Below the pieces are notes generated by a model, which saw only the letters and a program-made list of their open reading frames with translations, ran no database searches and had not been told where the DNA came from. 64,000 nucleotides of DNA from an uncultured Bacteroidales bacterium. Its GTDB lineage: Bacteria; Bacteroidota; Bacteroidia; Bacteroidales; VadinHA17. Numbering within the stretch: position 1 is the stretch's first letter; each line of letters opens with the position of its first letter. Positions 1 through 64,000 of the stretch are shown here, piece after piece. Both the position numbers and the translations under genes were made by a program. The stretch is from NCBI GenBank assembly GCA_963840965.1, contig CAWJAW010000003.1, forward strand, positions 269,714-333,713, written 5' to 3'.

Positions 1-82
1 AAATACAGGGTCTGGGCCGATTTTCCCGAATCGCCCGATATGAACTAAACCCCCTATCTTTCCGGGTTATTCCACCGGCATT

Positions 83-1093
83 CTATAAGTGCAGTATAAG
101 GTAGACAAGTTCCTTGAGAAGATCGCCCTGATCTGTACCGGCATCTCCGAATCCTTTTGACTTCAGATCGTAAGTCCTCAGAAGATTAATTATCCGGATC
201 GTTTTCCCGGTACTGTATTTCGAAGCTGCCATCTGATAGTCCTTTACGAAAAAAGGATGGATCTTCAGGGCTGCAGCTGCATTGTTACTCGATTTGTCGG
301 TGAGGTAATGATATGTAAGGATCTTCGTGAAGAAACCGAAAAGCGAGGCAACGGTCAGAATTATCGGATTGTCATTTGGATTATCGCTGAAGTACCTGAT
401 TATCATGTTTGCCTTAAGGATGTTCTTTTCCCCTATAGCCTTCTGCAACTCGAAATTATTGTACTCCTTGCTAATACCGATATTCTTTTCTATAAGGGAG
501 GAGGTGATGACAGGTTTGCCTGACGGTAGTGTAATAAGCAACTTATCAAGCTCATTTACAATTTTGTGCAGGTCGGTACCAAGATACTCCGTGAGCATGG
601 CAGCCGCATCGGGATTTATTTTTATCCCCTTTGTCATGAGGTATCTTTCAATCCATGGCTGTACCTGGTAGTCGCGGAGCCTGACCGACTCGAAATAGGA
701 GCCTTGTGTGTCGAGAGCTTTGTAAAGCCTGGTCCTTTTGTCGAGTGTCTTGTATTTGTAATTGAAAACCAGAATAGTAGATAAAAGTGGCTTATCGAGG
801 TAAAGGGCAATATCCTCTATTTTCTTGAGCGATTGCGCTTCCTTTACAATTACAACCTGGTGGGTGGCCATCATGGGAAACCGTCTGGAAGTCTCGATAA
901 CCGAACCAATATTGGTTTCTTCCCCGTAAAAAACTACCTGATTGAAGGCTCTTTCCTCGTCAGTAAGAACCTTCTCAGCAATGAAATCCGTAATGATATC
1001 AATATAATAAGGTTCATCGCCTGCAAGAAAATAAACAGGCTTGAATATTCTTTTCCGGAGGTCGGACATTATCTCATCAAACGATGCAGGCAT
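83..1093 (-). CDS. holA: DNA polymerase III subunit delta
   Basis: 336-aa ORF. The N-terminal segment KPVYFLAGDEPYYID and the long helical C-terminus are typical of HolA. Family resemblance only. Confidence 0.8.
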   Translation of the reverse strand: MPASFDEIMSDLRKRIFKPVYFLAGDEPYYIDIITDFIAEKVLTDEERAFNQVVFYGEETNIGSVIETSRRFPMMATHQVVIVKEAQSLKKIEDIALYLDKPLLSTILVFNYKYKTLDKRTRLYKALDTQGSYFESVRLRDYQVQPWIERYLMTKGIKINPDAAAMLTEYLGTDLHKIVNELDKLLITLPSGKPVITSSLIEKNIGISKEYNNFELQKAIGEKNILKANMIIRYFSDNPNDNPIILTVASLFGFFTKILTYHYLTDKSSNNAAAALKIHPFFVKDYQMAASKYSTGKTIRIINLLRTYDLKSKGFGDAGTDQGDLLKELVYLILHL

Positions 1094-1095
1094 AA

Positions 1096-1866
1096 TCAGA
1101 ACCTGAGGTGTTTGACTGAAATTGCGTTCTCCTTGATTTCCCTTAGAGCATCAATGCCGATTGTAAGGTGCAGGTCGACAAACTTGTTCGTCACCTTTCT
1201 GTCGCTTGCCTCTGTCTTTATACCGGTCGAAATCATAGGCTGGTCGGATACCAGAAGGAGGGCGCCGGTTGGGATCTCGTTGGCGAAACCTACCGTGAAT
1301 ATAGTGGCAGTTTCCATGTCAATTGCCATAGCCCTCGTCTTTACAAGGTACTTCTTGAACCTGTCGTCATATTCCCAAACTCTCCTGTTGGTCGTGTAAA
1401 CAGTTCCTGTAAAGTACTCCTTGTTGTGCCTGGTGATTGCGGCAGAAATTGCACTCTGCAGTTTGAATGCCGGCAGGGCCGGAACTTCCAGGGGCAGATA
1501 ATCGTTTGAGGTACCGTCGCTTCTGATAGCGGCAATAGGCAGTATAAGGTCTCCCAGTTTGTTCTTTTTTTTCAGTCCGCCACACTTGCCCAGGAAAAGT
1601 ACCGCCGAAGGTGCGACAGCGCTGAGGAGATCCATCACCGTTGCCGCATTAGGGCTTCCCATACCAAAGTTTATTATAGTTATTCCGTCGGCAGTCGCAG
1701 TCTGCATGTTTTTTTCACGGCCCTCCACTTCCACATTGTTCCATTTCGCGAACAATTCCACATAGTATAGATAATTTGTGAGAAGGAAATATCTGCCGAA
1801 GGTTTCAAGCTGCTTTCCGGTATAGCGGGGCAGCCAGTTATTAACAATTTCCTCTTTGGTCTTCAT
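1096..1866 (-). CDS. amn: AMP nucleosidase-like nucleoside phosphorylase (short, catalytic-domain-only form)
   Basis: 256-aa ORF with a PNP/UDP-phosphorylase-like core (INFGMGSPNAATVMDLL, GKCGGL, AIDMETA). It starts 2 nt downstream of holA. Confidence 0.6.
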   Translation of the reverse strand: MKTKEEIVNNWLPRYTGKQLETFGRYFLLTNYLYYVELFAKWNNVEVEGREKNMQTATADGITIINFGMGSPNAATVMDLLSAVAPSAVLFLGKCGGLKKKNKLGDLILPIAAIRSDGTSNDYLPLEVPALPAFKLQSAISAAITRHNKEYFTGTVYTTNRRVWEYDDRFKKYLVKTRAMAIDMETATIFTVGFANEIPTGALLLVSDQPMISTGIKTEASDRKVTNKFVDLHLTIGIDALREIKENAISVKHLRF

Positions 1867-1936
1867 TCACTTATCCTGTTTTATCTTTATCTCAATATAT
1901 TTGAGTACTCAAAAGTACAAAAGTAAGTTGAAACAG

Positions 1937-2407
1937 TTGAATCTTCCGCAATATTCCTTTACCATAACCGGAAAAGAGGGGTCCCGGATGATCCTGGATA
2001 CACTCAGAAGGAAGTTTGTGCGACTTACTCCCGAAGAGTGGGTGAGGCAGAATTTTGTACGCTATCTTATCCATGAGGGCGGTTACCCTCCCGGCCTTAT
2101 AGGAATAGAAGTGATGTTCAGGTTCAATAACATGAAAAAAAGAGCCGATATCCTTGTGCATAACAGGATGGGAGAGCCTGTTTTGATTGTGGAATGCAAA
2201 TCGCCCGATATAAACATCTCCGATTTCTACGAAGACAAGGTTTATGACCAGATTGGGGGGTATAACCTCGGACTTAAGCTGCCCTTTGCGATAGTAACCA
2301 ACGGCCTGGTAAACTATGCATTCCGCTTCGATCCTGAACGGAACCAGTATGTCCACCTGCTTGAAATACCTGTTTACAACGACCTTATTGCAGGGAAAGA
2401 TGATTGA
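1937..2407 (+). CDS. type I restriction enzyme HsdR N-terminal domain protein (orphan)
   Basis: Contains the motif LNLPQYSFTI...LTPEEWVRQNF...ADILV...VECK, typical of stand-alone HsdR_N proteins. I favour the TTG start at 1937, which gives MNLPQYSF. The alternatives are TTG 1928 or ATG 1988. The track start at 1856 adds a low-complexity extension that overlaps the amn start. Confidence 0.6.
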   Translation: MNLPQYSFTITGKEGSRMILDTLRRKFVRLTPEEWVRQNFVRYLIHEGGYPPGLIGIEVMFRFNNMKKRADILVHNRMGEPVLIVECKSPDINISDFYEDKVYDQIGGYNLGLKLPFAIVTNGLVNYAFRFDPERNQYVHLLEIPVYNDLIAGKDD

Positions 2408-3371
2408 GGTTACCTGCGCCATAATAAGAAACGAGGATGATGAGATCCTTGTGGTACAGAGAGGCGAAAAGACCGACCATCCTTTCATGTGGGAATTCCC
2501 CGGAGGCAAGCTTAACAAAGACGAAAGTGAAGAAGATTGCATTATCCGCGAAATAAGTGAAGAACTTAACATGAACATTGTGATATGCGGCCGCCTGCCT
2601 GCAGTCGAACACGATTATGGTCACAAGCAGATCCGGCTAGTCCCCTTCGTGTGCGATACCCTCGACGATCTTCCGTTTCTCACGGAGCACGTGGCCTTTA
2701 AATGGCTTGCTCCCGGTGAAATTCTCAGTGTCGGTTTTTCAGAAGCTGACATTCCTGTTGCGGGAGAATATCTTAAATACATAAACTATGTAGAGAGCTC
2801 AACCTCCCAAATCCAAACGACTTCTGTTAATTCAATTAGAGAAGCTGATTTCGTCCTGACGCTTGAAAATACACATGGAAGGAAGGAAGCCGAATGGCTG
2901 GCTGAGTTGGCGGCTGAAAAAGAGGATGTACTCTCGAGACTGATAAATTTTTCTTTTTCGGCCGATAACAAGCTTTCATCAAAGGCATCATGGAGTCTTT
3001 CCAAGGTACACGACAAACATCCTGAAACCCTGACTCCGTTTATTCCGATGATAATCGGTTCGCTCGACCGGCTTGAAAATGAGAGTGTAAGAAGGTCATT
3101 CATGAAGATTATTTCGATCAGCGACATCACTGTAGTTACCCGGAAACATCAGGGCATCCTTGCCGACTACTGTTTCAGGATGCTCCGGTCGGGATTTTCC
3201 TCAATTGCGGTAAAAGCTTATTCGATGGAAATAATTTACCGGCTTGCACAGGTCTATCCCGAACTCACCGGTGAACTGGCCGCAACAATAAATCTGCTTC
3301 AGGATGAGAAATCGGCGGGGATACTTGCAAAAGGACGTATCATTCTGAAGAGGCTCAGGGGTTCCACATAA
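2400..3371 (+). CDS. Nudix hydrolase (MutT-like) fused to a C-terminal helical-repeat domain of unknown function
   Basis: Nudix box GGKLNKDESEEDCIIREISEELNM lies in the first ~130 aa. About 190 aa of alpha-helical repeat-like sequence follow. The ATG at 2400 overlaps the stop of the upstream gene (ATGATTGA). Confidence 0.7.
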   Translation: MIEVTCAIIRNEDDEILVVQRGEKTDHPFMWEFPGGKLNKDESEEDCIIREISEELNMNIVICGRLPAVEHDYGHKQIRLVPFVCDTLDDLPFLTEHVAFKWLAPGEILSVGFSEADIPVAGEYLKYINYVESSTSQIQTTSVNSIREADFVLTLENTHGRKEAEWLAELAAEKEDVLSRLINFSFSADNKLSSKASWSLSKVHDKHPETLTPFIPMIIGSLDRLENESVRRSFMKIISISDITVVTRKHQGILADYCFRMLRSGFSSIAVKAYSMEIIYRLAQVYPELTGELAATINLLQDEKSAGILAKGRIILKRLRGST

Positions 3372-3577
3372 GACCTGCTGATCGGTTCCGAAATTATTCG
3401 GAACAACTGATGCGAATATTTTCGTAACTGGAGATACCGGGTATTGAACGCTCAAAATATTTACGGCCCTGACGGTGATCCTCCGCCAGAAGGAACGGGA
3501 CTCAATACCCTCAGGGAAATGAACCTGCAACATTCCATGGAAATTGTGTAATTTTGCGTTTTCTTAAAACTCAATAA

Positions 3578-4192
3578 ATGCTTATTGTAAATACATCGGG
3601 CCAGTTGTGCCCCGCTCCGCTGATTGCCACAAAAAGAGCTTTGAAGGAGACAGCGGACGGGGAACATTTTCAGGTCGTCACCGATAATAAAACTTCATTC
3701 AGCAATATTTCAAGGTTCCTGAGGGATAATAAAACTGAATTTACTTTTACGGAGTCGAATGGAATATGGACACTGACAGTGAAAAAGGCCGGTTTATCGG
3801 AAGAAACTACTGATCCTTCGGATTACTGCACAATTGATATCCCTCATTTTTCAAAGGGCAGTTATATTGTCGTGTTTTCTTCTGATAAAATGGGGGAGGG
3901 AGACGATAATCTGGGCAGTCTTCTTATGGGTAATTTCATACGGGCAATCAAGGAACTTGATCTTCTTCCCGATAAAATGCTGTTTTATAATTCAGGAGTT
4001 CACCTGGTCAGCGATAAATCACCGGTTGCCAATCATCTGAAGGAGCTTGAAAAAATGGGAGTGACCCTTCTTGTTTGTGAAACATGCACGAAACATTATT
4101 CAATAGGTGAAAATGTCACAGCAGGCATCCTGAGCAACATGTTCGAGATTGCCCAGGCTATGGCATCGGCCGGCAATATACTAAAACCATGA
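3578..4192 (+). CDS. yedF: selenium metabolism protein YedF (TusA/SirA-like N-domain plus DsrE-like C-domain)
   Basis: N-terminal GQLCPAPLIATKRAL (TusA CPxP motif) and a C-terminal DsrE-like region. It overlaps selD by 4 nt. Confidence 0.75.
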   Translation: MLIVNTSGQLCPAPLIATKRALKETADGEHFQVVTDNKTSFSNISRFLRDNKTEFTFTESNGIWTLTVKKAGLSEETTDPSDYCTIDIPHFSKGSYIVVFSSDKMGEGDDNLGSLLMGNFIRAIKELDLLPDKMLFYNSGVHLVSDKSPVANHLKELEKMGVTLLVCETCTKHYSIGENVTAGILSNMFEIAQAMASAGNILKP

Positions 4193-5238
4193 CAGTCGAT
4201 CTCCTCGATTTTGCTGAAGCCGGGGGATGTTCTGCAAAGATATCCCCGAAACTGCTTGAAGAATTCCTTCAATATCTTCCATTTACTCCCGATCCCAATA
4301 TACTTGTGGGCATCGATACTCACGACGACGCAGGAGTCTACAGGGTAAATGACGATCTGGCTCTTGTTTTTACAACTGACTTTTTTCCGCCGGTCTGCAG
4401 CGACCCCTACGAATTCGGACAGATAGCCGCGGCCAACTCCATAAGCGATGTCTATGCAATGGGCGCAACACCCGTTATAGCATTGAACTTAATGATGTTC
4501 CCTTCCGCCAGACTTCCCCTCGAAGCTTATGCATCCATACTCAGGGGGGGAGCCGACAAGGCTGCTGAAGCAGGAGTGAGGATAATAGGGGGACATACCA
4601 TTGATGATAATATCCCAAAATATGGTCTGGCAGTCATCGGATATGTCCACCCCAAAAGGATAATCACCAACTCGGCTGCCGAACCCGGTGATCTGCTTAT
4701 ACTTACCAAACCTATCGGGACAGGTGTGATGCTTGCAGGCCAGAAATTGAAAATGACAAAGGACGAGGATATCTCGCAGGCAAAGACGCTCATGAAAAGT
4801 CTTAACGCCGCTGCAGCAGGGGTGATGCAGAAGTTCGAAGTTAAGGCCGCTACTGACGTTACAGGTTTCGGTCTGGCGGGCCATGCCCTCAAAATGGCAA
4901 GGGCGGGAAATGTTACTATCGAAATCGGTCTTGAAGCCCTGCCGCTGATAGGGGATGCCTACAGGCTTGCTGACGATGGCTGCATTCCGGGAGCTGCCTT
5001 CCGGAACCTTGATTTTGTTGAAGACGAGACGTTTTTCGCGGAAGACCTGGACTATAACCTGAAAATGCTGTCGATGGATGCCCAGACATCAGGGGGAATA
5101 CTGATGTCCGTCAGGGAGAATAAGGCAGAAGATGTCGTTTCGTACCTCAGGGAAGAAGGAATGGCGGCTTCTGTTATCGTAGGAAGAGTGAAGAAAAGTG
5201 GGGAGAAACACCTGTGCCTTTTTAATAAATTAACATAA
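4189..5238 (+). CDS. selD: selenide, water dikinase (Cys-type)
   Basis: N-terminal GGCSAKISP motif (catalytic Cys/Lys loop) and AIR-synthase-like domains (DDAGVY, GGHTIDD). No in-frame TGA. Confidence 0.85.
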   Translation: MTVDLLDFAEAGGCSAKISPKLLEEFLQYLPFTPDPNILVGIDTHDDAGVYRVNDDLALVFTTDFFPPVCSDPYEFGQIAAANSISDVYAMGATPVIALNLMMFPSARLPLEAYASILRGGADKAAEAGVRIIGGHTIDDNIPKYGLAVIGYVHPKRIITNSAAEPGDLLILTKPIGTGVMLAGQKLKMTKDEDISQAKTLMKSLNAAAAGVMQKFEVKAATDVTGFGLAGHALKMARAGNVTIEIGLEALPLIGDAYRLADDGCIPGAAFRNLDFVEDETFFAEDLDYNLKMLSMDAQTSGGILMSVRENKAEDVVSYLREEGMAASVIVGRVKKSGEKHLCLFNKLT

Positions 5239-5300
5239 TTCACCTGTTGCCGGTCCCTCAGATCACTGGAAGGTTTTCCACCAGGTTATATCGAAAAAAA

Positions 5301-5318
5301 TGTAACAATATCGTAACA
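5301..5318 (+). promoter_or_regulatory. Pho-box-like direct repeat TGTAACA-atat-cGTAACA upstream of pit
   Basis: Two 7-bp direct repeats are separated by a 4-bp A/T spacer, giving an 11-bp register. They lie 10 nt upstream of TAATTTTC (5329-5336), a near TAnnTTTG -7 box. Confidence 0.4.
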
Positions 5319-5455
5319 TTAAAAAGATTAATTTTCACGGGGAGTTACTAATTTCGAACTGTCGAATCTGGAATTTTGATAATTTGTAACTCATTGAAAA
5401 TAAACTATAAATCTGTACTCCTTATTTCATCCCAAACCATATTACCCGGTCCTTT

Positions 5456-6442
5456 ATGACATTCCTGATCTTTATAATCGTTATTGTTCTCATCTTTGAT
5501 TTTATAAACGGATTTCACGATTCGGCCAACTCGATCGCCACTGTAGTTTCTACAAAAGTGCTTTCGCCCTTTGCAGCTGTAGCCCTTGCGGCCACCTTCA
5601 ATTTCGTCGCCTTTCTTATTTTCCCGTTGAAGGTTGCAAAGACAATAGGCTCGGGGGTGATCAATGCCGAAATAGTCACGCTTGAACTCATCGCGGCTGC
5701 AGTGATAGCCGCCATTATCTGGAACCTTATTACATGGTGGCTGGGACTTCCCTCCAGTTCTTCCCATACGCTTGTTGGCGGACTTGTTGGTGCCGCAATT
5801 GCCGGCAGCGGATTCGGATCAGTCGTCTATTCGGGGGTTCTGAAAATAGGAGCTTTTATTGTCATAGCACCTGTACTTGGGATGCTCATGTCTTATCTGA
5901 TAACAATAATCGTTCTTCACATCGTTCAGAAACGCCCTCCCTTTGGAGTCGACAAGCACTTCAGACGGCTTCAGCTTCTTTCAGCCTCGGCTTTCAGCCT
6001 CGGACACGGAGGCAATGATGCACAGAAATCAATGGGTATTATCTGGGTGGCGCTTTATGCAATGGGTAAGGTCCCGAGAGACTCTGATCCTGCCTTGTGG
6101 ATAGTACTGTCCTGTCATGCTGCCATAGCACTTGGAACCTTGTTCGGAGGATGGAGGATCGTTAAAACTATGGGACAGAAAATAACAAAATTAAAACCTT
6201 TTGAAGGTTTCTGCGCTGAAACGGCGGGCGCTGCAACTCTCTTTATGGCCACAACTCTCGGGATACCGGTAAGCACAACACACACAATAACAGGGGCGAT
6301 AATAGGCGTGGGAGCAACGAAAAGGGCTTCCGCCGTGAAATGGGGTGTGACTACAAAAATATTCTGGGCCTGGATACTTACAATTCCAGTGTCGGCTATA
6401 ATAGGAGCTTTGATTTTCTTTTTCATAAAACTGATTGCCTGA
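5456..6442 (+). CDS. pit: inorganic phosphate transporter, PiT family
   Basis: 328-aa polytopic membrane ORF. The N-terminal FDFINGFHDSANSIAT and the second GHGGNDAQK motif are PiT signatures. Confidence 0.85.
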   Translation: MTFLIFIIVIVLIFDFINGFHDSANSIATVVSTKVLSPFAAVALAATFNFVAFLIFPLKVAKTIGSGVINAEIVTLELIAAAVIAAIIWNLITWWLGLPSSSSHTLVGGLVGAAIAGSGFGSVVYSGVLKIGAFIVIAPVLGMLMSYLITIIVLHIVQKRPPFGVDKHFRRLQLLSASAFSLGHGGNDAQKSMGIIWVALYAMGKVPRDSDPALWIVLSCHAAIALGTLFGGWRIVKTMGQKITKLKPFEGFCAETAGAATLFMATTLGIPVSTTHTITGAIIGVGATKRASAVKWGVTTKIFWAWILTIPVSAIIGALIFFFIKLIA

Positions 6443-6489
6443 TCACATGTTAAACCCTTTCAGGGTAAGATATCAGGGGTGATCTTAGG

Positions 6490-6540
6490 CCGCCGGTTGC
6501 ACCGGCGGTTACTTCGTTAAACCGCTGTCGCGGTTTCTTA
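6490..6540 (+). terminator. tandem GC hairpins downstream of pit (putative terminator)
   Basis: Hairpins CCGCCGGT-tgc-ACCGGCGG and AAACCGC-tgtc-GCGGTTT, followed by a CTTATC tail. The T-run is weak. Confidence 0.35.
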
Positions 6541-6563
6541 TCATATACGTTACAGGAAGTTTT

Positions 6564-6581
6564 TGTAACCAAAATGTAACA
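6564..6581 (+). promoter_or_regulatory. Pho-box-like direct repeat TGTAACC-aaaa-TGTAACA upstream of the DUF47 gene
   Basis: Same 7-4-7 architecture and the same half-site as the pit site. It lies 120 nt upstream of the ATG at 6702. Confidence 0.4.
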
Positions 6582-6701
6582 ATCTTTTATTCGAAATCCT
6601 GACATTATTACGGCAAGCCTGTTTATTTTTACTTAATCGGCTTAACTCAAAATGCATCATGTTAAGGTGCATGAGGTCAGTTAGTTCTAAAATCTCATAC
6701 G

Positions 6702-7355
6702 ATGACCAAAGATAGTATTATCAAAGCTTTCACCCCTAAATACCACGCACTCTACCCTATGTTCGAAAAGAGCTCGGATAACCTTATAAAGGCAACCGGC
6801 AGACTGAAGGTTCTGTTTAATACGACAGATCTTTCGGAGCGCAAGGCAATCATCAGCGAAATAGGAAAACTTGAAAAGGAGGGAAACCGGATAGCAGGTG
6901 AAATGTACTCCATGGTTAATTCTCTTATCATAAATCCATTCGACAGGGAGGATGTAAATAAACTATTCAACAGGCTGGACGAACTTCTCCATCATATCAA
7001 CCAGATCGGTAAAATGACAGGATTGATGAAAATAAGCGTGTTAGTCCCGGTTTTCAACAATCTTTCCGGAATAGTATCGGAAGCATCCAGTGAAATTGCT
7101 TCGAACCTGAAGCGGCTTAAGAATATCAACAGCTCAAAAAATCAAATTGCTGAAGGATGCCGGACAATCAACCAGCTTGAGAAAAAGGCCGAGGAGGTGT
7201 TTTACGACGGTGTGAATATGCTGTTTACTTCATCAAATGGCGATATGGTCCATCTTACCATGAGAAAAAAGGTCATGGAGACCTTCCTTAAATGCTTCGA
7301 CGAGATAACGGGAATATCGGAGTCAATCAGAACCATTCTGATAAAAGCCTCCTGA
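6702..7355 (+). CDS. DUF47 / PhoU-like phosphate transport regulator-related protein
   Basis: 217-aa helical ORF resembling the YkaA/TIGR00153 proteins normally paired with PiT transporters. Confidence 0.65.
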   Translation: MTKDSIIKAFTPKYHALYPMFEKSSDNLIKATGRLKVLFNTTDLSERKAIISEIGKLEKEGNRIAGEMYSMVNSLIINPFDREDVNKLFNRLDELLHHINQIGKMTGLMKISVLVPVFNNLSGIVSEASSEIASNLKRLKNINSSKNQIAEGCRTINQLEKKAEEVFYDGVNMLFTSSNGDMVHLTMRKKVMETFLKCFDEITGISESIRTILIKAS

Positions 7356-7479
7356 GTTTAGGGGAAAATCATTAAAGAGTTTAGGATTTCAAGTCCCCCT
7401 GAAGGGTTTGGGGATAAAACCATCCGTGATACGGGTCCAACTTGATAATAAGATGTGTATTAAGGCCAGGGCTTTGGGG

Positions 7480-9237
7480 TTATTTCGGAAGGGAAAACAG
7501 AAACTCAGTTCCGCCCCCTGCTCGGTTACGCACAAGTATATCGCCTCTGTGCAGCAATATCGCGTTTTTGACTATCGCCAGACCAAGACCGGTGCCGCCG
7601 CTTTTTCTCGACCTTCCTGAATCGACACGGTAAAACCTCTCAAAAACCCGGTTTATGTGTTCCTGCGGAATACCTACTCCGTCATCGGATAAGGAAAAAT
7701 GATAGTACCTCTTGTCTTCATTGTAAATCAGAATCCTTATCGTGGTATTATCGCCTGCATAGTTGATAGCATTCTCCACCAGATTCTGAAAGACCGACAT
7801 TATAAGCGACTTATTGCCTTTGACCGTAACTTCATTGTCAATTTCAATCTCAACTTTCATGTTCCTTGCTTCAATTGCCGATTTGAAATTGTCGCGCACC
7901 TCCCGGATCACCTTCTTTAACCTGATCTTTTCAGGTGTGAATGATGCTCCTGCTTCTTCAATCCTGTTCAATACAGATATGTCATTTATAAGTCCGGTCA
8001 GCCTGTCTGTCTGCGCAAGCGCTTTCCCAAGGAAGTAATTCTTTTTCTTAGTTTCTATTTCAGGATCGGCAATTAGTGTTTCAATATATCCTCTTATCGA
8101 CGAGACGGGTGTTTTTAGCTCATGTGCAATATTCGAGGTCATCTGCTGCTTGATGAGTTTGCTCTTGCCGAGCCTTGTGATATCTGTAAGGATCACCTCG
8201 AAACTTTTGTCCAGGAAAATAACACACTGGATGCTAAAGAACCTTCCATCTCTTGCAATCTGATATTCCATTTTGGGGAGATCGGCCGAATTTATTTCAG
8301 TACCGGAATGCTGTGCTATGAAATCACTTACAGGGGCAAACTCAGCTATATCAAAGAAGTTAGAGGTGAAGATCTTCAGGTCTCCTGAAATCAGGTTCAT
8401 ATGATGAATGAAATGATTATTGCTGAAAATGATATCCCTTTCATTCGAAAAAATTGCAACACCTTCATTCAATGCATTCAGATGATTGAAGAATTTGCCC
8501 TTTTCAATCAGGAGTTCGTTTTTAGCAGCAAGAAGGTTGTTGTAAATTCCCAGTATCTCGGAACCAATCACTCCAAGCTCATTTTTCGGGAAGTCCGAAA
8601 CAAAGGGCTCATCATTCTTAAGACTGAATGTAAAATCCTGCAGCCGGGTTACTGATTCCCCAAACCTTTTGGTTACAAGCAGCAGTATGCCGCCGATCAC
8701 AATAAAACATCCTATTACGATAAGCAGAAAGCTCATGTTTGCCCTCATGAACCTGGAGATGCTGACATCGTAAACCAGAGCTGATCTTATGAAATATTCG
8801 CCATAGAACTTTGAATAGTAATAGAATTTCTGACCTGTGCTTTCCGATTTCCTGATATCGGTCCCAAACTCCTCTGCAAGCGACTCAGCTATTTCTTTCC
8901 TGGTAAGGTGATTCTGCATTTTCGACCAGTCATCGACAAAACTGTCGTACAGAACTTCGCCGGATTTGGCGATTACTGTCACCCTTAAGTTACTGTGCGG
9001 AAGAAGGCGGTTAAGGGAATCGATAAGTTGGTAATTACCTGAATGGTAAATCGAGTTGATGTTTATATAATTGTCTGTGATCCTGGTAATATTCAGCAAC
9101 TCATCATTAAGTGTTGCCACTTTGTATTGCTTTTCCCTGTTGTAAAGATAAGCGATGATGAGCATGGCTATAACAAGGAAAACCGCCGAATAGAATATCA
9201 GAAGCGTGTTCCTGAATTTGTTTCTTTTCCTTGACAT
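7480..9237 (-). CDS. sensor histidine kinase, PhoR-like
   Basis: Two TM segments flank a ~130-aa extracytoplasmic domain. It has the HisKA H-box ([13 protein letters not shown]) and an HATPase_c domain with [26 protein letters not shown], which is PhoR-like. Confidence 0.75.
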
Positions 9238-9249
9238 GCATCAGATTTA

Positions 9250-9936
9250 TCAAAACTCAAAATAATATCCGTAACCTGTCTTATTCTTCAGATTCTGCCC
9301 ATACGATCCTAATTTGGTCCTTAGCCTGGTAATATTTACATCTACCGTTCTCTCGGTTACTATAATATCTTTTCCCCAGACGCTCGTCAGTATCTCATCC
9401 CTCGAAAAGACTCTGGTCTGGTTTTCGAGCAGGAGTTTAAGTATCTCGAATTCCTTTTTGGTCAGCTCAATCTTTTCATTGTTTATTATTAGTCTTTTCC
9501 TGACAGTATCGAGCTCGATATCCCCGAACTTCATCAACGAAGTTTGTTTCGCCCTGTCGCTCCTGGCACGCTTAAGCACGGCCTTTACCCTTGCCGTCAA
9601 TTCGTTGATGGAAAAAGGTTTTGCTATGTAATCATCAGCTCCCAGACTGAAACCTGTAAGAATATCATTTTCCGTATCCTTTGCAGTAAGGAAAATTATC
9701 GGAACATTGACTGCCATTTCTTTCCTTACCTTGTCGGCAAGCCTGAATCCCGACATAGGACCCATCATTACATCAAGGAGTATCAAATCGTAGCTGATGA
9801 GAGGCAACTTCAATGCATCCTCTGCCGAATGCACCACCTCTGTTATGTATCCTGCATTTCCAAGGTTGTACTGAAGAATTTCACAAAGATCCTCTTCATC
9901 GTCAACAATCAGTATTCGTTTGTTTCGGGTGTCCAT
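9250..9936 (-). CDS. OmpR/PhoB-family response regulator
   Basis: Receiver domain (ILIVDDEEDL, LLDVMMP-like, TAKD) plus a winged-helix C-terminus (LTKKEFEILKLL...GYGYYF). The start was moved to MDTRNKRILIV at 9936. The track start at 10038 adds an implausible extension. Confidence 0.85.
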   Translation of the reverse strand: MDTRNKRILIVDDEEDLCEILQYNLGNAGYITEVVHSAEDALKLPLISYDLILLDVMMGPMSGFRLADKVRKEMAVNVPIIFLTAKDTENDILTGFSLGADDYIAKPFSINELTARVKAVLKRARSDRAKQTSLMKFGDIELDTVRKRLIINNEKIELTKKEFEILKLLLENQTRVFSRDEILTSVWGKDIIVTERTVDVNITRLRTKLGSYGQNLKNKTGYGYYFEF

Positions 9937-9985
9937 GTGAAGGGTAATATGGTATAAAAGTAATAAAATTGATGATAACCAACGT

Positions 9986-10030
9986 GGTAAAATGCCCGTC
10001 AGAACCGGTAGCATCGGTTCAACGGGCATT
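9986..10030 (-). terminator. compound hairpin plus T-run after the TonB-dependent receptor gene
   Basis: Outer stem AATGCCCGT/ACGGGCATT and inner stem GAACCG/CGGTTC, followed on the minus strand by TTTTACC. Confidence 0.5.
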
Positions 10031-10058
10031 ATAACCAATCATGCGTCAGAACACCAGC

Positions 10059-12962
10059 TTAAAACAGAGCATAGCTCAGTTTCAGGTGGCAGGTTATCCC
10101 CGGATCCAGTTTGGTGAAAAACTGGTCGGTCGGATTAAAGGATTTAAATACCGATTCTTTTTTATCATTAAGAAGATTATCGATTTTAAGTTCCAGCTGC
10201 ATCTTTTTTTCTCTTCCTAGCTTCCTTGATGCGGTAAAATTAAGATTGTGGAAGGGCAATGTATATATATCAGGCCTGTCGGCAATGCCCACATACTGAA
10301 GTGTTTTGCCCTGTACATTGTAGAAGATGCCGGCTTCAAAACCCGACCAGAATGATCTTTCGCCGCCGGCGTAGGAAATACCGCTGTTAATTATCCAGGG
10401 AGACTGACCTGCCATTTCGCGCACCCTGCTTATCTTCTGCCCCGTACGTGAATTTTCAACCCGTGAGAAATATTCAGTCAGGCTAAGTTCGATTGTTGAC
10501 TCTATAACTGATATATTGGTAGAGAAACTAAAGTTCTCCAGTGCAGCTGTAAGAGTGCCAAGATTCTGGCGAACCTCAAGCTCAAGGCCCAGAACCTGGC
10601 CGTCGCCGACATTCCTCGGCTGGAAGGTGCCTGTCTGGGTCGCGTACTGGACCACCTCTATCGGTTTGTTGAAGTATTTATAGAATCCGCTGAGCGACAA
10701 CATCTGGCCGTCCCTCCGGTATAGCTCCCACCTGAGATCGATATTGTGTATATCAGAGCTCTCCAGGGCGCCGTTCCAGTACTCCCTGCCGGCATTATCA
10801 TCAGCATCACGGAACATGCCGCCCACAAATGTCCTGCCGCTTATAGGATCGGCAATCTCGGCAAACGAAAGTTCCTTGAATGAAGGCCGTGCAATTGTGC
10901 GTGCATAGGAAGCCCTCAGGTTCTGACTTTCATTGAGTTTATATATAAGGTTGACAGAGGGAAAGATTCCGATATCGTCGAGAACCTTGTCGTTATTCAG
11001 AATTATGGAGCCAAGCTGATTCTGCCCGGTGTATCTCTGGGTGAATTTTTCAACCCTTACGCCGGCTATTACTCTTAACCCCCTGAGCAGGGTCAGTTCA
11101 GTCGAAACATAACCTGCCACGTTGTTTGAACTGGCCGAGAACTGGTTTGGATTCGAAGGCAGGAATCCGGCTTCATAGGTTGTTCCGCTGCCATAGTCGG
11201 TTCCGTTCAGAGGCCAGATGTTTTCGGGTCTGAACAACTCATCGGGATCACCTGTCAGTGGCACATTCCTGACATTAAGCATAAATTTCCTAATCATGAA
11301 GTCACGTTCCTTGTATGTGTACGCCCCTCCGAAACTGAATCTTGCTGCTTCGCCATTGAATCTGAATTCCTTTGTTGCATGTACTACTCCGGCGAGATTG
11401 TTCTCTGAAAGCGTCCTCCATATCCTTTCAGGAAATCCCGATTCGGTATTGATAAGGTAATTATCCGTGCTTCCTTCAACATAACGTACGAAACGTGCAT
11501 CGGGATCCTCAATTTTTGAGAATGTGGGTGAGAGCTTCCAGACAAGATCCCATTTGCCATTTTTGAAAGAGTGTTTCCCGTCGAGCAGAATGTTCGTCAG
11601 GGAACGCTGGCTGTATTCCAGGTTATGCTGGTATCCTGAGAAAACGCTTCCCTGATCGGATCCCTCATAATCAAAAACCCCTGCTTTCGATTCTCCGTTC
11701 TGAAGATGAATGATGTTGAGACGGTATTTTGAGTTGGTTGTTTTCACAGCAAATCCGGCCAGCCCGCTGAGAAGCACGCTACTGACACCAAAATTGCCTT
11801 TCTGGAATTCTCTCACTTCCAGATCATTTACATTGGGATCGCTTGACAGCCCGTAACGGCCATATTCCGCGTCCTGGTAAAATTCGGTGTTGTTCTTGTA
11901 CGAAAAACCGACGTTGTAACCGAGAGTAACCTTTTTTAAAGGTATCTGGTTGCCGAAGGTCGCCCCTGCATTGTAATCGATGAAACTCCGCTGTTTTATG
12001 GCTGCCATGTCGGGATTGAAGCTGTGAAGGACATCGCGGTACCTTTCTGCCTGTTCGCCCTGCGGATTTCCTATCACTGATGCGAAGAAGGGAAGATTGT
12101 CGGTGGCGGGAATTGTCCTGGTGCCGTCATCGAATCCCAGGAAATCGGTCTTGCCGCCTTTATAGGTCAGATAGTCGTTCCTGAAATGATAATCGGGATT
12201 GAAACTTGTTCCAATGCTTAGGTTCCCCTTTTTCTCATCCGGGAAATCCCTGAGAGCAATATCAATAATCCCGCCTGTGAAATCGGCCGGCAGTTCGGCG
12301 CTGAACGATTTGTGAACGATGATATTATCGATAAGGTTTGTGGGGAAAATGTCCATCTGCATGGTGTTGCGGTCGGGATCGAGCCCTGGTATATCGACAC
12401 CGTTCAGGATTGTCTTTGTGTAGCGGTCGCCCAGACCTCTTACAAAAACATACCTGCCGCCTTCAACCGACACCCCCGGCACCCTTTTCATTGAGGCTGC
12501 TGCATCAGAGTCACCCATCTTTCTGAAGTTAGCCGACGAGATGCCGTCAACCAGGTTGGGAGATTCCATTTTAATGGCCATGACTGCATTTTCGGTGTTC
12601 CTCTTCATCTCAGCGCTCACGGTCACTTCAGAGAGCCCGAAAGTTGCTGATTTTAAAAGCAGGTTTTCGAGAAGGGTGACATTGCCAGCTGTTACTTTTA
12701 CATCATTTATGGCATATGTCTCATATGAGACAAATGAAAACCGGATATTATAGATGCCCGGCTCAATGGATAGATTAAATTTTCCGTCCAGATCCGTCAG
12801 CATGCCTTTAGTGGTGCCTTCAGCGATAACAGTTACTCCGATGAGAGGTTCTCCGGTTGATTCATCCGTTACTGAGCCTCTTATAATTCCGTTCTGACTA
12901 TGGATTTCATTGAAGAAAAACATCAGAACTCCAGACAGGATTAAAATTTTTTTCAGACGCAT
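10059..12962 (-). CDS. TonB-dependent receptor with carboxypeptidase-regulatory-like N-domain
   Basis: 967 aa. It has a signal peptide, then GIIRGSVTDESTGEPLIGVTV (CarboxypepD_reg-like), a plug domain and a beta-barrel ending in an aromatic residue (YALF). Confidence 0.85.
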   Translation of the reverse strand: MRLKKILILSGVLMFFFNEIHSQNGIIRGSVTDESTGEPLIGVTVIAEGTTKGMLTDLDGKFNLSIEPGIYNIRFSFVSYETYAINDVKVTAGNVTLLENLLLKSATFGLSEVTVSAEMKRNTENAVMAIKMESPNLVDGISSANFRKMGDSDAAASMKRVPGVSVEGGRYVFVRGLGDRYTKTILNGVDIPGLDPDRNTMQMDIFPTNLIDNIIVHKSFSAELPADFTGGIIDIALRDFPDEKKGNLSIGTSFNPDYHFRNDYLTYKGGKTDFLGFDDGTRTIPATDNLPFFASVIGNPQGEQAERYRDVLHSFNPDMAAIKQRSFIDYNAGATFGNQIPLKKVTLGYNVGFSYKNNTEFYQDAEYGRYGLSSDPNVNDLEVREFQKGNFGVSSVLLSGLAGFAVKTTNSKYRLNIIHLQNGESKAGVFDYEGSDQGSVFSGYQHNLEYSQRSLTNILLDGKHSFKNGKWDLVWKLSPTFSKIEDPDARFVRYVEGSTDNYLINTESGFPERIWRTLSENNLAGVVHATKEFRFNGEAARFSFGGAYTYKERDFMIRKFMLNVRNVPLTGDPDELFRPENIWPLNGTDYGSGTTYEAGFLPSNPNQFSASSNNVAGYVSTELTLLRGLRVIAGVRVEKFTQRYTGQNQLGSIILNNDKVLDDIGIFPSVNLIYKLNESQNLRASYARTIARPSFKELSFAEIADPISGRTFVGGMFRDADDNAGREYWNGALESSDIHNIDLRWELYRRDGQMLSLSGFYKYFNKPIEVVQYATQTGTFQPRNVGDGQVLGLELEVRQNLGTLTAALENFSFSTNISVIESTIELSLTEYFSRVENSRTGQKISRVREMAGQSPWIINSGISYAGGERSFWSGFEAGIFYNVQGKTLQYVGIADRPDIYTLPFHNLNFTASRKLGREKKMQLELKIDNLLNDKKESVFKSFNPTDQFFTKLDPGITCHLKLSYALF

Positions 12963-12984
12963 AATTGATTGGTTATTGATAACT

Positions 12985-13019
12985 ATAAAATCCGCAGGCT
13001 GTTACGCCTGCGGATTTTT
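12985..13019 (-). terminator. hairpin between the lipoprotein gene and the TonB-dependent receptor gene
   Basis: TCCGCAGGC-tgttac-GCCTGCGGA is flanked by A-run and T-run. On the minus strand it is followed by TTTTATAG. Confidence 0.5.
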
Positions 13020-13031
13020 CATGATTATATT

Positions 13032-14456
13032 TTAAAAATTGGTTAGTGAGCCGGAAACTGCAGTCCACGACCAGCCCAGGAAAACATCCGGGTTTGCACC
13101 CTCTGTGTTTGCTCCTGTTGCTACGGCTGTCGTGAAAGCATCGCTTCCACCCTTGAAAAAATCGGTAAGAACTGTACTGGCCGGTAAAGTAGCCTGCAGA
13201 TTTGAGATTGTGCAGACGTAAGCTGTCGGAAGTTCATCAAAATCCTGTCCAGCCTTAAGTCCGAAGAAGTAAATCCCTTCCAGGTCGACGTTTGAGTTCG
13301 GATCGAGGTCAGCAAGGCCCTGGGCATCTCCGGCATAGCATGATCCGTTTTTCAGTATGTGTTTCGCTACCATAGTGCCTTCCGGACCGTCCAGCTCGAG
13401 ACATTCGTCACCGGGATTGATTACTATAAAGTTGTCGAGAGTTCCTCCCCACGACTGGTCAGTGTCGATGGCATCGTCGCCGGTATTCCAGACAATCGCA
13501 TTCTTTACATTTACAGTTCCTCCAAACCACTCGATGCCATCATCCTGGTTGGAGACAATTTCCACGTGTTCAATGACAGTCCCGGTGCCGACACCGCCAA
13601 GTGTAAGTCCGTTTATTTCGTTTCCTTCACCAATGTTTGCACCACCATGACGAATGGAAACATATCTTAGAATACCTGAATTGTCAGCCGGATCGGTGCC
13701 CCCGTAAAGACCGTTAAGATCGGAAGCGGGGATACCCTCGATCTGCATTGCTTCGGCTTCGGCTGAGATCGGAGCCCTTCCAAGTATCAGGAGTCCGCCC
13801 CACAACCCATTCATTGTAGGAGCCAGGTTGGGACTAGCAATCTCACCGGGAATTATGTTATCGGAGACGGATGTAAAAATAATAGGTGAATCTGCCGTGC
13901 CTTCAGCCATGATTTTTCCTCCGCGGGCAATCATAAGCGCGGTGGCGTTTGACTCTGAGCCTTCACGTCCCTTGACAATAACTCCGGGCTGAATTGTAAG
14001 AGTGACTCCCGATACTACTGTTATACGGCCTTCGAGAATATATATGTTGCCTGTAGTCCATGTGGTGTTTACCGTAATGTTCTGTGTAACTGAGATAACA
14101 GGAACACCTTCTATTGTAAGTACCGCAGTAGCGCTTACAATCTGGCTGTCATTATCAGTAAGTGTCAGAATCACCGATCCGGCTCCGATATCCTTTCCGG
14201 CAGTGAATGTTACTACAATTGTTCCTGATTCTGTTCCTGTACTGGCATCGTTCTTAATTTCCGCCTCACCTCCCGTCGCGCTGACGGAGGCTGATTTGAA
14301 TCCTGCCATGGCATTGAAACTGAAACTAAGCTCAACCGTTTCAGTTATCTCCACGGAAGTGCTTTGGGGAACGGTTATTACGGGCGGATCATTTTCCTTC
14401 TTGCAGCCTGCAAGGATGATTGTAATTAAAGCAATAATGGTCAAAAACTTTTTCAT
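13032..14456 (-). CDS. surface lipoprotein, Ig-like N-terminal region plus parallel-beta-helix-like C-terminal region; function unknown
   Basis: Lipobox MKKFLTIIALITIILAGC. The C-terminal half has repetitive G/N/D-rich turns (GGTVNVKNAIVWNTGDDAIDTDQSWGG). It sits directly upstream of the TonB-dependent receptor gene. Confidence 0.5.
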   Translation of the reverse strand: MKKFLTIIALITIILAGCKKENDPPVITVPQSTSVEITETVELSFSFNAMAGFKSASVSATGGEAEIKNDASTGTESGTIVVTFTAGKDIGAGSVILTLTDNDSQIVSATAVLTIEGVPVISVTQNITVNTTWTTGNIYILEGRITVVSGVTLTIQPGVIVKGREGSESNATALMIARGGKIMAEGTADSPIIFTSVSDNIIPGEIASPNLAPTMNGLWGGLLILGRAPISAEAEAMQIEGIPASDLNGLYGGTDPADNSGILRYVSIRHGGANIGEGNEINGLTLGGVGTGTVIEHVEIVSNQDDGIEWFGGTVNVKNAIVWNTGDDAIDTDQSWGGTLDNFIVINPGDECLELDGPEGTMVAKHILKNGSCYAGDAQGLADLDPNSNVDLEGIYFFGLKAGQDFDELPTAYVCTISNLQATLPASTVLTDFFKGGSDAFTTAVATGANTEGANPDVFLGWSWTAVSGSLTNF

Positions 14457-14623
14457 GATTCATGTTTATTGGTTCTACAAATTTTTTTCTCTTTACTTTC
14501 TGCGGCAAAAGTATGGCCGGGATAATTCAGGACGGTTAAGGAATGATTAAGGTTTTGTTACAAATGAAATCAGGGCCGATGTCACCACCAGGGATACATT
14601 TTATTTTAAAAAGAAAAATATAT

Positions 14624-14884
14624 CGCCCCATACGGGGCTCTGCGGTCAGGGGTTGCCATTAAGGACGGGCTGCGCCCATCCCTAAATCATTATTCGGCCT
14701 ACGGCCTTATCTTTCCCTGATAACAATCTCAGCCCCTGTTGGAGGAAATGATTCCGAACAGGTAGCGAAACGTTTTGCAGAAATCGTCATGTTCCGACAG
14801 TCCCGTCAGGGGCACAATGATTTAGGGCGGGGCAACGCCCCGTTTGGCAGTGTCCACACAACCCGCGAAGCCCCGGATGGGGCG
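14624..14884 (+). repeat. mosaic multi-hairpin repeat, copy A
   Basis: About 260 bp of short GC hairpins (CGCCCCataCGGGGC, GGGCtgcGCCC, GGCCtacGGCC, GGGGCaacGCCCC). It matches the reverse complement of 52441-52698, with a 62-nt block carrying 2 mismatches and exact 28-nt and 15-nt blocks. One extra hairpin module lies at 14896-14920. Confidence 0.85.
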
Positions 14885-15028
14885 CAATGGTTTTGGTCAG
14901 GGCAACGCCCCATTTGGTTTCCGCCAGCCATCTGTGTTGAAAATTATTGTTGTATAGTTAAATTCCCAGTCAGACATCAGCCTCCATGAATGTGAAATTC
15001 ATAACTTGCGTTTTATTTCCATTTTAAT

Positions 15029-15718
15029 ATGACAAGGAGATTATTAATCACGGCAATTTTACCGGTTCTGTTTGTCGGGGTACTTAACTCACAAACAATC
15101 ATTAATCCAAACTATTCACTAAAGAGCCACGAGACTCTCAGGATAATCAAAATTGAACTGAAGCCTGAAGCGGCGATCTTCTATCTGAGTATTGAAAACA
15201 GGATAGAGAACGGTACTTTCTGCGCCGACAGGAATATCTTCCTGATCTACCCGGACGGTAAGAAAAGTAAACTGATTTCTGCTTCCGATATACCTGTTTG
15301 TCCCGATTCACATGTGTTCAAATCACCCGGAGAGAAGCTCGATTTCGTGCTTACCTTCCCACCGGTTGGCAGAGGCGTTGAATGGGTCGACCTTGTCGAG
15401 GAATGCAATGAGAACTGTTTTTCGTTCTATGGAATTGCCCTCAGGGCTGATCTGAATGAAAGGATAGACAATGCCTTCAGACTGGCTGAAAACGATGAGA
15501 CCACCAAGGCCCTGGCCAGCTTCATAGCGCTTGCTGACGAACTGAGCACTGCCAATCATGGCATTCTGGGATTACTTTATATCAACATCATCAAGTTGTC
15601 AGCATTAACAGGCGATCACAAAAAAGCCGGTGAGTGGTACCGGAAGTTCAAGTCATCTGATGCCCCCAGAGTTGAAGAATATCTGGAGCACCTTAACGAT
15701 CAGGGGATAAGGTATTAA
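15029..15718 (+). CDS. secreted hypothetical protein
   Basis: 229-aa ORF with a signal peptide (LLITAILPVLFVGVLNSQ) and a helical, TPR-like C-terminus. No family was recognised. Confidence 0.5.
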   Translation: MTRRLLITAILPVLFVGVLNSQTIINPNYSLKSHETLRIIKIELKPEAAIFYLSIENRIENGTFCADRNIFLIYPDGKKSKLISASDIPVCPDSHVFKSPGEKLDFVLTFPPVGRGVEWVDLVEECNENCFSFYGIALRADLNERIDNAFRLAENDETTKALASFIALADELSTANHGILGLLYINIIKLSALTGDHKKAGEWYRKFKSSDAPRVEEYLEHLNDQGIRY

Positions 15719-15838
15719 GACGGAAGACCGAAGACAGAAGACGGAAGGAAGAACAGGCGAGGGTGTGAGAAGACGAAGGCCCTCTTGCCCTGTGCCCAAG
15801 TTTCGTGCCCGGCGCCCTTCGCCTCGTGCCCTGCACCA
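15719..15838. repeat. short-tandem-repeat block: (GAAGACN)x4 then degenerate GCCCTG/GTGCCC-type units
   Basis: Reads gaagaccgaagacagaagacggaagg ... ttgccctgtgccc...cgtgcccggcgcccttcgcctcgtgccctgcacc. It fills the space between the stop at 15718 and the terminator. Confidence 0.7.
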
Positions 15839-15840
15839 AC

Positions 15841-15871
15841 AAAAAAGGTGCCCTCTTCAGGCACCTTTTTT
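15841..15871. terminator. bidirectional intrinsic terminator between convergent genes
   Basis: AAAAAAGGTGCC-ctcttca-GGCACCTTTTTT. Confidence 0.75.
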
Positions 15872-15890
15872 ATATCTTATAATTCTTATT

Positions 15891-17513
15891 TCAGAAGCTC
15901 AGATCGAGACCGACGCCGAATACAAGTGTGCTCTTCTTGTATGTTTCTGTTGGCATCAGATTAACGCCTCCGAGGTAATGATTGATCTTGACACTGTCGT
16001 CCATGTACTTGGTATAAGATACACCGAGATTGAGCTTCATATTGTCGCTGAAAGCAAAAGCACCGCCGGCTCCGACTGTATGTGTCGAAAGTCCGTAGGT
16101 GAGGTCGCTCTGATAAAGACTGTTGACTCCCTGGTTGGCAAAAGCGTAACCTGCGCTTGCTGCAAGTCTTTCAGTTACATTGATTTCGGCACCTGCCTGT
16201 AACGACAAACCGTTGTTTGCCATGATATCCTCGTTTTTGATAGGAGTCAGGTAGTCCGTTGAGTTTTCAGGGGTCATATCAATAAAATGACCGTAGTCCG
16301 CAGATTTGTCAAAGTAGTAGTTTGCTCCGGCGTTAAGACTGAAAAGCGGGAATCTGATCTCGGCTCCGACAGCCAGCATGGCAGGCATGTCGTTCCTGAT
16401 CTTGGCGCCATTAGGGAACCTGGTGATCGGGCTTTCAGGATCTTCGCCCAGATAACCGGTGGTCAGGTCCTTGGTTGTTTTGTTTGTAAGTTCAAGTTTG
16501 GTAGCCATCTCATACTTAACTGCAATATTGAAGTTCTCACTGGGTGAGATATTGATACTGAAGAATGGAGCAATTCCTGAACCTGACTGCTCAACTTCAG
16601 CTTCCTGATCTTCAAGCAGAGTTGCTTTATTGCCGTAGACCCTTGCTGCTCCGTAGAAAGTGGCCTGGCTCTGAGAAATTGTGAGGGCGGCTGCATTGGG
16701 AACCCCAAGGCTGGTCAGACCACCTACGATAGCGTTCCTGGTTGCTTCGTTGATGACCTCTGCCTGTACCAGCTGATCCGCAGTAAATCCTCCAAGATTG
16801 TTGGTTATAAGCTGATTAAGATTGGAGCCTCCTGCCTGGGCTGTGGCTGCAATCTCACCGATGACAGCTGATGCATCAGCCCATCCGCCAACGGTATTTA
16901 CCTGGACATCCCTCAGATAACCTTCATAGGTGTTCTTTGCTGTGACATATCTTGCACCAGCTGCAACCGACAACCAGTCGTTTACCTTATATGATACTGC
17001 TCCCTGAAATCCGAGGAAGGTTGAGGTTCCTTCGAAATTTATATCCATCTTGTATCCTGTTACCCCATAGGGTGAATTTGCTAGTGAAGGAACCAGGTCC
17101 GACTGACTCATCTCAAATGAAGGAAGACCATCCTCATAGAGTGCTCCGCCGCCGCCACCGATTGGCATGAATCCTACTGAGAAGGCTATCCTGTCCAGTT
17201 TGTAGGCTGCGTAAATTGACGGGAAAAAAGGAGCTGTGACGCTTCCCTCGTAAGTACCTGAATTCAGGTAAGGGTAAGTGCTTTCTATTGTTCTTTTCTG
17301 AAATATTGTCTGATTGTTGAGAGAAAAATGGAATCCGTTATCCATCATCATTAATCCTGCCGGATTGTAGTACACTGCATCTGCCTTTATTGATGCATTC
17401 CTGGAGGGCATCCTGACCCAGGTTGCGCTTTGATTGGTATTGGTGACCAGTCCTCCGGCAAACAGAGTTCCGGAGACTAACGCTGCTGATACAAAAGTCA
17501 ATAGTCTTCTCAT
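15891..17513 (-). CDS. FadL/OMPP1-family outer membrane transport protein
   Basis: 540 aa. It has a signal peptide, the N-terminal GGLVTNTNQSATWVRMPSRNAS...DAVYYNPAGL motif and a beta-barrel ending in F. Confidence 0.65.
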   Translation of the reverse strand: MRRLLTFVSAALVSGTLFAGGLVTNTNQSATWVRMPSRNASIKADAVYYNPAGLMMMDNGFHFSLNNQTIFQKRTIESTYPYLNSGTYEGSVTAPFFPSIYAAYKLDRIAFSVGFMPIGGGGGALYEDGLPSFEMSQSDLVPSLANSPYGVTGYKMDINFEGTSTFLGFQGAVSYKVNDWLSVAAGARYVTAKNTYEGYLRDVQVNTVGGWADASAVIGEIAATAQAGGSNLNQLITNNLGGFTADQLVQAEVINEATRNAIVGGLTSLGVPNAAALTISQSQATFYGAARVYGNKATLLEDQEAEVEQSGSGIAPFFSINISPSENFNIAVKYEMATKLELTNKTTKDLTTGYLGEDPESPITRFPNGAKIRNDMPAMLAVGAEIRFPLFSLNAGANYYFDKSADYGHFIDMTPENSTDYLTPIKNEDIMANNGLSLQAGAEINVTERLAASAGYAFANQGVNSLYQSDLTYGLSTHTVGAGGAFAFSDNMKLNLGVSYTKYMDDSVKINHYLGGVNLMPTETYKKSTLVFGVGLDLSF

Positions 17514-17761
17514 AGGGTAAATTTTAAGTTAAAACTTGGGAATTGCCCGGTTCCTTAAGGAAGCCTGGCTCATATTCCATTTTTTCTGCGTTAATATTTA
17601 ATTCGAACGATTCAAAGAACAAATGAAGCGCAAATGTATGAAAATATTTGAATCATGCAAATAATTCTAAAATAGCATATTGATATCTAACTAATTGTAG
17701 TGGATTTTGACCGCTATTCGAAAAATAGGTTTTTTAGCCGGTGCCCGATCCTTAAAATTTA

Positions 17762-20011
17762 TTACCCCTCATTGCCATATCCTGCAGGCTGTATCTTTCC
17801 CGAAAACCTGATACTGAAACTCCTCTGTGGCTGGATGTCCCCCGGCCTGCCCATGTATTCGGTGTTTGTTAAGTTTTTAACAGCAAACGACAGGGTGAAT
17901 TTCTTATTGAGCATGTACCCGATGTTCCCATCAACGGTTGCATAACCTTCGTTGTGTCCAGCCCAGTAACCACTGAAACCCGGCAGAATTGGACTGGTAA
18001 TGAAAACTTCATCAATATCAAGGATTTTCGACCTCAGATAGAGGCTAAGCCCGAAGCTTGCTCTTTTCCTTTGAGCGTCGAGGGAGACGATGCCCGAGTG
18101 TTTCCTCCTGTATTTCAGGTAAGTATCCGTATTCTGGTGGGTGTATTTGTTGTATTCGACAGGATACATGAATGTGTAACCTCCCGATAATGCTGTACTG
18201 AGTTCCCCGAAGGTCTTTGAAAGAAGCAGTTCCGCTTCGAGCCCGTAGACTCTCGACTGTTCCACATTGGTTGCCATGAACCCTAACCCTTCCGGATAAG
18301 AAGCGAACGTGTATTCAATCATATTTGAATTCTGGATCAGGAAAGCCGACAAATCTGCCTGCCCGGTTATATTTCCCAGCAGGATACCTTGTTTTATTCC
18401 TGCTTCTGTACTCCACCCCGATTCAGAAAGTATGCCGGGGTTTGCTATTATTCTTATTGATCCGATTGTCGTTGCTGCAAATTTCTCGGCCATGGAGGGA
18501 TAACGGTAACCCTGTCCGAATGAAGCCCTTAGGAAAGTCATTTCCGCAGCCTGCCAGTTTAGTCCGGCCCGGAGTATCGGGACCAGTTCGTTGCCGGAGC
18601 CGTCGAGCGAATAATTTTCCAGTCTGACACCGGCAACAGCCTTGAGCCGGTTCAGCGGTCTGACTTCAATCTGTGTAAAAGCTGCCATGTTAAAGCCCGA
18701 GTGGTCGCCGAAGAAATTTGATTTTACAACGCTGTAATTCTCTGAAAGGCCTGCAGTTAAATCGACAATGTCGTGCAGTCTGTACCAGAGCTGGTATTCG
18801 GCATAAAGGGAATTGGCATCGCTGTTGTTCTGTTCGCTTTCAGGAAGCCTGTTGAGGGTTGACTGGTACCTCAGCCTCAGATCATGCCTGAACCGCCCTG
18901 TTTTTTTGTACGAGACAAAGGGATCAACTGTAAGGAAAGTCCCGTTGTACTCGTTGGCTGTCGAAGGCGATTGCTTAAGTGCGCCGGTTTCGGCATCCTC
19001 CCACAGCACAAAATCTTTCTTAGTGTTGAATCCTGCATTCAGAGCAACACCGTAACCAAGGCCTTCAATCCGTGAGCTGTTCTGCCTGATCTTCAGGTTT
19101 GCCCTTGCAAGTTTCTCCCCGTTTAGTCTTCTGTATCCTTCATCGATGAAGATGTTGGCTCCGGCACCGATATCTGTATTCCCTTCTTTCCTTAGGTGTG
19201 AGAATGAAACACTAGAGAATACCCTGGGTGTTTCCCACCAGACCCAGTCCCTGTTTTGCGGTTTCCCATAAACACCTGCTTCGGTATAGAATTGTGTGAC
19301 CGGGATATTGTCCGCATCGGCTGTCCTGAAATTTATTATTCCATTAAGCGCCGATGAACCATACAGCACCGATGAGGCTCCTTTAATTATCTCTATCTGG
19401 GCCAGGTTTTCAAGAGGCAGGTATTGCCATTTTATATTTCCCGCATCAGCAGATAGCATCGGCAGACCGTCGATAAGAGCCAGTACGCGGCTGCCTGCCC
19501 CGTAACTGAATCCGCTGCCTCCCCTGATGGAGGCCTGGCCGTCCATGACTTCAATACCAGGTACCTTGTTGATCAGCTCCTGAATCTCTGTAATATGATT
19601 TTGAGAAATGACGGATGGCTTAACTACATTCATTGAAACGGAAAGCTCCGCTACTCTTTTTTCAATCCTGTCGGCGCTTACCACAATCTGGTCGATCTCG
19701 CGGAGCTTCATCTCCATTCCGATGTCAAGCCTCACAGGCACGTCTTGACTTAAAATAAGCTCCCTTATAGCGGATTCATATCCAATGAACTGGAATGAAA
19801 CCGAGACCCTTCTTTCCGTCGTGTTAAAGGAATAAAATCCCTTTTCGTCGCTAATGGTTCCAAGTTGCCTGCCATAAACGACATACACTCCGGCAAGAGG
19901 TTCTTTTGTATGAAAATCTGTTATGGTTCCGCTTACGGTTACCCTTGTCTGGGCCTTGCCCGGGACCCAAGCGATAATGAAAAATAATGCCGCAATCAGA
20001 CTACGGATCAT
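17762..20011 (-). CDS. TonB-dependent receptor with carboxypeptidase-regulatory-like N-domain
   Basis: 749 aa with a signal peptide, VSGTITDFHTKEPLAGVYV, a plug (DGLPM) and a barrel. Confidence 0.85.
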   Translation of the reverse strand: MIRSLIAALFFIIAWVPGKAQTRVTVSGTITDFHTKEPLAGVYVVYGRQLGTISDEKGFYSFNTTERRVSVSFQFIGYESAIRELILSQDVPVRLDIGMEMKLREIDQIVVSADRIEKRVAELSVSMNVVKPSVISQNHITEIQELINKVPGIEVMDGQASIRGGSGFSYGAGSRVLALIDGLPMLSADAGNIKWQYLPLENLAQIEIIKGASSVLYGSSALNGIINFRTADADNIPVTQFYTEAGVYGKPQNRDWVWWETPRVFSSVSFSHLRKEGNTDIGAGANIFIDEGYRRLNGEKLARANLKIRQNSSRIEGLGYGVALNAGFNTKKDFVLWEDAETGALKQSPSTANEYNGTFLTVDPFVSYKKTGRFRHDLRLRYQSTLNRLPESEQNNSDANSLYAEYQLWYRLHDIVDLTAGLSENYSVVKSNFFGDHSGFNMAAFTQIEVRPLNRLKAVAGVRLENYSLDGSGNELVPILRAGLNWQAAEMTFLRASFGQGYRYPSMAEKFAATTIGSIRIIANPGILSESGWSTEAGIKQGILLGNITGQADLSAFLIQNSNMIEYTFASYPEGLGFMATNVEQSRVYGLEAELLLSKTFGELSTALSGGYTFMYPVEYNKYTHQNTDTYLKYRRKHSGIVSLDAQRKRASFGLSLYLRSKILDIDEVFITSPILPGFSGYWAGHNEGYATVDGNIGYMLNKKFTLSFAVKNLTNTEYMGRPGDIQPQRSFSIRFSGKIQPAGYGNEG

Positions 20012-20418
20012 TTTGCTCTGAATGTCATCTCAATTGTGATAGGCGGACCAAGAGGGTTCTGCGGATCAGGAATGCTCCCCTCCACTTCAAGCGATGTGGC
20101 TGAAAGCTCTATGATTGTAAGCGAAATCGATACGGGTATCGATACCGTGGTTATAATAATCTTTTCCTCGGCGGCTGCAAACATCCACTCACCAGTATAG
20201 GTACCAAAGGTTCCTGTCCCGTCTTCATTGAATTTTGCATCCCCTACAAAGCCTTCAAGCAATCCCCCGGGTCCGGTGGCATCAACACCGTTGGCAAGAA
20301 GGCTCACCGGTGTCCAGACTGTACCTGTCAGGAATTTGAACCTGTCCGATTCATCCTCTTTGCATGAATATGCAAGGACCAGTGTGACGATTATAAAAAA
20401 CGAAGCAAGTTTTTGCAT
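20008..20418 (-). CDS. small lipocalin-like lipoprotein partnered with the TonB-dependent receptor
   Basis: Lipobox LVLAYSC. The start was moved to MQKLASFF. Its stop overlaps the receptor start (ATGA). Confidence 0.55.
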   Translation of the reverse strand: MQKLASFFIIVTLVLAYSCKEDESDRFKFLTGTVWTPVSLLANGVDATGPGGLLEGFVGDAKFNEDGTGTFGTYTGEWMFAAAEEKIIITTVSIPVSISLTIIELSATSLEVEGSIPDPQNPLGPPITIEMTFRAK

Positions 20419-20564
20419 GTCTCTAATTTTTACATTTCTTTTCAGGGTCAAAGGTATAAAAAAGATTTAACCACTCAATCCGGAGCCGGTCAACCTGATT
20501 TTCAATATCCTGCCAGCGACCACTCCATTCCTTTTTCGCCGGAAGAATAATATAAACCTCGATA

Positions 20565-21917
20565 TCAGAATTCCTTGATCTTTATGTTCCTGAACCACAC
20601 CCTGTCGCCGTGGTCCTGTAGCAGTATCCTTCCTTCCTCAGTTTCGGCGAATCCCTTAATCTTGCTGAACTTGCTTGCTGCCACCACTTCTTTCCATGTG
20701 TCAGTTCCTTTTTCATATTCCACGGTAAGGAAACCGTTGAGCCAGTGCTGAACCTTATTGCCATTGACGATAATGACCGCCCTGCTCCACTGGTCGAAGC
20801 CGTTGTCCCTCTTGTTCTTCGGGGCGATCAGATCATAAAGCCCGGCAAGGGTACGGGTTCCGGGAATTCCCAATTTCGCATCAGGGTGATTACGGTCATC
20901 GAGGATCTGGTACTCACATCCGATTGAAGCAAGAGCTCCATTTTCCTTCTCTGTGTTGATGAAGTATTTAATACCGCTGTTGCCGCCTTTGACGTACTTG
21001 AAGTCGACAGATAATTCGAAGTTCCTGAATTTTTCAGTTGTGACAATATCACCTCCTCCGCCCGGCTGTTTTGCTTCCGGATTCAAAGTAAGAGCTCCGT
21101 CAGTTATTTCCCATCCGTTAGCAGGGAAATTTCCGGTTTTGGCATTGATCCATCCTGCTGAAGTCTTTCCGTCGAAAAGGAGTTTCCATCCTTCTTCGGT
21201 CTCCCGTTCGGAAAGCACATTGGTGAGGTAGTTGGTCTGGGGTATATCCTTTGTATAAGGGCGCCTGTACTTTTCAGGTTCCTCTGTCATAATACGGATA
21301 TTCCTCCATTTCACCTCGAGTCCGGCCCTGGTGGAATCATTTCCTATCGAGTGAACCTGAAGGGCAATGAAGCCCACAGGTGTCATATCGTCAATGAGAT
21401 CAGCGCAGGGAATTCCGTTTACCCAGGTTCTGATTGAATTGCCTATTGCCTCCACCCTGTAGTGGTTCCACTCGCCAACTTTCAGGGCCTTCTGCCCTTC
21501 GGGATTAAGGTCGAGAGTGTAAAGCCATCCTCTCCTGGCCTCATCATAGATTCCTCCCGACCATGCACGGGGCGAAGGATCCATCTCAACCTGGTAGCCA
21601 TGAACCCGGCCATCCATGTAATCAGCCCGGCTTTCGCTCCTTATCTGGACACCCGAGTTCATTTGCGGATCGAACCAGGTTTCAAATTCAAGAATGAAAT
21701 CACCGTATTTCTCTTTAGTGCATAAAAATGAGTTTGGGGAAGCGGTAACCGTTGTGCCTGTTACAACTCCGTCTTCAAGCCTGAACGGCGCAGTTCCGTT
21801 GAGCTGTTCCCAGGCTGAAAGATCCTTCTTTATAAGGTTTGTCCATGGTTCTTTTTCTGAACATGCTGTAATTAAACATAACATCAGAATTGCAGCAATG
21901 AGGACTGATCTTTTCAT
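20565..21917 (-). CDS. lipoprotein with two DUF1080 (3-keto-disaccharide hydrolase-like) domains
   Basis: Each half ends in the DUF1080 signature (VKWRNIRI and VWFRNIKIKEF). Lipobox LITAC. Confidence 0.75.
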   Translation of the reverse strand: MKRSVLIAAILMLCLITACSEKEPWTNLIKKDLSAWEQLNGTAPFRLEDGVVTGTTVTASPNSFLCTKEKYGDFILEFETWFDPQMNSGVQIRSESRADYMDGRVHGYQVEMDPSPRAWSGGIYDEARRGWLYTLDLNPEGQKALKVGEWNHYRVEAIGNSIRTWVNGIPCADLIDDMTPVGFIALQVHSIGNDSTRAGLEVKWRNIRIMTEEPEKYRRPYTKDIPQTNYLTNVLSERETEEGWKLLFDGKTSAGWINAKTGNFPANGWEITDGALTLNPEAKQPGGGGDIVTTEKFRNFELSVDFKYVKGGNSGIKYFINTEKENGALASIGCEYQILDDRNHPDAKLGIPGTRTLAGLYDLIAPKNKRDNGFDQWSRAVIIVNGNKVQHWLNGFLTVEYEKGTDTWKEVVAASKFSKIKGFAETEEGRILLQDHGDRVWFRNIKIKEF

Positions 21918-22044
21918 ATTATTATCATTTTAAATTTTCGACATGGTAAAGATATTCAAAGATTTGAAAAAATGACTTTTGCGCCGTAAACCTATTTTTA
22001 TTACTTTAGTCGGACACTATTGATATTAAGTGGTATAAATTTTT

Positions 22045-22845
22045 ATGGCCATGAAACATATAAAGCATTCCTTTCACCGGTTTTTATTTATGTCATTCCT
22101 AATGACGGGCTTACTAAGCGGGAGTTCCCTTGCCCAACAGGTTGTCGGACTCGACAACTGGTTCAACCGTGAGACCAATGCCAAAACTGGACAGCCGTTC
22201 CATTACCTGTGGACTGATACCGAGTGGAGCGGTTATTCGAGATGGGGGGAGATATTCACCACAATGGGAGCAAAAATCACAACAATTGAGAGGCCTCTTC
22301 CTGAGGTGCTGAAGAACATTGATATCTACATAATTGTCGATCCAGATACCACAACCGAGTCCCAGGCTCCCAATTACATCCTAGACGATGATATAAAAGC
22401 AATTAAAAAGTGGGTTAAAAAGGGAGGTGTTCTTGCCGTACTTGCCAACGATGCACCCAACGCCGAATTTACACACCTGAACAGGCTGATGAAAAACTTC
22501 GGGATGCATTTTAACCATGTCTCACTTCACCCGGTTCCCGGAACCGATTTTGAAATGGGAGCCAGTACTGCTTTTGATGACCATCCTGTGTTTGAGGGAG
22601 TGTCCAAAATCTATATCAAGGAGGTCTCCGACATCAGTTTGTCACGGGAAGCCAGGCCTCTGCTTACGGAGAAAGGTAAGGTTCTTATAGCGGAGACTTC
22701 CTACGGAAAGGGTTATGTCTTTGCCATCGGCGACCCCTGGATCTATAACGAATACATCGACCACGACAGGCTGCCCTCAGGATTTGAAAACAGGAAGGCA
22801 GCAGAAAACCTTTCAGGATTTCTCCTGGGCAAAGCAAAAAAGTAA
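22045..22845 (+). CDS. secreted hypothetical protein (possible DUF4350-like flavodoxin-like fold)
   Basis: 266 aa with a signal peptide. It is adjacent to, and co-oriented with, the GH105-like gene. The fold assignment is a weak recollection. Confidence 0.4.
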   Translation: MAMKHIKHSFHRFLFMSFLMTGLLSGSSLAQQVVGLDNWFNRETNAKTGQPFHYLWTDTEWSGYSRWGEIFTTMGAKITTIERPLPEVLKNIDIYIIVDPDTTTESQAPNYILDDDIKAIKKWVKKGGVLAVLANDAPNAEFTHLNRLMKNFGMHFNHVSLHPVPGTDFEMGASTAFDDHPVFEGVSKIYIKEVSDISLSREARPLLTEKGKVLIAETSYGKGYVFAIGDPWIYNEYIDHDRLPSGFENRKAAENLSGFLLGKAKK

Positions 22846-22870
22846 ACTTTCACATCCAAAAAATACCTTA

Positions 22871-23995
22871 ATGAAAAGATCTGTCTTCCTTCTTGTCATT
22901 TCTTTTTTTGTTTTTATATGGCTGCAGGGCCAGACAACCACAAAAGAACGAACCATGTCTGCCATGGTGCTCGCCAACCTTTACTTCATGGAGAAATGGC
23001 CCGATGTAGGCAAGACAATAATAACCGAACGGGAACGCCCGAGCAATATCTGGACCAGGGGCACCTACTACGAAGGCCTGATGGCTCTTCACACCCTCAA
23101 TCCCGATCCGGAATACCTCAGCTATGCCGTGCAATGGGGCGAGTTTCACAACTGGGGCCTCAGGAACGGGATCACCACACGAAACGGCGATGACCAGTGC
23201 TGCGGCCAGACCTATATCGACCTTTACCTGATGGATCCGTCAAAAACTGAGAGGATCAGGGATATAAAGGCATGTATTGACAACATGATTGCAACCGACA
23301 AAATCGACGACTGGAGCTGGATAGACGCAATCCATATGTCGATGCCGGTATTTGCCCGGCTCGGACATGTTTACAAGGACAACAGATATTTTGACCGGGC
23401 TCATGAGATGTACATGTTCACAAAACTCAAGCACGGCGACAACGGGCTCTATTCCACAAAAGACCATCTCTGGTGGAGGGACAAGGATTTCGATCAGCCC
23501 TACGCGGAACCCAACGGCAGGGGATGCTACTGGTCGAGAGGCAATGGCTGGGTTGTTGCAGCTCTGGTCCGCACGTTGGAATTTCTTCCTGAGGATTCAC
23601 CCTACCGTAAGGAATACATTAAAACACTGAAGCAGATGTTCAAGGCTCTTAAGAAGGTACAGAGGACTGACGGTTACTGGAATGTAAGCCTGCATGATCC
23701 ATCCAATTTCGGGGGGAAAGAACTCTCCGGCACAGCCATGTTCACCTACGCCATGGCATGGTGCATTAACAGAGGTATAATAAGTGAAAGGAAGTATCTT
23801 CCGGTTGTTGAAAAAGCCTGGTCGGCCATGGTTAATGAATCGCTGCATCCCAATGGTTTCCTCGGATACGTTCAGGGAACAGGAAAACAGCCTTCAGACA
23901 GCCAGCCTGTCGGATATGACACCATTCCGAATTTCGAGGACTTCGGACTCGGATGTTTCCTGCTGGCCGGATCAGAAATGTACAAGCTTAAATGA
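22871..23995 (+). CDS. GH105/GH88-family unsaturated rhamnogalacturonyl/glucuronyl hydrolase (YteR-like)
   Basis: Motifs WSWIDAIHMSMP, CYWSRGNGW and SGTAMFTYA are typical of the alpha/alpha-6 barrel of YteR-like enzymes. The start was moved to MKRSVFLL at 22871. Confidence 0.75.
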   Translation: MKRSVFLLVISFFVFIWLQGQTTTKERTMSAMVLANLYFMEKWPDVGKTIITERERPSNIWTRGTYYEGLMALHTLNPDPEYLSYAVQWGEFHNWGLRNGITTRNGDDQCCGQTYIDLYLMDPSKTERIRDIKACIDNMIATDKIDDWSWIDAIHMSMPVFARLGHVYKDNRYFDRAHEMYMFTKLKHGDNGLYSTKDHLWWRDKDFDQPYAEPNGRGCYWSRGNGWVVAALVRTLEFLPEDSPYRKEYIKTLKQMFKALKKVQRTDGYWNVSLHDPSNFGGKELSGTAMFTYAMAWCINRGIISERKYLPVVEKAWSAMVNESLHPNGFLGYVQGTGKQPSDSQPVGYDTIPNFEDFGLGCFLLAGSEMYKLK

Positions 23996-24061
23996 TACCG
24001 ATGAAGGGATATGTATTAATCCTGTGAATTTCCGCAAGTAAAAAACCTAACCAATAAAATT

Positions 24062-25333
24062 ATGAAGAAAGTACTTCTGCTCCAGATGATTCTGGCCATG
24101 TTCCTGACCTTGTCGTGTTCAGAAAAGAAGGATAATCAGGAATTAACTGTGGGAACACCCGGTTCTGTTCAGGTATCAGCCGAGCGGCTAAACAGGATCG
24201 ATTCAATCATAATTCAAAGCATTGAAAATAAATGGATCGCCGGCGCAACGGGATTTATAGCCCGCGATGGTAAGATTATTTATAACAGGGCATTCGGTGT
24301 CAGTGACATTGAGAACAGGACACCCATGCAGACCGATGCCATATTCCGGATAGCTTCGCAGACAAAGGCAATTGTAAGCATCGGACTTATGATGCTGTTT
24401 GAAGAGGGAAAGTTTCTTCTCGACGATCCCGTCTCGAAATACATCCCCGAATTTGCCAATCCTCAAGTCATTGAAAAATACAATCCTGCCGATACAACAT
24501 TCACTACCATGCCGGCAAAGAGGGAAATAACCATCCGTGATCTGTTCACTCATACTTCGGGCATTGATTACGCAGGCATTGGTTCCCCGATGATGAATGC
24601 CGTGTACTCGAAGGCTGGCATTATGGGAGGCTTTGGAAACGACAGGATAACTATCGGAGAAGACATCAGGATACTTGGGAAACAGCCTCTTGTCCATCAG
24701 CCCGGCGAGAAATTCACCTATGGACTGAATGTGGATGTTATCGGCTATCTGATTGAGATACTTTCCGGGCAGAAACTTGACCAGTACCTGAAAACCAGGA
24801 TCTTTGATCCGCTAGGCATGGAGGACTCATGGTTCTATCTTCCCGAGGAAAAGCATTCGAGGCTTGTTCAGGTAAATACCGAAGATGCAAACCGGAACGT
24901 TATACCCATGCCTCAGGAATATGTGAATTACCCTCTTACGAAAGGTACATATTTCTCTGGCGGAGCAGGACTGAGCTCAACGACAAAGGATTATGCCACC
25001 TTCCTCCAGATGCTTCTGAACATGGGCGAGTATAACGGCAAACGGCTCCTGGCAAGCCGCACGGTTGAACTGATAACATCGAATCAGATCGGAGACCTGA
25101 ATGTCGGGAAAGACAAGTTTGGACTTGGATTCGAGATAACTACCGAAGACGGTCAGGCTGTGCTTGGAATATCAGAAGGATCGTTTGCCTGGGGAGGTTA
25201 TTTCGGCACCACCTACTGGGCCGATCCTGAAGAAAGGCTTGTCTGCCTGCTTTTCATGCAGCAGTCGCCTCTCAGTCGCGGTGAAATCCAGAACAAGTTC
25301 AAGGCAATGGTCTACCAGGCCCTTGACGATTAG
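24062..25333 (+). CDS. serine hydrolase, beta-lactamase/esterase family
   Basis: SxxK motif (ASQTK), ~420 aa, lipoprotein-like signal (LTLSC). Confidence 0.7.
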   Translation: MKKVLLLQMILAMFLTLSCSEKKDNQELTVGTPGSVQVSAERLNRIDSIIIQSIENKWIAGATGFIARDGKIIYNRAFGVSDIENRTPMQTDAIFRIASQTKAIVSIGLMMLFEEGKFLLDDPVSKYIPEFANPQVIEKYNPADTTFTTMPAKREITIRDLFTHTSGIDYAGIGSPMMNAVYSKAGIMGGFGNDRITIGEDIRILGKQPLVHQPGEKFTYGLNVDVIGYLIEILSGQKLDQYLKTRIFDPLGMEDSWFYLPEEKHSRLVQVNTEDANRNVIPMPQEYVNYPLTKGTYFSGGAGLSSTTKDYATFLQMLLNMGEYNGKRLLASRTVELITSNQIGDLNVGKDKFGLGFEITTEDGQAVLGISEGSFAWGGYFGTTYWADPEERLVCLLFMQQSPLSRGEIQNKFKAMVYQALDD

Positions 25334-26499
25334 TACTTCTTAAGTAAATCAAGAAGTCTCCCGTCGAGTTTGTGGCCATACCAGTCGGTGTAGTCAATAT
25401 CGGTCCTGCGAGAATCAAGTATCCCGAAGTCGCCCCTGAAATTCCAGAGAGCGTAGCCAATATTGCGTTCCGTCAGGATGTCGAGAATATCCTCAAACCA
25501 GGCCAGGAATACATGATGAGGTGTCTTGTTGTAGCATCCCCCCTCGCCGCAGTGAACACCCACGCCCTTGTCGACCAGTTCGAGCCATGGCTTGTAGAAC
25601 TCCTCAAGCTGGGCACGTCCGTACTGCTTACCGTCAATAACACCCGGCCATACCGGCATAGGAGCATCAGCAGGATTCTTCCATACCCACGAAGCCTGAT
25701 AATGTGATACATAATGAGGATAATACGCCCTGCAACTCTGGGCAATATTCAGATCGGCCAGCTCGGGTATTACATTACTGCCGCCGCTATTGCCGTCGGC
25801 CACAATCAGGCGTTTGTTGTTGTATTTCCAGATCCCGTCCGAGGCGCCGACAGCCACCTTGCGGTAAATGTCTCCCGGAACAGGTCCCTTCTGCGCGAAC
25901 TGGTCATTCATATCTTCGATGTAGGCCGGCTCATTCAGCAGGTCGAAGCTCAGTTTCTCATGAGAGATGTCCTTATACCTTTCAGCCCACATGCTCCAGT
26001 GAGAATAGAATGCATCCTGAGCTTCCTTGTCCTTCCACAGGTTGAAAGGCTCATGAAATCCCGCATTAATGCAATACCCAGGTCCCCTGTGGAGGTTGAG
26101 GCTCACATGCAGGTTGTGCCTGTTGGCCATATAGATCAGATTGTCAATCTCCTCCAGTACCTTCTGGTCAAAGTTGAGGATCTCATCCTTATTTATATCC
26201 CTTGTCCTGTCGAACGACAGGTATCTTGGATATGCCATAGGTATCCTTACAAAATCAAATCCCCAGTCTTCCATCCATTTAAGATCCTCTTCCGTAGTTC
26301 TGTTTGAAAGGGGATTCTGAGGCGGAGTGGGGGAGAAGAGGTCAAGAAGATTGAAACCCTTCCAGCGGGGAAGCTTGTTCTTTATTGCCGGGCTAATGGA
26401 AGAACCGGTACAGGTTGCTGTGCCGGCTATTGCAAGTCCTGCCGCCGCGACGGCAGTATTCTTAAGGAATATTCTGCGGTTTATTTTCTTTGGTTTCAT
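25330..26499 (-). CDS. glycoside hydrolase family 5 (cellulase-like), Tat-type signal
   Basis: RRIFLKNTAVAAAGLAIAG signal and the acid/base motif LLNEP in a TIM-barrel-sized ORF. Confidence 0.7.
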   Translation of the reverse strand: MKPKKINRRIFLKNTAVAAAGLAIAGTATCTGSSISPAIKNKLPRWKGFNLLDLFSPTPPQNPLSNRTTEEDLKWMEDWGFDFVRIPMAYPRYLSFDRTRDINKDEILNFDQKVLEEIDNLIYMANRHNLHVSLNLHRGPGYCINAGFHEPFNLWKDKEAQDAFYSHWSMWAERYKDISHEKLSFDLLNEPAYIEDMNDQFAQKGPVPGDIYRKVAVGASDGIWKYNNKRLIVADGNSGGSNVIPELADLNIAQSCRAYYPHYVSHYQASWVWKNPADAPMPVWPGVIDGKQYGRAQLEEFYKPWLELVDKGVGVHCGEGGCYNKTPHHVFLAWFEDILDILTERNIGYALWNFRGDFGILDSRRTDIDYTDWYGHKLDGRLLDLLKKY

Positions 26500-26527
26500 G
26501 GATTGATTATAAGTACATTATCGTTAA

Positions 26528-29360
26528 TTATCTTACCTTCTTCAGTGGTGTGATTGTAATTGGTCCGGTCAGTCCTGATTCAAGCGGTTCCCAGGCTGAG
26601 GCGTCAAACACACCATTCTTATTGTTCTCTCTCAGCCTTGCGGCCATATTAACATTATAGAATTTTTTCCACCGGACACCGTTTCTGTCCATCCATGCAA
26701 TCCTGTTAGCCATAAGGTTTGATACCTCTACGAAAAGAGAATTATTCGTTTTTAACAATTTTTTGTCGATGATAAAAGAGAACCCCGGACCGGGAAGAAC
26801 GGCAACCTTGTTGCCATTGAGCGTAACACTGGCGCTGTGGTATACTTTCCCGAGATCAAGGAGCCATGCATCTCCTTTCTGGGAAGGCTTTTTGAAATTA
26901 ACCGTATATCGTGCTGTGCCTGAGAAATTCTGGTATTCATCACCTTCAAGACTTGTCCAGGAAAACGGACCGTCATGTTGCACCGAAGGGGGAAGCGACG
27001 GGCCGCCTTCAATGAATTCAACCTTCCAGGTGCCTTTTACGGGAGAAGGAACTGAGAGGGGATCGAAAAACTGATAGGGTTTACCCTTTAGTACAGTTTC
27101 ATAGGTTTGAATGATCAGCGATTCATCCGGATCCATCCTCAGGTATACTTCCAGGCTGCCACCGGCTGTTACTCTCGTATTTGCCACCCCGAGCCTGTCG
27201 TCCATCGGATTGAAAATGGCTGCTGATCCGCCGCTTGCCTGAAGGGATACCCAGCCGTCAAAGGGCTTGTCGCTCTGATTTGTAATGAAATAGACTGTTC
27301 CATTAAGGTTCTGCCTCCTGGCAAAGGCAAGTCCTTGATCGGTCATGGTTTCTCTCGGTATTCCTGCAAAGATCATGAGCTGCTCAAGGCTGCTGCCGGT
27401 GAGCAGGGATCCTTCACCGTAGCTTGCTTTCATCACCTGAGGATTGTTTGTCGCGGTAAAACGGATCCCTGATTTGAGTGTTTCAAAAAAATCAGTCTTT
27501 TCTTCTGCATCTCCCCATCCGGAAATGTTCTCAGGGAGGTCCCCAAGGAATATCACCTTTGCTCCTTCCCTGGCAAGCCTCAGTAAATGCGTGAAGGTCT
27601 CAACCGGGATGTATTTACACCCGGGCACTACTATTGTGCCGTAAACATTACCCTCGGTCTGGAGAAGTCCCCCGAGCGGTACTGTGTTTGTAAGCTGAAG
27701 ATCGGAGATATAGTCGAATCCGTATCCTTTCATTATCATTTCATCGGCAGCCGTCCTGAAAGGTGTTCCGTTGAAGGCCGGACCTATGGCGTCAAAATGC
27801 TCGAGCATTCCTCTTCCCGGATCGGCATACCTGTCGAAGATCGGAAAGTAAAGCAATATGTCGTTGTCGGCCATTCCCTGCTGAAGGAACGACTGCACTC
27901 TTGATACATATTTGTTGAGTCCGCTGAAATCGCGCCAGAGCGGATTGGCCGGTGTCAGCTCGACGGCTGCATAGAAGAGGAATCCGGGCCAGGGTTCGTC
28001 CTGTGGTGAAAAGCAGGTTCCATGGTAAAATACATGGTTTATCCCGGCAAGGAAGAAGAGATCGACAGCTTTCCTGATATCGCCGAGCGATGACAGGAAA
28101 TGTTCATTCAGCCATGTTGCTGCTTCGCAGGATGTAAACTTTTTTCCTGTCACATTTGCAGCCGACGAGGCAAATTTGAGCCTTGTCAGTTCGTTGCCTT
28201 CTGTTTCGGGTATGTCGACCGCTGCATAAAGATCGAGTATATTGCCGGGCGATCCATGGGCCTGGTTCCTGGTTGTCTTGCCCTGTCGGTGAGCCCATTC
28301 CGTCCAGTGTGTTGTGAATTTTGCGAGTATCAGATCGGAGATGGTCTGACGGTAATCGGAGAGGACCCTTTCGTTTTTCTCAGGATCATCTTTCTGAAAA
28401 AGCGCCGGAAGGTGGCCCCTAAGATCGTATCCTCTCCTGAGGATGAATTCACTGAAGAGATCGTTCGTCCAGTCGGCCTGACCTGAGGCGTCATCAACTT
28501 CATATGAGTCATTGAAATAGCCCCGGAGCGATCTGATGTCATAATCCTTGAATATGGTGTCGAAATGCTTCAGATAGTTATCAATGGCCAGGCCCGAGAA
28601 ATGATCGATAACATCTCCCTCGCCGCCCGGACCTGCCCGTTCAGCCATCTTCCCGTGCCATCCCTGGAAGACTCCGTACAGGGTCCAGTTTCCCGGAGGG
28701 GCTGTCCAGTCGAGTTTTCCCGTCAGGGGTGACAAATCCTGTCAGATCTGCCACAATGCCGCTGTCGGAATAAGCCATCAGGGTCTTTAGCGGAATGGGT
28801 TTTTCAAACCTGATCTGGTCGAGGGCATACAGCTGGAGACTGTCGTTCAGGCTGATCGGATCCTTAAGCTTTTTTATGTCGGGCCTTTCACCCACAGGCC
28901 TTACAAGAGGCTGCTGGATGAATTCGATCTTTTCCCTCAAGGAATCGCCTCCGGAAATTGTCCATGTCTTGTAGTTAACATTCTTGCAGGCATCGGCCGG
29001 ACTGACCCATGGTCCTCCGAAAGGCCAACCCGATGCGTTTGCGAGTTCTATACCGAGGTCAAGGCGTTCCCCCTCCGACAGAACGTGGGTGAACATATCC
29101 ATCCAAAGGGGCGACAGGTAATTGATGAACTTGTCTTCCTGCCCTTTAACACCGTAGATAACAGCGATCTCCATGCCTCCCAGACCAGCATCGCTGTATT
29201 TCTCCATCGCGGAAGTGAGGTCGGACTTTGTAACGATGCTTCCCGGCCACCACCAGCGGCTCCAAGGCTTGTTCTCACTTGTAATCTCAGGCCATGATAG
29301 CTGCTGAGCAGGAAGTACCTGCGATACAAGGAGCATTAAAAACAGAATTTTTTTCTTCAT
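26528..29360 (-). pseudogene. GH106-like alpha-L-rhamnosidase-type glycoside hydrolase, interrupted by a 1-nt frameshift
   Basis: Two overlapping ORFs (28641-29360 and 26528-28735) are N- and C-terminal parts of one protein. The N-terminus (KPWSRWWWPGS...GLGGMEI...GWPFGGPWV) is characteristic of the family. Removing one A from the minus-strand GGGAAAACTC run restores ...VTPDGKLDWTAPPGNW. Confidence 0.7.
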
Positions 29361-29403
29361 GGTGCAGGTTTGATACTTAATTTCGAAATCCTGGAAGGTG
29401 TAA

Positions 29404-30786
29404 TCAGTATCTGTAATTCCTCCAGTCGGTTCCCAGTTTGTAGAACATAACTGCCGAGTCGTTGATCTCTATCTCAAAATTCCTGGTCAGCTTGAGCATC
29501 TCGGCTCCGGCCATGATGACCGGCCCATAACCGTGAGCTGCAGCAGGGTGAACCGGACGGTGGTAATAGAATGCCGGATCAAATGCCATCCCGGTGCCGA
29601 CACATGTCCCTTCAACCTGACCCTCTTCATTGACCTTTGTCTGTACGGCATCCCATCCCAGTACCGCTACCGGACCATAGGCCTTTGAATCGATCCAACC
29701 CATATTTACCCCGTGGGCAATGCAATAAGTGAAGATTGCTGTTGCCGATGTCTCAAGGTAGGAATCGTTCCGGTCGAGCAGCTGATGCCAGAAGCCTGTT
29801 CCCGACTGCAATGAGGCAATACCTGCCACATGTTCGCGAAACTGTTTCAGGATGTCCTTTCTAAGGGGATATCCTTCGGGTAGCGCATCGAGGAGTTCTG
29901 TTATTGCCAGCATGGCCCAGCCGTTGCAGCGGCCCCAGTAGTACTCAGTGTGCGGATCCATGTCTTCCACCCATCCGTGCATATAGAGTCCCTTTCCTGA
30001 ATTGAACATACGCTGCGAGAACTGGATAATTTGCTTGCAGGCATCTTCATAATAGTCGTTGTTGTCTGTAAGTGAACCCATTCGTGCAAGGGCCGGAACA
30101 CTCATATAAAGATCGTCGAGCCAGAGGGTGTTGGGCTGGGGCCTGTTACGGGCAAGAGTCCCGTCCTTAAGCCTTTGCTGCCCTGTCCAGATATATTTGA
30201 TGTAATTGTCAATCAGTGGTCTCAGGGACTGATTTCCGCCTGCATTGAGCGTCTTTATCATGGCGGAACACATCGATCCGGCATCATCAAGCGCCCGCGG
30301 CTCGAGAACCGATCCGACAGGATTGTTCGTTCGTTCGAGGCGAATGTCGAGTGATCGGTAATAATTTGCAACATTCGATATCAGTTCCATTCTTTTGAGT
30401 GTGTATCCTGTGAACCGGTCATCTCCCGTTGCTTCGCCTGCAAGCAGCATTGCTCCATAGGTTACACCCCATTCATAGCTGATAAGCCTGAATACACCCG
30501 GTTCAAAAATTGCATTACGCGTGAGGCTGCCCCTGCTGTTTAGTTCAGCCTTTGTATCCCTGTCAATCATCCGTGCCGGCGTTGAGGTGTCAAGGTAGTT
30601 GTAAAGGCGAAACAGAACTGCCTTTATCTCTTCGGCTGCAGCCGGGCCATATGGAACAGGATAATCGGGCTGCATGGCATGAAGGGGAGTGTTGGTGTCG
30701 GTTATTTTCACCGCAGTTTCCTGCGCGGCTCCATAGATGCCGGATGCTGTCAGGAGAGCCATCAGGAGGACCAGTTTCTTGTACAT
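29404..30786 (-). CDS. GH88/GH105-family unsaturated glycuronyl hydrolase
   Basis: Motifs YWGRCNGWAMLAITELL and ETSATAIFTYCIAHG, plus a signal peptide. Confidence 0.7.
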   Translation of the reverse strand: MYKKLVLLMALLTASGIYGAAQETAVKITDTNTPLHAMQPDYPVPYGPAAAEEIKAVLFRLYNYLDTSTPARMIDRDTKAELNSRGSLTRNAIFEPGVFRLISYEWGVTYGAMLLAGEATGDDRFTGYTLKRMELISNVANYYRSLDIRLERTNNPVGSVLEPRALDDAGSMCSAMIKTLNAGGNQSLRPLIDNYIKYIWTGQQRLKDGTLARNRPQPNTLWLDDLYMSVPALARMGSLTDNNDYYEDACKQIIQFSQRMFNSGKGLYMHGWVEDMDPHTEYYWGRCNGWAMLAITELLDALPEGYPLRKDILKQFREHVAGIASLQSGTGFWHQLLDRNDSYLETSATAIFTYCIAHGVNMGWIDSKAYGPVAVLGWDAVQTKVNEEGQVEGTCVGTGMAFDPAFYYHRPVHPAAAHGYGPVIMAGAEMLKLTRNFEIEINDSAVMFYKLGTDWRNYRY

Positions 30787-30798
30787 AGTTCTGAATTT

Positions 30799-30833
30799 GG
30801 TGATTGGTGATTGGTGATTGGTGATTAGTGATT
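30799..30833. repeat. heptamer array (GGTGATT)x5, which is (AATCACC)n on the mRNA strand
   Basis: Four perfect units and one variant unit. The last unit overlaps the stop of the DUF5009 gene. The array ends 12 nt before the ATG at 30786. Confidence 0.9.
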
Positions 30834-31953
30834 ATACCTTCAGGAAGATCTTCTTTTTGTAAAGTATGTACAGGAACACCCATCCTACTGCAGTTATTCC
30901 TATTCCGTTTATCAGCGGAGTCCAGGCTTCCGGAAGAACCTTAACGAAACCACCGAAGAAGAAATCCGATGCCCGGTTGAAGTTGATTATCCTCCTGGCA
31001 AGGTATATTGTAATGGGATTCATCCCGATGACCACGAAAAAGAATGCCCATTTCCTGAAGTTCCAGACGTCGATTATAAGATAAAAGACGGCAAAGAGCA
31101 GCATGCTCAGCCCTCCTACATAAATCACGAATGAGCTGCTCCAGATGTTTTTGTTGATCGGGAAGAACTGGTGCCAGATCCTGCCCAGGATCATAAGTCC
31201 TGTTGCTGCTCCCAGGAGGTATAGTACCTTTTTTATTTTTTTGTCACTAAGGAAATCCGACTTCATGAATTCTCCTGTGAACATTCCAAGAAGAGCTGTA
31301 CCTATTGCAGGTATCGTGCTGAAAAGTCCTTCGGGATCATGATTGCCCAGATAGAGTTTGCCTGGCATCAGCATCCGGTCGATGTAACTGGCAAGATTGC
31401 CTGTCTGGGAGAAGGGATCTGACGATCCCAGGTCGTGAGCAGGAAACAGAAGTAGAAGGATCCAGTATCCGATAAGAATGACCCAGAACCATACTATTCG
31501 CCAGGTCAGTTTTGTGTTCATGAAGATGAGAGCAGCAAACATCCAGGCAAGGCCAATCCGGCCAAGCACGCTGCCGTAGCGAAGTTCCCCGAAATTAAAC
31601 CTTACTCCGTTGTTATAGAGGATCCCCAGCAGCACCAGTATAAGTCCGCGGAATATGACGTGCCTGTAAATTGCACTCCTCGGTTCGTTGTTCGCGATAC
31701 GTTTTGCCATTGAGAAAGGGAAGGATATTCCGGCAATAAAAAGGAACAAGGGGAATATCATGTCATAGAACTGGAAACCATGCCACTCGACATGCTCAAG
31801 TTGAGTTGCCCACCATTTAAGTACGGGCCATCCGGTCAGACTTGCCAGTCCGGCGAAAATTGTCTCACCGCCCATTATCCAGAACATGTCAAACCCTCTG
31901 AGGGCGTCGAGGGAATAAAGGCGGTTTGGTTTAATTTTGGTAGTCATTTTCAA
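30832..31953 (-). CDS. DUF5009 / heparan-alpha-glucosaminide N-acetyltransferase-like membrane protein
   Basis: Polytopic membrane ORF with the N-terminal RLYSLDALRGFDMFWIMGGE motif. Confidence 0.65.
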   Translation of the reverse strand: MKMTTKIKPNRLYSLDALRGFDMFWIMGGETIFAGLASLTGWPVLKWWATQLEHVEWHGFQFYDMIFPLFLFIAGISFPFSMAKRIANNEPRSAIYRHVIFRGLILVLLGILYNNGVRFNFGELRYGSVLGRIGLAWMFAALIFMNTKLTWRIVWFWVILIGYWILLLLFPAHDLGSSDPFSQTGNLASYIDRMLMPGKLYLGNHDPEGLFSTIPAIGTALLGMFTGEFMKSDFLSDKKIKKVLYLLGAATGLMILGRIWHQFFPINKNIWSSSFVIYVGGLSMLLFAVFYLIIDVWNFRKWAFFFVVIGMNPITIYLARRIINFNRASDFFFGGFVKVLPEAWTPLINGIGITAVGWVFLYILYKKKIFLKV

Positions 31954-32036
31954 GATTTATATCTGTTAATGCAACCAAAGATATAAAAATAGAAGATCGC
32001 TGTTAATAACCTTTTAATTCATTTAAATTTGCCAGG

Positions 32037-32064
32037 CAACCAGCAACAATCAACCAGCAACAAT
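32037..32064 (+). repeat. tandem 14-mer CAACCAGCAACAAT x2 in the 5-prime leader
   Basis: Two exact CA-rich, nearly G-free copies end 18 nt upstream of the ATG at 32083. Confidence 0.85.
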
Positions 32065-32082
32065 AATTGAAATCTGTATCCA

Positions 32083-33321
32083 ATGAAATCAAACCGTTAC
32101 CTGCTAATTCTATTCAGTCTTACTTTTCTTGCGACTCCTGTCCTTTATTCGCAACCCTCCCTTATCCATCTCAGTCTTAAATCGAAAGTAAAGCCTGATG
32201 CAACTGCTCCTGTGACTGTTACCTGGTATTCCGGTAATAACACCGAAAAACAATTTGTAAAATATGGTGTTACCCCCGAACCCGGGAAAAGAGTTAAAGC
32301 AATGCGAGTTGATTATAACGGCAGCTTTATATTCAATGCAGGGATTAACAGGCTTAAGCCCGGGGCAACATATTACTACAGGTGCGGTTCTGATAAAGAC
32401 GGATGGAGCAAGGTATATTCATTCCTTGCGGAACCTGTTTCCGGCTCCTTCAGAGTAGGGGTGATCGGAGATACCCAGGATAACAATCAGAACGAGGAAT
32501 TCCAGAAGACCAGCGTGATTACGGAACTTGTTAAAACCTTTTCACCGCACCTGACTTTACATATGGGAGATATTGTGAACGACGGATCAAAAACAGCAAG
32601 CTGGACTAAATTTTTGTCGGTTACCGGGGAACTGAATGCTATTTCTCCATTAATGCCCGTTCTTGGCAATCATGATATTGATAATGCCAAAGGAGAAGAG
32701 TTCCAGAAACCGTTTCAGGATTTTTATTCGCTTTTCAGTCTTCCCGGCGATGAAGTGAATTATTCCTTCACTTACGGGAAAGTCCGTTTCATCGGGATCT
32801 TTTCAGGATGCGCCCAGGCTGCCGAAGAGATAGGCCAGGTAAAATACAGGCCCGGATCACCTGAATATCTCTGGCTTGAGAAAGAGCTTACCACTGCTGA
32901 AAACGAAAAAAATATTGACTGGATCATAGTCTGGATGCATTACCCGGTCAGTTCATTCGGTTGGAGCAATGTTGCCGGATGGAGGGACAATGTCTTTCCG
33001 CTTATTGAGAAACACCGGGTTGACCTTTGTCTTGCGGGACACAGGCATGTTTATGAGCGTCATTATCAGGTGAAGGAGGGAGTTCCCGTTAAAAATGATT
33101 CAGGAACATTTTTCTCAGATGACGGGACAATATACATTACAAATGGTACGGCAGGAGGAACACCGACAGGTTCAGGGGGAAAGAATCTGCCTGACATGGC
33201 TTTCACTCCCGAAAAAGCAATGTACAGTTTTGGAATAATGGATGTGGAACCTTCTTCGATTACATATAGAGTTTTTGATCAGGACAGCAGTCTGATAGAT
33301 AGATTTATAATTCAGAAATAG
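32083..33321 (+). CDS. metallophosphoesterase, purple acid phosphatase-like
   Basis: Motifs GDTQD, GDIVNDG, GNHD and GHRHVYER, plus an N-terminal FN3-like PAP domain and a signal peptide. Confidence 0.75.
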   Translation: MKSNRYLLILFSLTFLATPVLYSQPSLIHLSLKSKVKPDATAPVTVTWYSGNNTEKQFVKYGVTPEPGKRVKAMRVDYNGSFIFNAGINRLKPGATYYYRCGSDKDGWSKVYSFLAEPVSGSFRVGVIGDTQDNNQNEEFQKTSVITELVKTFSPHLTLHMGDIVNDGSKTASWTKFLSVTGELNAISPLMPVLGNHDIDNAKGEEFQKPFQDFYSLFSLPGDEVNYSFTYGKVRFIGIFSGCAQAAEEIGQVKYRPGSPEYLWLEKELTTAENEKNIDWIIVWMHYPVSSFGWSNVAGWRDNVFPLIEKHRVDLCLAGHRHVYERHYQVKEGVPVKNDSGTFFSDDGTIYITNGTAGGTPTGSGGKNLPDMAFTPEKAMYSFGIMDVEPSSITYRVFDQDSSLIDRFIIQK

Positions 33322-33335
33322 CAAGATATCCGGCG

Positions 33336-33412
33336 GACTTGCACGACTTGCACGACTTGCACGACTTGCATGACTTGCACGACTTGCACGACCTGCACGA
33401 CTTGCACGACCT
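33336..33412. repeat. nonamer array (GACTTGCAC)x8.5
   Basis: Eight units carry two single-base variants. The array fills almost the whole gap between the convergent stops at 33321 and 33412. Confidence 0.9.
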
Positions 33413-35601
33413 TACTCAACTGTCATAAATCTCCAGGTTACCTTACCGATATTATCCGGTTTCCCTTTTTCAGCTTTTGAAACGGTTCCGATAAGCTTTC
33501 CCTTTCTGTCAGGTGTAACCCTTATTTCACGCCAGGAGTATATTCCTTTTTCATAATCGAAGGTTTCACCGTCATCATCATAAAACCTGTAAAAACCCGG
33601 AGCGGAACCATAATATCTTATTTCAAGGTCATACTTTTGTCCGGCTGAAGGTGCATGCAATGACGGCCTCATCATTGGAATAATTGCCCCGTCTTTTGCG
33701 AATACTGGAATTTTCCCCAACCCGGGGGTTACTTTTATTACCTCATGCTCACCCGCATATCTGCCTGAATAAAAGTTGAACCATTTACCTTTGGGCAACA
33801 CAACCTCACGGGTTGTCTGACCCGTGAACAAAGGTGCCACAAGCAGGTATTCACCGGTCATATACTGGTCTTTTATCTCCTTCATGACAGCCTCCCCATA
33901 GGGATTTTCATCAAGGTTGGTGTTTCCGGATTCCTCTATAGATATAATTTCAAATCCTGGTTCCAGGTTCATTCCCCGGAACGGGGGCGTTCCCTCAAAG
34001 TGGTATTTTGCGAACTCGGAGTAGAGGTAGGGGATCAGTTGCATCCTGAGAAAAGCATACTCCTTTACTTCATTTTCCACTTCCGGAAAAGACCATGGTT
34101 GTGTACCGCTCGACCATGCATTTATCATGGCCATCGGGGAAAAGCATACTGTCTGGAACCTCCGTAGCCATTCTTCCCCCGTTTTTGAGCTTCTAACTTC
34201 GGGGGTCCAGAGTACACCACTGTATCCGCTGTTTATCAATGCTGTAATAAAATCCTCATGACTGTAATAGTCGTTGTAAATTACATATGGGAAGGAGGAA
34301 CCTCCACCATTTGAAGATCTGGTTAAACCATATGTCCGTTGATTTTTCTGGCGGAACAGATCGGTTGTAATTTTCTGAAGAAAGAGTCCATATGTCTGCC
34401 GGATCTGTTCTGCATTGTTACCTGATGGAAACATTGCCACATCGGGCCACAGCCACCTGTCGTACCCGTCGGACTCATCAATTTTATAGCCGCTGATTCC
34501 AATGCCGACCTGGCTTTTGTCAATCTGTTTCATAAGTATTTCTGCAGCCCCGGGAACCGAGAGGTCCGGAACGACACCTCCCCAGACGGTATGTGATCCT
34601 GTGTAGGGAAGAATTTCCTTGTAAAAGGAGGCTATGGATGAAATATATGGATTTGTCCATAAATTCAGCCGGATACCCATATCTTTCATGACTTTTATAA
34701 ATGCTGGAGGGTTGGGGAATCTTGAACTGTCCCATTCAAGAGTACAGGGATATGACCTGCTTTGCCAGCCCGGCTCAAGACCAATATAGTCGAGAGGGAA
34801 CCCACGTTCCTCAAACAGCCTGGCTTCGTTTATAACCTGGTCCGAGGTATAAAGTGTGGGAACGCGTTGAGTGAATCCAAGTCCCCAGCGGGGAGGCAGG
34901 CACCCTCCACCGGAATAAAGGTTGAACCTCTTTACAGCCTCGAGCATTGTGGGGCCTGCAAATAAATAGATATCAACTCCTTCGGCCGGTACAAGTATCT
35001 CCACGGCATCAGAATAGGGCTGGGAGGTCCATTTCCTGTCAGTGTTCCTGTCGAGTTCCTCCGGTGCATCCGGACTATCTTTCCTTACTCCGGTTCCTGC
35101 ATAAACTGTCAGATACCTTGAACTGTTTATAAAAACCCCGTAGCCCTTCTCCGAAACATAAAATGGCACCGGAGCATGGGTTCTTCCATTATCAGTACCC
35201 CCATAATGGTCGACATGAAGCTGAAGGATTCTTCCTCTTTGATAGACCGTTTTAAAGTTCAGCCCGAAGCCAAAAATTCTCTCTTCTTTTTCAAGGGGAA
35301 ACCTGAGGAAGGTAGCTCCATTACTTGTTTGTATCGCTATTTTATCAGGTGATAGTGGAAAGGGTGCAGGTCCCAGTTTCGACAATGCATCCATTGCCGG
35401 TTTGATCCCTGCTGCATTGAAGAGATCCAGCTTTTCCGGGGTTCCTGCGGTAATTTTCCATACCCCGGGTGCAACTTCGTTCCATCCCGATGTTTGTCCG
35501 GAAACTGATATTGTCAGAAAACACAGAGTAATGAGTACCTTAGTGTTCAGAGTATTCTTAATTATCATAATAGAGGCGATATTTCTTTGTAAGCACTTCA
35601 A
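33412..35601 (-). CDS. glycoside hydrolase family 31 (alpha-glucosidase/alpha-xylosidase-like)
   Basis: Contains PPRWGLGFTQ and GYKIDESDG regions in a 729-aa ORF. The true start may be the internal MIIKN at 35568. Confidence 0.7.
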   Translation of the reverse strand: MKCLQRNIASIMIIKNTLNTKVLITLCFLTISVSGQTSGWNEVAPGVWKITAGTPEKLDLFNAAGIKPAMDALSKLGPAPFPLSPDKIAIQTSNGATFLRFPLEKEERIFGFGLNFKTVYQRGRILQLHVDHYGGTDNGRTHAPVPFYVSEKGYGVFINSSRYLTVYAGTGVRKDSPDAPEELDRNTDRKWTSQPYSDAVEILVPAEGVDIYLFAGPTMLEAVKRFNLYSGGGCLPPRWGLGFTQRVPTLYTSDQVINEARLFEERGFPLDYIGLEPGWQSRSYPCTLEWDSSRFPNPPAFIKVMKDMGIRLNLWTNPYISSIASFYKEILPYTGSHTVWGGVVPDLSVPGAAEILMKQIDKSQVGIGISGYKIDESDGYDRWLWPDVAMFPSGNNAEQIRQTYGLFLQKITTDLFRQKNQRTYGLTRSSNGGGSSFPYVIYNDYYSHEDFITALINSGYSGVLWTPEVRSSKTGEEWLRRFQTVCFSPMAMINAWSSGTQPWSFPEVENEVKEYAFLRMQLIPYLYSEFAKYHFEGTPPFRGMNLEPGFEIISIEESGNTNLDENPYGEAVMKEIKDQYMTGEYLLVAPLFTGQTTREVVLPKGKWFNFYSGRYAGEHEVIKVTPGLGKIPVFAKDGAIIPMMRPSLHAPSAGQKYDLEIRYYGSAPGFYRFYDDDGETFDYEKGIYSWREIRVTPDRKGKLIGTVSKAEKGKPDNIGKVTWRFMTVE

Positions 35602-35741
35602 ATATACCTGATTAAGTTGTAGATTAAGAACAAAAAAATCCTTTTTATAAATATTTCAGTTTATATTAGCCAAACTAAATTCTATTTATTTTACTTTTAC
35701 CTGATTAATGACTTGAGGTAAAGTATTTCAATATTAACTGA

Positions 35742-36833
35742 ATGGCTATGAAGATAAAGTTAAATAGATCAAGAATTCCGGGCCTTGTGGCAACATTTTT
35801 TCTGGTCAAGGTGCTTATCCTTGCAACCAGCTTTGCAATAGTTGCACAATCTCCTGCTGAAAAAGGTGTACGGCTCGAAAAGGTGAATGACCAGAACAAG
35901 GTGGATGTATATATCGACGGTTCACTTTTCACTTCATTCCGCTACCCGGCCGATCTGGAAAAGCCTTTCCTCTATCCTGTAATTGCTCCTAACGGTTCCG
36001 TGATTACAAGGGGTTATCCCATTGAGCCAAGAAAAGGTGAAAGAATTGATCACCCTCACCAGGTAGGCTTGTGGTTCAATCATGGCAGTATCAACGGGCT
36101 GGATTTCTGGAATAATTCATCAGCCATCCCGGCCGACAGGAAAGATACATACGGACATATCACCGTCCAGAAATTAGTCAGGGCTGATAACGGCAAGATT
36201 GGAGTGCTGGAACTGGTATCGGAGTGGAAGGATAACAAAGGGAATACTATCCTGCTCGAGAATACAACATACGTCTTTACAGGTGGAAAATCTTCACGAA
36301 CCATGGATCATATTTCAACCCTGACTGCGGTTAATGGTCCGGTGATTATTGCCGACAACAAGGAGGGGCTTTTTGCAATAAGGGTCGACCGGGCCTTTGA
36401 GATGCCTTCCAATGAGTCGCTGATCTTCACCGACGACAAGGGTAATCCCACCACGGTAAAGGCCACTGATAATACCGGAGTCACCGGGATGTATACCTCG
36501 AGCCAGGGACTTAAGGGCGATGCGGTCTGGGGAACCAGGAACAACTGGGTGCTGCTTTCAGGCACGAAGGATAATGCCCTGGTCACTTTCGGAATATTCG
36601 ATCACCCCGATAATCCGGGTTACCCTGCATATGCCCATGCAAGGGGTTACGGGCTCTTTTCAGTTAATAACCTCGGACAGAATTCCTATGATCCCAAACA
36701 GGAGAAGATGGAATGGAAACTTGCTAAAGGAGAATCGCTTACGCTCCGTCACAGGTTCTATGTAAAAGCCGGAACCGAACTGACAGCCAAAGAGGCAAAC
36801 AAGATATTTAAGAAATTTTCAAAGTTGTATTAA
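35742..36833 (+). CDS. PmoA-like / DUF6807 family protein
   Basis: Contains FRYPADLEKPFLYPV...RIDHPHQVGLWFNHG, as in the DUF6807 family. Has a signal/anchor. Confidence 0.6.
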   Translation: MAMKIKLNRSRIPGLVATFFLVKVLILATSFAIVAQSPAEKGVRLEKVNDQNKVDVYIDGSLFTSFRYPADLEKPFLYPVIAPNGSVITRGYPIEPRKGERIDHPHQVGLWFNHGSINGLDFWNNSSAIPADRKDTYGHITVQKLVRADNGKIGVLELVSEWKDNKGNTILLENTTYVFTGGKSSRTMDHISTLTAVNGPVIIADNKEGLFAIRVDRAFEMPSNESLIFTDDKGNPTTVKATDNTGVTGMYTSSQGLKGDAVWGTRNNWVLLSGTKDNALVTFGIFDHPDNPGYPAYAHARGYGLFSVNNLGQNSYDPKQEKMEWKLAKGESLTLRHRFYVKAGTELTAKEANKIFKKFSKLY

Positions 36834-36871
36834 CCCCCCACCCCCCCTGAAGAGGGGCTAAAACCAAAAAC

Positions 36872-37672
36872 ATGAAAAAAGTAAATTTATCCTTTAACTG
36901 GCTGGTCTTAGCTGTAATTTTAGTCTTTTCGTTTTCTGCGACTTCATTCGCTGCCCCTCCGGAAAAACAGATGTTCTATGAACTTAAAATCTACCGTCTG
37001 ACCGATCCGGGAAAGAATGCCGTGTTCGACAGATATCTTAAAGATGCCTATATTCCTGCAATGCACAGGGCAGGTATCCCAACGGTAGGCGTCTTCAAAC
37101 CGATTGAAACGGATACTGCTTTCGGGAAAATGGTTTATGTATTCGTTCCTTATAAAACCATCGAACAGTTCGACCAGGTTTTTACAAAACTTGAAGGCGA
37201 TGCTGTTTACAAAGAGGCCGGAAAGGAGTTTCTTGATGCACCTTATAACGACCCGCCGTTCTCAAGGTATGAAAGTATATTAATGAAAGCCTTCGCATTT
37301 ATGCCGGAATTCAGACCGCCTTCATTTTCAACGCCAAAGTCGGAAAGAATTTATGAGCTCAGGAGCTATGGTAGCTGGACTGAGGAAAAAGCGACTAAGA
37401 AGATCCATATGTTCAATGAAGGCGGAGAAATGGCGGTGTTCGAAGAGGTAGGTTCAAAAGCTGCTTTCTACGGGCAGGTTGTTATAGGAAGCCAGAGGCC
37501 ACGTCTTATGTATATGACGACATATGAGAATATGCAGTCGCAGAAAGATCATTGGGCAGCCTTTTCAAAGCACCCGGCCTGGCAGGCTATGAGAGTGAAA
37601 GAGGAATATGCAAACACGGTAATCAAAGCTCTTCCATACCTTCTTCATCCGACTGACTATTCTGATTTTTAA
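36872..37672 (+). CDS. NIPSNAP family protein (two domains), secreted
   Basis: Two repeats start FYELKIYRL and IYELRSYGS. Has a signal peptide. Confidence 0.65.
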   Translation: MKKVNLSFNWLVLAVILVFSFSATSFAAPPEKQMFYELKIYRLTDPGKNAVFDRYLKDAYIPAMHRAGIPTVGVFKPIETDTAFGKMVYVFVPYKTIEQFDQVFTKLEGDAVYKEAGKEFLDAPYNDPPFSRYESILMKAFAFMPEFRPPSFSTPKSERIYELRSYGSWTEEKATKKIHMFNEGGEMAVFEEVGSKAAFYGQVVIGSQRPRLMYMTTYENMQSQKDHWAAFSKHPAWQAMRVKEEYANTVIKALPYLLHPTDYSDF

Positions 37673-37693
37673 CAGATTACTAAAATAAAAGAG

Positions 37694-37737
37694 AGTGACC
37701 GGATGCTGCAGTTATTAAGTGCAGTATGCCGGTCACT
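37694..37737. terminator. long imperfect hairpin between the convergent NIPSNAP gene and trpB2
   Basis: AGTGACCGG...CCGGTCACT with an inner CTGCA/TGCAG stem. A T-rich tail (CTCTCTTTTATTTT) follows on the minus strand. Confidence 0.5.
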
Positions 37738-37774
37738 CCTGTTCTATTCATATTTATTCTAACCTCTCAATATA

Positions 37775-39136
37775 TCAGTCAGGGAAATTGATCTTTGAGA
37801 GAGCCTGCTCAACCTCTTCATCGGTAAGTTCATGGTCGGGAAGGTTGTTTTCGTAGTATTTCTGATAAGCGGTAATATCAAAATGTCCGTGTCCGCTGAG
37901 GTTGAATAAAATTGTCCTGGGTGTGCCTTCAATATCAGCTTGACGGGCTTCATCAAGCGCTCCTGCGATGGCATATGAAGATTCAGGAGCGGGAAGGATA
38001 CCCTCGGTTTTCGCAAACAGAATGGCACCTTCAAAGCATTCCCTCTGCATTTTGGCCTTTGCCTCGACCAGACCGTCTTTTTTAAGCTGGCTTACCAGCA
38101 CTCCGGCACCATGATAACGTAATCCGCCGGCATGGATCTTTTCAGGGATGTAGTTGTGCCCCAGGGTGTACATGGGGAGCAGCGGAGTAAATCCGGCTGA
38201 GTCCCCGAAATCGTACATGAATTTACCCTTTGTCAGTTTCGGACACGATGAGGGTTCAATTGCGAGAAGACGCGTCTTTTTACCGTTTGTAAGGTTTTCC
38301 CTGAGGAACGGGAAAGCAATTCCGGAGAAGTTGGATCCGCCTCCGAAACAGCCTATAACAACATCGGGATAATCATCGGTTTTTGACATCTGGATCAACG
38401 CTTCCTGGCCGATAATGGTCTGATGCAGTATCACATGGTTCAGAACACTTCCAAGCGAATATTTTGTGTATGGATCCTGTACCGCTATCTCCATTGCTTC
38501 GGAAATGGCAATCCCAAGACTTCCCGGCGAATCAGGATACATTTCGAGTACCTTTCTTCCTGCTTCTGTCAGGTTACTTGGCGAAGGAACTACCTTGGCG
38601 TTGTAAGAATTCATCATGACCTTGCGGCCTGGTTTCTGGTCAAAACTTACCCTTACCATGAATACAAGGAGCTCAAGGCCGAAGTAGTTGCACGCATAGC
38701 TCATGGCGCATCCCCACTGACCGGCTCCTGTTTCCGTGGTGATCCTCTTGATGCCTTCTTTTTTATTATAATATGCCTGGGCAATCGCAGTGTTTGCCTT
38801 GTGTGAACCCGAATAGTTGCCCCCTTCGTATTTATAGTAGATCTTGCTCCTGGTACCCAGGGCCTTTTCCAGGTTATAAGCCCGAAAGACTGGAGAAGGG
38901 CGGTAAGTCTTGTAAAGATCCAGAACTTCATCAGGGATGTCAATGTACCTTTCGGTTGACACTTCCTGTTTGATAAGCTCCATAGGGAAAACAGCAGCCA
39001 GGGCATCGGGACCGATTGGCTGGCGGGTCTTCGGATCAAGCGGTGGCAATGGTTTGTTCGGCATGTCAGCCGCTATGTTGTACCATTGACGCGGCATTTC
39101 TTCATCGGTTAGCAGGATTCTCGAATTTTTTTTCAT
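37775..39136 (-). CDS. trpB2: TrpB2-type tryptophan synthase beta-like PLP enzyme
   Basis: 453 aa. It has the N-terminal extension and GSHKANT lysine motif, and GGGSNF, typical of the TrpB2 clade. No trpA or other trp genes are in the window. Confidence 0.8.
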   Translation of the reverse strand: MKKNSRILLTDEEMPRQWYNIAADMPNKPLPPLDPKTRQPIGPDALAAVFPMELIKQEVSTERYIDIPDEVLDLYKTYRPSPVFRAYNLEKALGTRSKIYYKYEGGNYSGSHKANTAIAQAYYNKKEGIKRITTETGAGQWGCAMSYACNYFGLELLVFMVRVSFDQKPGRKVMMNSYNAKVVPSPSNLTEAGRKVLEMYPDSPGSLGIAISEAMEIAVQDPYTKYSLGSVLNHVILHQTIIGQEALIQMSKTDDYPDVVIGCFGGGSNFSGIAFPFLRENLTNGKKTRLLAIEPSSCPKLTKGKFMYDFGDSAGFTPLLPMYTLGHNYIPEKIHAGGLRYHGAGVLVSQLKKDGLVEAKAKMQRECFEGAILFAKTEGILPAPESSYAIAGALDEARQADIEGTPRTILFNLSGHGHFDITAYQKYYENNLPDHELTDEEVEQALSKINFPD

Positions 39137-39170
39137 CGGTTCAAAATATTAAGTGGTTATTAAATTCTTC

Positions 39171-39207
39171 AAACAAAAAAGGCATGCTGTGAACAGCATG
39201 CCTTTTT
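39171..39207 (-). terminator. intrinsic terminator / candidate Trp attenuator
   Basis: Minus strand reads AAAAAGGCATGCTG-ttca-CAGCATGCCTTTTTTGTTTG. The T-run ends 34 nt before the trpB2 ATG. Confidence 0.7.
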
Positions 39208-39247
39208 GTTTATATCCTATGGATTATATAACGGCCTTATTCACAGC

Positions 39248-39298
39248 TTAATTATTCGAGCTGCGCCAGGACCAAATATATAATGCACTAATTTTCAT
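39248..39298 (-). CDS. putative Trp leader peptide MKISALYIWSWRSSNN
   Basis: Hand-translated 16-codon ORF with two TGG codons (W9, W11) followed by RSS. It lies between aroA and the hairpin and is below the ORF-track size cut-off. Confidence 0.6.
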   Translation of the reverse strand: MKISALYIWSWRSSNN

Positions 39299-39303
39299 GG
39301 CAT

Positions 39304-39311
39304 CAAAAATA
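39304..39311 (-). promoter_or_regulatory. TATTTTTG, a candidate Bacteroidota -7 box
   Basis: Matches TAnnTTTG. It lies only 5 nt upstream of the leader ATG, which would imply a near-leaderless transcript. Confidence 0.3.
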
Positions 39312-39488
39312 AACAATAATTTAATTCTGCAATAAAAATGCATATAAAAATTATGATTTGTTATTATTTACCCTCCCTGGCTTATTGATTGTCACAGTCA
39401 TGCAATGTTAAAATTATTATCGTTTCAGGTAAAGTTTTTATCGACTAAGGTATTGTGGCTTATTGTTTTACGATAAAAATTCGTATGA

Positions 39489-40739
39489 TTATTCATGTAT
39501 CACAGCTCCGGCTTTCCTGAGATCATCAAAGAATAAAGGATAGGATTTTCCCACACAATGCGAGTCCTTGATATGCACTGTTCCTGAGGCTCCCAGAGCC
39601 GCCACTGCGGCAGCCATTGCAATTCGATGGTCCTCATGCGATTCGACTCTTGCTCCCTTGACTTTGCCTCCCGTGACGACCAGACTGTCGTCAATGGCTT
39701 CTACCCTGATCCCCATTTTTTCAAATTCGCTGATGAGGGCGGCAGCTCTGTCGCTTTCCTTATGAATAAGCCTCGACGCTCCCCTTATAGTGGATACTCC
39801 CTTACAATACGCTGCCAGGGTTACAAGGGGGGGAAAGAGGTCAGGCGCTTCAGTGGCATCAAACTCAAATGCTCTCAGATCTGATTTTGATATTTCTACA
39901 GTATCGCCTGCTATTTTCATGACTGCCCAAGCATCCCGGAGGACATTTAACACAGCAGCATCGCTCTGATAACTGCCGGTCCGCAGACCAGTTACTTTAA
40001 TATTTCCATTTATGGCTCCGGCAATGAGCAGGAATGCACCTCCGCTCCAGTCGCTTTCTACCTCCCAGGTGCGGGCAACATATTTCTGCCGGCCTGGAAT
40101 CCTGAAAAGTTCGTAGTTTTCATTTGAAACCTCTATACCGAAGTCCCTCAGTACCTCAAGTGTCATATCGATATAGGGTTTGCTTCTGAGATTTCTTACC
40201 CTGACAAGTGAGTCTTTTTCTGCAACCGGCAGTGACATAAGCAGCCCGGTAAGCAACTGGGAGCTAATTGAGCCGTCAATATCACATTCTCCGCCCCTGA
40301 GCGGACCTCTGATTGTTAAGGGAAGCAGACCATCTGTGGTGGTACATTCCACTCCAAACTGTCTCAAAGCTTCCTCTATCATGGTCATCGGCCTTCTTTT
40401 TAGTGATCCGGCCCCTGTTACCGTTGTTTCAGCATCAAAAAGGGAGGCTACGGGAGAAAACAGTCTGATGGCCAGCCCCGATTCCCCGCAGTTAAGCTTC
40501 GTTTCCTTCAACTCTCTCGTTCCTGTAATCTTCATCGAGTCTGGTCCTGGTTCCACTCTCGAGCCAAGACTTACCGCGATACTCATTGCGGCAAGTGAAT
40601 CATCGCAGTATGAAGGATTAATAATGAGGCTTTCACCTTCTGCCAGAAGGGCAGCAGCAATTGCCCTCTGTGTCATACTTTTTGATGGCGGAGCTTTGAC
40701 TTCGCCTGTTAAAAAAGAGGGCTCTACGGATCTTTCCAT
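39489..40739 (-). CDS. aroA: 3-phosphoshikimate 1-carboxyvinyltransferase (EPSP synthase)
   Basis: 416 aa with PPSKSMTQRA, LNCGESGLAIR and HEDHRIAMA motifs. Confidence 0.9.
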   Translation of the reverse strand: MERSVEPSFLTGEVKAPPSKSMTQRAIAAALLAEGESLIINPSYCDDSLAAMSIAVSLGSRVEPGPDSMKITGTRELKETKLNCGESGLAIRLFSPVASLFDAETTVTGAGSLKRRPMTMIEEALRQFGVECTTTDGLLPLTIRGPLRGGECDIDGSISSQLLTGLLMSLPVAEKDSLVRVRNLRSKPYIDMTLEVLRDFGIEVSNENYELFRIPGRQKYVARTWEVESDWSGGAFLLIAGAINGNIKVTGLRTGSYQSDAAVLNVLRDAWAVMKIAGDTVEISKSDLRAFEFDATEAPDLFPPLVTLAAYCKGVSTIRGASRLIHKESDRAAALISEFEKMGIRVEAIDDSLVVTGGKVKGARVESHEDHRIAMAAAVAALGASGTVHIKDSHCVGKSYPLFFDDLRKAGAVIHE

Positions 40740-40753
40740 GAAAAAGAGGTTTC

Positions 40754-41869
40754 TTAGGTGTTTTCGGCCGGTGTTTCAATCCCGTTATTCATGATCCTCA
40801 TCTGATGGTTAATCGACTCCTGATGAATGGCTTTGAAGATGGTGTCGATCAATTCCCCGCTCAGTCCCTTGACCTGGCCGTGGATCACCACTTTACGGAT
40901 AATCTCATCCCAGCGCGTTGGCTGCAAGATAGTAATATTATTATCCTTTTTATACTGTCCGATGGTTTCAGCTACCTTCATTCTCTTTTCAAGGATATCA
41001 AGAAGAGCATCATCGAAAACGTCTATTTGCTGCCGGAGTTCACCCAGTATGTCGAGCAGCTTCGGATCGGAGGCAACAGGACTCCTCAGAATCAGTCTGC
41101 TGAGAAGCTCCTTAAGCTCGCTCGGGGTGACCTGCTGGGCAGCATCGCTGAGGGCATGTTCGGGATCAATATGAGACTCAAGCATCAAACCGTCAAAGTT
41201 CAGGTCCATTGCTTTCTGGGAAAGCTCGAAGAGAAACTCCCTTGATCCTGATATATGGCTTGGGTCACAAATGATCGGAAGATCCGGGATCCTTCGGCGA
41301 AGTTCGATGGGCAGCTGCCAGTTCGGCTGGTTCCTGTAAATTGTCTTTTCATATGTTGAAAATCCACGGTGGATGGCTCCGATTTTTGTGATCCCTGCCC
41401 TGGCAATTCTTTCAATGGCACCTATCCATAATTCAAGATCAGGATTGATTGGGTTCTTTATCAGCACCATCACGTCGACACCCTTCAATGCATCAGAGAT
41501 TTCCTGGACGGTGAAGGGATTTACCGAGGTCCGGGCCCCTATCCAGAGAAGATCGACGCCATATTTCAGTGCCTCATAAACATGCTTCTCATTTGCAACC
41601 TCCGTCCCTACCAATAGTCCGGTCTCCTGCTTCACATTTCTTAGCCACTTGAGACCTTCCGAACCGACCCCTTCAAAAGAGTTTGGACGGGTTCTGGGTT
41701 TCCATATTCCCGCACGGAACACGCTCACTTCAGGTAAAAGTGCTAGCTCGGCTGCAGTTGCCATAACCTGTTCCTCGCTTTCTGCGCTGCAGGGACCAGA
41801 GATCAGGAAAGGTCTTCCCTTATAACCTCTCCATTCATTTGCCAGAAATCTTTTCAGTTCAAGTACCAT
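40754..41869 (-). CDS. bifunctional DAHP synthase (class I-beta) / chorismate mutase type II
   Basis: N-terminal ISGPCSAESEEQ...FRAGIWKPRT (AroA(G)/KdsA-like). The C-terminal ~90 aa form a helical chorismate mutase domain (LRQQIDVFDDALLDILEKRM). Confidence 0.85.
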   Translation of the reverse strand: MVLELKRFLANEWRGYKGRPFLISGPCSAESEEQVMATAAELALLPEVSVFRAGIWKPRTRPNSFEGVGSEGLKWLRNVKQETGLLVGTEVANEKHVYEALKYGVDLLWIGARTSVNPFTVQEISDALKGVDVMVLIKNPINPDLELWIGAIERIARAGITKIGAIHRGFSTYEKTIYRNQPNWQLPIELRRRIPDLPIICDPSHISGSREFLFELSQKAMDLNFDGLMLESHIDPEHALSDAAQQVTPSELKELLSRLILRSPVASDPKLLDILGELRQQIDVFDDALLDILEKRMKVAETIGQYKKDNNITILQPTRWDEIIRKVVIHGQVKGLSGELIDTIFKAIHQESINHQMRIMNNGIETPAENT

Positions 41870-41880
41870 GATATCGTGTA

Positions 41881-42726
41881 TTAATGTAATATTCTCTTAA
41901 TCTTATTTGCCTCTTCCATTAGTCCTTTAAGACCTTCTTTGTCATTTTCGGCTATCAGTTTCCGGAACAGGTTCATCTTTTCTATATAATTGTCTATGAC
42001 CGCGATTACTGACCTGGAATTCTCGAGAAAGATAGGAGCCCACGTTTCGGCATTGCTTTTTGCAAGTCTGACGGTGCTGTCAAAACCTCCGCTGGCCAGG
42101 GTTGTTATGTTCTTCTCTTCTTTTTCCTTGTCGAGTACACTCAGGGCAAGAGAGAAAGATGTTATGTGGGAGATGTGTGAGACATAGGCAACATGGACGT
42201 CATGATCGCGTGAGTTCATATTGACCTTGTTCATGTTCAGGACATCGAGCATCTTTTCGGCCAGATCGAGGGCATCCTTATCGCTGAGTTCGCTGTCGCA
42301 GATAATGGCATTCTTGTAATCGAAAAGCTTTCCTATGGCTGCAAGCGGTCCCGAAAATTCGGTTCCGGCCATTGGATGAAGAGCTACATAACGGCCTCTG
42401 CCGGGATGATCCCTGACCACTCTGCCTATCTTGCCCTTTGTCGACCCCATGTCGGTAACCACTTTTGAGGTCCCATTTATCCTGTCAAGTACTCCCGGAA
42501 GCATCTTCCAGATGGTGTCGACAGGGGTGCTTATTATTATCAGGTCACTCCTGTCAACTGCATTTTCGAGTGAATCGGTTTCATCTACTAATCCGCACAA
42601 CTGAGCTATGTTCCTGTGCTGGACATTTGATTCAACACCTATTATCCTGTCTGCAAAGCCTCTTTTCCTGAGGTCAATCATCAGCGAACCCCCTATGAGC
42701 CCGATTCCTACTATTGCTATTGTCAT
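41881..42726 (-). CDS. tyrA: prephenate dehydrogenase
   Basis: N-terminal Rossmann motif IVGIGLIGGS, HPMAG motif, 281 aa. Confidence 0.85.
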   Translation of the reverse strand: MTIAIVGIGLIGGSLMIDLRKRGFADRIIGVESNVQHRNIAQLCGLVDETDSLENAVDRSDLIIISTPVDTIWKMLPGVLDRINGTSKVVTDMGSTKGKIGRVVRDHPGRGRYVALHPMAGTEFSGPLAAIGKLFDYKNAIICDSELSDKDALDLAEKMLDVLNMNKVNMNSRDHDVHVAYVSHISHITSFSLALSVLDKEKEEKNITTLASGGFDSTVRLAKSNAETWAPIFLENSRSVIAVIDNYIEKMNLFRKLIAENDKEGLKGLMEEANKIKRILH

Positions 42727-42728
42727 TT

Positions 42729-42787
42729 GGTGATTGGTGATTGGTGATTGGTGATTGGTGATTGGTTATTGGTGATTGGTGATTGGT
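42729..42787. repeat. heptamer array (GGTGATT)x8, which is (AATCACC)n on the mRNA strand
   Basis: Seven perfect units and one GGTTATT variant. The array ends 2 nt before the tyrA ATG. Confidence 0.9.
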
Positions 42788-42830
42788 TCGATCCGGATAA
42801 TTGAGCAGGCGAATGTAATTTTTTTGTTTT

Positions 42831-43994
42831 TTACAATTTCAACTTTTCTATTCTTTTCCTTGCTTCCAGCAGTCTTTTATTGTCAGCACACAAGGATATG
42901 CGTACATATCTTTCACCCCTGCTTCCAAAAATGAAACCGGGAGTGAGGAAGACATGCGCTTTCTGAAGTATATCCTCTACAAAAGATTCTGCGCCGGGCT
43001 TGGTTTCAGGTATACGGCCCCAGAGAAAGAGACCTGTCTGGTCAGAGCTGAATCTGCAATCCAGCTGCTCCATTATCGACTCGGCAGTCAGGCGCCTTTC
43101 CCTGTATGTAAGGTTGACCGTGTCGTACCATGATTCGGGATTGTGAAGGGCTTCTGCTGCTGCCAGCTGCATCGGGAGGAACATCCCCGAATCCATGTTG
43201 CTCTTTACCTTAAGAATCGTTTTTATGTATTCACTGTTACCGGCAACCATGCCAATTCTCCAGCCGGCCATATTGTGCGACTTGCTGAGGGAATTCAGTT
43301 CCAGCGCTGTTTCCATTGCTCCTTTTACTGAAAGAAGGCTGATGTATTCGTTGTTGAGTATAAAGCTGTACGGATTGTCGTTTATCAGAAGGATGTTACG
43401 CTCGAGGGCAAAAGAGACGAGTCTTTCGAAAAGACCTACTGATCCCTTTGCTCCGGTCGGCATATTCGGGTAGTTGGTCCACATGAGTTTTACCCTGCTC
43501 AGATCTTCTTTTTCAAGAGAGCCCATGTCGGGCTGCCAGCCCTTGCTTTCGTCGAGCGGATAGGTCCTGATCTTGCCACCCACCAAACTGGTAACCGAAG
43601 AATAGGTAGGGTATCCGGGATCGGGAATAAGCACCTCGTCGCCCGGGTTGACAAAAGCCATGCTTATGTGCATTATTCCTTCCTTGCTTCCCATGAGCGG
43701 GAGTATTTCCGAGACAGGATCAAGACTCACCCCGAAATATTTGTTGTACCATTCAGCGAAGGCTTTTCTCAGCACAGGACTTCCGCTGTAGCTCTGGTAT
43801 CCGTGCACATTTGATAAGCGTGCCTCTTCAGAGAGTCTTGCCACGGTATTTTCCGACGGTGGCTGGTCGGGACTTCCGATCCCCAGGTTGATAACATCAG
43901 CACCGGCAGTTCGCATCTCGTCGATCTGCCTCAGTTTCCTCGAAAAATAATACTCCTGGACGGTGTTGGTCCGTTCTGCCGGTTTAACTTTCAT
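42831..43994 (-). CDS. class I/II PLP-dependent aminotransferase (aromatic/prephenate aminotransferase candidate)
   Basis: SLSKSHNMAGWRIG lysine motif. The start was moved to MKVKPAERTN, overlapping the pheA stop by 11 nt. Confidence 0.75.
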   Translation of the reverse strand: MKVKPAERTNTVQEYYFSRKLRQIDEMRTAGADVINLGIGSPDQPPSENTVARLSEEARLSNVHGYQSYSGSPVLRKAFAEWYNKYFGVSLDPVSEILPLMGSKEGIMHISMAFVNPGDEVLIPDPGYPTYSSVTSLVGGKIRTYPLDESKGWQPDMGSLEKEDLSRVKLMWTNYPNMPTGAKGSVGLFERLVSFALERNILLINDNPYSFILNNEYISLLSVKGAMETALELNSLSKSHNMAGWRIGMVAGNSEYIKTILKVKSNMDSGMFLPMQLAAAEALHNPESWYDTVNLTYRERRLTAESIMEQLDCRFSSDQTGLFLWGRIPETKPGAESFVEDILQKAHVFLTPGFIFGSRGERYVRISLCADNKRLLEARKRIEKLKL

Positions 43995-44814
43995 ATAGCA
44001 TTTCTCCTTTGTTGTAAATTCCAAGTACTTCCAGATTGCTGGTATATTTCTCCAGGGTTGTAACTATAGCATCTGTTTCTGAATCAGCGGGCAGTTCGAG
44101 ATCGAGGTAGAACATATATTCCCAGTCACCGTTCAGTCGTGGTACCGACTGGATCTTTGACAGGTTGATGTTCATGTCCGCCAGTTTTACCAGGACCGAT
44201 GCAAGCGATCCGGGTTTGTGACCGGTTGCAAAGCAGATTGATACCTTGTTTCCCCTTGTGCTTCCCTTGTCTTCGCTGCCGATAACCAGGAACCTTGTGT
44301 AATTCTTCTTGAAAGTCTCGATTCCTTCGGCAATTATATCCAGTCCGTAAATTTCCGCTGCATTTCTGGATGCAATTGCCGCTATCTTTTTCAGCCGGTT
44401 TTCTGCAATTATCCTTGCGCTTGAAGCTGTGTCGTCTGTTTCAACCAGGGTTATTTCGGGGTATTGGTTCAGAAAGGTCATGCACTGGGCCAGGGCAATA
44501 GGGTGAGACCTGATCTGCCGGATATCCTTTATTGACTGTCCGGGGAGAGCCATCAGGTTCTGAATGATCCTCAGGTTGTGTTCGCCCAGGATCTTGAGTC
44601 CCGATTCTCTTATCAGGCTGTAGTTATAGAGGAGGCTTCCCGACCTGGCATTTTCGATTGCCATCATTGCAAGGTCTGCTCTTCTTTCCTTTACGGAATT
44701 AAGGGTCATGTCAAAAGAGGAGCACGGAACGATTTCAACTTCCTTACTGCTGAAATACTGCCTGGCGGCAACTTCATGGAAACATCCCGTTTCTCCCTGG
44801 ATAGCAATCTTCAT
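43984..44814 (-). CDS. pheA: prephenate dehydratase (PDT plus ACT domains)
   Basis: Starts MKIAIQGETGCFHE and has a C-terminal ACT domain (GSLASVL). The track ORF adds 47 codons from a TTG that reads through the upstream hairpin, so I trimmed it. Confidence 0.85.
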   Translation of the reverse strand: MKIAIQGETGCFHEVAARQYFSSKEVEIVPCSSFDMTLNSVKERRADLAMMAIENARSGSLLYNYSLIRESGLKILGEHNLRIIQNLMALPGQSIKDIRQIRSHPIALAQCMTFLNQYPEITLVETDDTASSARIIAENRLKKIAAIASRNAAEIYGLDIIAEGIETFKKNYTRFLVIGSEDKGSTRGNKVSICFATGHKPGSLASVLVKLADMNINLSKIQSVPRLNGDWEYMFYLDLELPADSETDAIVTTLEKYTSNLEVLGIYNKGEMLYES

Positions 44815-44835
44815 ATTAAATCTTTTTAAAACAGG

Positions 44836-44858
44836 AAGGGTCCCTTGTGGGGACCCTT
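44836..44858 (-). terminator. hairpin upstream of pheA (candidate attenuator terminator or initiation-region structure)
   Basis: Minus strand reads AAGGGTCCC-cacaa-GGGACCCTT then CCTGTTTTAAAAAG. The stem is 9 bp, the U-run is only 4 nt, and it ends 21 nt before the pheA ATG. Confidence 0.45.
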
Positions 44859-44896
44859 GCTTGCATATGTTGTTTTTTATGTATACAAAAATCCCC

Positions 44897-44962
44897 TTAT
44901 CTCTTTTTAAAATAAAAAAAGAAGTAAAAATAAGAGGTGATATAATTGTATACAATATTCAT
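44897..44962 (-). CDS. putative Phe/Tyr leader peptide MNIVYNYITSYFYFFFYFKKR
   Basis: Hand-translated 21-codon ORF with 5 Phe and 5 Tyr codons. Residues 11-18 are YFYFFFYF. The stop lies 38 nt before the hairpin. Confidence 0.6.
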   Translation of the reverse strand: MNIVYNYITSYFYFFFYFKKR

Positions 44963-44982
44963 TTTTTCGTTTTATTGGCTTA

Positions 44983-44990
44983 CAAAATTA
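44983..44990 (-). promoter_or_regulatory. TAATTTTG, a candidate -7 box for the aromatic operon leader
   Basis: Perfect TAnnTTTG, 20 nt upstream of the leader ATG. Confidence 0.4.
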
Positions 44991-45029
44991 ATACAGATTT
45001 TGAAATTGCAAGTAAAATATTAAGAAAAT

Positions 45030-45089
45030 GTTGAAAAAAGTAAAGAAGAAGACCCCTGCCTGCATGCTGGCGCAGCCAGTCAGGCAGGG
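45030..45089 (-). terminator. compound hairpin plus T-rich tail ending the his operon
   Basis: CCCTGCCTG...CAGGCAGGG with inner CTGGC/GCCAG. It is followed on the minus strand by GTCTTCTTCTTTACTTTTTT. Confidence 0.55.
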
Positions 45090-45254
45090 AAGGCCGAAGA
45101 CCGAAGACGGAAGAAGTTATGCCAGTTTTGCCAGTTCTGCGGGTTCTGCCGGTCGTTTATCATCACGGATGGTAGCTGAAAGCTCTGCGCCCTGTGCTCT
45201 GCGCCCTGTGCTCTGCGCCCTGAGCCCTGAGCCCTGAGCCTTGCGCCTTGCGCC
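45089..45254. repeat. composite short-tandem-repeat block in the his operon 3-prime region
   Basis: In order: (GAAGRCC-type heptamer)x4, (TGCCRGTTY nonamer)x4, (CTCTGCGCCCTGTG 14-mer)x2.5, (GCCCTGA)x3, (GCCTTGC)x2. The block runs up to the hisIE stop codon. Confidence 0.85.
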
Positions 45255-45851
45255 TTATTTCCCCTTATGCCGTTCTCTCAGTACTTCTTCAACATCTTCA
45301 AAAGCAACATTCTTCTTTTTCAGAAGAATAAGAAAATGGTATAACAGATCCGCCGCTTCATTTTTGAACAGGTCGATATTGTCATCCTTGGCTTCAATGA
45401 CCAGTTCCACTGCTTCTTCACCCACTTTCTGAGCTACTTTGTTTATTCCCTTTTTGAAGAGTTTGTTAGTGTAGGAACCTTCTGCATTGCCATCAATTCG
45501 TTTACTGATTATATCTTCAAGGTGGTAGACAAAGCCTTTTGAAACCTCCTCACCAAAGCACGAAAGACGTCCGGTGTGACAGACAGGTCCTGCCGGATCG
45601 ACCATGACAAGCAGGGCGTCATTGTCGCAGTCTGTTGTTATTTCTTTAACAGTAAGGAAGTTGCCAGATGTCTCCCCCTTGGTCCATAACCGGTTTTTAC
45701 TGCGGCTGAAGAAAGTGACCTTACCTTCCCTGACGGTCTGATCATAAGCCTCTTCATTCATGTAACCGACCATAAGTACCTGTAGCGAATTGTTGTCCTG
45801 GATTATTGCCGGAACAAGTCCGTCCCCTTTTTTGAAGTCAATGTTTATCAT
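45255..45851 (-). CDS. hisIE: bifunctional phosphoribosyl-AMP cyclohydrolase / phosphoribosyl-ATP diphosphatase
   Basis: HisI motifs (CDNDALL, GPVCHTG) followed by a HisE helical domain. Confidence 0.9.
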   Translation of the reverse strand: MINIDFKKGDGLVPAIIQDNNSLQVLMVGYMNEEAYDQTVREGKVTFFSRSKNRLWTKGETSGNFLTVKEITTDCDNDALLVMVDPAGPVCHTGRLSCFGEEVSKGFVYHLEDIISKRIDGNAEGSYTNKLFKKGINKVAQKVGEEAVELVIEAKDDNIDLFKNEAADLLYHFLILLKKKNVAFEDVEEVLRERHKGK

Positions 45852-45924
45852 ATGATTTATTCTAATGCTGTTCTTTTCATTTCAATTCCCGATCTGCATC
45901 TGGCTGAGTACAGTCACCCGGGAT

Positions 45925-46680
45925 TCAGCGTCTTACATTTATTCCTTTGCCGGAAAGGTACTCCTTCAGTTCGGGTATTGGTATTTCCCCGTAGTGAAAG
46001 ATGCTTGCAGCCAAAGCTGCGCTGCAGGTTGTTTTGACAAACACTTCCCTGAAATGTTCCATGGTACCTGCTCCGCCCGAAGCAATAACCGGAATGTTGA
46101 CACTCTTGCTTACCTCCCTTGTCACTTCTATCGAGAATCCGGCTTTTGTGCCGTCGGCATTCATGGATGTGAGAAGTATTTCCCCTGCACCCTGTCTTTC
46201 AGCCCATTTTGCCCAATCAACTGCTCTTAGCGGGGTGGGAGTGTTACCGGCATCAATGTAAACCATCCAGTCACTGCCGGTGAACCTGGTGTCAATTGCC
46301 ACCACCACGCACTGGCTTCCAAACCTTCTGGCAATATCTGTTATCAGACCCGGATTCTTGAAAGCAGAGGTGTTTATGCTGACCTTATCAGCACCGGCGC
46401 TTATGAGCAGGGCAGCATCATCGATGGTTGATATGCCTCCGCCGACTGTGAAGGGCAGGTTGATTTCAGCGGCTATCTTCCCGACAAGTTCAGAAAAGGT
46501 TTTTCTTTTCTCGATTGTTGCAGTGATATCGAGGAACACAAGTTCATCGGCACGCTGTTCCACATATTTCTTTGCGAGTTCCACAGGATCGCCGGCATCG
46601 CGGATATCCACGAAATTAACACCCTTGACGGTGCGTCCTTCCTTTATGTCGAGACACGGTATTATTCTTTTCTTCAGCAT
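45925..46680 (-). CDS. hisF: imidazole glycerol phosphate synthase cyclase subunit
   Basis: [17 protein letters not shown] and ASGGAG motifs. Confidence 0.9.
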
Positions 46681-47387
46681 AAGCGGGCAATATCTTTAAG
46701 GTCAAGAATTCCTTCGTAAAGCGCTTTGCCTACAATGGCTCCCTCACAGCCGATAGCAGACAGTGTTTCGAGGTCACCGACGGAGCTTATTCCACCGCTG
46801 GCAATCAGGTTCAGTCCAGGTATTCCGAGAATCTCGCGGTAAAGGTCGGTCGATGGTCCCTGCAACATGCCATCCTTCTCGATATCAGTGCAGATTGCAT
46901 ATTTGAATCCCCTTTCCCTGTACCATGTTATGAAACCAATGATATCCGAACCGGAATTCTCAGTCCAGCCTTCTGTGGCAACATTCCGGTTAACCGAATC
47001 AGCTCCGAGGATTATTTTGTCTTCTCCCCATTCCATTAGCCATTCAAGTACCAGCGGCCTGTTGGTCACCGATATGCTTCCGCATGTGACCTGGCTTGCA
47101 CCTGCGCTGAAAGCATTCTCCAGATCGTCAGAAGAACGGATGCCTCCGCCGAAGTCTATTTTCAGGGAGGTTGCCGATGCTATCTTTTCAAGGATCCCAA
47201 GGTTGGTAATGCGCTTGTTCCGGGCTCCGTCGAGGTCGACCAGGTGGATGTATTCAATACCATGATCCCCGACCTGGCGGGCCACTTCAAGCGGATCGCT
47301 GCTGTATACCTTTTTTGTCGAGAAATCTCCCTTTGAAAGCCTTACACATTTGCCACCCATAATATCCAGAGCTACTATAATTCTCAT
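46674..47387 (-). CDS. hisA: ProFAR isomerase
   Basis: [16 protein letters not shown]...VDLDGA...SGGIS, 237 aa. Confidence 0.9.
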
Positions 47388-47962
47388 AGTTCAAGGAAAT
47401 TTCTTAGTATCCTTTCCCCGGTATCCGCCGATTTCTCGGGGTGGAACTGGACGGCATAAAAATTATCCCTGTGCATTGCAGCGCTGAAGGGCAGAACGTA
47501 GTCGCAGATAGCAAGGGTGTAATCCGAAATCTCAGCATAGTAACTGTGGACATAATATACATCTTCATCGGCAGTAATGTTCCTGAACATGGTACCTTTC
47601 AGCGCCGAGAAATTGTTCCAGCCCATATGAGGCACTTTGTCGAAAGGTGGAAACTTCTTTACCGCTGCGTCAAAGATTCCAAGGCATTTTACAGATCCTT
47701 CATCCGAATAGTGGCACATCAGATGGAGTCCCAGGCATATTCCAAGAACCGGCTGCCTGAGAGACAGAATGAGTTTATCGAGTTCTCTCTCTGCAAGGTA
47801 CTTCATAGCACTTCGCGCCTGACCCACACCGGGAATGATGACCTTTTCGGCGGCAAGAAGTTCCTCCGTATCGTCGGTCACAATTGAATCATATCCCAGG
47901 TGCCTCAGTGCGTTTTGAACCGACTTTATGTTCCCGGCATTGTATTTAAGAAGAGCTATCAT
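47384..47962 (-). CDS. hisH: imidazole glycerol phosphate synthase glutamine amidotransferase subunit
   Basis: GICLG nucleophile elbow and FHPEKS motif. Confidence 0.9.
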   Translation of the reverse strand: MIALLKYNAGNIKSVQNALRHLGYDSIVTDDTEELLAAEKVIIPGVGQARSAMKYLAERELDKLILSLRQPVLGICLGLHLMCHYSDEGSVKCLGIFDAAVKKFPPFDKVPHMGWNNFSALKGTMFRNITADEDVYYVHSYYAEISDYTLAICDYVLPFSAAMHRDNFYAVQFHPEKSADTGERILRNFLEL

Positions 47963-49047
47963 AGGGTTCCCTTGGTTGATGGCAGAACAAAGCTTCCTGT
48001 TTTTCTGACCGCAGACTTCACTGCCCTGGCAAATGATTTGAATACAGCCTCCACCTTGTGATGATCATTATCACCGCTTGCATGGATGTTCAGGTTGCAC
48101 TTTGCGCTGTCGCTGAATGACTTGAAGAAGTGAAAGAACATTTCTGAAGGTACGCCGCCCACTGCCGGACCTGTAAGGGGAACATCCCAGCTGAACCAGG
48201 GGCGTCCTCCGAAATCAATGGCTGTCTGGGCAAGCGAGTCGTCCATTGGGAGTAGAAAACCGTATCTTTCAATACCTTTCTTGCTTCCAAGAGCCGACAG
48301 GATTCCTTCCCCCAAACAAATTGCGATATCTTCTATGGTATGGTGCTGGTCAACGTTAAGGTCTCCCTTAGCCCTCAACGTAATATCGAAGCCTCCGTGC
48401 CTGGGTATCTGCTCAAGCATGTGATCGAAAAAGCCTATGCCGGTATTGATATTGCATTTCCCCGAACCGTCAAGATTAATCTGAAGTTCGATCGATGTCT
48501 CCTTCGTTAAGCGGGTGACTATTGCAAGCCGGGGCCGGGATTTCAGAAAATTATAGATATCATTCCAGTCGGTTGTATTGTAAAGGGCAAGCGGATCGGG
48601 GTCCTCGTTGAAATATATTGCTCCGCACCCAAGGTTCTGTGACAGCTGCAGATCGGTGATCCTGTCACCTATGACAAAGGACGATGCCAGATCAATTCCC
48701 TGAGCCAGATAACGTGTCAGCATTGCTGTTCCGGGTTTTCTGGTGGGGGCTTTATCTTCGGGCCAGGTACAGTCGATGAATACTTCTGCAAAGACTACAC
48801 CTTCATCCCTTAGTATCTGAAGCATCTTGTTGTGGGAGGGCCAGAACATCTCTTCCGGAAAGGCTTCTGTTCCAAGTCCATCCTGGTTTGTAACCATAAC
48901 AAGTTCGTAGTCTGTCTCCTTCACAATCTTTGACAGGGAGGAGATTGCCCCGGGGATAAACCTGAAATCCTCCAGGCTGTCAGCAAGCCCGTTGGCAGGC
49001 TCCGCCAGTATGGTACTATCCCTGTCAATAAACAATGTTTTCTTCAT
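47959..49047 (-). CDS. hisB: bifunctional histidinol-phosphatase / imidazoleglycerol-phosphate dehydratase
   Basis: HAD N-domain (LFIDRDSTI) plus IGPD motifs (DQHHTIED, GDNDHHKVEA). The start was moved to MKKTLFIDRD at 49047, which overlaps the hisC stop (ATGA). Confidence 0.9.
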   Translation of the reverse strand: MKKTLFIDRDSTILAEPANGLADSLEDFRFIPGAISSLSKIVKETDYELVMVTNQDGLGTEAFPEEMFWPSHNKMLQILRDEGVVFAEVFIDCTWPEDKAPTRKPGTAMLTRYLAQGIDLASSFVIGDRITDLQLSQNLGCGAIYFNEDPDPLALYNTTDWNDIYNFLKSRPRLAIVTRLTKETSIELQINLDGSGKCNINTGIGFFDHMLEQIPRHGGFDITLRAKGDLNVDQHHTIEDIAICLGEGILSALGSKKGIERYGFLLPMDDSLAQTAIDFGGRPWFSWDVPLTGPAVGGVPSEMFFHFFKSFSDSAKCNLNIHASGDNDHHKVEAVFKSFARAVKSAVRKTGSFVLPSTKGTL

Positions 49048-50081
49048 ACGTTGATTTTTCTCAGGGCACTCAGAAGCCTGTCGTTTTCTTTTTTTGTGCC
49101 CACGGTTATCCTGATGCATCCCGGAATTATACGATTCCTGTTCCTGACAATTATGTTTCTGTTTATCAGTTCCGAATAAACCTTGTCGGCGTTACCTGTC
49201 CTGACAAGAAGGAAATTGGAATCGGAAGGAAACACCTTTTCAATGATAGTGATTTTTTCAAGAGCATGAGCGAGCCGTTCCCTTTCTTTTAGAATAAGCC
49301 TGATCCTTGTATTTACCAGTTCAAAGCGTGAAAGGCATTTCACTGCAGCAACCTGATTTATGGTGCTGATATTGTATGGCGGCTTTATCTTATTGAAATA
49401 TCCAACCAGTGCAGGGTTCATGAACGCCATGCCGATCCTGGCTGCCGCCATTCCCATGGCCTTGCTGAATGTCTGCATCACTATCAGGTTCAGCCGGGTT
49501 TCTATCATGCCTTTGAATGACTCCTTCTCCGAAAAATCGCCGTAAGCCTCATCAATCAGGACTATCCCTCTGAAATTCCGTATTATCATTTCGATATCCT
49601 CAGCTCTCATTGAATTTCCTGTCGGATTGTTGGGTGAGCATATGATTACCAGCTTTAGAGACGGATCCTTAAGAGCCTCCATGGTTTTTCCGGTATCGAT
49701 CTGGAAATCATTGTTAAGAGGAACCTTAACCAATCTTACATCATTTATTGCAGCAGTCACCTCGTACATTCCGTACGTGGGAGAGAAGGTCATCGCGCTG
49801 TCGGACCCCGGTTTGCAGAAAATTCTGAAGCACAGATCAATTATTTCATCACTGCCGTTCCCGAGAAAAATTGAATTCTCAGGCACGTTCTTTATCATGC
49901 TTATACCTTCCTTCAGCTTTTTCTGGTAAGGGTCGGGATACCTGTTGAGGCTTCCGAAGGGATTCTCATTTGCATCGAGAAAGGTTCCGTTACTCCCCGT
50001 GAATTCATTTCTGGCGCAGGAATAGGGGGTGAGGGACTTCACATTTTCCCTTACAAGTTTATCGATATCAATCATTTTCAA
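49044..50081 (-). CDS. hisC: histidinol-phosphate aminotransferase
   Basis: Class II aminotransferase with QTFSKAMGMAAARIG. Confidence 0.9.
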   Translation of the reverse strand: MKMIDIDKLVRENVKSLTPYSCARNEFTGSNGTFLDANENPFGSLNRYPDPYQKKLKEGISMIKNVPENSIFLGNGSDEIIDLCFRIFCKPGSDSAMTFSPTYGMYEVTAAINDVRLVKVPLNNDFQIDTGKTMEALKDPSLKLVIICSPNNPTGNSMRAEDIEMIIRNFRGIVLIDEAYGDFSEKESFKGMIETRLNLIVMQTFSKAMGMAAARIGMAFMNPALVGYFNKIKPPYNISTINQVAAVKCLSRFELVNTRIRLILKERERLAHALEKITIIEKVFPSDSNFLLVRTGNADKVYSELINRNIIVRNRNRIIPGCIRITVGTKKENDRLLSALRKINV

Positions 50082-51357
50082 GAGATTTTAGTCTTATTGT
50101 CACTGCATTGGCATGTCCCTTTAGCTGTTCAGCTTCTGCCATCTTTTCAATCACCGGTCCCAGATTCCGGATACCTTCCTGATCGATTTTCTGGAATGTT
50201 ATTTTTTTCACAAACGATTCGGCCGATACTCCGCCATAGCTTCTTGCAAATCCTGCTGTAGGCAATGTGTGATTAGTGCCTGATGCATAATCACCAGCAC
50301 TCTCGCAGCTGTATTTTCCAAGGAACACCGAACCGGCAGAAGTGACCTTTCCGGCAAGTCTGTCAGGATCAGAGGTAGATATTATAAGGTGCTCGGGGGC
50401 ATAAAGATTGCTGAACTCAATGCATTCATCAGTCGAACTGAAAAGAATTGACAGGCTGTTTTCAAGGGCTCTGAGGGCAATATCCTTTCTTGGAAGGAGC
50501 ATCGCCTGCCTTTGGGTTTCGGCCAGTACCTTTTCAGTGATTCCTTCCGAATCGGTCAGAAGTATTACCTGGCTGTCGGTTCCGTGCTCTGCCTGCGAAA
50601 GGAGATCCGAGGCAACAAAGGAAGGATCAGAATCGCTATCCGCGATGATGAGCACTTCACTTGGACCGGCAGGAATATCTATTGCCGTACCCTCAAGCTG
50701 AAGCAAAGCTTTTGCCATGGTTACATATTGGTTGCCAGGACCAAATATCTTATCGACTTTTAGAATTGTTTCTGTTCCTAAGGCCATGGCTGCGATTGCC
50801 TGGGCTCCTCCAGCCCTGTAGATCTGAGTCACGCCTGCCATCTTTGCAGAGTATAATATAAGGGGATTGATATTGCCGTTCCTGTCGGGGGGAGTACACA
50901 GTATGATCTCGGGGCATCCTGCAATGCGGGCGGGGACAGCAAGCATCAGTACCGTTGAAAAGAGCGGTGCTGTTCCTCCGGGGATGTATAATCCGACACG
51001 GTCGATTGGTACACTCTTTCTCCAGCACCTCACCCCCCTGGTTGTCTCAGTTACCGGTTCTTCACGTAGTTGGACCGAATGGAACCTGGTGATATTTTCC
51101 AGGGCGACAGCTATAGCCTCTTTAAGTTCCTCTGTCACAAGGCTGGCTGAGGCTTCAATCTCGGATTCCGGAACTTTCAGGTCCCTTGGTCTGACACCGT
51201 CGAATTTCTCAGCCAGATCACTTAGGGCCCTGTCTCCATCTTCCCTGACATTCTTAATTATTTCAGCCACTTGGTTCCGGAGTTCATGCCTGTTGATCTC
51301 CGGCCGCCGGCATAGTTCCTGCCACCGGCTTCTTTCGGGGAATGAAATCACCTGCAT
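50068..51357 (-). CDS. hisD: histidinol dehydrogenase
   Basis: 429 aa with the SQAEHG motif. Confidence 0.9.
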   Translation of the reverse strand: MQVISFPERSRWQELCRRPEINRHELRNQVAEIIKNVREDGDRALSDLAEKFDGVRPRDLKVPESEIEASASLVTEELKEAIAVALENITRFHSVQLREEPVTETTRGVRCWRKSVPIDRVGLYIPGGTAPLFSTVLMLAVPARIAGCPEIILCTPPDRNGNINPLILYSAKMAGVTQIYRAGGAQAIAAMALGTETILKVDKIFGPGNQYVTMAKALLQLEGTAIDIPAGPSEVLIIADSDSDPSFVASDLLSQAEHGTDSQVILLTDSEGITEKVLAETQRQAMLLPRKDIALRALENSLSILFSSTDECIEFSNLYAPEHLIISTSDPDRLAGKVTSAGSVFLGKYSCESAGDYASGTNHTLPTAGFARSYGGVSAESFVKKITFQKIDQEGIRNLGPVIEKMAEAEQLKGHANAVTIRLKSLEND

Positions 51358-52214
51358 TACAAAATCATTTTTTCGATTGGTATTACAAGTATTCCCTGTG
51401 CACCCGCAATCCTTAACTGATCAATCCTTTCCCAGAATTCATCCTCCTTGACTACGGAGTGGATGCTGCACCAGCCCTTTTCCTCGAGGGGAAGGATGGT
51501 GGGGCTTTTCATGCCCGGAAGTATCTTGCAGATCTCATGCAATGATTCCAGCGGTGCATTCAGAAGAATGTACTTGTTTTCCCTGGCGTTTCTTACTGAC
51601 CTGATCCTGAACAACAGTTTCTCGAGGATATTCTTTTTATCCTGATCAAGGTTTCTGTTTGCTATTATAACTGCCTGACTTTTCAGAAGGACTTCCACCT
51701 CCTTAAGTCCGTTAGTCATAAGGGTGCTTCCGGAGCTTACAATGTCGCAGACGGCTTCGGCCAAACCTATCCCCGGTGCAATTTCAACGCTTCCGCTGAT
51801 CTCTTCAGTAGTTGCCGTCAGATTATTCTCCGCCAGGTAAAGGTTAAGAAGCCTGGGATAGCTGGTTGCCACCTTTTTATTCATGAACCATCCCGGACCT
51901 GTGTACGATTCCTCTTTCGGGATTGCAAGGCTCAATCGGCATTGCGCAAATCCCAGCTGCTCAAGAATTTCCACGTCCCTGTTTTTTTCAAACACTATGT
52001 TTTCGCCGAGGATGCCTATGTCGGCAACCTGTTGTTCGACATACTGGGGGATGTCGTCATCCCGGAGAAACAGAATATCGACAGGGAAGTTTGAAGCACT
52101 TGTCTTGAGGACATCGGTGCCGTTTGAGAATTTGATTCCGCATTCCTGCAGCAGTTTGTGAGAGTTTTCACTAAGCCTTCCCTTTTTCTGGATGGCAATT
52201 TTCAGCCTGTTCAT
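51357..52214 (-). CDS. hisG: ATP phosphoribosyltransferase, long form
   Basis: 285 aa with LKIAIQKKGRL and DIVSSGSTL motifs and a C-terminal regulatory domain. Confidence 0.9.
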   Translation of the reverse strand: MNRLKIAIQKKGRLSENSHKLLQECGIKFSNGTDVLKTSASNFPVDILFLRDDDIPQYVEQQVADIGILGENIVFEKNRDVEILEQLGFAQCRLSLAIPKEESYTGPGWFMNKKVATSYPRLLNLYLAENNLTATTEEISGSVEIAPGIGLAEAVCDIVSSGSTLMTNGLKEVEVLLKSQAVIIANRNLDQDKKNILEKLLFRIRSVRNARENKYILLNAPLESLHEICKILPGMKSPTILPLEEKGWCSIHSVVKEDEFWERIDQLRIAGAQGILVIPIEKMIL

Positions 52215-52247
52215 TTCATTATGGTTTTTTGTCGGGGCATATCGCCG

Positions 52248-52285
52248 GAAAAATAAAAACCCGTCTGATATGCTCAGACGGGTTA
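52248..52285 (-). terminator. intrinsic terminator / candidate His attenuator
   Basis: Minus strand reads AACCCGTCTGA-gcata-TCAGACGGGTTTTTATTTTT. It ends 35 nt before the hisG ATG. Confidence 0.7.
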
Positions 52286-52313
52286 TGATATTTTGATACT
52301 ATTACATATCACT

Positions 52314-52370
52314 TTCATTTCGCCTGAGTGCAGGAGAAAAAATGGTGATGATGTAATTTAATTGATGTCA
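52314..52370 (-). CDS. putative His leader peptide MTSIKLHHHHFFSCTQAK
   Basis: Hand-translated 18-codon ORF with four consecutive His codons (CAT CAT CAC CAT). Its stop lies 28 nt before the terminator stem. Confidence 0.65.
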
Positions 52371-52389
52371 TTTGTTTATAATCTGAAGG

Positions 52390-52397
52390 CAAATATA
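52390..52397 (-). promoter_or_regulatory. TATATTTG, a candidate -7 box for the his operon leader
   Basis: Perfect TAnnTTTG, 19 nt upstream of the leader ATG. Confidence 0.4.
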
Positions 52398-52440
52398 CGA
52401 TTTTTTTAATAATTATCATCATTTCGGTAAAAATCTATTT

Positions 52441-52698
52441 CGCCCCATACGGGGCTTAACGGGTAGTGTGGTTATGCACAACGGGGCGTTGCCCCGCCCT
52501 AAATCATGGCGCCCCTACGGGACTTTTAGTACGAGATGATTTCTGCAAAACGAGTTGCCACCATCTCAGAATCATTGCTTCCCACAGGGGCTGGATTAGT
52601 GATTCGGGCAAGATAAGGCCGTAGGCCGAATAATGATCTAGGGATGGGCGCAGCCCGTCCTTAATGGCCACTCAAGATCCTGGAGCCCCGTAGGGGCG
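52441..52698 (-). repeat. mosaic multi-hairpin repeat, copy B (inverted relative to copy A)
   Basis: The reverse complement aligns end to end with 14624-14884. It lies between the leuB stop and the his promoter. Confidence 0.85.
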
Positions 52699-52711
52699 TC
52701 ATAAAACCCTG

Positions 52712-53773
52712 TTATACCAGATCAGCCACAAGATCGCCAACCTCGGTGGTTGAATATCCCATCTTACCGGCGCCAAGATCTTTCAATTTGCTGGCCGTCA
52801 CATCCATGATTGCATTCTCGATAGCCTGAGCTGCTTTTGCTTCCCCCAGCTGCTCCAGCATCATGCCGCCACAGGCAATTGCTGCAAGCGGATTTATTAC
52901 ATTCATTCCTGTATATTTCGGTGCAGATCCGCCAATAGGCTCGAACATCGAGACTCCTTCAGGATTAATGTTCCCTCCTGCTGCGATCCCCATGCCGCCC
53001 TGGGTTATAGCTCCGAGGTCGGTGATAATGTCTCCGAACATGTTTGTCGTCACAATGACATCGAACCATTCGGGGTTCTTGATCATCCACATGCAGGTGG
53101 CATCGACATGGTAATATTCCCTAAGGATATCGGGATAATCGGCTTGTCCCATTTCATGAAATGCTCTTTCCCAGAGGTCAAAAACATAGGTCAGTACATT
53201 TGTCTTTCCGCAAAGGGCAAGCGTCTTCCTTTTATTTCTTTTTCTTGTAAATTCAAAAGCATACCTCAGACATCTGTCGACAAGAAAACGGTTGTAAACC
53301 ATATTTTGCATTGCAACCTCATGCGCTGTACCCTTCATGGTTACCCCGCCGCTTCCGGTGTAGACATCTCCGGTGTTTTCTCTTACAACTACATAGTCAA
53401 TATGTTCGGGACCTTTGTCTTTAAGCGGAGTGGAAACGCCGGGATACAGTTTTATAGGCCTCAGATTAATATACTGATCAAGTTCAAACCTCAGCCTGAG
53501 AAGAATTCCCTTTTCCAGAATTCCGGGTTTCACATCCGGATGACCGATTGCCCCAAGGAAAATTGAGTCAAATTTCCGGAGTTCCTCGGTGGCTGAATCG
53601 GGCAGGATCTCGCCTGTCCTGAGATATCGGTCGCCTCCGAAATCAAATTCCTCAAAATTGAGATTAAATCCGTATTTACCTGCCGCTGCGCCAAGCACTT
53701 TCCTGCCTTCTCTCACCACTTCCGGTCCTGTTCCGTCACCGGGGATGGATGCAATATTGTATGTCCTGTTCAT
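52712..53773 (-). CDS. leuB: 3-isopropylmalate dehydrogenase
   Basis: 353 aa with [13 protein letters not shown] and NMFGDIITD motifs. Confidence 0.9.
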
Positions 53774-53793
53774 TCGGTTAATGTTTCAGATTA

Positions 53794-55353
53794 TTATGCA
53801 TTATGGTTGTTAATATGTATTTTATCGCCAATCCTGATTTCGTTGTTATAGACAATATTAAGCATTTTCTCAGTAGCCTTTATCGCTGATTCAGTCTGAT
53901 CCCCGTCGAGTCCCTTTGTCCTGAACTCCCTGTTCCCGAAATTCCAGGTTATGACAGTCTCGACAAGGGCATCTGTTTTTCCTCCCGGAGGAATTGATAC
54001 TTCATAATCGGTAAGCGCGGGAAGTTGCTTTCCCAGCCTGTCGTATATTACCCTCAGCGCTTTCATGAAGGCGTCATACTGACCGTCACCGGAAGAGGTT
54101 TCCTGGTAAATCTTTCCATCAATTTCGATCTGAACACTCGCAAATGGTTTCAGACCGTATGAAAGTGAAAGCGAATAGTTTTTAATAAATATTTTGAAAT
54201 CACTCCTGTCGTTTCCCAGAACATCGGAGATAATGAAAGGCAGATCCTCGGTTGTCACATTTTTCTTTTTATCGCCAAGCTCAATTACGCGTTGCGTCAC
54301 TTTTGTCAGCGATTCAGGGTCCAGATCGAGACCGAATTCTTCAAGGTTTTTCCTGATTGTAGCCTTTCCCGACTGTTTTCCAAGAGCATACTTCCTTTTC
54401 CTCCCGAATCTTTCCGGTAGAAGGTTATTAAAATAAAGATTGTCTTTTGAGTCACCATCAGCATGAACCCCGGAGGTCTGTGTGAAAACATTTTCACCAA
54501 CAACCGGCTTGTTTACAGGTACTCTGATCCCGCTGAATGTCTCAACTATCTTGCTTGCCTTTGTGATCTCAAATTCATTGACCCCGGTTTCGGCTCCAAG
54601 CTGATCGTGCAGGACACCTATTACGCTCGACAGCGGTGCATTGCCAGCCCTTTCACCCAACCCGTTTATTGTTGTATGAACTCCTGTAATACCTGCCTTA
54701 ACTGCTGCGTATATATTTGCTACGGCAAGGTCATAATCGTTGTGAGGATGGAAATCGAAATTTAGTGAAGGATATCTTTCGACCATTTTTTTGCAGAAGG
54801 AATAGGTCTGATCCGGATTCAGTATGCCGAGCGTATCAGGCAGCATGAATCTTTCAATCCTGTCATCTTTCAGGCTATCAATCATGTAGAACACATAATC
54901 TTCCGAACCGATCATTCCGTTCGACCAGTCTTCAAGGTATATATTAACCTGCATATCAAGCTCCTCAGCTTTTCTGATAATGCTTCTGATATCATCCACA
55001 TGATGTTCGGGTGTCTTGCGCAGCTGCTTTTCGAGATGTCTTAATGATCCTTTGCAGAGAAGGTTGATAACTTTTCCTCCAGCGTCGTGGATCCATCTGA
55101 TTGAAATATCCCCGTCAATAAATCCAAGAACTTCGACTTTTTTCAGCAAATTATTGCGCCGGGCCCACCTGGTGATCATTTTTAGAGCTTCAATTTCGCC
55201 GGTGGAGACCCGCGCCGAGGCAACCTCGATGCGATCGACTTTCACTTCCTTTAATAAAAGCGCTGCTATGTGAAGTTTTTCTACCGGAGAATATGAAATA
55301 CCCTGCATCTGCTCCCCATCCCTGAGGGTAGTATCCATTATTTCAATTTTCAT
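53794..55353 (-). CDS. cimA: LeuA/CimA-family synthase, citramalate synthase-like
   Basis: [23 protein letters not shown] and a C-terminal LeuA-dimer regulatory domain. It is the second family member in the operon. The start was moved to MKIEIMDTT at 55353. Confidence 0.6.
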   Translation of the reverse strand: MKIEIMDTTLRDGEQMQGISYSPVEKLHIAALLLKEVKVDRIEVASARVSTGEIEALKMITRWARRNNLLKKVEVLGFIDGDISIRWIHDAGGKVINLLCKGSLRHLEKQLRKTPEHHVDDIRSIIRKAEELDMQVNIYLEDWSNGMIGSEDYVFYMIDSLKDDRIERFMLPDTLGILNPDQTYSFCKKMVERYPSLNFDFHPHNDYDLAVANIYAAVKAGITGVHTTINGLGERAGNAPLSSVIGVLHDQLGAETGVNEFEITKASKIVETFSGIRVPVNKPVVGENVFTQTSGVHADGDSKDNLYFNNLLPERFGRKRKYALGKQSGKATIRKNLEEFGLDLDPESLTKVTQRVIELGDKKKNVTTEDLPFIISDVLGNDRSDFKIFIKNYSLSLSYGLKPFASVQIEIDGKIYQETSSGDGQYDAFMKALRVIYDRLGKQLPALTDYEVSIPPGGKTDALVETVITWNFGNREFRTKGLDGDQTESAIKATEKMLNIVYNNEIRIGDKIHINNHNA

Positions 55354-55951
55354 CTTCTGCTTTTTTTGCCAGTTCAAACGCTGTGATAAGATCCTTCTTT
55401 GAGAGAAGATAGTCAATGTCGTCAAGCCCTTTCAGAAGGCATTCCTTTTTATAGGGATTTATTTCAAAGTGTACCGTATCGCCGTCGGGGACTATTGAAA
55501 TAACCTGATTTTCAAGATCTATCCGGACAAGCTGATCAGGATTAATACGTACCAGATCCATCAGGCTGTCAAGGAATTTCTCCGGAACGACAACCGGAAG
55601 CAGTCCGTTGTTAAGCGAATTGTTCCTGAAGATGTCGGCAAAAAAACTCGAGACCACTGCCCTGAACCCGTAGTCGTAAATAGCCCATACGGCATGTTCC
55701 CTGCTGGAACCGCTTCCGAAATTCTTTCCTGCCACAAGGATCTTTCCCCTGTAACGGTCGTTGTTCAGAATGAAATCCTTGTTCTTTTGTCCCGACTTGT
55801 CATAACGCCAGTCGCGGAACAGGTTTTCACCGAATCCTTCCCTTGTAGTTGCGCTAAGGAACCGCGCCGGGATTATCTGATCGGTATCGATGTTCTCGAA
55901 TGAAAGAGGAACACAAGCAGATTCGAGCAATTTGAATTTTTCTTTTGGCAT
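55343..55951 (-). CDS. leuD: 3-isopropylmalate dehydratase small subunit
   Basis: 202 aa with NIDTDQIIPARFL and GSSREHA motifs. Confidence 0.9.
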   Translation of the reverse strand: MPKEKFKLLESACVPLSFENIDTDQIIPARFLSATTREGFGENLFRDWRYDKSGQKNKDFILNNDRYRGKILVAGKNFGSGSSREHAVWAIYDYGFRAVVSSFFADIFRNNSLNNGLLPVVVPEKFLDSLMDLVRINPDQLVRIDLENQVISIVPDGDTVHFEINPYKKECLLKGLDDIDYLLSKKDLITAFELAKKAEDEN

Positions 55952-55972
55952 TTTAATCTCCTTTAAATAGTT

Positions 55973-57376
55973 CTAACGGATGAATTCGCGCGGATCGGTC
56001 ACTTTTCCCGTAATGGCTGCAGCGGCTGCTACCAGAGGACTGGCAAGCAGCGTTCTGGAACCGGGACCCTGGCGGCCTTCAAAATTCCTGTTGGTGGTTG
56101 AAACAGCATAATTGCCTGCCGGGATCTTGTCCTCATTCATGGCCAGGCATGAAGAGCATCCTGGCTGCCTCAGCTCAAATCCGGCCTTCATCAATATGAT
56201 GTCTATACCTTCGCTTACCGCCTGTTTTTCAACGGCTTTTGATCCGGGCACTATAAGAGCGGTTATACCCGGTGCTTTCTTCTTTCCCTTTACAATCCGG
56301 GCAAAATCCCTGAGGTCCTCAATGCGGCCATTGGTACAGCTTCCGACAAAGACATAGTCGACCGGATGTCCCAGTAGCTTCATTCCAGGAACAAATCCCA
56401 TATAATCGAGCGATTTAAGGAATGAAGGTGTATCATCGGCACTTATGTTATCGATAGCAGGAACGGAATCATCAATTGCCATTCCCATCCCGGGATTTGT
56501 ACCGAATGTTATCATGGGTCTGATCAGGCTCCCGTTTATTTCAAGTTCACGGTCGAAGACTGCTCCGGGATCGCTCTGGAATTCTTTCCATTCAGAAAGA
56601 AGGGCGTCCCAGTCAAATCCGGGTGCGAATGATTTGAGGTCCTTCAGATACTTCATTGTTGTATCGTCAGGAGCTATCAATCCGCCGCGGGCACCCATTT
56701 CGATGCTCATGTTACAAACTGTCATTCTTCCTTCCATGCTGAGATCCCTGATAACGGAACCGGCATATTCAACAAAATAGCCTGTAGCCCCGCCTGTTGA
56801 GACATGGGAAATGATATACATGATCACATCTTTTGCAGTTACTCCTTTACCGAGCTTCCCGTTAACGGTTATTCTCATTTTTTTCGGTTTGGGCTGGAGT
56901 ATGCACTGGGTTGCAAGCACCATCTCGACCTCGCTTGTGCCAATGCCGAATGCCACTGCGCCAAAGGCTCCATGTGTTGATGTGTGACTATCGCCGCATA
57001 CGATTGTCATGCCAGGTCTTGTATAACCCATCTCCGGACCGATTACATGTACAATACCGTTCGACGGATGATTAAGGCCGAAATACTCTATGCCTGAATC
57101 GCGGCAGTTTTCTGAAAGCCTGTCGACCTGATTTCTCGAGAGTTCATCCCTGATCGGCTTATCCTGGTCCTTTGTTGGAATATTGTGATCGGCGGTGGCC
57201 AGGGTCCGCCCGGGCCTGAACACCGGGATGCCTCTTTTTTTCAGACCGTTAAAGGCTTGTGGACTGGTAACCTCATGTATAAAATGCTGGTCGATGTAAA
57301 GTATGTCGGGTCCGTTTTCAACCGATTGGACTACATGAGAATCCCAGATCTTGTCAAATAATGTTTTTGGCTCCAT
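55973..57376 (-). CDS. leuC: 3-isopropylmalate dehydratase large subunit
   Basis: 467 aa aconitase-family ORF (VCGDSHT, GSCTNGR). Confidence 0.9.
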
Positions 57377-57396
57377 TGAGTAATATTTTGTTAATT

Positions 57397-57479
57397 CTGC
57401 CTCCCCTTTGTCTCCCTGCTGCTTTGCCCCTCTGCTGTTTTACCCCCCAACCCCCCTGAAGGGGGGTAAGAGTTGGGGG
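57397..57479. repeat. leuA-leuC spacer: 16-mer tandem repeat plus a poly-C/poly-G bulged hairpin
   Basis: CTTTGTCTCCCTGCTG / CTTTGCCCCTCTGCTG (13 of 16 identical) plus a partial unit. It is followed by CCCCCAA-CCCCCC-tgaa-GGGGGG-taagag-TTGGGGG. Confidence 0.75.
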
Positions 57480-57486
57480 TGCAGGG

Positions 57487-58980
57487 TCATTTTATTTTCG
57501 ATATTGCATCGATGAAAGCCTCTACAGAGGCGGTTACTATGTCAATATTTGCGGAAAAGCCATAATAGATCTTGCCTTCATGTTCTATCTGGATGTGCAC
57601 CTTGCCAATATCATCGCTTCCTTTTGTGATAGCCTGAATAAGAAACTCCTCGAGGTGGACGGTTTTGCTTATAAGCGATTTTACGGCGGTAAAGGCCGCA
57701 TCAATTGGTCCGTTCCCCGAAGCTGTTGCCATGTGAACTTCCCCGTTGATTTTGATCCCCACCGTTGCCACGGGAACAGTTGATCTTCCGCAGGTGACTT
57801 GAAGCGTTTCGAGCTTGAGCGACTTCTCTCCGGCAAATACCTCGCCCGACAGAATTCTCAGGTCCTCATCGTTTATTTCCTTCTTTTTATCGGCAAGATT
57901 CAGAAAACGGTGGTAAATATCATCCAGTTCTTCCTTTCCGAAGGTAAATCCCAGCGCTTCCAGCCGGTGGTTAAGGGCAGCCCTTCCACTTCGTGCCGTC
58001 AGTATTATCGACGATTCCTTTATTCCTACCTCATGAGGATCGATTATTTCATAATTCTCCCTGTATTTAAGGACCCCGTCCTGATGGATCCCGGAAGAGT
58101 GGGCGAAAGCGTTTCTTCCCACTATTGCCTTGTTGGCCTGAACAGGCATGCTCATCAGGTTGGAGACCATCCTGCTTGTGCTGAATATCAGTTTTGAGTT
58201 AATGTCGGTTTTAAGTTTCATGGAATGATGACTCTTTATTATCATAGCCACCTCTTCGAGGGAAGTGTTGCCGGCCCTCTCTCCGATGCCGTTCATGGTA
58301 ACTTCCACCTGCCTGGCACCGTTTAGAACACCCATAATGGTGTTGGCAGTTGCCATTCCAAGATCATTGTGACAATGTGTCGAGATAACCGCTTTGTCGA
58401 TGTTTCTGACGTTCTCCATCAGATACCTGATCTTTGCCCCGTATTCCTCGGGAAGGCAGTAGCCTGTTGTGTCGGGGATGTTAACAACCGTAGCCCCGGC
58501 CTTTATAACCGCTTCGATAACCTGTGCAAGATATTCATTCTCGCTTCTTCCTGCATCCTCAGCATAGAACTCGACATCCTCCACGAATTTTTTGGCGTAT
58601 TTGACCGCATCGACTGCTCTTTTGAGGATCTCCTCAGGAGTTGTCCTGATCTTGTATTTTATATGAAAGGGGGAAGTACCTATTCCAGTATGTATCCTCT
58701 TTCTTTTGGCATATTGGAGAGCTTCGGCCGCTACTTCTATATCCTTTTTTACCGCTCTTGTGAGAGCGCATATCACCGGATTTGAGATGGCTTTGGATAT
58801 TTCCACCACCGACCTGAAATCGCCCGGGCTGGAAATCGGAAAGCCCGATTCAATGACGTCAACTCCCAGGTCTTCAAGAGCCCTGGCTACCTGAATTTTT
58901 TCAACTGTATTCAGCTGGCACCCGGGCACCTGCTCTCCGTCGCGGAGGGTCGTGTCGAAGATGTATACTTTTTCTTCCAT
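57487..58980 (-). CDS. leuA: 2-isopropylmalate synthase
   Basis: 497 aa with [23 protein letters not shown] and a C-terminal LeuA-dimer domain. Confidence 0.9.
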
Positions 58981-59001
58981 CGTAATTTGGTTTTTTTTGT
59001 T

Positions 59002-60051
59002 TTATTTCTTTACCGGCCTTAACTTTCTTACTGCAGCACCAGTCTTCCATAATTCGGAGTTCCCAAGCTCAGACAGTTCAGCGTTAAGGAGTTCCTTGTA
59101 ATTCGGTAATCCGGTCGACTGCAGCACCCTGACGCACTCTTCACCCGATTTAACTTTGTTGTAAAGATCAGTGAAGACCGGAAGGGTTGCTTCCATGAAC
59201 TTCGGACGCCAGTCGAGCGCACCACGCTGTGCTGTGGCACTGCAGTTCGAGTACATCCAGTCCATTCCTTTTTCATCGACAAGCCTGATAAGGCTCTGTG
59301 TCAGCTCTTCAACGGTTTCATTGAAGGCTTCGGAGGGAGAATGACCGTTTTCGCGTAGAACCTGGTACTGGGCATCCATGATACCTGCAAGCGCTCCCAT
59401 GAGAACTCCCCGTTCACCCGTAAGGTCGGAAAAAACCTCTTTTTCAAATGTGGTGGGGAAGAGATATCCTGATCCGATAGCTATGCCAAGGGCAAGAATA
59501 CGGTCGGTTGCCCTGCCGGTGAAATCCTGGAATACCGAATAGCTTGAGTTGATGCCAGTACCCGCAAGGAAATTCCTCCTTACGCTTGTACCGGAACCTT
59601 TCGGCGCACAAAGGATGACATCTATATTCTCCGGAGGGATTACTCCCGTGTGCTCCTTGTATGTTATTGAGAAACCGTGTGAGAAGTAAAGGGCATCTCC
59701 CGCCTTAAGGCATGGCTTGATTCTGGGCCATAGTGTCCTCTGTGCTGCGTCCGATACCAGGTATTGGATGATAGTGGCTTTTTTTGCTGCTTCATCAACA
59801 TCAAAAAGGTTCTTTCCGGGAACAAACCCGTCAGCCACTGCCTTGTCCCAGTCAGCCCTGAATTCCGGAGCCTGGCCTATGATAACATTTATACCATTGT
59901 CCTTCATGTTAAGAGCCTGTGCCGGTCCCTGTACTCCGTAGCCGATAACTGCTATAGTTTCATTCTTAAGTACTTCGCGTGCCTTTTCCAGAGTGAATTC
60001 TTCCCTTGTTACAACATCTTCAAGGATTCCGCCAAAATCGATTTTTGCCAT
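59002..60051 (-). CDS. ilvC: ketol-acid reductoisomerase
   Basis: 349 aa with VIGYGVQGPAQALN and the typical C-terminal knotted domain. Confidence 0.9.
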   Translation of the reverse strand: MAKIDFGGILEDVVTREEFTLEKAREVLKNETIAVIGYGVQGPAQALNMKDNGINVIIGQAPEFRADWDKAVADGFVPGKNLFDVDEAAKKATIIQYLVSDAAQRTLWPRIKPCLKAGDALYFSHGFSITYKEHTGVIPPENIDVILCAPKGSGTSVRRNFLAGTGINSSYSVFQDFTGRATDRILALGIAIGSGYLFPTTFEKEVFSDLTGERGVLMGALAGIMDAQYQVLRENGHSPSEAFNETVEELTQSLIRLVDEKGMDWMYSNCSATAQRGALDWRPKFMEATLPVFTDLYNKVKSGEECVRVLQSTGLPNYKELLNAELSELGNSELWKTGAAVRKLRPVKK

Positions 60052-60136
60052 GGTATTAGTTTTTTGTTAGTTTTTTGTTTTTTTTAGTGTTCTATTCTTT
60101 AAATCTTGTTTACTTATCCGGGCAGCCCGGCCGCCA

Positions 60137-60700
60137 TTAATTATATGTATCAAAGTTGTCGGGCCTCTGCTGATTTGCCTCATCCATCTCCTCAAGATAG
60201 GCATGAAGCTCCTTGACCTGCCTGGTTATGGCTACCCTGCCCGACCTTACAAACTGCAAAACCCCGCATGGCTCCAGAAGATGCAACAGATCGTTGATCT
60301 GCGTTTTGTGCCCTGTCCGTTCAATCACCATGAACTCAGGGTGGACCTCCAGGATGCGTGCGTTATGGTCGCGGACAATGCGATCGATAAGGTTGCCCGA
60401 CATAAGGCCCTTGGTCCTGACTTTATAAAGAGCCAGTTCCTGGTAAATTATTTCATCGGAGGTGTGAACAAAAACCTTAAGAACCTCAACAATCTTTTGC
60501 ATCTGCTTTACCACCTTCTGTACCATCTCAGGGGTTGTCCTGACAACAAGGGTGAGAATTTGAACGCCCTTTACTGCTGATTCTGAGGCCGTTATACTTT
60601 CAATGTTTATCTGCCTTCTCGTAAGGATGATTGTTATCTGGTTCGTTATCCCTATGTGATCCTCCGAAAAGATTGATATTGTAAATTCCTGTGTGTTCAT
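60137..60700 (-). CDS. ilvN: acetolactate synthase small (regulatory) subunit
   Basis: ACT domain start TISIFSEDHIGITNQIT, 187 aa. Confidence 0.85.
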   Translation of the reverse strand: MNTQEFTISIFSEDHIGITNQITIILTRRQINIESITASESAVKGVQILTLVVRTTPEMVQKVVKQMQKIVEVLKVFVHTSDEIIYQELALYKVRTKGLMSGNLIDRIVRDHNARILEVHPEFMVIERTGHKTQINDLLHLLEPCGVLQFVRSGRVAITRQVKELHAYLEEMDEANQQRPDNFDTYN

Positions 60701-60743
60701 AATGAATATTTTACTTCTTTTTGTTAATGTCCTCTGTTCCCCG

Positions 60744-60797
60744 CCCCCTGAGCCCTGAGCCCTGAGCCCTGCGGCCTGCCTTCAGGGTGATTCAGGG
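60744..60797. repeat. ilvB-ilvN spacer: (CCCTGAG)x3-5 followed by two inverted TTCAGGG copies
   Basis: Reads ccctgagccctgagccctgagccctgcggcctgcc then ttcagggtgattcagggc. The direct heptamers and inverted copies allow several alternative hairpin registers. Confidence 0.8.
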
Positions 60798-60801
60798 CAT
60801 A

Positions 60802-62553
60802 TTATTTGTAAGTTAGTGTTACTTCTGAAACCGAGGCCCCCGGTTCGATCATCGGAAGCACGTTAGCTTCCTTGTCGATCCTGACATCCAGTATATATGG
60901 TCCTTTTGAATCAAGCATATCCTTGATTGAATCCTTCAATTCCTTTCTTTCTGTAACTGTTTTAGCCGGAATGCCGTATCCTGAGGCAATTGTAACAAAA
61001 TCAGGATTGACGAGCTCGGTTGATGCGTATCTTTTATCGAAGAACATGTCCTGCCATTGCCGAACCATGCCAAGAAATCCGTTGTTCAGTATGATTAGTT
61101 TAACAGGTATCCTATAATGAAGAATTGTGCCCAGTTCCTGTATTGTCATCTGAAACCCTCCGTCGCCGATAAATGCCACAACCTGTTTGCCGGGGTTTCC
61201 TATTTTTGCACCGACTGCTGCAGGCAGACCAAATCCCATGGTTCCCATTCCTCCTGATGTTACAAGGCTGTTGGGACTGGAAAATTTGAAGTACCGTGCT
61301 ACCGACATCTGATTCTGGCCTACATCGGTTACAGCTATGGCGTCGCCCCCGGTGAGTTCCGAAACAAGCCTGACCACTTCTCCCATTTTTATCTTGCCTT
61401 CTGCAGGCATTGTTTCCGGTTTGATTACCTTTTCCTGTTCCGTCCTGTCCAGAATCCGGAATTCCCTTATCCAGTTCTCATGTTTGTTTTCGTGCACCAG
61501 GGGGATCAGGTGTTTGAGGACCTCACGTGCGTCATTATTAATTTCGAGGTCGACCGTTACATTCTTGTTGATCTCGGCATCATCTATCTCGATATGGATG
61601 ATCCTGGCATTTTTTGCATATTTCTTCAGGTTACCTGTCACCCTGTCGTCGAAGCGCATTCCGATTGCAATGATCAGATCGGCTTCGTTGGTAAGGATGT
61701 TTGGAGCGTAATTTCCGTGCATGCCTAGGTAGCCTGCGTAAAGGCGGTGAGCGGATGGGAAGGCTGAAAGGCCAAGCAGAGTCATCGCCACCGGAATCCC
61801 GGTTTTCTCAGCAAACTGTAAAAGTTCCTTTTCCGCCCTCGAAATAAGCACCCCATGTCCTGCAAGAATCAGAGGTTTTTCAGCATGGTTGATCATAATG
61901 GCCGCTGATTCTATAGCTCTTGTGCGTAAAGGGATGGTGGGATTATAACTTCTCAGGTAATTGCATTTTTTGTACCTGAACTCAATTTTCTCAATTTGAG
62001 CATCCTTGGTGATGTCGATAAGTACCGGTCCGGGCCTGCCTGAACACGCTATGAAAAACGCTTTTGCCAGTGTTTCAGGAATATCCTGGGCTTTTTTTAC
62101 CTGGGCGTTCCATTTGGTAACGGGCATCGATACTCCGATAATATCGGTTTCCTGGAAAGCGTCAGTCCCGATCAGATTTGAGACCACCTGTGCAGTGACG
62201 AATACCATTGGGACGGAATCGAGGTAAGCATTGGCAATACCTGTTATAAGATTTGTAGCTCCGGGTCCGGATGTGGCAAAGCAAATACCGGGTTTTCCTG
62301 TTACCATTGCATAAGCCTGTGCTGCATGTGCTGCACCCTGCTCATGACGTGTCAGAATATGGTGGAGCTTGTCCTGGTAGTCAAGAAGTTTGTCATACAC
62401 CGGCATGATTGCTCCGCCGGGATAACCGAAAATTGTATTTACCCCTTCCTCGACCAGGGCTCTGAGTATAGCCTCGGCACCGGTAATTATCTCATGTCCG
62501 TTAGTATTTTCAGCAACCTTTACCTTTTCTTTCTTTGTCTTCATCTGACTCAA
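60802..62553 (-). CDS. ilvB: acetolactate synthase large subunit
   Basis: 583-aa ThDP enzyme (GYPGGAIMP, GDGGFQM). Confidence 0.9.
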   Translation of the reverse strand: MSQMKTKKEKVKVAENTNGHEIITGAEAILRALVEEGVNTIFGYPGGAIMPVYDKLLDYQDKLHHILTRHEQGAAHAAQAYAMVTGKPGICFATSGPGATNLITGIANAYLDSVPMVFVTAQVVSNLIGTDAFQETDIIGVSMPVTKWNAQVKKAQDIPETLAKAFFIACSGRPGPVLIDITKDAQIEKIEFRYKKCNYLRSYNPTIPLRTRAIESAAIMINHAEKPLILAGHGVLISRAEKELLQFAEKTGIPVAMTLLGLSAFPSAHRLYAGYLGMHGNYAPNILTNEADLIIAIGMRFDDRVTGNLKKYAKNARIIHIEIDDAEINKNVTVDLEINNDAREVLKHLIPLVHENKHENWIREFRILDRTEQEKVIKPETMPAEGKIKMGEVVRLVSELTGGDAIAVTDVGQNQMSVARYFKFSSPNSLVTSGGMGTMGFGLPAAVGAKIGNPGKQVVAFIGDGGFQMTIQELGTILHYRIPVKLIILNNGFLGMVRQWQDMFFDKRYASTELVNPDFVTIASGYGIPAKTVTERKELKDSIKDMLDSKGPYILDVRIDKEANVLPMIEPGASVSEVTLTYK

Positions 62554-62594
62554 ATTAACTTAATAAATGTATCTCCTGTATTCACCCACTTTCT

Positions 62595-64000
62595 TCAATT
62601 TACTATTCTTACCGCTCCCTTGTCAGCTGAACTCACCATTTTAGCGTAGGCCCGGAGTGAAGATGGGACTTCCCGTTTCCTCCTGGCTGGATTAAATGCT
62701 TCTGAACCTCTCGTTTTTTCCTTATTGAATCTCAGTTCAAGCTCATCATCAGGAAGGATGACATTGATTTTCCTTGATGTAACATCTATTTCTATTATAT
62801 CACCGTTCCGGATGAGTGCAATTTCACCTCCGGCAGCGGCCTCAGGCGATAAGTGCCCGACCGACAGCCCTGATGTACCTCCTGAAAACCGTCCGTCGGT
62901 TATCAGGGCGCATTTCTTGTCGAGCAATTTTGATTTCAGGTAAGATGTCGGGTAGAGCATCTCCTGCATTCCGGGCCCACCCCTGGGTCCTTCATACCTG
63001 ATGACAACAGCATCGCCCTGCTTCACGGATCCTCCAAGTATTCCTTCCACTGCTTCTTCCTGTGACTCGAAAACTACAGCAGGTCCACGGAACTTCAGTA
63101 GAGTGGGGTCGATCCCGGCAGTTTTGACTATGCATCCGCATCTTGCAACATTACCGTAAAGTACGGCAAGACCACCGTCACTGTTGTAGGCATTTTCAAT
63201 GTTCCTTATACAACCATTGACCCTGTCGGCATCCGGCCGGTCATAATAGGTGTTGTGGGAACCCATCTCCAGACTCCTTTTATTCATTGGGGCACTGAGC
63301 CAGAAATCCCACGCCTCGGGTCTTATCCTGCTGCTCATTACATCCCAGTCGGCAATTGCATCATGAAGGGTTGGGTAGTCGAGGCGGCCTGCTGAACCAT
63401 CAATTAAGTTGTTGCGTTCCAGTTCGCCCATTATCGATATAATGCCGCCTGCCCGGTTAACGTCCTGAACATGGTATTTAGAACTTGGGGCCACTTTGCA
63501 TATGTTGGGTATTTGGCGCGACAGTTCATCAATGTCTTTCATGGTGAAATCCACTCCGGCCTCATGTGCTACTGCCAGAAGGTGAAGAACGGTGTTTGTC
63601 GATCCGCCCATAGCAATGTCGAGCGACATGGCGTTAAGGAATGCCTTCTTTGTCGCTATCGACCTGGGAAGTACACTTGTATCGCCTTCGTAATAATATT
63701 TCTTTGCAAGGCTGACAATCAGACTTGCAGCTTTATCGAATAACTTCAGCCTGTTGGAATGTGTGGCCAGAACGGTTCCGTTTCCCGGCAATGCCATCCC
63801 GAGCGCTTCAACAAGGCAGTTCATCGAGTTGGCAGTGAACATTCCTGAACATGAGCCGCAGGTAGGGCAGGCAGCCAATTCCATTTCCCGAAGCTCCCTG
63901 TCGCTCACAGTTTCGTCGGCTGCCGATACCATTGCATCAATGAGATCAATATCCCTGTTCCTGTAATTGCCGGCTTCCATCGGCCCCCCCGAGACAAACA
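62595..64000 (-). CDS. ilvD: dihydroxy-acid dehydratase (N-terminus lies beyond the window)
   Basis: [16 protein letters not shown] cluster motif. The reading frame stays open past 63980 to the window edge. Confidence 0.85.

Follow-up and report, generated by a model that had tools for sequence, protein, structure and literature searches.

The trpB2 gene and the elements preceding it

The window analysed here, a stretch of 64,000 nucleotides from an uncultured Bacteroidales bacterium, harbours on its minus strand the gene trpB2 (37775..39136) coding for a TrpB-like PLP enzyme of 453 amino acids, which is the gene proposed to be under regulation. Its product reached 701.3 bits with the model NF009057 (cut-off 366) and 625.8 with TIGR01415 (cut-off 518.85) but only 138.7 with the canonical trpB model TIGR00263 (cut-off 392); being above the TrpB2 cut-offs and below the canonical one, it is of the TrpB2 type. 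Among solved structures, 6hul_B is the nearest (437 bits); the protein retains the SHK lysine motif. The next gene, a member of the NIPSNAP family (36872-37672), is located convergently on the plus strand, hence trpB2 is monocistronic. Upstream of the leader described below lies an aro operon comprising pheA, an aminotransferase gene, tyrA, a gene for DAHP synthase/chorismate mutase and aroA. The first-pass annotation had regarded trpB2 as a lone gene rather than part of a trp operon, in agreement with our searches using E. coli TrpA and TrpB probes, which found no TrpA-like or TrpB1-like ORF in the 64-kb window or in approximately 280 related loci.

Between aroA and trpB2, the minus strand contains a short ORF of 16 codons, MKISALYIWSWRSSNN (39248..39298), which starts with ATG at 39298-39296, continues with AAA ATT AGT GCA TTA TAT ATT TGG TCC TGG CGC AGC TCG AAT AAT and ends with TAA at 39250-39248. 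The two UGG codons at positions 9 and 11 (39274-39272 and 39268-39266), followed by Arg-Ser-Ser, had been noticed before, and this reading is correct to the base. The transcript of this region can fold into a hairpin, called P1, the 5' arm of which (region 1, 39260..39283) holds both Trp codons and the sequence CGCAGC (39265-39260), while its 3' arm (region 2, 39224..39247) comprises GCUGUGAA (39247-39240), GGCC (39236-39233) and UUAUAUAA. Region 2 begins directly after the leader stop codon, so that a ribosome residing at the stop codon would cover it.

P1 is followed by a predicted intrinsic terminator on the minus strand (39171..39207). Its hairpin AAAAAGGCAUGCUG-UUCA-CAGCAUGCCUUUUU (39207..39176) has 14 pairs (39207-39194/39189-39176) and a 4-nt loop (39193-39190), and its U-run extends to 39171, which is 34 nt before the trpB2 ATG at 39136. 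The coordinates of the strong hairpin with U-run in the first-pass annotation were thereby confirmed. A and U runs flank the hairpin on both sides; a simple terminator scan, in which the A/U pairs were taken as part of the stem, flagged it on the plus strand only, while restriction of the stem to GGCAUGCUG/CAGCAUGCC yields the minus-strand tail UUUUUUGUUUG. As judged from the sequence, the putative terminator is thus placed between leader ORF and structural gene, as in attenuators. From the aroA stop codon (39489) up to the leader, the same scan revealed no terminator, hence read-through transcripts from the aro operon probably reach the hairpin before trpB2 as well. The spacer between terminator and trpB2 contains the semi-conserved sequence TAACCAC (39153..39159, minus strand), for which no convincing pairing partner or role was found; in 34 of 61 loci a TAAYC motif precedes the ATG by about 19-23 nt, and the similar TTAACC or TTAATC occurs at distant trpB2 loci.

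The leader is preceded by a sequence resembling the -7 box of Bacteroidetes sigma-A promoters, TATTTTTG (TAnnTTTG, 39304..39311, minus strand), 5 nt before the leader ATG. The TA..TTT positions are at least 90% conserved in the alignment (A1), and the gap to the start codon is exactly 5 nt in 50 of the 61 leaders. A TTG at 39330..39332 on the minus strand might represent a -33-like element; TTG or TTTG 15-22 nt upstream of the -7 box was found in 39 of 58 leaders, which is weak evidence. Bacteroidetes ribosomes make no use of Shine-Dalgarno pairing. In Flavobacterium psychrophilum, mapped transcription starts place the -7 box at -12 to -5 relative to the start (PMC9723704), and transcription is therefore predicted to begin here approximately 1 nt before the leader AUG. 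Given this box, the ORF is likely to be almost leaderless. In Bacteroidetes, leaderless mRNAs are uncommon (3.7-5.5%), and this rarity counts against such a nearly leaderless ORF.

Conservation of the leader unit

All sequences used for comparison stem from metagenome-assembled genomes, the hosts of the leader unit being Bacteroidales. Of 80 related loci, 60 carry the unit of ORF and hairpin in front of trpB2. A scan of species-representative genomes with a DNA pattern resulted in 119 matches, among which 110 were situated directly before trpB2, three were cut by the end of the locus and six were chance matches inside genes; none preceded another gene. Comparison of the orthologous regions showed that ORF, both UGG codons and hairpin have been kept together, and at a constant distance in front of trpB2, in 61 leaders; the first-pass annotation had proposed this comparison, and its outcome favours the attenuator reading. 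Given this recurrence, the arrangement of leader, hairpin and trpB2 is not due to chance.

The start codon is kept in all 61 leaders (59 ATG, 2 GTG), and Trp is encoded at codons 9 and 11 in every one of them. The spacing from the start codon to the Trp codons is fixed, and not a single indel was found in the alignment columns 34-74 of the 61 leaders, though codons 3-5 are free to vary. From these features, the leader can be regarded as a translatable short ORF rich in codons for the end-product amino acid, such as is typical for ribosome-mediated attenuators.

Folding of the 191-nt leader gave -51 kcal/mol compared to -34.4 +/- 4.0 for shuffled sequences (z = -4.1), and none of 200 shuffles equalled the native value. 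In the alignment, P1 and terminator are 91% paired with double changes at 14 pairs, which was not matched by any of 500 shuffles. For example, the P1 pair 62-96 changes from C-G to G-C where the middle codon UCC is replaced by UGG. The terminator comprises 12 conserved pairs across the alignment, including compensatory changes from C-G to U-A at 144-158 (7 sequences) and from G-C to A-U at 145-157 (11 sequences).

The proposed antiterminator and switch

The first-pass annotation could not identify a convincing antiterminator by eye, whereas the alignment now provides a candidate. The proposed 5' strand GCUGUGAA (39240..39247, minus strand), located just past the leader stop codon, can pair with UUCACAGC (39186..39193, minus strand), which consists of the terminator loop UUCA followed by CAGC, with which the 3' arm begins. 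This helix (columns 85-92/150-157) is 96.9% paired among the 61 sequences compared to 23-50% in slid controls, and an unbiased scan across all pairs of columns ranks it second in length among the conserved complementarities. Compensatory changes were found at three of its eight pairs; two of them are situated in the loop and are hence independent of the terminator stem. The terminator loop is conserved and co-varies with region 2, for instance as GUGAU/AUCAC and GUGUA/UACAC. In an independent set, at least 7 of the 8 pairs can be formed in 94 of 97 leaders. RNAalifold applied to the whole alignment returned only the P1 core and the terminator, and no alternative helix.

When the segment under a stalled ribosome was masked, the antiterminator belonged to the minimum-energy fold of all 61 leaders with the transcript end at column 157 and of 59 with the end at column 160; only after its full 3' arm had emerged did the terminator prevail. 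With the full-length transcript, the terminator was the more stable fold in 58 of the 61 leaders. Hence, in the folding model a conserved helix that excludes the terminator would be set free by a stalled ribosome, as is characteristic of attenuators, albeit in an atypical geometry. The best-supported part of this antiterminator is only 8 bp long and depends on loop and 3' arm, both of which appear in the nascent transcript later than the 5' arm. Further inward, GCC (39233..39235, minus strand) is complementary to GGC (39202-39200), located in the basal part of the terminator 5' arm. This contact is 95-100% paired, too invariant to show covariation, and present in the ribosome-masked minimum-energy folds; we propose it as a helper contact only. 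An A/U-rich inner helix is 50-80% paired, in a part where the alignment is unreliable.

Collectively, as read from the sequences, we consider it probable that the stand-alone trpB2 has its own transcription attenuator here, one that is ribosome-mediated and senses tryptophan. Transcription would be initiated at a promoter belonging to the leader itself (-7 box 39311-39304). With plentiful charged tRNA-Trp, the ribosome would reach the stop codon (39250-39248) and cover GCUGUGAA, while in an untranslated leader P1 would sequester region 2. In both cases the terminator (39207-39171) could form, and transcription would end 34 nt before trpB2. When charged tRNA-Trp is scarce, the ribosome would stall at the UGG codons and cover region 1, leaving region 2 free to pair with the loop of the terminator and the upper part of its 3' arm (UUCACAGC, 39193-39186), assisted by the GCC:GGC contact, made to the basal part of the 5' arm. 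The terminator would then be kept from closing and RNA polymerase could read into trpB2. Most likely, the cell would make TrpB2 only when tryptophan is short.

One could argue that a Trp leader-peptide attenuator operates here with another antiterminator, such as region 1 with the terminator 5' arm or GCC:GGC together with the A/U helix, or by the disruption of P1 alone. Other short complementarities are indeed conserved, namely UGGCG (64-68) with CGCUG (144-149), which is 80-100% paired, and UGUG (87-90) with CACG (142-145), which is 100% paired; moreover, with the complete transcript the terminator is stronger than the proposed helix of 8 bp. However, the alternative helices have only 4-5 bp and show no independent covariation, region 1 would be under the ribosome in the stalled state, and the covariation between loop and region 2 is hard to explain without pairing. 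We therefore regard such a variant as unlikely. A classical 2:3 antiterminator against the terminator 5' arm was rejected, because its conservation is limited to UGUG:CACG (4 bp) and GCC:GGC (3 bp).

Another explanation would be that the hairpin is the intrinsic terminator of the aro operon, with the small ORF being incidental and trpB2 being transcribed from its own unrecognised promoter. The lack of another terminator between aroA and the hairpin and the A and U runs on both sides of the latter would fit, as would two natural variants (L018 and L049) that lost the leader and retained hairpin and trpB2, the hairpin following directly after the aroA stop codon. These variants imply that the hairpin can also serve as aroA terminator and that trpB2 is expressible some other way. 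Against an incidental ORF stands the conservation of ORF, both UGG codons, P1 and -7 box in 61 leaders. Furthermore, the unit accompanies trpB2 in seven different settings of upstream genes, also where aroA is absent, and at one locus (L031) the upstream gene is even divergent; from this synteny, we rejected the hairpin as an aroA terminator only. A promoter between hairpin and trpB2 was likewise rejected, because no TAnnTTTG box is conserved in the spacer of 14-40 nt and the window contains only TAtTTTG, one base short. The earlier argument that no room is left for a separate trpB2 promoter is not proof as such. Altogether, the aro-terminator explanation is very improbable.

Still less credible is sensing of free tryptophan by the nascent peptide (..YIWSWRSS) in the exit tunnel, as known from TnaC, instead of tRNA-Trp via the codons. 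The segment L/I-Y-I/N-W-x-W-R-S appears conserved as a peptide, but its conservation tracks base pairing. At codon 10, between the Trp codons, Ser, Trp, Arg, Leu, Cys, Pro or Phe is specified, in covariation with the opposite strand; codon 12 reads CGC, UGC or CAC, by which the pairing is kept and the amino acid altered; and generally the variation of the Arg/Cys/His and Ser codons past the Trp codons follows base pairs and not amino acids. On this codon-versus-pairing pattern, a TnaC-like arrest peptide was rejected; in addition, the peptide varies in length (14-24 residues), the terminator is intrinsic and not of the Rho type, and a biosynthetic or salvage gene is expected to be switched on at lack and not at excess of tryptophan. 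Equally remote is the idea that the leader transcript, about 125 nt long after termination, is mainly a trans-acting small RNA, or that control occurs at translation and not transcription: attenuated leader transcripts can accumulate and several weak Rfam sRNA matches were obtained, yet these are all terminator-driven and far below thresholds, the invariant features are in-frame codons with a conserved start, and the element is strictly linked in cis to trpB2.

Known tryptophan leaders and the role of TrpB2

TrpB2 enzymes are widespread, and their role has been debated in terms of indole salvage, the use of serine or phosphoserine, or a backup synthase. A tRNA-Trp-reading switch on trpB2 alone would be direct regulatory evidence for TrpB2 as a tryptophan source. 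In line with such a reading, a TrpB2 of Bacteroides thetaiotaomicron is reported to rescue a trpA mutant of E. coli by way of indole from cross-feeding (bioRxiv 10.1101/2024.05.08.593210). More than 100 species-level genomes share the switch, with other versions in Alistipes, Prevotellaceae, Dysgonomonas, Ignavibacteria and Caldithrix. It might be that TrpB2 of a large clade of uncultured, anaerobic Bacteroidales serves an indole salvage induced by tryptophan starvation, perhaps in cells devoid of a full trp operon, with a near-leaderless ORF and capture of loop and 3' arm; this more specific version is tentative, the odds being rather against it.

The logic of regions 1:2, antiterminator and terminator is the same as in E. 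coli trpL (RF00513), where the Trp codons are also followed by CGC and a Ser or Thr codon and the stop codon is placed just before region 2. The E. coli trp antiterminator takes the 5' arm of the terminator, whereas here loop and 3' arm would be captured. We know of no description of such a capture for amino-acid attenuators. Moreover, phylum and promoter type differ, and a lone trpB2 instead of trpEDCBA would be controlled; both homology and convergence could account for the likeness. The window gave no match with RF00513 at E <= 10, and its gathering threshold of 41 bits was passed by three relatives with WWW leaders only (L041 44.3, L053 43.3 and L024 42.5).

Trp leader peptides have been predicted in Bacteroidetes already in 2010 as Rfam family RF01692, Bacteroid-trp (Weinberg et al. 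2010, PMC2864571). The published motif is described as controlling trpB and trpE and includes "a loosely conserved hairpin", without an antiterminator (PMC2864571). Hence, a Trp leader in this phylum is of a known kind, of which we report a variant specific to stand-alone trpB2. In common are a short ORF with at least two UGG codons within a hairpin, then a terminator starting with AAAAGGC, the position upstream of Trp genes and a host from Bacteroidetes, the host here being from Bacteroidales and the gene trpB2 and not trpB or trpE. An RF01692 seed sequence upstream of trpE has UGGCAAUGGCGCAGU as here, and several seeds from other genera show TAnnTTTG 5-7 nt before the AUG. In contrast to RF01692, the present unit is restricted to stand-alone trpB2, has W-x-W at the fixed codons 9 and 11 and possesses a defined alternative helix. 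The window element can be aligned in full length with RF01692, albeit below the gathering threshold of 49 (29.9 bits, E 0.18); the best relative at that sensitivity reached 34.7 bits (L041), and none of 39 related trpB2 loci was found at threshold. An Rfam scan of the window likewise yielded nothing at threshold. Since current Rfam models miss the trpB2 leaders, a dedicated model would improve annotation. The unit offers a compact, well-defined case for leader-peptide attenuation in Bacteroidetes, for which only predictions have been made so far. In the literature, we found no report linking trpB2, attenuation and Bacteroidetes, and none under the name trpEb_2.

Actinobacterial trp attenuators contain UGG codons, two or three in number, together with GC-rich terminators and conserved triple complementarities common to antiterminator and terminator (Seliverstov et al. 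2005, PMC1262725). They resemble the present unit in their UGG leader peptides, terminators and shared complementarities, but belong to another phylum, have other sequences and precede whole operons; the "trpB2A" of that study (PMC1262725) refers to another copy of the operon, for which a TrpB2-type identity was not demonstrated.

Finally, Trp leaders were also found before stand-alone trpB2 genes in Alistipes, Rikenellaceae, Prevotellaceae, Dysgonomonas, Ignavibacteria and Caldithrix. They comprise a short ORF with WW, WWW or WxW and a terminator, 150-220 nt before trpB2, and none reaches Rfam thresholds. The Alistipes type and two further loci (L229 and L277) show a classical antiterminator against the 5' arm, while L237, L231 and L067 display the same capture of loop and 3' arm with different sequences. 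This design recurs in Prevotellaceae, Dysgonomonas and L067. The contig of L067 has been deposited as Rokubacteria, and its closest TrpB2 relatives are from Bacteroidota.

The leader and its target gene

The first-pass annotation, made by a model from the sequence alone, had proposed a tryptophan attenuator before a stand-alone trpB2, and the 16-codon ORF, the two TGG codons, the hairpin, the spacing and the gene that it described were all confirmed on the minus strand. The leader ORF MKISALYIWSWRSSNN extends from the ATG at 39298 to the TAA at 39250-39248 and has its UGG codons at 39274-39272 and 39268-39266. The terminator hairpin AAAAAGGCAUGCUG-UUCA-CAGCAUGCCUUUUU (39207-39176; 14 pairs, 4-nt loop) begins 40 nt after the leader stop codon and is followed by a U-run to 39171, which ends 34 nt before the trpB2 start at 39136. 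The 191-nt leader has a folding energy of -51 kcal/mol versus -34.4 +/- 4.0 for shuffled sequences (z = -4.1).

The regulated gene (37775-39136, minus) is of the TrpB2 type, as had been claimed: its product scores 701 bits with NF009057 (cut-off 366) and 625.8 with TIGR01415 (cut-off 518.85), but only 138.7 with the canonical trpB model TIGR00263 (cut-off 392). Among solved structures 6hul_B is the nearest (437 bits), and the enzyme retains the PLP-lysine motif SHK. The gene is monocistronic, because the next downstream gene is convergent. Upstream, also on the minus strand, the leader is preceded by aroA (39489-40739) and further genes of an aromatic amino-acid cluster, i.e. DAHP synthase/chorismate mutase (40754-41869), prephenate dehydrogenase (tyrA, 41881-42726), an aminotransferase (42831-44024) and prephenate dehydratase (pheA, 43984-44955). 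The terminator scan of the window found no terminator-like site between the aroA stop codon and the leader, and aro-operon transcripts probably also run into the trpB2 hairpin. No trpA- or trpB1-like ORF occurs within the 64-kb window and no such gene was found in about 280 related loci; hence, the designation as stand-alone is right at locus scale.

Conservation and alternative pairings

A TrpB2 protein search with one genome per species yielded 592 relatives, of which the best 80, mostly Bacteroidales MAGs with 78-94% identity, were kept. The Trp-codon ORF and the hairpin stay together as a unit 150-172 nt 5' of trpB2 in 60 of these best 80 loci. In an alignment of 61 leader sequences the start codon is retained throughout (59 ATG, 2 GTG), Trp codons 9 and 11 are present in 61/61, and no indel falls in the stretch from the start codon through region 1, the 5' arm of the hairpin P1, despite freely varying codons 3-5. 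The leader peptide has 14-16 residues if, as in the window, its stop codon is within the P1 loop, and mostly 24 where the stop is the TAA within the conserved UUAUAUAA. Codon 10 encodes Ser, Trp, Arg, Leu, Cys, Pro or Phe, codon 12 is CGC, UGC or CAC, and codon 13 is AGC or AGU, tracking changes on the opposite strand; the alignment indicates that the post-Trp codons are under RNA-level and not protein-level constraint. The second UGG is invariant although it is unpaired in P1, and therefore a coding role is its best explanation.

The Bacteroidetes sigma-A -7 box TAnnTTTG, here TATTTTTG (39311-39304, minus), is at least 90% conserved in the alignment and lies exactly 5 nt from the start codon in 50 of the 61 leaders, while a -33-like TTG or TTTG is found in 39/58. 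Mapped transcription starts of Flavobacterium psychrophilum place this box at -12 to -5 (PMC9723704), which predicts a start 1 nt before the leader AUG. With transcription start so placed, the leader ORF would probably be essentially leaderless, a configuration reported for only 3.7-5.5% of Bacteroidetes transcripts (PMC9723704 and the B. thetaiotaomicron transcriptome paper).

P1 is formed by UUAUAUAUUUGGUCCUGGCGCAGC (39283-39260, minus), which includes the Trp codons, and GCUGUGAAUAAGGCCGUUAUAUAA (39247-39224, minus), its 3' arm or region 2. Across the alignment P1 and the terminator are 91% paired, compared with 25-50% in slid controls, and both-side changes at 14 pairs were matched by 0/500 shuffles. 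For example, alignment columns 62-96 form a C-G pair in leaders with UCC as the middle codon but a G-C pair in those with UGG, and compensatory switches in the terminator lead from C-G to U-A (144-158) and from G-C to A-U (145-157).

No antiterminator had been recognized by eye in the first pass, nor did RNAalifold report one on the leader alignment, but the pairing scan and covariation revealed a helix of unusual position. Its 5' strand GCUGUGAA (39247-39240, minus) begins directly after the leader stop codon, and its 3' strand UUCACAGC (39193-39186, minus) consists of the terminator loop and the first four bases of the terminator 3' arm; in the window the two strands are exact complements. 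When every pair of columns was scanned without bias, this helix came second in length among the conserved complementarities, behind only the terminator. In the 61 sequences it is 96.9% paired (slid controls 23-50%), and three of its pairs show compensation, G-C to A-U in five sequences and A-U to U-A in two and in seven, the latter two changes being independent of the terminator stem because they are located in the loop. In an independent set of 97 leaders from the DNA pattern scan described below, with only region 2 fixed, 8/8 pairs are possible in 67 and 7/8 in 27, and the terminator loop reads UUCA in 68 and AUCA in 20.

When the first part of the leader was masked to mimic a ribosome stalled at the second UGG, the antiterminator was in the minimum-energy fold of 61/61 leaders ending at column 157, 59/61 at column 160 and 22/61 at column 162, while full-length masked folds favoured the terminator in 58/61. 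Since the completed terminator is more stable, the antiterminator must win kinetically. The well-supported part of the antiterminator is short; the masked folds also paired GCC (39235-39233) with GGC (39202-39200) at the base of the terminator 5' arm, a contact that is nearly always possible and, being invariant, one on which covariation is uninformative. A ribosome at the stop codon in the window would cover GCUGUGAA, and folding with such a mask gives the terminator.

Linkage to trpB2 and more distant leaders

In most loci the upstream neighbour is aroA. The leader and hairpin still precede trpB2 behind a leuB-like gene and pheA (L021, L050), tyrA and DAHP synthase (L033, L039), hisA-hisF-hisIE (L055), other genes (L071) and a divergently transcribed gene (L031). 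A DNA pattern comprising regions 1 and 2 alone gave at least 119 matches in species-representative genomes. Among the 119 matches listed, 110 have trpB2 directly 3', three are truncated at the edge of the locus, and the remaining six sit within unrelated coding sequences, with about seven expected from a rough chance estimate; none of the 119 precedes another gene.

In two loci, L018 (~2940-3001) and L049 (~2914-3001), promoter, ORF and P1 are all missing and the hairpin directly follows aroA, with trpB2 intact. Hence, the hairpin can double as aro-operon terminator, and trpB2 is expressible in some other way. These loci would provide a natural leader-deletion control.

A second search, seeded with the divergent locus L067, retrieved more distant stand-alone trpB2 genes, many of them with Trp-codon leaders 150-220 nt upstream. 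The peptides include the segments QAWWWRS in Alistipes (L239, L242, L245, L272), MNRYWWRLL in Prevotellaceae (L237) and TYWWWH in Dysgonomonas (L231); further leaders occur in Rikenellaceae (L234), Ignavibacteria (L216, L218, L223), Caldithrix (L277), Moheibacter and other groups (L219, L229). A simple hairpin scan detected the terminator in three, and it was found in every folded leader once G-U pairs were allowed. None of these distant leaders reached the threshold of RF01692 or another Rfam family. Masked folding gave the loop plus 3' arm antiterminator with different letters in L067, L237 (UCGUGAGA with UCUCACGA) and L231, and a classical antiterminator against the 5' arm in the Alistipes type, L229 and L277. 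Control of stand-alone trpB2 through Trp codons is thus widespread across Bacteroidota and their neighbours, and more than one lineage has the unusual geometry.

A semi-conserved TAACCAC or TTAACC (39153-39159, minus) lies about 20 nt 5' of the trpB2 start in the terminator-gene spacer of 34/61 loci; similar forms occur in L216, L218, L219, L229 and L067, and a search for a pairing partner or function found none. The Bacteroidales/Bacteroidota-typical loci L048 and L113 (CAVTMS010000010.1) and L067 (OMJU01000111.1) were deposited as 'Candidatus Bathyarchaeota archaeon' and 'Candidatus Rokubacteria', respectively, likely due to mis-binning or contamination of public MAGs.

Known leaders and a candidate His attenuator

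Leader-peptide attenuation is textbook as a class of mechanism, and the leader analyzed here adds a new and well-defined version of an element type that had already been predicted, dedicated to stand-alone trpB2 and with an atypical antiterminator. All results are computational and based on MAG sequences; within this frame conservation, covariation and linkage to trpB2 uphold the interpretation as Trp-sensing attenuation. Weinberg et al. (2010, PMC2864571) described the Bacteroid-trp leader (RF01692), apparently controlling trpB and trpE, with two or more UGG codons and 'a loosely conserved hairpin', without putting forward an antiterminator. The window aligns with RF01692 over its full length at 29.9 bits, below the threshold of 49 (best relative tested at that sensitivity 34.7), and several published seed sequences share the close -7 box-to-AUG spacing. 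The likeness to E. coli TrpL noted in the first pass is echoed by three Bacteroidales relatives with WWW leaders (L024, L041, L053; ~2858-2963), which pass the proteobacterial Trp_leader model RF00513 (42.5-44.3 bits, threshold 41) and fail the Bacteroidetes model RF01692, but the window itself does not match RF00513; homology and convergence are indistinguishable here. Likely leader-peptide attenuation is mentioned, but not analyzed in detail, in transcriptome studies of B. thetaiotaomicron and of F. psychrophilum (PMC9723704), and our literature search found no paper tying trpB2 to attenuation in Bacteroidetes.

As regulatory evidence, the leader speaks directly to the debated role of TrpB2, and it is a clean system in which to study attenuation in Bacteroidetes. 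As cited in PMC11085991, Hiyama et al. 2014 assigned Thermococcus TrpB2 to both biosynthesis and indole salvage. An E. coli trpA mutant was rescued by a TrpB2 from B. thetaiotaomicron via cross-fed indole (bioRxiv 10.1101/2024.05.08.593210). The presence or absence of a canonical trp operon in these genomes bears on whether TrpB2 would salvage indole in an auxotroph or act as a supplementary synthase.

Furthermore, a His leader-peptide attenuator likely precedes hisG (52251-52371, minus), as suggested by a small ORF MTSIKLHHHHFFSCTQAK* (52371-52315, minus) with four consecutive His codons, a -7 box TATATTTG about 21 nt 5' of it on the minus strand, and the hairpin AACCCGUCUGA-gcaua-UCAGACGGGUU with U-run (52284-52258, minus) about 35 nt upstream of the hisG start codon (ATG, 52214). 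Rfam gave no match at threshold over 52251-52371. The Pfam-confirmed hisGDCBHAF-IE operon (45255-52214, minus) lies ahead of the aromatic cluster, and the gap between it and pheA contains GC-rich short tandem-like repeats cgcaaggcgcaaggctcagggctcagggctcagggcgcagagcacagggcgcagagcacagggcgcagagc (~45190-45255, minus), whereas intergenic DNA elsewhere in the window is AT-rich.

Follow-up and report, generated by a model that had tools for sequence, protein, structure and literature searches.

The 64-kb window, by which the whole stretch of DNA analyzed here is meant, carries an operon of aromatic amino acid genes on its minus strand (table 1). The operon starts with pheA and continues with genes for an aminotransferase, prephenate dehydrogenase (tyrA), a fused DAHP synthase/chorismate mutase and EPSP synthase (aroA). 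Pfam and NCBIfam assignments confirm the original prediction that both prephenate dehydratase and prephenate dehydrogenase are encoded within this operon. Farther upstream on the same strand the his operon ends with hisIE (identified by Pfam, stop at 45255), and tandem 7/14-nt repeats together with a GC hairpin lie after hisIE and before the pheA transcription unit. A short leader ORF, MNIVYNYITSYFYFFFYFKKR, is found 79 nt upstream of pheA, between a promoter of the Bacteroidota type and a GC hairpin with a U-run. The ORF had been predicted to comprise 21 codons, five of them Phe and five Tyr, with eight Phe/Tyr codons in a contiguous run, and it is present on the minus strand with exactly these coordinates and this composition. 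The last F/Y codon is followed by a basic spacer of three codons (Lys-Lys-Arg, KKR) and then by the stop codon. The pheA frame is open through the leader and gene callers sometimes lengthen pheA in the upstream direction, which masks the element and calls for caution with annotations of this region.

Table 1. Features of the pheA leader region, the operon downstream and two further candidate leaders, in coordinates of the window
Feature	Position	Strand	Basis or detail
-33-like element CTTG (TTG-type), putative promoter element	45009..45012	minus	18 nt upstream of the -7 box
-7 promoter box TAATTTTG (TAnnTTTG)	44983..44990	minus	exactly 20 nt before the leader ATG
Leader ORF MNIVYNYITSYFYFFFYFKKR + TAA	44897..44962	minus	ATG 44962-44960, 21 sense codons, TAA 44899-44897
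1:2 hairpin (anti-antiterminator)	44880..44955	minus	folding in the window and relatives, compensatory changes
Regulatory codons 11-18, contiguous run YFYFFFYF (switch segment 1)	44909..44932	minus	codon pattern in 62 leaders of 21 aa
Segment 2, GGGGAUUUUUGU, antiterminator 5′ strand	44885..44896	minus	begins at the first base past the stop
Segment 3, GCAAGGGUCCCC, antiterminator 3′ strand	44849..44860	minus	includes the entire terminator 5′ arm
Intrinsic terminator (3:4)	44828..44858	minus	stem 44858-44850 / 44844-44836, loop CACAA, then CCUGUUUU
pheA, prephenate dehydratase with ACT domain, first gene controlled	43984..44817 (ATG 44817)	minus	Pfam PDT + ACT; NCBIfam
Class I/II aminotransferase	to 42831	minus	second gene of the operon
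tyrA, prephenate dehydrogenase	42726-41881	minus	after the aminotransferase
DAHP synthase fused to chorismate mutase	41869-40754	minus	after tyrA
aroA, EPSP synthase	40739-39489	minus	after DAHP synthase/chorismate mutase
Candidate Trp-codon leader MKISALYIWSWRSSNN before a TrpB-like gene	39298-39248		hairpin + U-run after
Candidate His-codon leader MTSIKLHHHHFFSCTQAK before hisG	52371-52315		hairpin + U-run after

The TAnnTTTG box that had been noted 20 nt upstream of the leader was found in 78 of 79 aligned loci, and its end lies exactly 20 nt from the leader ATG in 65 of the 79. A TTTG, CTTG or ATTG motif occupies the site matching the -33-like element in all 78 relatives that have the -7 box. 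The 5′ UTR of the leader is short, A-rich and devoid of a Shine-Dalgarno sequence, with an A-rich spacer of 20 nt between box and ATG in the window. The combination of a TTG-type element, the TAnnTTTG box and an A-rich start context presumably corresponds to the published Bacteroides promoter consensus and to the initiation context of the phylum.

A search with the PheA protein, limited to one genome per species, identified 80 related loci. All of them belong to uncultured Bacteroidales MAGs with PheA proteins that are 70–96% identical (the closest relative being Bacteroidales bacterium UBA6117). Conservation of the mini-ORF had been proposed as a check of the original prediction, and the outcome is uniform: the reading frame and the F/Y-rich mini-ORF are retained upstream of pheA in 79 out of 79 loci that have upstream DNA (the window counted). 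The ATG is invariant (79/79), the leader is 19–21 amino acids long in 78 of the 79 loci, and gaps inside the ORF in the 79-locus alignment measure 3 or 6 nt, that is, multiples of three. The leader is located 79–90 nt before pheA in 76 of the 79 loci; an insertion of ~90–125 nt separates the two in another two loci and the stop codon is lost in one. The 79 loci encode 69 distinct leader peptides by 76 distinct ORF sequences.

Metagenome contigs were searched independently, using a non-coding 19-mer of the element (TAAGGGGATTTTTGTATAC) and not pheA as the query. Of 81 matches, 74 have a pheA start 64–80 nt downstream, five have no downstream DNA and two (L102 and L104) are chance matches inside a coding gene. 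The leader ORF is present in every testable contig (74/74), and 51 distinct leader peptides were counted among the metagenome matches. Other target genes were sought among these matches and none was found, L102 and L104 being the only matches that are not next to pheA; within the 64-kb window a 16-mer of the element occurs once. The element is thus linked exclusively to pheA. Furthermore, a mini-ORF criterion was applied that requires an ATG-initiated ORF of 10–35 amino acids with at least seven F/Y residues within some stretch of eight and a minimum of two F and two Y. The pheA leader is the sole match on both strands of the 64-kb window, and ~1 Mb of related loci, again on both strands, contains 79 matches, consisting of 78 leaders and one unrelated ORF. 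Since the criterion matches almost nothing else in the window or the related loci, the F/Y mini-ORF before pheA is real and lies far beyond chance. Two copies of TTGTATACAA were considered as palindromic protein-binding sites and rejected: in two relatives (L071 and L079) the copies are reverse complements of each other and neither of them is palindromic.

The regulatory codons follow a strict pattern. Among the 62 leaders of 21 amino acids, codons 11–18 carry T at the first position in 491 out of 496 cases, T or A at the second position in 481 out of 496 and T or C at the third position in 495 out of 496. The core eight codons thus obey a T-W-Y rule, which specifies Phe or Tyr, with rare exceptions. 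Differences from the core consensus in these 62 leaders consist of 39 synonymous changes, 76 exchanges between F and Y and 17 other changes. An exchange between F and Y (U to A or the reverse at the second codon position) breaks pairing, and the constraint therefore acts on the codons and not on the helix. Individual leaders contain 4–8 Phe and 2–7 Tyr codons; overall, 27% of leader residues are F and 22.5% are Y, and all but one of the 79 leaders have F or Y at 7–9 of the 9 core positions. Tyr at positions 13 and 17 and Phe at positions 14 and 16 are found nearly everywhere, and positions 11, 12 and 15 flip between F and Y. This pattern suggests that Phe and Tyr would be sensed jointly, with Tyr as the least secure step.

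Three RNA pairings were identified in the leader region. The terminator (3:4) is formed by AAGGGUCCC and GGGACCCUU (44858-44836) and has a predicted stability of -16.2 kcal/mol in the window (z -3.08, 1/200 shuffles as stable). Its stem of 9 bp (6 GC), its start 38 nt past the leader stop and the U-run that follows are as originally described; the distance from the end of the stem (44836) to the pheA ATG was counted as 18 nt and not the 21 nt given before. The U-run had been called weak, and in the window CCUGUUUU is indeed interrupted (5 U of 9) and among the poorer ones of the family; in 69 of the 79 relatives, 5–8 of the 9 nt that come next to the stem are U. The antiterminator (2:3) pairs segment 2, which is non-coding and nearly invariant across the 79 loci, with segment 3. 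A GGGGA:UCCCC pairing had been proposed for this helix and is present, but it was taken to be short and weak, whereas the helix spans 12 bp (3 G-U) and is about as stable as the terminator (-16.4 kcal/mol, z -3.84, 0/200 shuffles as stable in the window). Over 78 distinct sequences 94.9% of the cells of the antiterminator helix are paired, and its closing pair covaries (GC 28, AU 14, GU 9), the observed double changes being reached in 0/500 shuffles.

The third structure is the 1:2 hairpin. In its outer helix UUGUAUACAA (44955-44946, codons 3-6) pairs with UUGUAUACA (44888-44880), just beyond segment 2, and in its inner helices the F/Y codons pair with AAAAAGAGAUAAGGGG. In the window the hairpin has a predicted stability of -20.3 kcal/mol (z -5.28, 0/200 shuffles as stable). 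Values of z for the 1:2 region average -3.66 over the relatives and lie below -2 in 75/77, and the outer helix is part of the MFE structure of 72/77. Pair counts show 79–92% of cells paired, with 92% for the outer helix and compensatory changes at four of the pairs. RNAalifold recovered the terminator stem as the consensus of the 79-sequence alignment and nothing else; the AU-rich 1:2 and 2:3 helices were therefore assessed by explicit pair counts and per-sequence folding. The other pairs are mostly invariant, as expected because their bases must serve two pairings, and with most paired columns invariant the covariation support is thin. The search for alternative folds, suggested along with the original prediction, thus yielded mutually exclusive 1:2, 2:3 and 3:4 pairings.

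The effect of a ribosome on these pairings was modeled by masking the A-site codon plus 12 nt and refolding the RNA. The terminator formed in 79 out of 79 sequences when the ribosome was left out or was placed at the stop; in the window a ribosome on the KKR codons likewise allowed it to form. For A-site positions at codon 11, 12 or 18 the window adopts the antiterminator as its MFE structure, and with the A site at codons 13–17 an alternative that keeps the terminator lies within about 1 kcal/mol. The conserved KKR spacer puts GGGG just beyond the reach of a ribosome that has halted at the last F codon, and a ribosome on the stop just covers it. Antiterminator and terminator are nearly isoenergetic (family means -16.2 and -16.9 kcal/mol), and for a stalled ribosome with the full transcript equilibrium folding favors the terminator in 58 of the 79 sequences, so that the switch must be kinetic. 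A thermodynamic switch is not claimed, as for most relatives folding at equilibrium with a stalled ribosome shows by itself no preference for the antiterminator. The terminator of the E. coli trp attenuator is also more stable than its antiterminator, and a kinetic decision is the accepted picture.

These data can be combined into a mechanism. Transcription would start a few bases past the TAnnTTTG box, and the 21-codon leader would be translated as it emerges. With plentiful Phe-tRNA and Tyr-tRNA the ribosome would pass codons 11–18 and reach the KKR codons and the stop, where its footprint would hide segment 2; segment 3 would then pair with segment 4, and the hairpin with its U-run would end transcription before pheA. 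If either charged tRNA is scarce, the ribosome would stall in YFYFFFYF and hold segment 1 off segment 2, leaving GGGG exposed. Segment 2 would capture segment 3 once it is transcribed and before segment 4 is made, and the operon would be read through in the absence of a terminator. In a leader that is not translated, the 1:2 hairpin would sequester segment 2 and termination would be the default.

Overall, the element is most likely a ribosome-mediated leader-peptide transcription attenuator of the pheA-aminotransferase-tyrA-DAHP synthase/chorismate mutase-aroA operon (probability of roughly 80%), in which translation of the leader and termination at the U-run are predicted steps. The short leader ORF, complete with start and stop codons, is situated downstream of the promoter and ahead of the first biosynthetic gene, its codons are enriched for the products of the operon, and an intrinsic terminator, with an interrupted U-run in the window, separates the leader from the gene. 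The antiterminator and the terminator exclude each other, and the anti-antiterminator (1:2) involves the regulatory codons. In the model segment 2 is blocked once the ribosome has reached the stop and is freed when it stalls on the regulatory codons, although in 58 of the 79 sequences the stalled state would prevail only by kinetics. Support for the attenuator that was originally proposed comes from the conserved ATG, frame, codons, promoter and terminator, from the 1:2, 2:3 and 3:4 pairings, from the geometry of the ribosome and from the linkage to pheA. The candidate His and Trp leaders in the window and leaders of like design before pheA in Saprospiraceae and Chitinophagales add to this support. 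A point against it is that, to our knowledge, coupling of transcription and translation has not been demonstrated in Bacteroidota.

Leaders were also found in more distant Bacteroidota. Contigs that encode distant PheA relatives (~40–50% identical) were sampled, a set without Bacteroides, Prevotella and other cultured Bacteroidales. Leaders upstream of pheA are present in Saprospiraceae (L081–L083; MNLSLSNNYFYFSFFFYGQP, MFDFYFYGYFYGSP, MNKPLNKQYFYFGFYFYAQS, MIPNRQRFYFYGFYFYAQHKGAH and MRSNNSFYFFSFYFYGQS), in Chitinophaga (L085; MIKQTTFGFFSFYYFWYQE and MLQPVSNNYFFYYFSYFFYAKKQGTRLQ) and in a Chitinophagales MAG (L090; MSKIYFYGYYFFC), and an F-rich leader with Tyr precedes pheA in a locus of unassigned lineage (L089). 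Distant leaders that end at the canonical stop have GGG(G)A(C) within a few bases downstream; the second copies in L082 and L085 read on, and there the motif lies inside the last codons of the ORF. Each distant leader is followed by a GC hairpin and a U-run, and three loci (L081, L082 and L085) contain two complete leader units in tandem. A profile of the window's family finds the distant elements at the expected sites and aligned over most of the profile, with E-values of 5.7e-11 for Chitinophaga and 5e-4, 4e-3 and ~0.01 for Saprospiraceae that include some composition bias in the score. The leaders of Bacteroidales, Saprospiraceae and Chitinophagales probably represent one family. No leader was found upstream of pheA in two Flavobacteriales-like loci, one Draconibacterium-like locus and one unassigned locus, so that the element is not shared by the whole phylum.

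The alternative explanations differ in the step that would be controlled and in what would be sensed. Control may act on translation or through Rho, with the GC hairpin hindering initiation at pheA or the untranslated leader recruiting Rho and no intrinsic termination taking place; the imperfect U-run in the window and a hairpin that ends only 18 nt from the pheA ATG are compatible with this. The relatives point in another direction, with 5–8 U among the nine bases that follow the stem in 69 out of 79, a hairpin-ATG spacer that varies in sequence and length (two relatives keep the element despite the ~90–125-nt insertion) and an antiterminator that is aimed at the 5′ arm of the terminator and not at the start region. 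Occlusion of the initiation region, which the original prediction had offered as an alternative, is judged less likely, given the U-run found past the stem in almost every relative and the 18 nt left between the stem and the ATG; translational and Rho-dependent control taken together are very unlikely. Least probable of all, and hardly credible, is a structured RNA (a riboswitch or protein-binding leader) with an incidental ORF, or a small hydrophobic protein that has an independent function. Conservation is higher in non-coding parts, GGGGAUUUUUGUAUAC for example, than in the peptide, and the N-terminal codons are constrained by the RNA helix, both of which would fit such an RNA. However, the ATG is invariant, the stop position is fixed, indels come in threes and the T-W-Y codons change freely between T and C at the third position; the peptides of Saprospiraceae and Chitinophagales are wholly different and yet retain the F/Y composition, and no Rfam family was matched at the gathering score.

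A different question is whether the same attenuator would sense only Phe-tRNA, the Tyr codons being tolerated as spacers that break long, slippage-prone U-runs. Tyr codons need not mean Tyr sensing, since the aroR leader (F-Y-F) upstream of aroF in Corynebacterium glutamicum, the one precedent put to the test, responded to Phe limitation and not to Tyr limitation, according to the account of Neshat et al. 2014 given in PMC11802643. Some relatives have cores of almost pure Phe (e.g., SFFFFFFYC), and the U-runs are not broken by UUC codons alone. Against this, the interspersed residue is specifically Tyr in three orders, whereas it is Ala and Thr in E. coli PheL; Tyr13 and Tyr17 are near-invariant and positions 11, 12 and 15 flip exclusively between F and Y. 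In addition, changes from F to Y disrupt the 1:2 pairing, and the operon includes tyrA and the shared DAHP synthase/chorismate mutase. Sensing of Phe alone is accordingly regarded as unlikely, though it is the most plausible of the alternatives.

The attenuator of pheA was compared with known systems. The window and six related loci were searched against Rfam 15, and none of its families reached the gathering score. The best match at the element among the relevant families is Phe_leader (RF01859), which scores 24.9 bits where 55 are required (E-values of 0.03–0.31), a sub-threshold match owed to the U-rich codons and the terminator; Bacteroid-trp (RF01692) and the Leu/phe leader (RF01743) gave no match at 44780-45020 with E-values up to 10. 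A literature search found no description of the pheA element; a mention in Vitreschak et al. 2004 is possible, as that work reportedly predicted some attenuators in Bacteroidetes/Chlorobi. The E. coli pheL-pheA system (RF01859) works by the same mechanism on the same target gene, with a Phe-rich leader ORF before pheA, an intrinsic terminator and alternative pairings. It differs in that PheL contains seven Phe and no Tyr, whereas about half of the F/Y codons here are Tyr; no RNA homology is detectable (24.9 vs 55 bits), the operon here adds tyrA, DAHP synthase/chorismate mutase and aroA, and the leader follows a promoter of the Bacteroidota type and an A-rich 5′ UTR that lacks a Shine-Dalgarno sequence. 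Leaders that respond to several amino acids are found in enterobacteria, in the thr operon (Thr and Ile) and in ilvGMEDA (Leu, Val and Ile). They likewise join several end products in one leader by means of mixed codons, but the amino acids and RNA families are others, and here two branches are encoded in one operon.

The C. glutamicum aroR leader resembles the pheA leader as a mixed Phe/Tyr leader for attenuation of aromatic amino acid biosynthesis (as described in PMC11802643); in that description it contains F-Y-F only, in contrast to the 8-codon F/Y run of ~1:1 composition found here, and belongs to a different phylum and first gene. Bacteroid-trp (RF01692) is a Bacteroidota-specific leader-peptide attenuator motif (Weinberg et al. 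2010, PMC2864571), and the class is hence already recognized in the phylum; that motif has Trp codons, is located before trp genes and does not match the pheA element. The pheA leader is an uncatalogued member of the textbook class of attenuators and not a new principle.

Two further candidate leaders in the window, with His codons before hisG and with Trp codons before a TrpB-like gene, are listed in table 1; the latter (MKISALYIWSWRSSNN) has a sub-threshold match to Bacteroid-trp (29.9 vs 49 bits). Together they make leader-peptide attenuation look like a general habit of the organism, and classical attenuation probably serves at least three pathways (his, phe/tyr and the TrpB-like gene) in one uncultured Bacteroidales genome. 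The wider proposal, for which the odds are about even, is that the leaders represent an undescribed RNA-plus-peptide family in several Bacteroidota orders that works as a genuine sensor with two inputs. Starvation for Phe or for Tyr would open the shared pheA-tyrA-DAHP synthase operon, Tyr and Phe codons at specific positions would tune the balance between the two, and serial leader-terminator units would sharpen the response; if this is true, the tandem units would multiply the decision. With the attenuator, a phylum in which gene regulation is poorly mapped gains a cis-regulatory family that is well supported and uncatalogued. Attenuation needs tight coupling of translation to transcription, here in a phylum largely without Shine-Dalgarno initiation, and the pheA leader provides a concrete and easily mutated case in which to ask if one leader can read two tRNA pools.

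The attenuator is separated from the pheA start by an insertion of ~90–125 nt in two related Bacteroidales (loci L002 and L042), both of which retain an intact leader and terminator. The L002 insertion is flanked by inverted repeats (AAACCCACGTG ... CATGTGGGTT) and, with these bounds, resembles a miniature transposable element. In another relative (L078, 2851–2945) the leader stop codon was lost through a UAA to AAA change, extending the leader by nine codons across segment 2, the 5' strand of the antiterminator, to a 30-aa peptide; the remainder of the element is intact.

Two complete F/Y leader and terminator units were found in series upstream of pheA in Saprospiraceae and Chitinophaga (table). 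To our knowledge, leader-peptide attenuators in tandem have not been described. Two copies of the leader together with the pheA start are present on the metagenome contig L145, where they are identical and inverted (3140–3158 and 8949–8967), and this duplicate is probably a palindromic assembly artefact.

Two further leaders were identified as candidates on the minus strand of the window. The region ahead of hisG (52245–52397) is a candidate His leader attenuator, for which the Rfam His_leader model gave no match. The region ahead of a TrpB-like gene (39171–39298) is a candidate Trp leader that scored 29.9 bits with the Bacteroid-trp model (RF01692) against a gathering score of 49, and the TAnnTTTG box closest to its mini-ORF ends just 5 nt upstream of the ATG.

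Features of the leader candidates, insertions and tandem units
Feature	Sequence	Position	Strand	Remark
TATATTTG box	window	52397–52390	-	His leader candidate
Mini-ORF MTSIKLHHHHFFSCTQAK	window	52371–52315	-	His leader candidate; 4 His codons in a row
Hairpin, then U-run	window	52284–52258 (hairpin)	-	downstream of His mini-ORF
hisG ATG	window	52214	-	downstream of hairpin and U-run
Mini-ORF MKISALYIWSWRSSNN	window	39298–39248	-	Trp leader candidate
Hairpin GGCAUGCUG/CAGCAUGCC, then UUUUUUGUUU	window	39202–39181	-	Trp leader candidate
TrpB-like gene	window	37775–39136	-	NF009057
Insertion	L002	~2867–3000		
Insertion	L042	~2899–3000		
Tandem F/Y units before pheA	L081 (Saprospiraceae)	2675–2960		
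Tandem F/Y units before pheA	L082 (Saprospiraceae)	2600–2945		
Tandem F/Y units before pheA	L085 (Chitinophaga)	2155–2450		

Directly 3' of the hisIE stop codon in the window, a 14-nt unit with a sub-period of 7 nt (GGCGCAG/GGCUCAG-like on the minus strand) is repeated about five times (45181–45256). More short repeats (45089–45153) lie between these units and a GC hairpin, which is probably the his operon terminator.

The pheA reading frame is open upstream, where it crosses the terminator and continues through most of the leader (window 43984–44955, minus strand), giving an extended ORF of 323 aa from a TTG at 44955. Some database entries carry pheA with 20–25 additional N-terminal residues (297 and 302 aa; protein entries P0001 and P0069). 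A gene call of this kind would mask the leader in the annotation.

Follow-up and report, generated by a model that had tools for sequence, protein, structure and literature searches.

The stretch of DNA analyzed here (64,000 nucleotides from an uncultured Bacteroidales lineage; hereafter, the window) carries a histidine biosynthesis operon whose eight genes, hisGDCBHAF-IE, all gave NCBIfam matches above the curated cut-off. The gene leuB lies upstream on the same strand, its end 340 nt away. Read along the minus strand, on which all coordinates of the element fall, the sequence ahead of the operon presents in succession a TAnnTTTG box, a short open reading frame, an intrinsic terminator and then hisG itself (Table 1).

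Table 1. Features of the hisG upstream element, in the direction of transcription
Feature	Position	Strand	Basis or remark
Bacteroidota –7 promoter box TATATTTG (TAnnTTTG)	52390..52397	–	Direct reading and conservation
Predicted transcription start	52383..52385	–	Inferred from the homologous F. psychrophilum element
Leader ORF MTSIKLHHHHFFSCTQAK plus TGA stop	52315..52371	–	18 codons; ATG 52371..52369, TGA 52317..52315
Segment 1, AUUACAUCAUCAC	52345..52357	–	MFE structure; overlaps the His codons; 5' strand of P1 (anti-antiterminator or pause hairpin)
Four regulatory His codons, CAT CAT CAC CAT	52342..52353	–	Sole CAYx4 run of the window
Segment 2a, CUCAGGCG	52321..52328	–	Last leader-ORF codons; mimics the terminator 3' arm and supplies the 5' strand of the outer antiterminator helix
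Segment 2b, GUGAUAUGUAAU	52301..52312	–	Pairing in alignments; 3' strand of P1, or else 5' strand of the inner antiterminator helix
Segment 3a, AAUAUCAU	52285..52292	–	Pairing in alignments; 3' strand of the inner antiterminator helix (UGAUAU:AUAUCA)
Intrinsic terminator hairpin, AACCCGTCTGA-gcata-TCAGACGGGTT	52258..52284	–	5' arm 52274-52284, loop 52269-52273, 3' arm 52258-52268
Terminator T-run, TTTTTATTTTT	52249..52259	–	Read from sequence
Segment 5, GAUAUGCCCCGAC	52231..52243	–	3' of the T-run; complementary to the terminator apex, 52267-52279 (helix P5)
hisG (ATP phosphoribosyltransferase)	51357..52214	–	NCBIfam; first of hisG-D-C-B-H-A-F-IE, operon extending to 45255

Four consecutive codons of the short ORF, out of 18, specify the amino acid made by the operon that follows, and the 64-kb window contains CAYCAYCAYCAY a single time, for an expectation of 0.11. 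The original prediction had described the ORF as the leader peptide of a hisL-like attenuator. Its codon count and its four His codons were right, while its coordinates were displaced by one base (ATG at 52370 instead of 52371, TGA at 52314-52316 instead of 52317..52315). The same holds for two spacings: the box does precede the ORF, with 18 nt rather than 19 between its G and the leader ATG, and the terminator with the gcata loop does separate the ORF from the first structural gene, with its T-run, which reaches 52249, lying 34 nt and not 35 from the hisG ATG at 52214. The terminator hairpin comprises 11 bp (6 G-C) and a 5-nt loop, with a folding energy of –18.3 kcal/mol. A longer in-frame ORF beginning at 52422 or 52419 (MMIIIKK...) was discarded, because just ~10 of the 80 loci examined below have the upstream ATG and because this ORF would enclose the promoter box.

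To see how well this arrangement is conserved, we collected 80 orthologous hisG upstream loci with 76-99% HisG identity. A leader ORF with a His run was found at the same place in 75 of them. The five exceptions comprised one contig end, one N-masked stretch, one degenerate leader and two loci (L013 and L074) in which the ATG is out of frame (IIII); we did not take the latter as biology, since the likeliest cause is an A-run one base shorter (ATGAATC vs ATGAAATC in L012) in long-read MAGs. Residues ahead of the His run are variable among the close loci, with leader length and frame being kept: the leader measures 13-21 codons in 75 of 76 cases, and, of 77 loci, 66 have an ATG that opens into the CAY run in frame, the two remaining frames scoring 9 and 2. 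Each orthologous leader contains 3-7 His, encoded only by CAT (293) or CAC (37). The promoter box is likewise maintained, TAnnTTTG being present in 70 of 76 aligned orthologues (in 54 of these at 18 nt from the leader ATG), and three of its positions, T20, T21 and G22, do not vary in A1, one of the two leader alignments (A1 and A2) built here.

The search for HisG protein homologues returned close relatives only; more distant taxa were reached through a 50%-representative search and a second genome scan. Among the 80 distant loci so obtained (Bacteroidota/Ignavibacteria), 65 show a His-rich ORF with a terminator 25-53 nt later, the carriers including Prolixibacteraceae, Marinilabiliaceae, Proteiniphilum, Flavobacterium, Saprospiraceae, Phocaeicola and Ignavibacteria. 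Three unrelated terminator sequences are in use in this distant set, and a terminator follows every His leader. The motif TCAGGCGAG..ACCCGTCTGAG gave at least 120 genome matches; hisG lies directly downstream in 112 and a contig end cuts 4 more, so that, of 116 evaluable matches, 112 are linked to hisG. Overall, at least about 200 Bacteroidota species genomes carry the element ahead of hisG. Because the His-run ORF recurs in 75/80 close loci and, with its terminator, in 65/80 distant ones, the arrangement is not due to chance.

The leader RNA of the window is predicted to be strongly structured (z = –6.06 vs dinucleotide shuffles), and pairing is maintained in four of its helices, with 84-97% of the alignment cells paired against 13-59% in controls with slid registers. 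The terminator is paired in 95.9% of the cells in A1 and 93.5% in A2. The outer antiterminator helix, in which CUCAGGCG partners CGUCUGAG of the terminator 5' arm (52273..52280), reaches 96.9% in A1 and 92% in A2, vs 27-48% when slid; the inner one, UGAUAU:AUAUCA, 92.5% and 84.5%. In the MFE structure of the naked RNA the His codons pair instead with GUGAUAUG of segment 2b, forming helix P1 (AUUACAU-C-AUCAC with GUGAU-AUGUAAU), a hairpin of the regulatory codons that would preclude the antiterminator when the leader is untranslated; its core is 94% paired in A1 and the helix 84.4% in A2, vs 13-50% slid. For the terminator and the outer antiterminator, support rests mainly on maintained pairing and not on covariation, because high sequence conservation leaves few true compensatory changes (1-3 pairs). 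One such change, a C-G to U-A replacement in the outer antiterminator helix of L143, is matched in the terminator 3' arm. Furthermore, whether the leader is of the 13-codon or the 17-21-codon class, its stop codon always sits where a terminating ribosome would cover segment 2a.

These data revise the pairing scheme initially put forward, which invoked three mutually complementary short segments. All three (TGATATG, AATATCA and CATATCA) are present in the window, and the TGATATG:AATATCA pairing is the conserved inner helix, paired in 92.5% of the cells. By contrast, CATATCA could not be retained as a part of the mechanism, as it is confined to the window's close relatives and most orthologues have GCAGA or GUAAA in the loop (GCAGA being the commonest). 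The scheme had also missed the main antiterminator, CUCAGGCG:CGUCUGAG, and the pairing of the His codons with GUGAUAUG.

Full-length equilibrium folding under ribosome masks was uninformative, because the terminator won every time; for this reason we folded the nascent RNA truncated ahead of the terminator 3' arm. In the window, this RNA adopted P1 when no ribosome was present (–18.9 kcal/mol), the antiterminator when a ribosome was placed at any His codon (–17.6 kcal/mol) and no structure when the ribosome was at the stop, in keeping with classical attenuation. In the 76 orthologues, the terminator 5' arm had a pairing probability of 0.82 in the stalled state, 0.27 with the ribosome at the stop and 0.45 in naked RNA, and sequestration of the arm was greater in the stalled than in the stop state in all 76. 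A companion run with one stall position gave an observed mean of 0.85, vs 0.53 with a shuffled spacer. By the masks, the pairing and the shuffle control, the antiterminator is thus computed to be available upon stalling and masked at the stop. Predicted 5'-arm sequestration already exceeds 0.5 in the naked RNA of ~40% of the orthologues, so the branch of the model in which the lack of a ribosome leads to termination is less uniformly supported. Furthermore, since equilibrium folding of the full transcript always favors the terminator, the attenuation model depends on kinetics.

Taken with the conservation and the maintained pairing, the mask folding supports the core of the original prediction, and we consider it very probable that the element is a ribosome-mediated leader-peptide transcription attenuator, setting transcription of the his operon by the supply of charged tRNA-His. 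This reading is based on sequence parts, conservation, maintained pairing and mask folding, all of them observed or computed here, while translation of the leader ORF, the transcription start, ribosome–polymerase coupling and the response to histidine are what we infer for the window's uncultured MAG lineage. We know of no demonstration of ribosome–polymerase coupling in Bacteroidota.

In the proposed mechanism, transcription would start a few bases past the TATATTTG box, and the 18-codon leader would be translated from a predicted A-rich 5' UTR of ~13 nt, devoid of a Shine-Dalgarno sequence. When His-tRNA is plentiful, the ribosome would reach the UGA and cover 2a (CUCAGGCG) and 2b (GUGAUAUG); the terminator arms could then pair and RNA polymerase would halt at the U-run. 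If no ribosome is loaded, 2b would be taken up in pairing with segment 1 (the His codons) and 2a concealed in a small inner hairpin, again leading to termination. When His-tRNA is scarce, stalling of the ribosome on CAU CAU CAC CAU would leave 2a and 2b free, the former to pair with CGUCUGAG of the terminator 5' arm and the latter with AUAUCA, generating a two-helix antiterminator that would let the polymerase proceed into hisG.

The closest characterized relative is the hisG element of Flavobacterium psychrophilum (THC0290_N_0824), for which a 129-nt 5' transcript segment and a TSS mapped 14 nt ahead of the leader ATG are available (Guérin et al. 2021, ISME Commun, PMC9723704, Table S7, SI D9). 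Its leader peptide, MSLNQLHHHHFHICSQAKC, compares with MTSIKLHHHHFFSCTQAK in the window; both elements carry a TATATTTG box, and the F. psychrophilum transcript segment starts 5-6 nt past its own. Although one organism belongs to the Flavobacteriales and the other to an uncultured Bacteroidales lineage, the two RNAs are of the same family and align block for block: the A-rich 5' UTR, UUACAUCAUCAUCAU, CUCAGGCGA, GUG(A/G)UAUG and ACCCGU(C/U)UGAG-loop-CA(G/A)ACGGG. A four-sequence leader alignment including F. psychrophilum has 71% mean column identity, with all functional blocks in common. By sequence, the window element is a member of a Bacteroidota hisG leader family, of which THC0290_N_0824 is the type example. 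A start upstream of the leader ORF is consistent with the consensus box conserved in the aligned orthologues, the mapped TSS being that of the F. psychrophilum homologue only.

In F. psychrophilum, read-through is reported for specific conditions, with operon expression maximal in minimal medium, and expression is known as a correlate of growth condition (PMC9723704). The view that this class is experimentally unexplored in the phylum is consequently out of date, given the mapped TSS, read-through and expression data; the literature searched yielded neither an experimental test of any his attenuator in Bacteroidota nor a report of a mutational test of the F. psychrophilum homologue. The published annotation of the latter gives the ORF and a single MFE fold (PMC9723704), with no report of alternative pairings or, since its transcript segment stops at the terminator, of a segment beyond it.

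The statement that attenuators of this class had already been predicted in the phylum proved sound. Leader-peptide attenuators of this Shine-Dalgarno-poor phylum include the tryptophan leader Bacteroid-trp (Rfam, Weinberg 2010) and those ahead of ilvE, pheA and trpE in F. psychrophilum, which respond to different amino acids and have RNA sequences unrelated to that of the window element. His-leader attenuators have also been predicted outside Proteobacteria in Firmicutes, including those of hisZ/hisS paralogues in bacilli (Naville & Gautheret 2010, PMC2965389; Ashniev et al. 2022, PMC9413887). These resemble the window element in being computationally predicted His-codon ORFs with a terminator and an antiterminator, but they form independent sequence families in hosts that use Shine-Dalgarno sequences. 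The abstract of a comparative study by Vitreschak et al. from 2004 reportedly lists candidate attenuators in Bacteroidetes/Chlorobi as well.

As for enterobacterial hisL (RF00514), it shares with the window element a short ORF with a His run, mutually exclusive pause, antiterminator and terminator hairpins and the location ahead of hisG. The window element differs in having 4 His codons vs 7, no Shine-Dalgarno sequence, a 5' UTR of ~13 nt, an antiterminator made of two nested helices and an extra conserved segment 3' of the U-run. A cmscan search of positions 51900-52800 at E<=10 gave no match to RF00514 His_leader, that is, no detectable homology of sequence or structure, so the window element works like hisL while standing outside the RF00514 family. 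No other Rfam family matched, the best scores being those of ncr1575 (28 bits, threshold 60) and Trp_leader (21.5 bits, threshold 41); these weak matches, along with one to the trpB motif, were dismissed as sub-threshold and terminator-driven.

As a histidine attenuator, the element adds little: the mechanism is a textbook one, attenuators of the phylum are known and the F. psychrophilum homologue is annotated. The family is nonetheless absent from Rfam 15, and A1 and A2 could seed a model, so that pipelines stop annotating the region as intergenic. The element also offers a compact system for asking if attenuation and ribosome–polymerase coupling work alike where initiation does not use Shine-Dalgarno sequences.

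One feature appears to be new to the known element, namely the conserved helix after the terminator, P5, in which 11 of 13 positions pair in the window. It is the best-covarying helix of the element. In A1 it is paired in 84% of the cells, vs 20-37% when slid, with 23 compensatory cells, a number matched by 0/500 shuffles; in A2, 9 of 13 pairs show double changes and 0/500 shuffles match the observed value on any of five measures. A strong P5 is restricted to loci belonging to the ACCCGUCUGAG family. As an explanation of segment 5, a palindrome or operator acting at the DNA level is disfavored because G-U combinations outnumber A-C ones 104 to 48 (about 2:1). Neither does the segment seem to be a general insulator of the hisG initiation region: when it was shuffled, the predicted accessibility of the region barely changed (0.60 vs 0.57). 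Moreover, segment 5 cannot sway the termination decision of the polymerase that is transcribing it.

A possible, though doubtful, extension of the attenuator reading is a two-layer switch, in which segment 5 would gate hisG translation or mRNA fate on top of classical attenuation. In leaky transcripts the terminator would be folded and segment 5 free, and in many relatives it would pair with the hisG start region; in antiterminated transcripts the exposed terminator apex would capture segment 5 (as P5), leaving the start codon open. In 99 distinct loci, segment 5 is complementary to nt 2-11 of hisG, with 86% of the cells paired vs 21-36% when slid and 10 contiguous pairs in 36 loci, and it has an A at one position only where hisG and the apex both have U. 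Loci with at least 8 contiguous segment 5:hisG pairs show an unpaired probability of 0.30 for the AUG region, vs 0.52 in loci without them. The 3' end of P5 lies a median of 15 nt ahead of the hisG AUG, and in the 15 loci devoid of segment 5 the terminator end itself lies at a median of 20 nt.

Against this stands the window itself, where segment 5 does not pair with its own hisG start (AUGAACAGGCUG), the run being 0-2 pairs. Of 76 close orthologues, 15 are devoid of segment 5; P5 averages –11.4 kcal/mol, weaker than the –15.3 kcal/mol of the terminator; and the segment pairs fairly well with later hisG coding windows too (–7.5 vs –8.8 kcal/mol). Finally, the covariation between segment 5 and hisG is small beyond plain conservation, with 86.3% of the cells paired vs 84.1% in a permuted control, and the sequences are phylogenetically related. 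The barely altered accessibility upon shuffling speaks against such gating as well.

A partial precedent may exist in the Bacillus subtilis trp leader, whose read-through transcripts, when bound by TRAP, form a hairpin concealing the ribosome-binding site of trpE. There, too, leader segments re-pair in the read-through mRNA and, on top of attenuation at the level of transcription, control translation of the first gene; however, that system is protein-mediated and hides a Shine-Dalgarno sequence, while the effect in the hisG leader would involve the start codon and is not evident in the window's sequence.

In its general form, the proposal would make the Bacteroidota hisG leader a five-segment device, whose post-U-run strand binds either the terminator apex or, in many lineages, the hisG start codon and codons 2-4, which the apex mimics. 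We regard this as somewhat unlikely, and the clade of the window has just the P5 half of the scheme. If true, read-through mRNAs would keep a memory of their making, with the start open in antiterminated and sequestered in leaky ones, and a second, translational layer of control would suit a phylum that initiates without Shine-Dalgarno sequences. P5 and the start-codon mimicry in relatives can be taken as a testable hint of such a layer.

Much less probable is that the leader RNA is a translation-independent switch binding a protein, a tRNA or a metabolite, the His run being merely part of a helix. The His codons do lie within P1, where constraint at the nucleotide level could imitate codon conservation. 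Yet His-run ORFs persist ahead of hisG in lineages whose leader RNAs and terminators are unrelated, and neither the frame bias of the ATG (66/77, vs 9 and 2) nor the exclusive use of CAT/CAC and the placement of stops over 2a would be expected of such a switch. At E<=10, cmscan with Rfam found no T-box or riboswitch model in 51900-52800.

More remote still is a functional His-rich micropeptide (metal-binding, for example), with the hairpin acting as an ordinary terminator or stabilizer. The C-terminal motif of the peptide, HTCSQAR, is fairly conserved, but it coincides exactly with the pairing RNA strands CUUGC and CUCAGGCG, and in short-leader loci the same nucleotides lie 3' of the stop codon and are equally conserved. 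In addition, the N-terminal residues are free to vary, and the tie to hisG in 112/116 evaluable matches is at odds with this explanation. It is hardly credible that the hairpin serves to terminate the upstream leu genes, with the His run being a random ORF, despite the end of leuB lying 340 nt upstream on the same strand, as a conserved promoter box intervenes between leuB and the ORF, the sole CAYx4 run (0.11 expected) falls at the leader, and conservation across well over 200 genomes already refutes it.

When the whole window was scanned for short ORFs with amino-acid runs and a promoter box or terminator, only two emerged: the His ORF, together with its two variants that start at in-frame ATGs further upstream, and a single Phe/Tyr-rich ORF. 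The latter lies ahead of pheA and represents a pheA leader of the leader-peptide kind, also located in the window.

On its minus strand, the window carries a promoter box, a short ORF with four consecutive His codons and a hairpin followed by a T-run, all ahead of hisG and the rest of the his operon (see the table); the genes upstream of the leader are leuB and a citramalate/isopropylmalate synthase (NCBIfam). The original prediction had taken this arrangement for a leader-peptide attenuator, and that interpretation is supported by conservation in orthologues, by kept pairing and by ribosome-masked folding: the element belongs to the Bacteroidota hisG leader family and is a transcription attenuator with a histidine leader peptide. 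The anatomy had been described correctly, except that the ATG and the stop of the leader ORF were each placed one base off. The nearest genome records are MAGs of uncultured Bacteroidales that carry the label 'Rikenellaceae' and originate from digesters, fens and sediments.

Features of the his leader region, the his operon and the candidate pheA leader
Feature	Position	Strand	Remarks
Promoter box TATATTTG	52397..52390	minus	sequence read directly
Leader ORF, 18 codons, MTSIKLHHHHFFSCTQAK	ATG 52371..52369, TGA 52317..52315	minus	sequence read directly
Four His codons, CAT CAT CAC CAT	52353..52342	minus	sequence read directly
Hairpin AACCCGTCTGA-gcata-TCAGACGGGTT	52284..52258	minus	11 bp, 6 G-C
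T-run	reaches 52249	minus	then hisG ATG at 52214
Segment 5, GAUAUGCCCCGAC	52243..52231	minus	consensus GGUYUGCUCAGAC; conserved block between U-run and hisG
hisG, hisD, hisC, bifunctional hisB, hisH, hisA, hisF, hisIE	52214 down to 45255	minus	NCBIfam, all above curated cut-offs
pheA leader candidate	44836-44990	minus	directly after his operon
Box of pheA leader, TAATTTTG	44990..44983	minus	
pheA leader ORF, MNIVYNYITSYFYFFFYFKKR	ATG at 44962	minus	
pheA leader hairpin, AAGGGTCCC-cacaa-GGGACCCTT, with short T-run	after leader ORF	minus	
Prephenate dehydratase, pheA	ATG 44814	minus	after hairpin

The leader family is already known, although Rfam 15 holds no matching model (His_leader was absent at E ≤ 10). 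The window leader aligns block for block with the Flavobacterium psychrophilum hisG leader, a 129-nt 5′ transcript segment (Guérin et al. 2021, PMC9723704). There, the TSS was mapped 14 nt before the leader ATG, downstream of a TATATTTG box, which puts the transcription start of this homologue before the mini-ORF (a start downstream of it would have counted against the original prediction); read-through occurs in specific conditions and operon expression is maximal in minimal medium (PMC9723704). Besides candidate leaders of ilvE, pheA and trpE, the same paper mentions the Bacteroidetes Trp leader of Rfam. We found no report of mutational or starvation tests of a Bacteroidota hisG leader in the literature open to search. 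What the present analysis adds is a corrected pairing scheme and a covarying post-terminator helix, with some novelty in the latter only.

Among 80 fetched hisG loci (numbered with an L prefix) with HisG identities of 76–99%, 75 have a 13–21-codon ORF with at least three His codons 120–170 nt before hisG. Of the other five, one is cut by a contig end, one is N-masked, two have a shortened A-run and one has a degenerate leader (HQH). Residues preceding the His run are free to vary, while residue number and reading frame are kept: of 77 loci, 66 have an in-frame ATG open into the CAY run (9 and 2 for the other two frames), and the His codons are CAT (293) or CAC (37) and nothing else. Of 76 loci, 70 have the TAnnTTTG box, and in 54 of these its distance to the ATG is 18 nt. 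Within the 64 kb, CAYCAYCAYCAY occurs once, versus 0.11 expected, and the folding z-score of the leader is –6.06. The arrangement of promoter box, leader ORF and terminator before hisG is not due to chance. In L013 and L074, which read ATGAATCAATT versus ATGAAATCAATT in L012, the A-run directly after the ATG is one base shorter, which shifts the ATG out of the frame of the His run, so that Ile-Ile-Ile-Ile would be read; since both are long-read MAGs of one project, a homopolymer-length error is the likeliest explanation.

When a HisG representative at 62% identity was used as the query for a second genome scan, His-rich leader ORFs were present in 65 of 80 distant loci (Lentimicrobiaceae, Prolixibacteraceae, Marinilabiliaceae, Proteiniphilum, Paludibacter-like, Flavobacterium, Saprospiraceae, Phocaeicola and Ignavibacteria/'Chlorobiota' MAGs), and all 65 carriers had a hairpin and U-run 25–53 nt after the ORF. 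By sequence, their terminators are of three unrelated types, ACCCGUCUGAG, GGUUUGCAG and GGCUUACC, meaning that the His-codon ORF is constant while the RNA sequence changes. Such a pattern is expected of a ribosome-sensing mechanism but not of a ligand-binding RNA. Candidate attenuators were reportedly noted in Bacteroidetes/Chlorobi too, in the abstract of Vitreschak et al. of 2004.

An exact-pattern genome scan for the leader type of the window (TCAGGCGAG-N28-58-ACCCGTCTGAG) returned at least 120 matches. Among the 120 listed, hisG lies immediately downstream in 112 and a contig end cuts 4 more; the remaining 4 (L182, L185, L206 and L260), in which both the His ORF and the downstream hisG are missing, are likely chance matches or contamination/mis-binning. 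One of these is a 225-nt contig from a Streptomyces assembly, another a contig in a Chloroflexia bin. Five loci (L087, L099, L101, L109 and L141) have two tandem His-rich leader ORFs, for example MNLQFVHTVHHHHHHVGTGIVCKIL then MNQKHHHIHHHSSEKHTRQKIL, each with its own terminator before a single hisG; they look like tandem attenuators.

Alignment of 76 loci (A1) revealed conserved blocks consisting of the CAY run, CUCAGGCGAG, RUGAUAUG, AAUAUCAUAA and ACCCGUCUGAG-loop-CAGRCGGGU-U6. In base-paired cells (pair positions over aligned sequences), the terminator scored 95.9% and the outer antiterminator helix CUCAGGCG:CGUCUGAG 96.9%, enclosing an inner helix UGAUAU:AUAUCA (92.5%). The pairing between TGATATG and AATATCA first noticed in the window is thus real; the third partner proposed with it, CATATCA in the terminator loop, is limited to the nearest relatives. 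The His codons (ACAU-C-AUCAC) form a helix, P1, with GUGAU-AUGU (core 94% paired), whose 3′ strand, 2b, is alternatively the inner antiterminator strand. In A2, extended by 14 further members of this RNA type (Flavobacterium, Saprospiraceae, Proteiniphilum, Lentimicrobiaceae), the outer antiterminator, terminator, inner antiterminator and P1 were 92, 93.5, 84.5 and 84.4% paired, versus 13–52% with the strands slid out of register. Compensatory changes in the leader helices are few because sequence conservation is high. An informative one occurs in L143: at the corresponding position, segment 2a (the end of the leader ORF) has U in place of C, and both terminator arms are substituted too, with G to A in the 5′ arm and C to U in the 3′ arm.

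At equilibrium the full-length leader formed the terminator every time, as expected of a kinetic switch; consequently, we folded nascent RNA ending with the terminator 5′ arm. Naked, this RNA adopted P1 at –18.9 kcal/mol, a small hairpin concealing 2a. Whichever of the four His codons the ribosome footprint was centred on, the antiterminator with its two helices formed (–17.6 kcal/mol; the terminator hairpin by itself, –18.3 kcal/mol); with the footprint at the stop codon, the terminator 5′ arm stayed free. In the 76 orthologues, the 5′ arm was already paired with a mean probability of 0.82 for stalled, 0.27 for stop and 0.45 for naked RNA, and stalled exceeded stop in all 76. When the ribosome was stalled at one position only, in a companion run, the mean was 0.85, versus 0.53 with a dinucleotide-shuffled spacer, and only 4% of shuffles reached 0.8. 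The terminating ribosome falls over 2a in both leader length classes, the stop codon lying just before CUCAGGCG in the 13-codon class and just after it in the 17–21-codon class.

Segment 5 is complementary to terminator positions 52279..52267, a stretch that runs from the distal 5′ arm through the loop to the first two bases of the 3′ arm. The resulting helix, P5, covaries more than any other helix of the element and, like segment 5, is to our knowledge new. In A1, 84% of its cells are paired (20–37% when slid), with double changes at 7 of 13 pairs and 23 compensatory cells, matched by 0 of 500 shuffles; in A2, double changes affect 9 of 13 pairs, and none of 500 shuffles matched the observed values on any of five measures. 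One loop position is AU 11, GU 11, GC 7 and UA 4 times in A2. G-U exceeds A-C by about 2:1, which points to RNA on the minus strand rather than a DNA palindrome. P5 is confined to the ACCCGUCUGAG RNA type and is missing from 15 of the 76 close loci. Its 3′ end lies a median of 15 nt before the hisG AUG; in loci lacking P5, the terminator ends a median of 20 nt before it.

Being transcribed after the U-run, segment 5 is powerless over the termination decision of the same polymerase. A lead comes from relatives: many members of the family have a hisG start (AUGAGYAAACU) similar to the terminator apex (CUGAGYAAAYC), and both are complementary to segment 5. Against hisG nt 2–11, 86% of cells are paired in 99 distinct loci (21–36% when slid), with ten contiguous pairs in 36 of them. 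The segment-5 variant ACUCAG (23 occurrences) is always opposite hisG AGU, never AGC, and also opposite GAGU of the apex in tabulated loci. The predicted unpaired probability of the AUG region was 0.30 in 16 close loci with at least eight contiguous pairs and 0.52 in loci lacking such pairing. Segment 5 might thus gate hisG translation, with the outcome depending on the state of the apex (exposed, or buried within the terminator hairpin), but the case is suggestive, not strong: covariation between segment 5 and hisG beyond conservation is small (permuted among loci, segment 5 still pairs at 84.1 ± 0.4%), later windows of the hisG coding sequence also score fairly well, and the window's own clade (hisG AUGAACAGGCUG) does not have the pairing. 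Apex-like starts are seen, for example, in L024, L082, L097 and L116 (hisG nt 1–12) and are absent from the window.

The box, ORF and hairpin before pheA make up a candidate second leader-peptide attenuator; a comparable leader, rich in Phe/Tyr, precedes pheA in F. psychrophilum (PMC9723704).

Upstream of the his promoter (52398-52440, minus strand) and in orthologues, a conserved TTATTAA sits 8–9 nt ahead of the –7 box; before it come (T)TTG, about 21 nt upstream, and a T-run (consensus TTTTT....tattTTgTgaTAaTTATTAAtttttt..TATCTTTG; AAATG in the window versus TTTG in others). This region may be merely a –33 element with an AT-rich spacer, or a factor-binding site. The 300-nt spacer between leuB and the promoter (52440-52700, minus strand) contains several short G+C-rich inverted repeats, such as GCCCC-tac-GGGGC, GGGGC-aac-GCCCC and GCCCC-gta-TGGGGC, which might represent leu terminators or REP-like elements; the window has 4 copies of CCCCNNNNGGGG, versus 1.2 expected. 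Directly downstream of hisIE, short tandem repeats cluster at 45089-45256, with periods of 7 and 14 nt at 45181-45256 (consensus AGCTCTGCGCCCTG, about 5 copies), 9-nt repeats at 45116-45153 and 7-nt repeats at 45089-45114.
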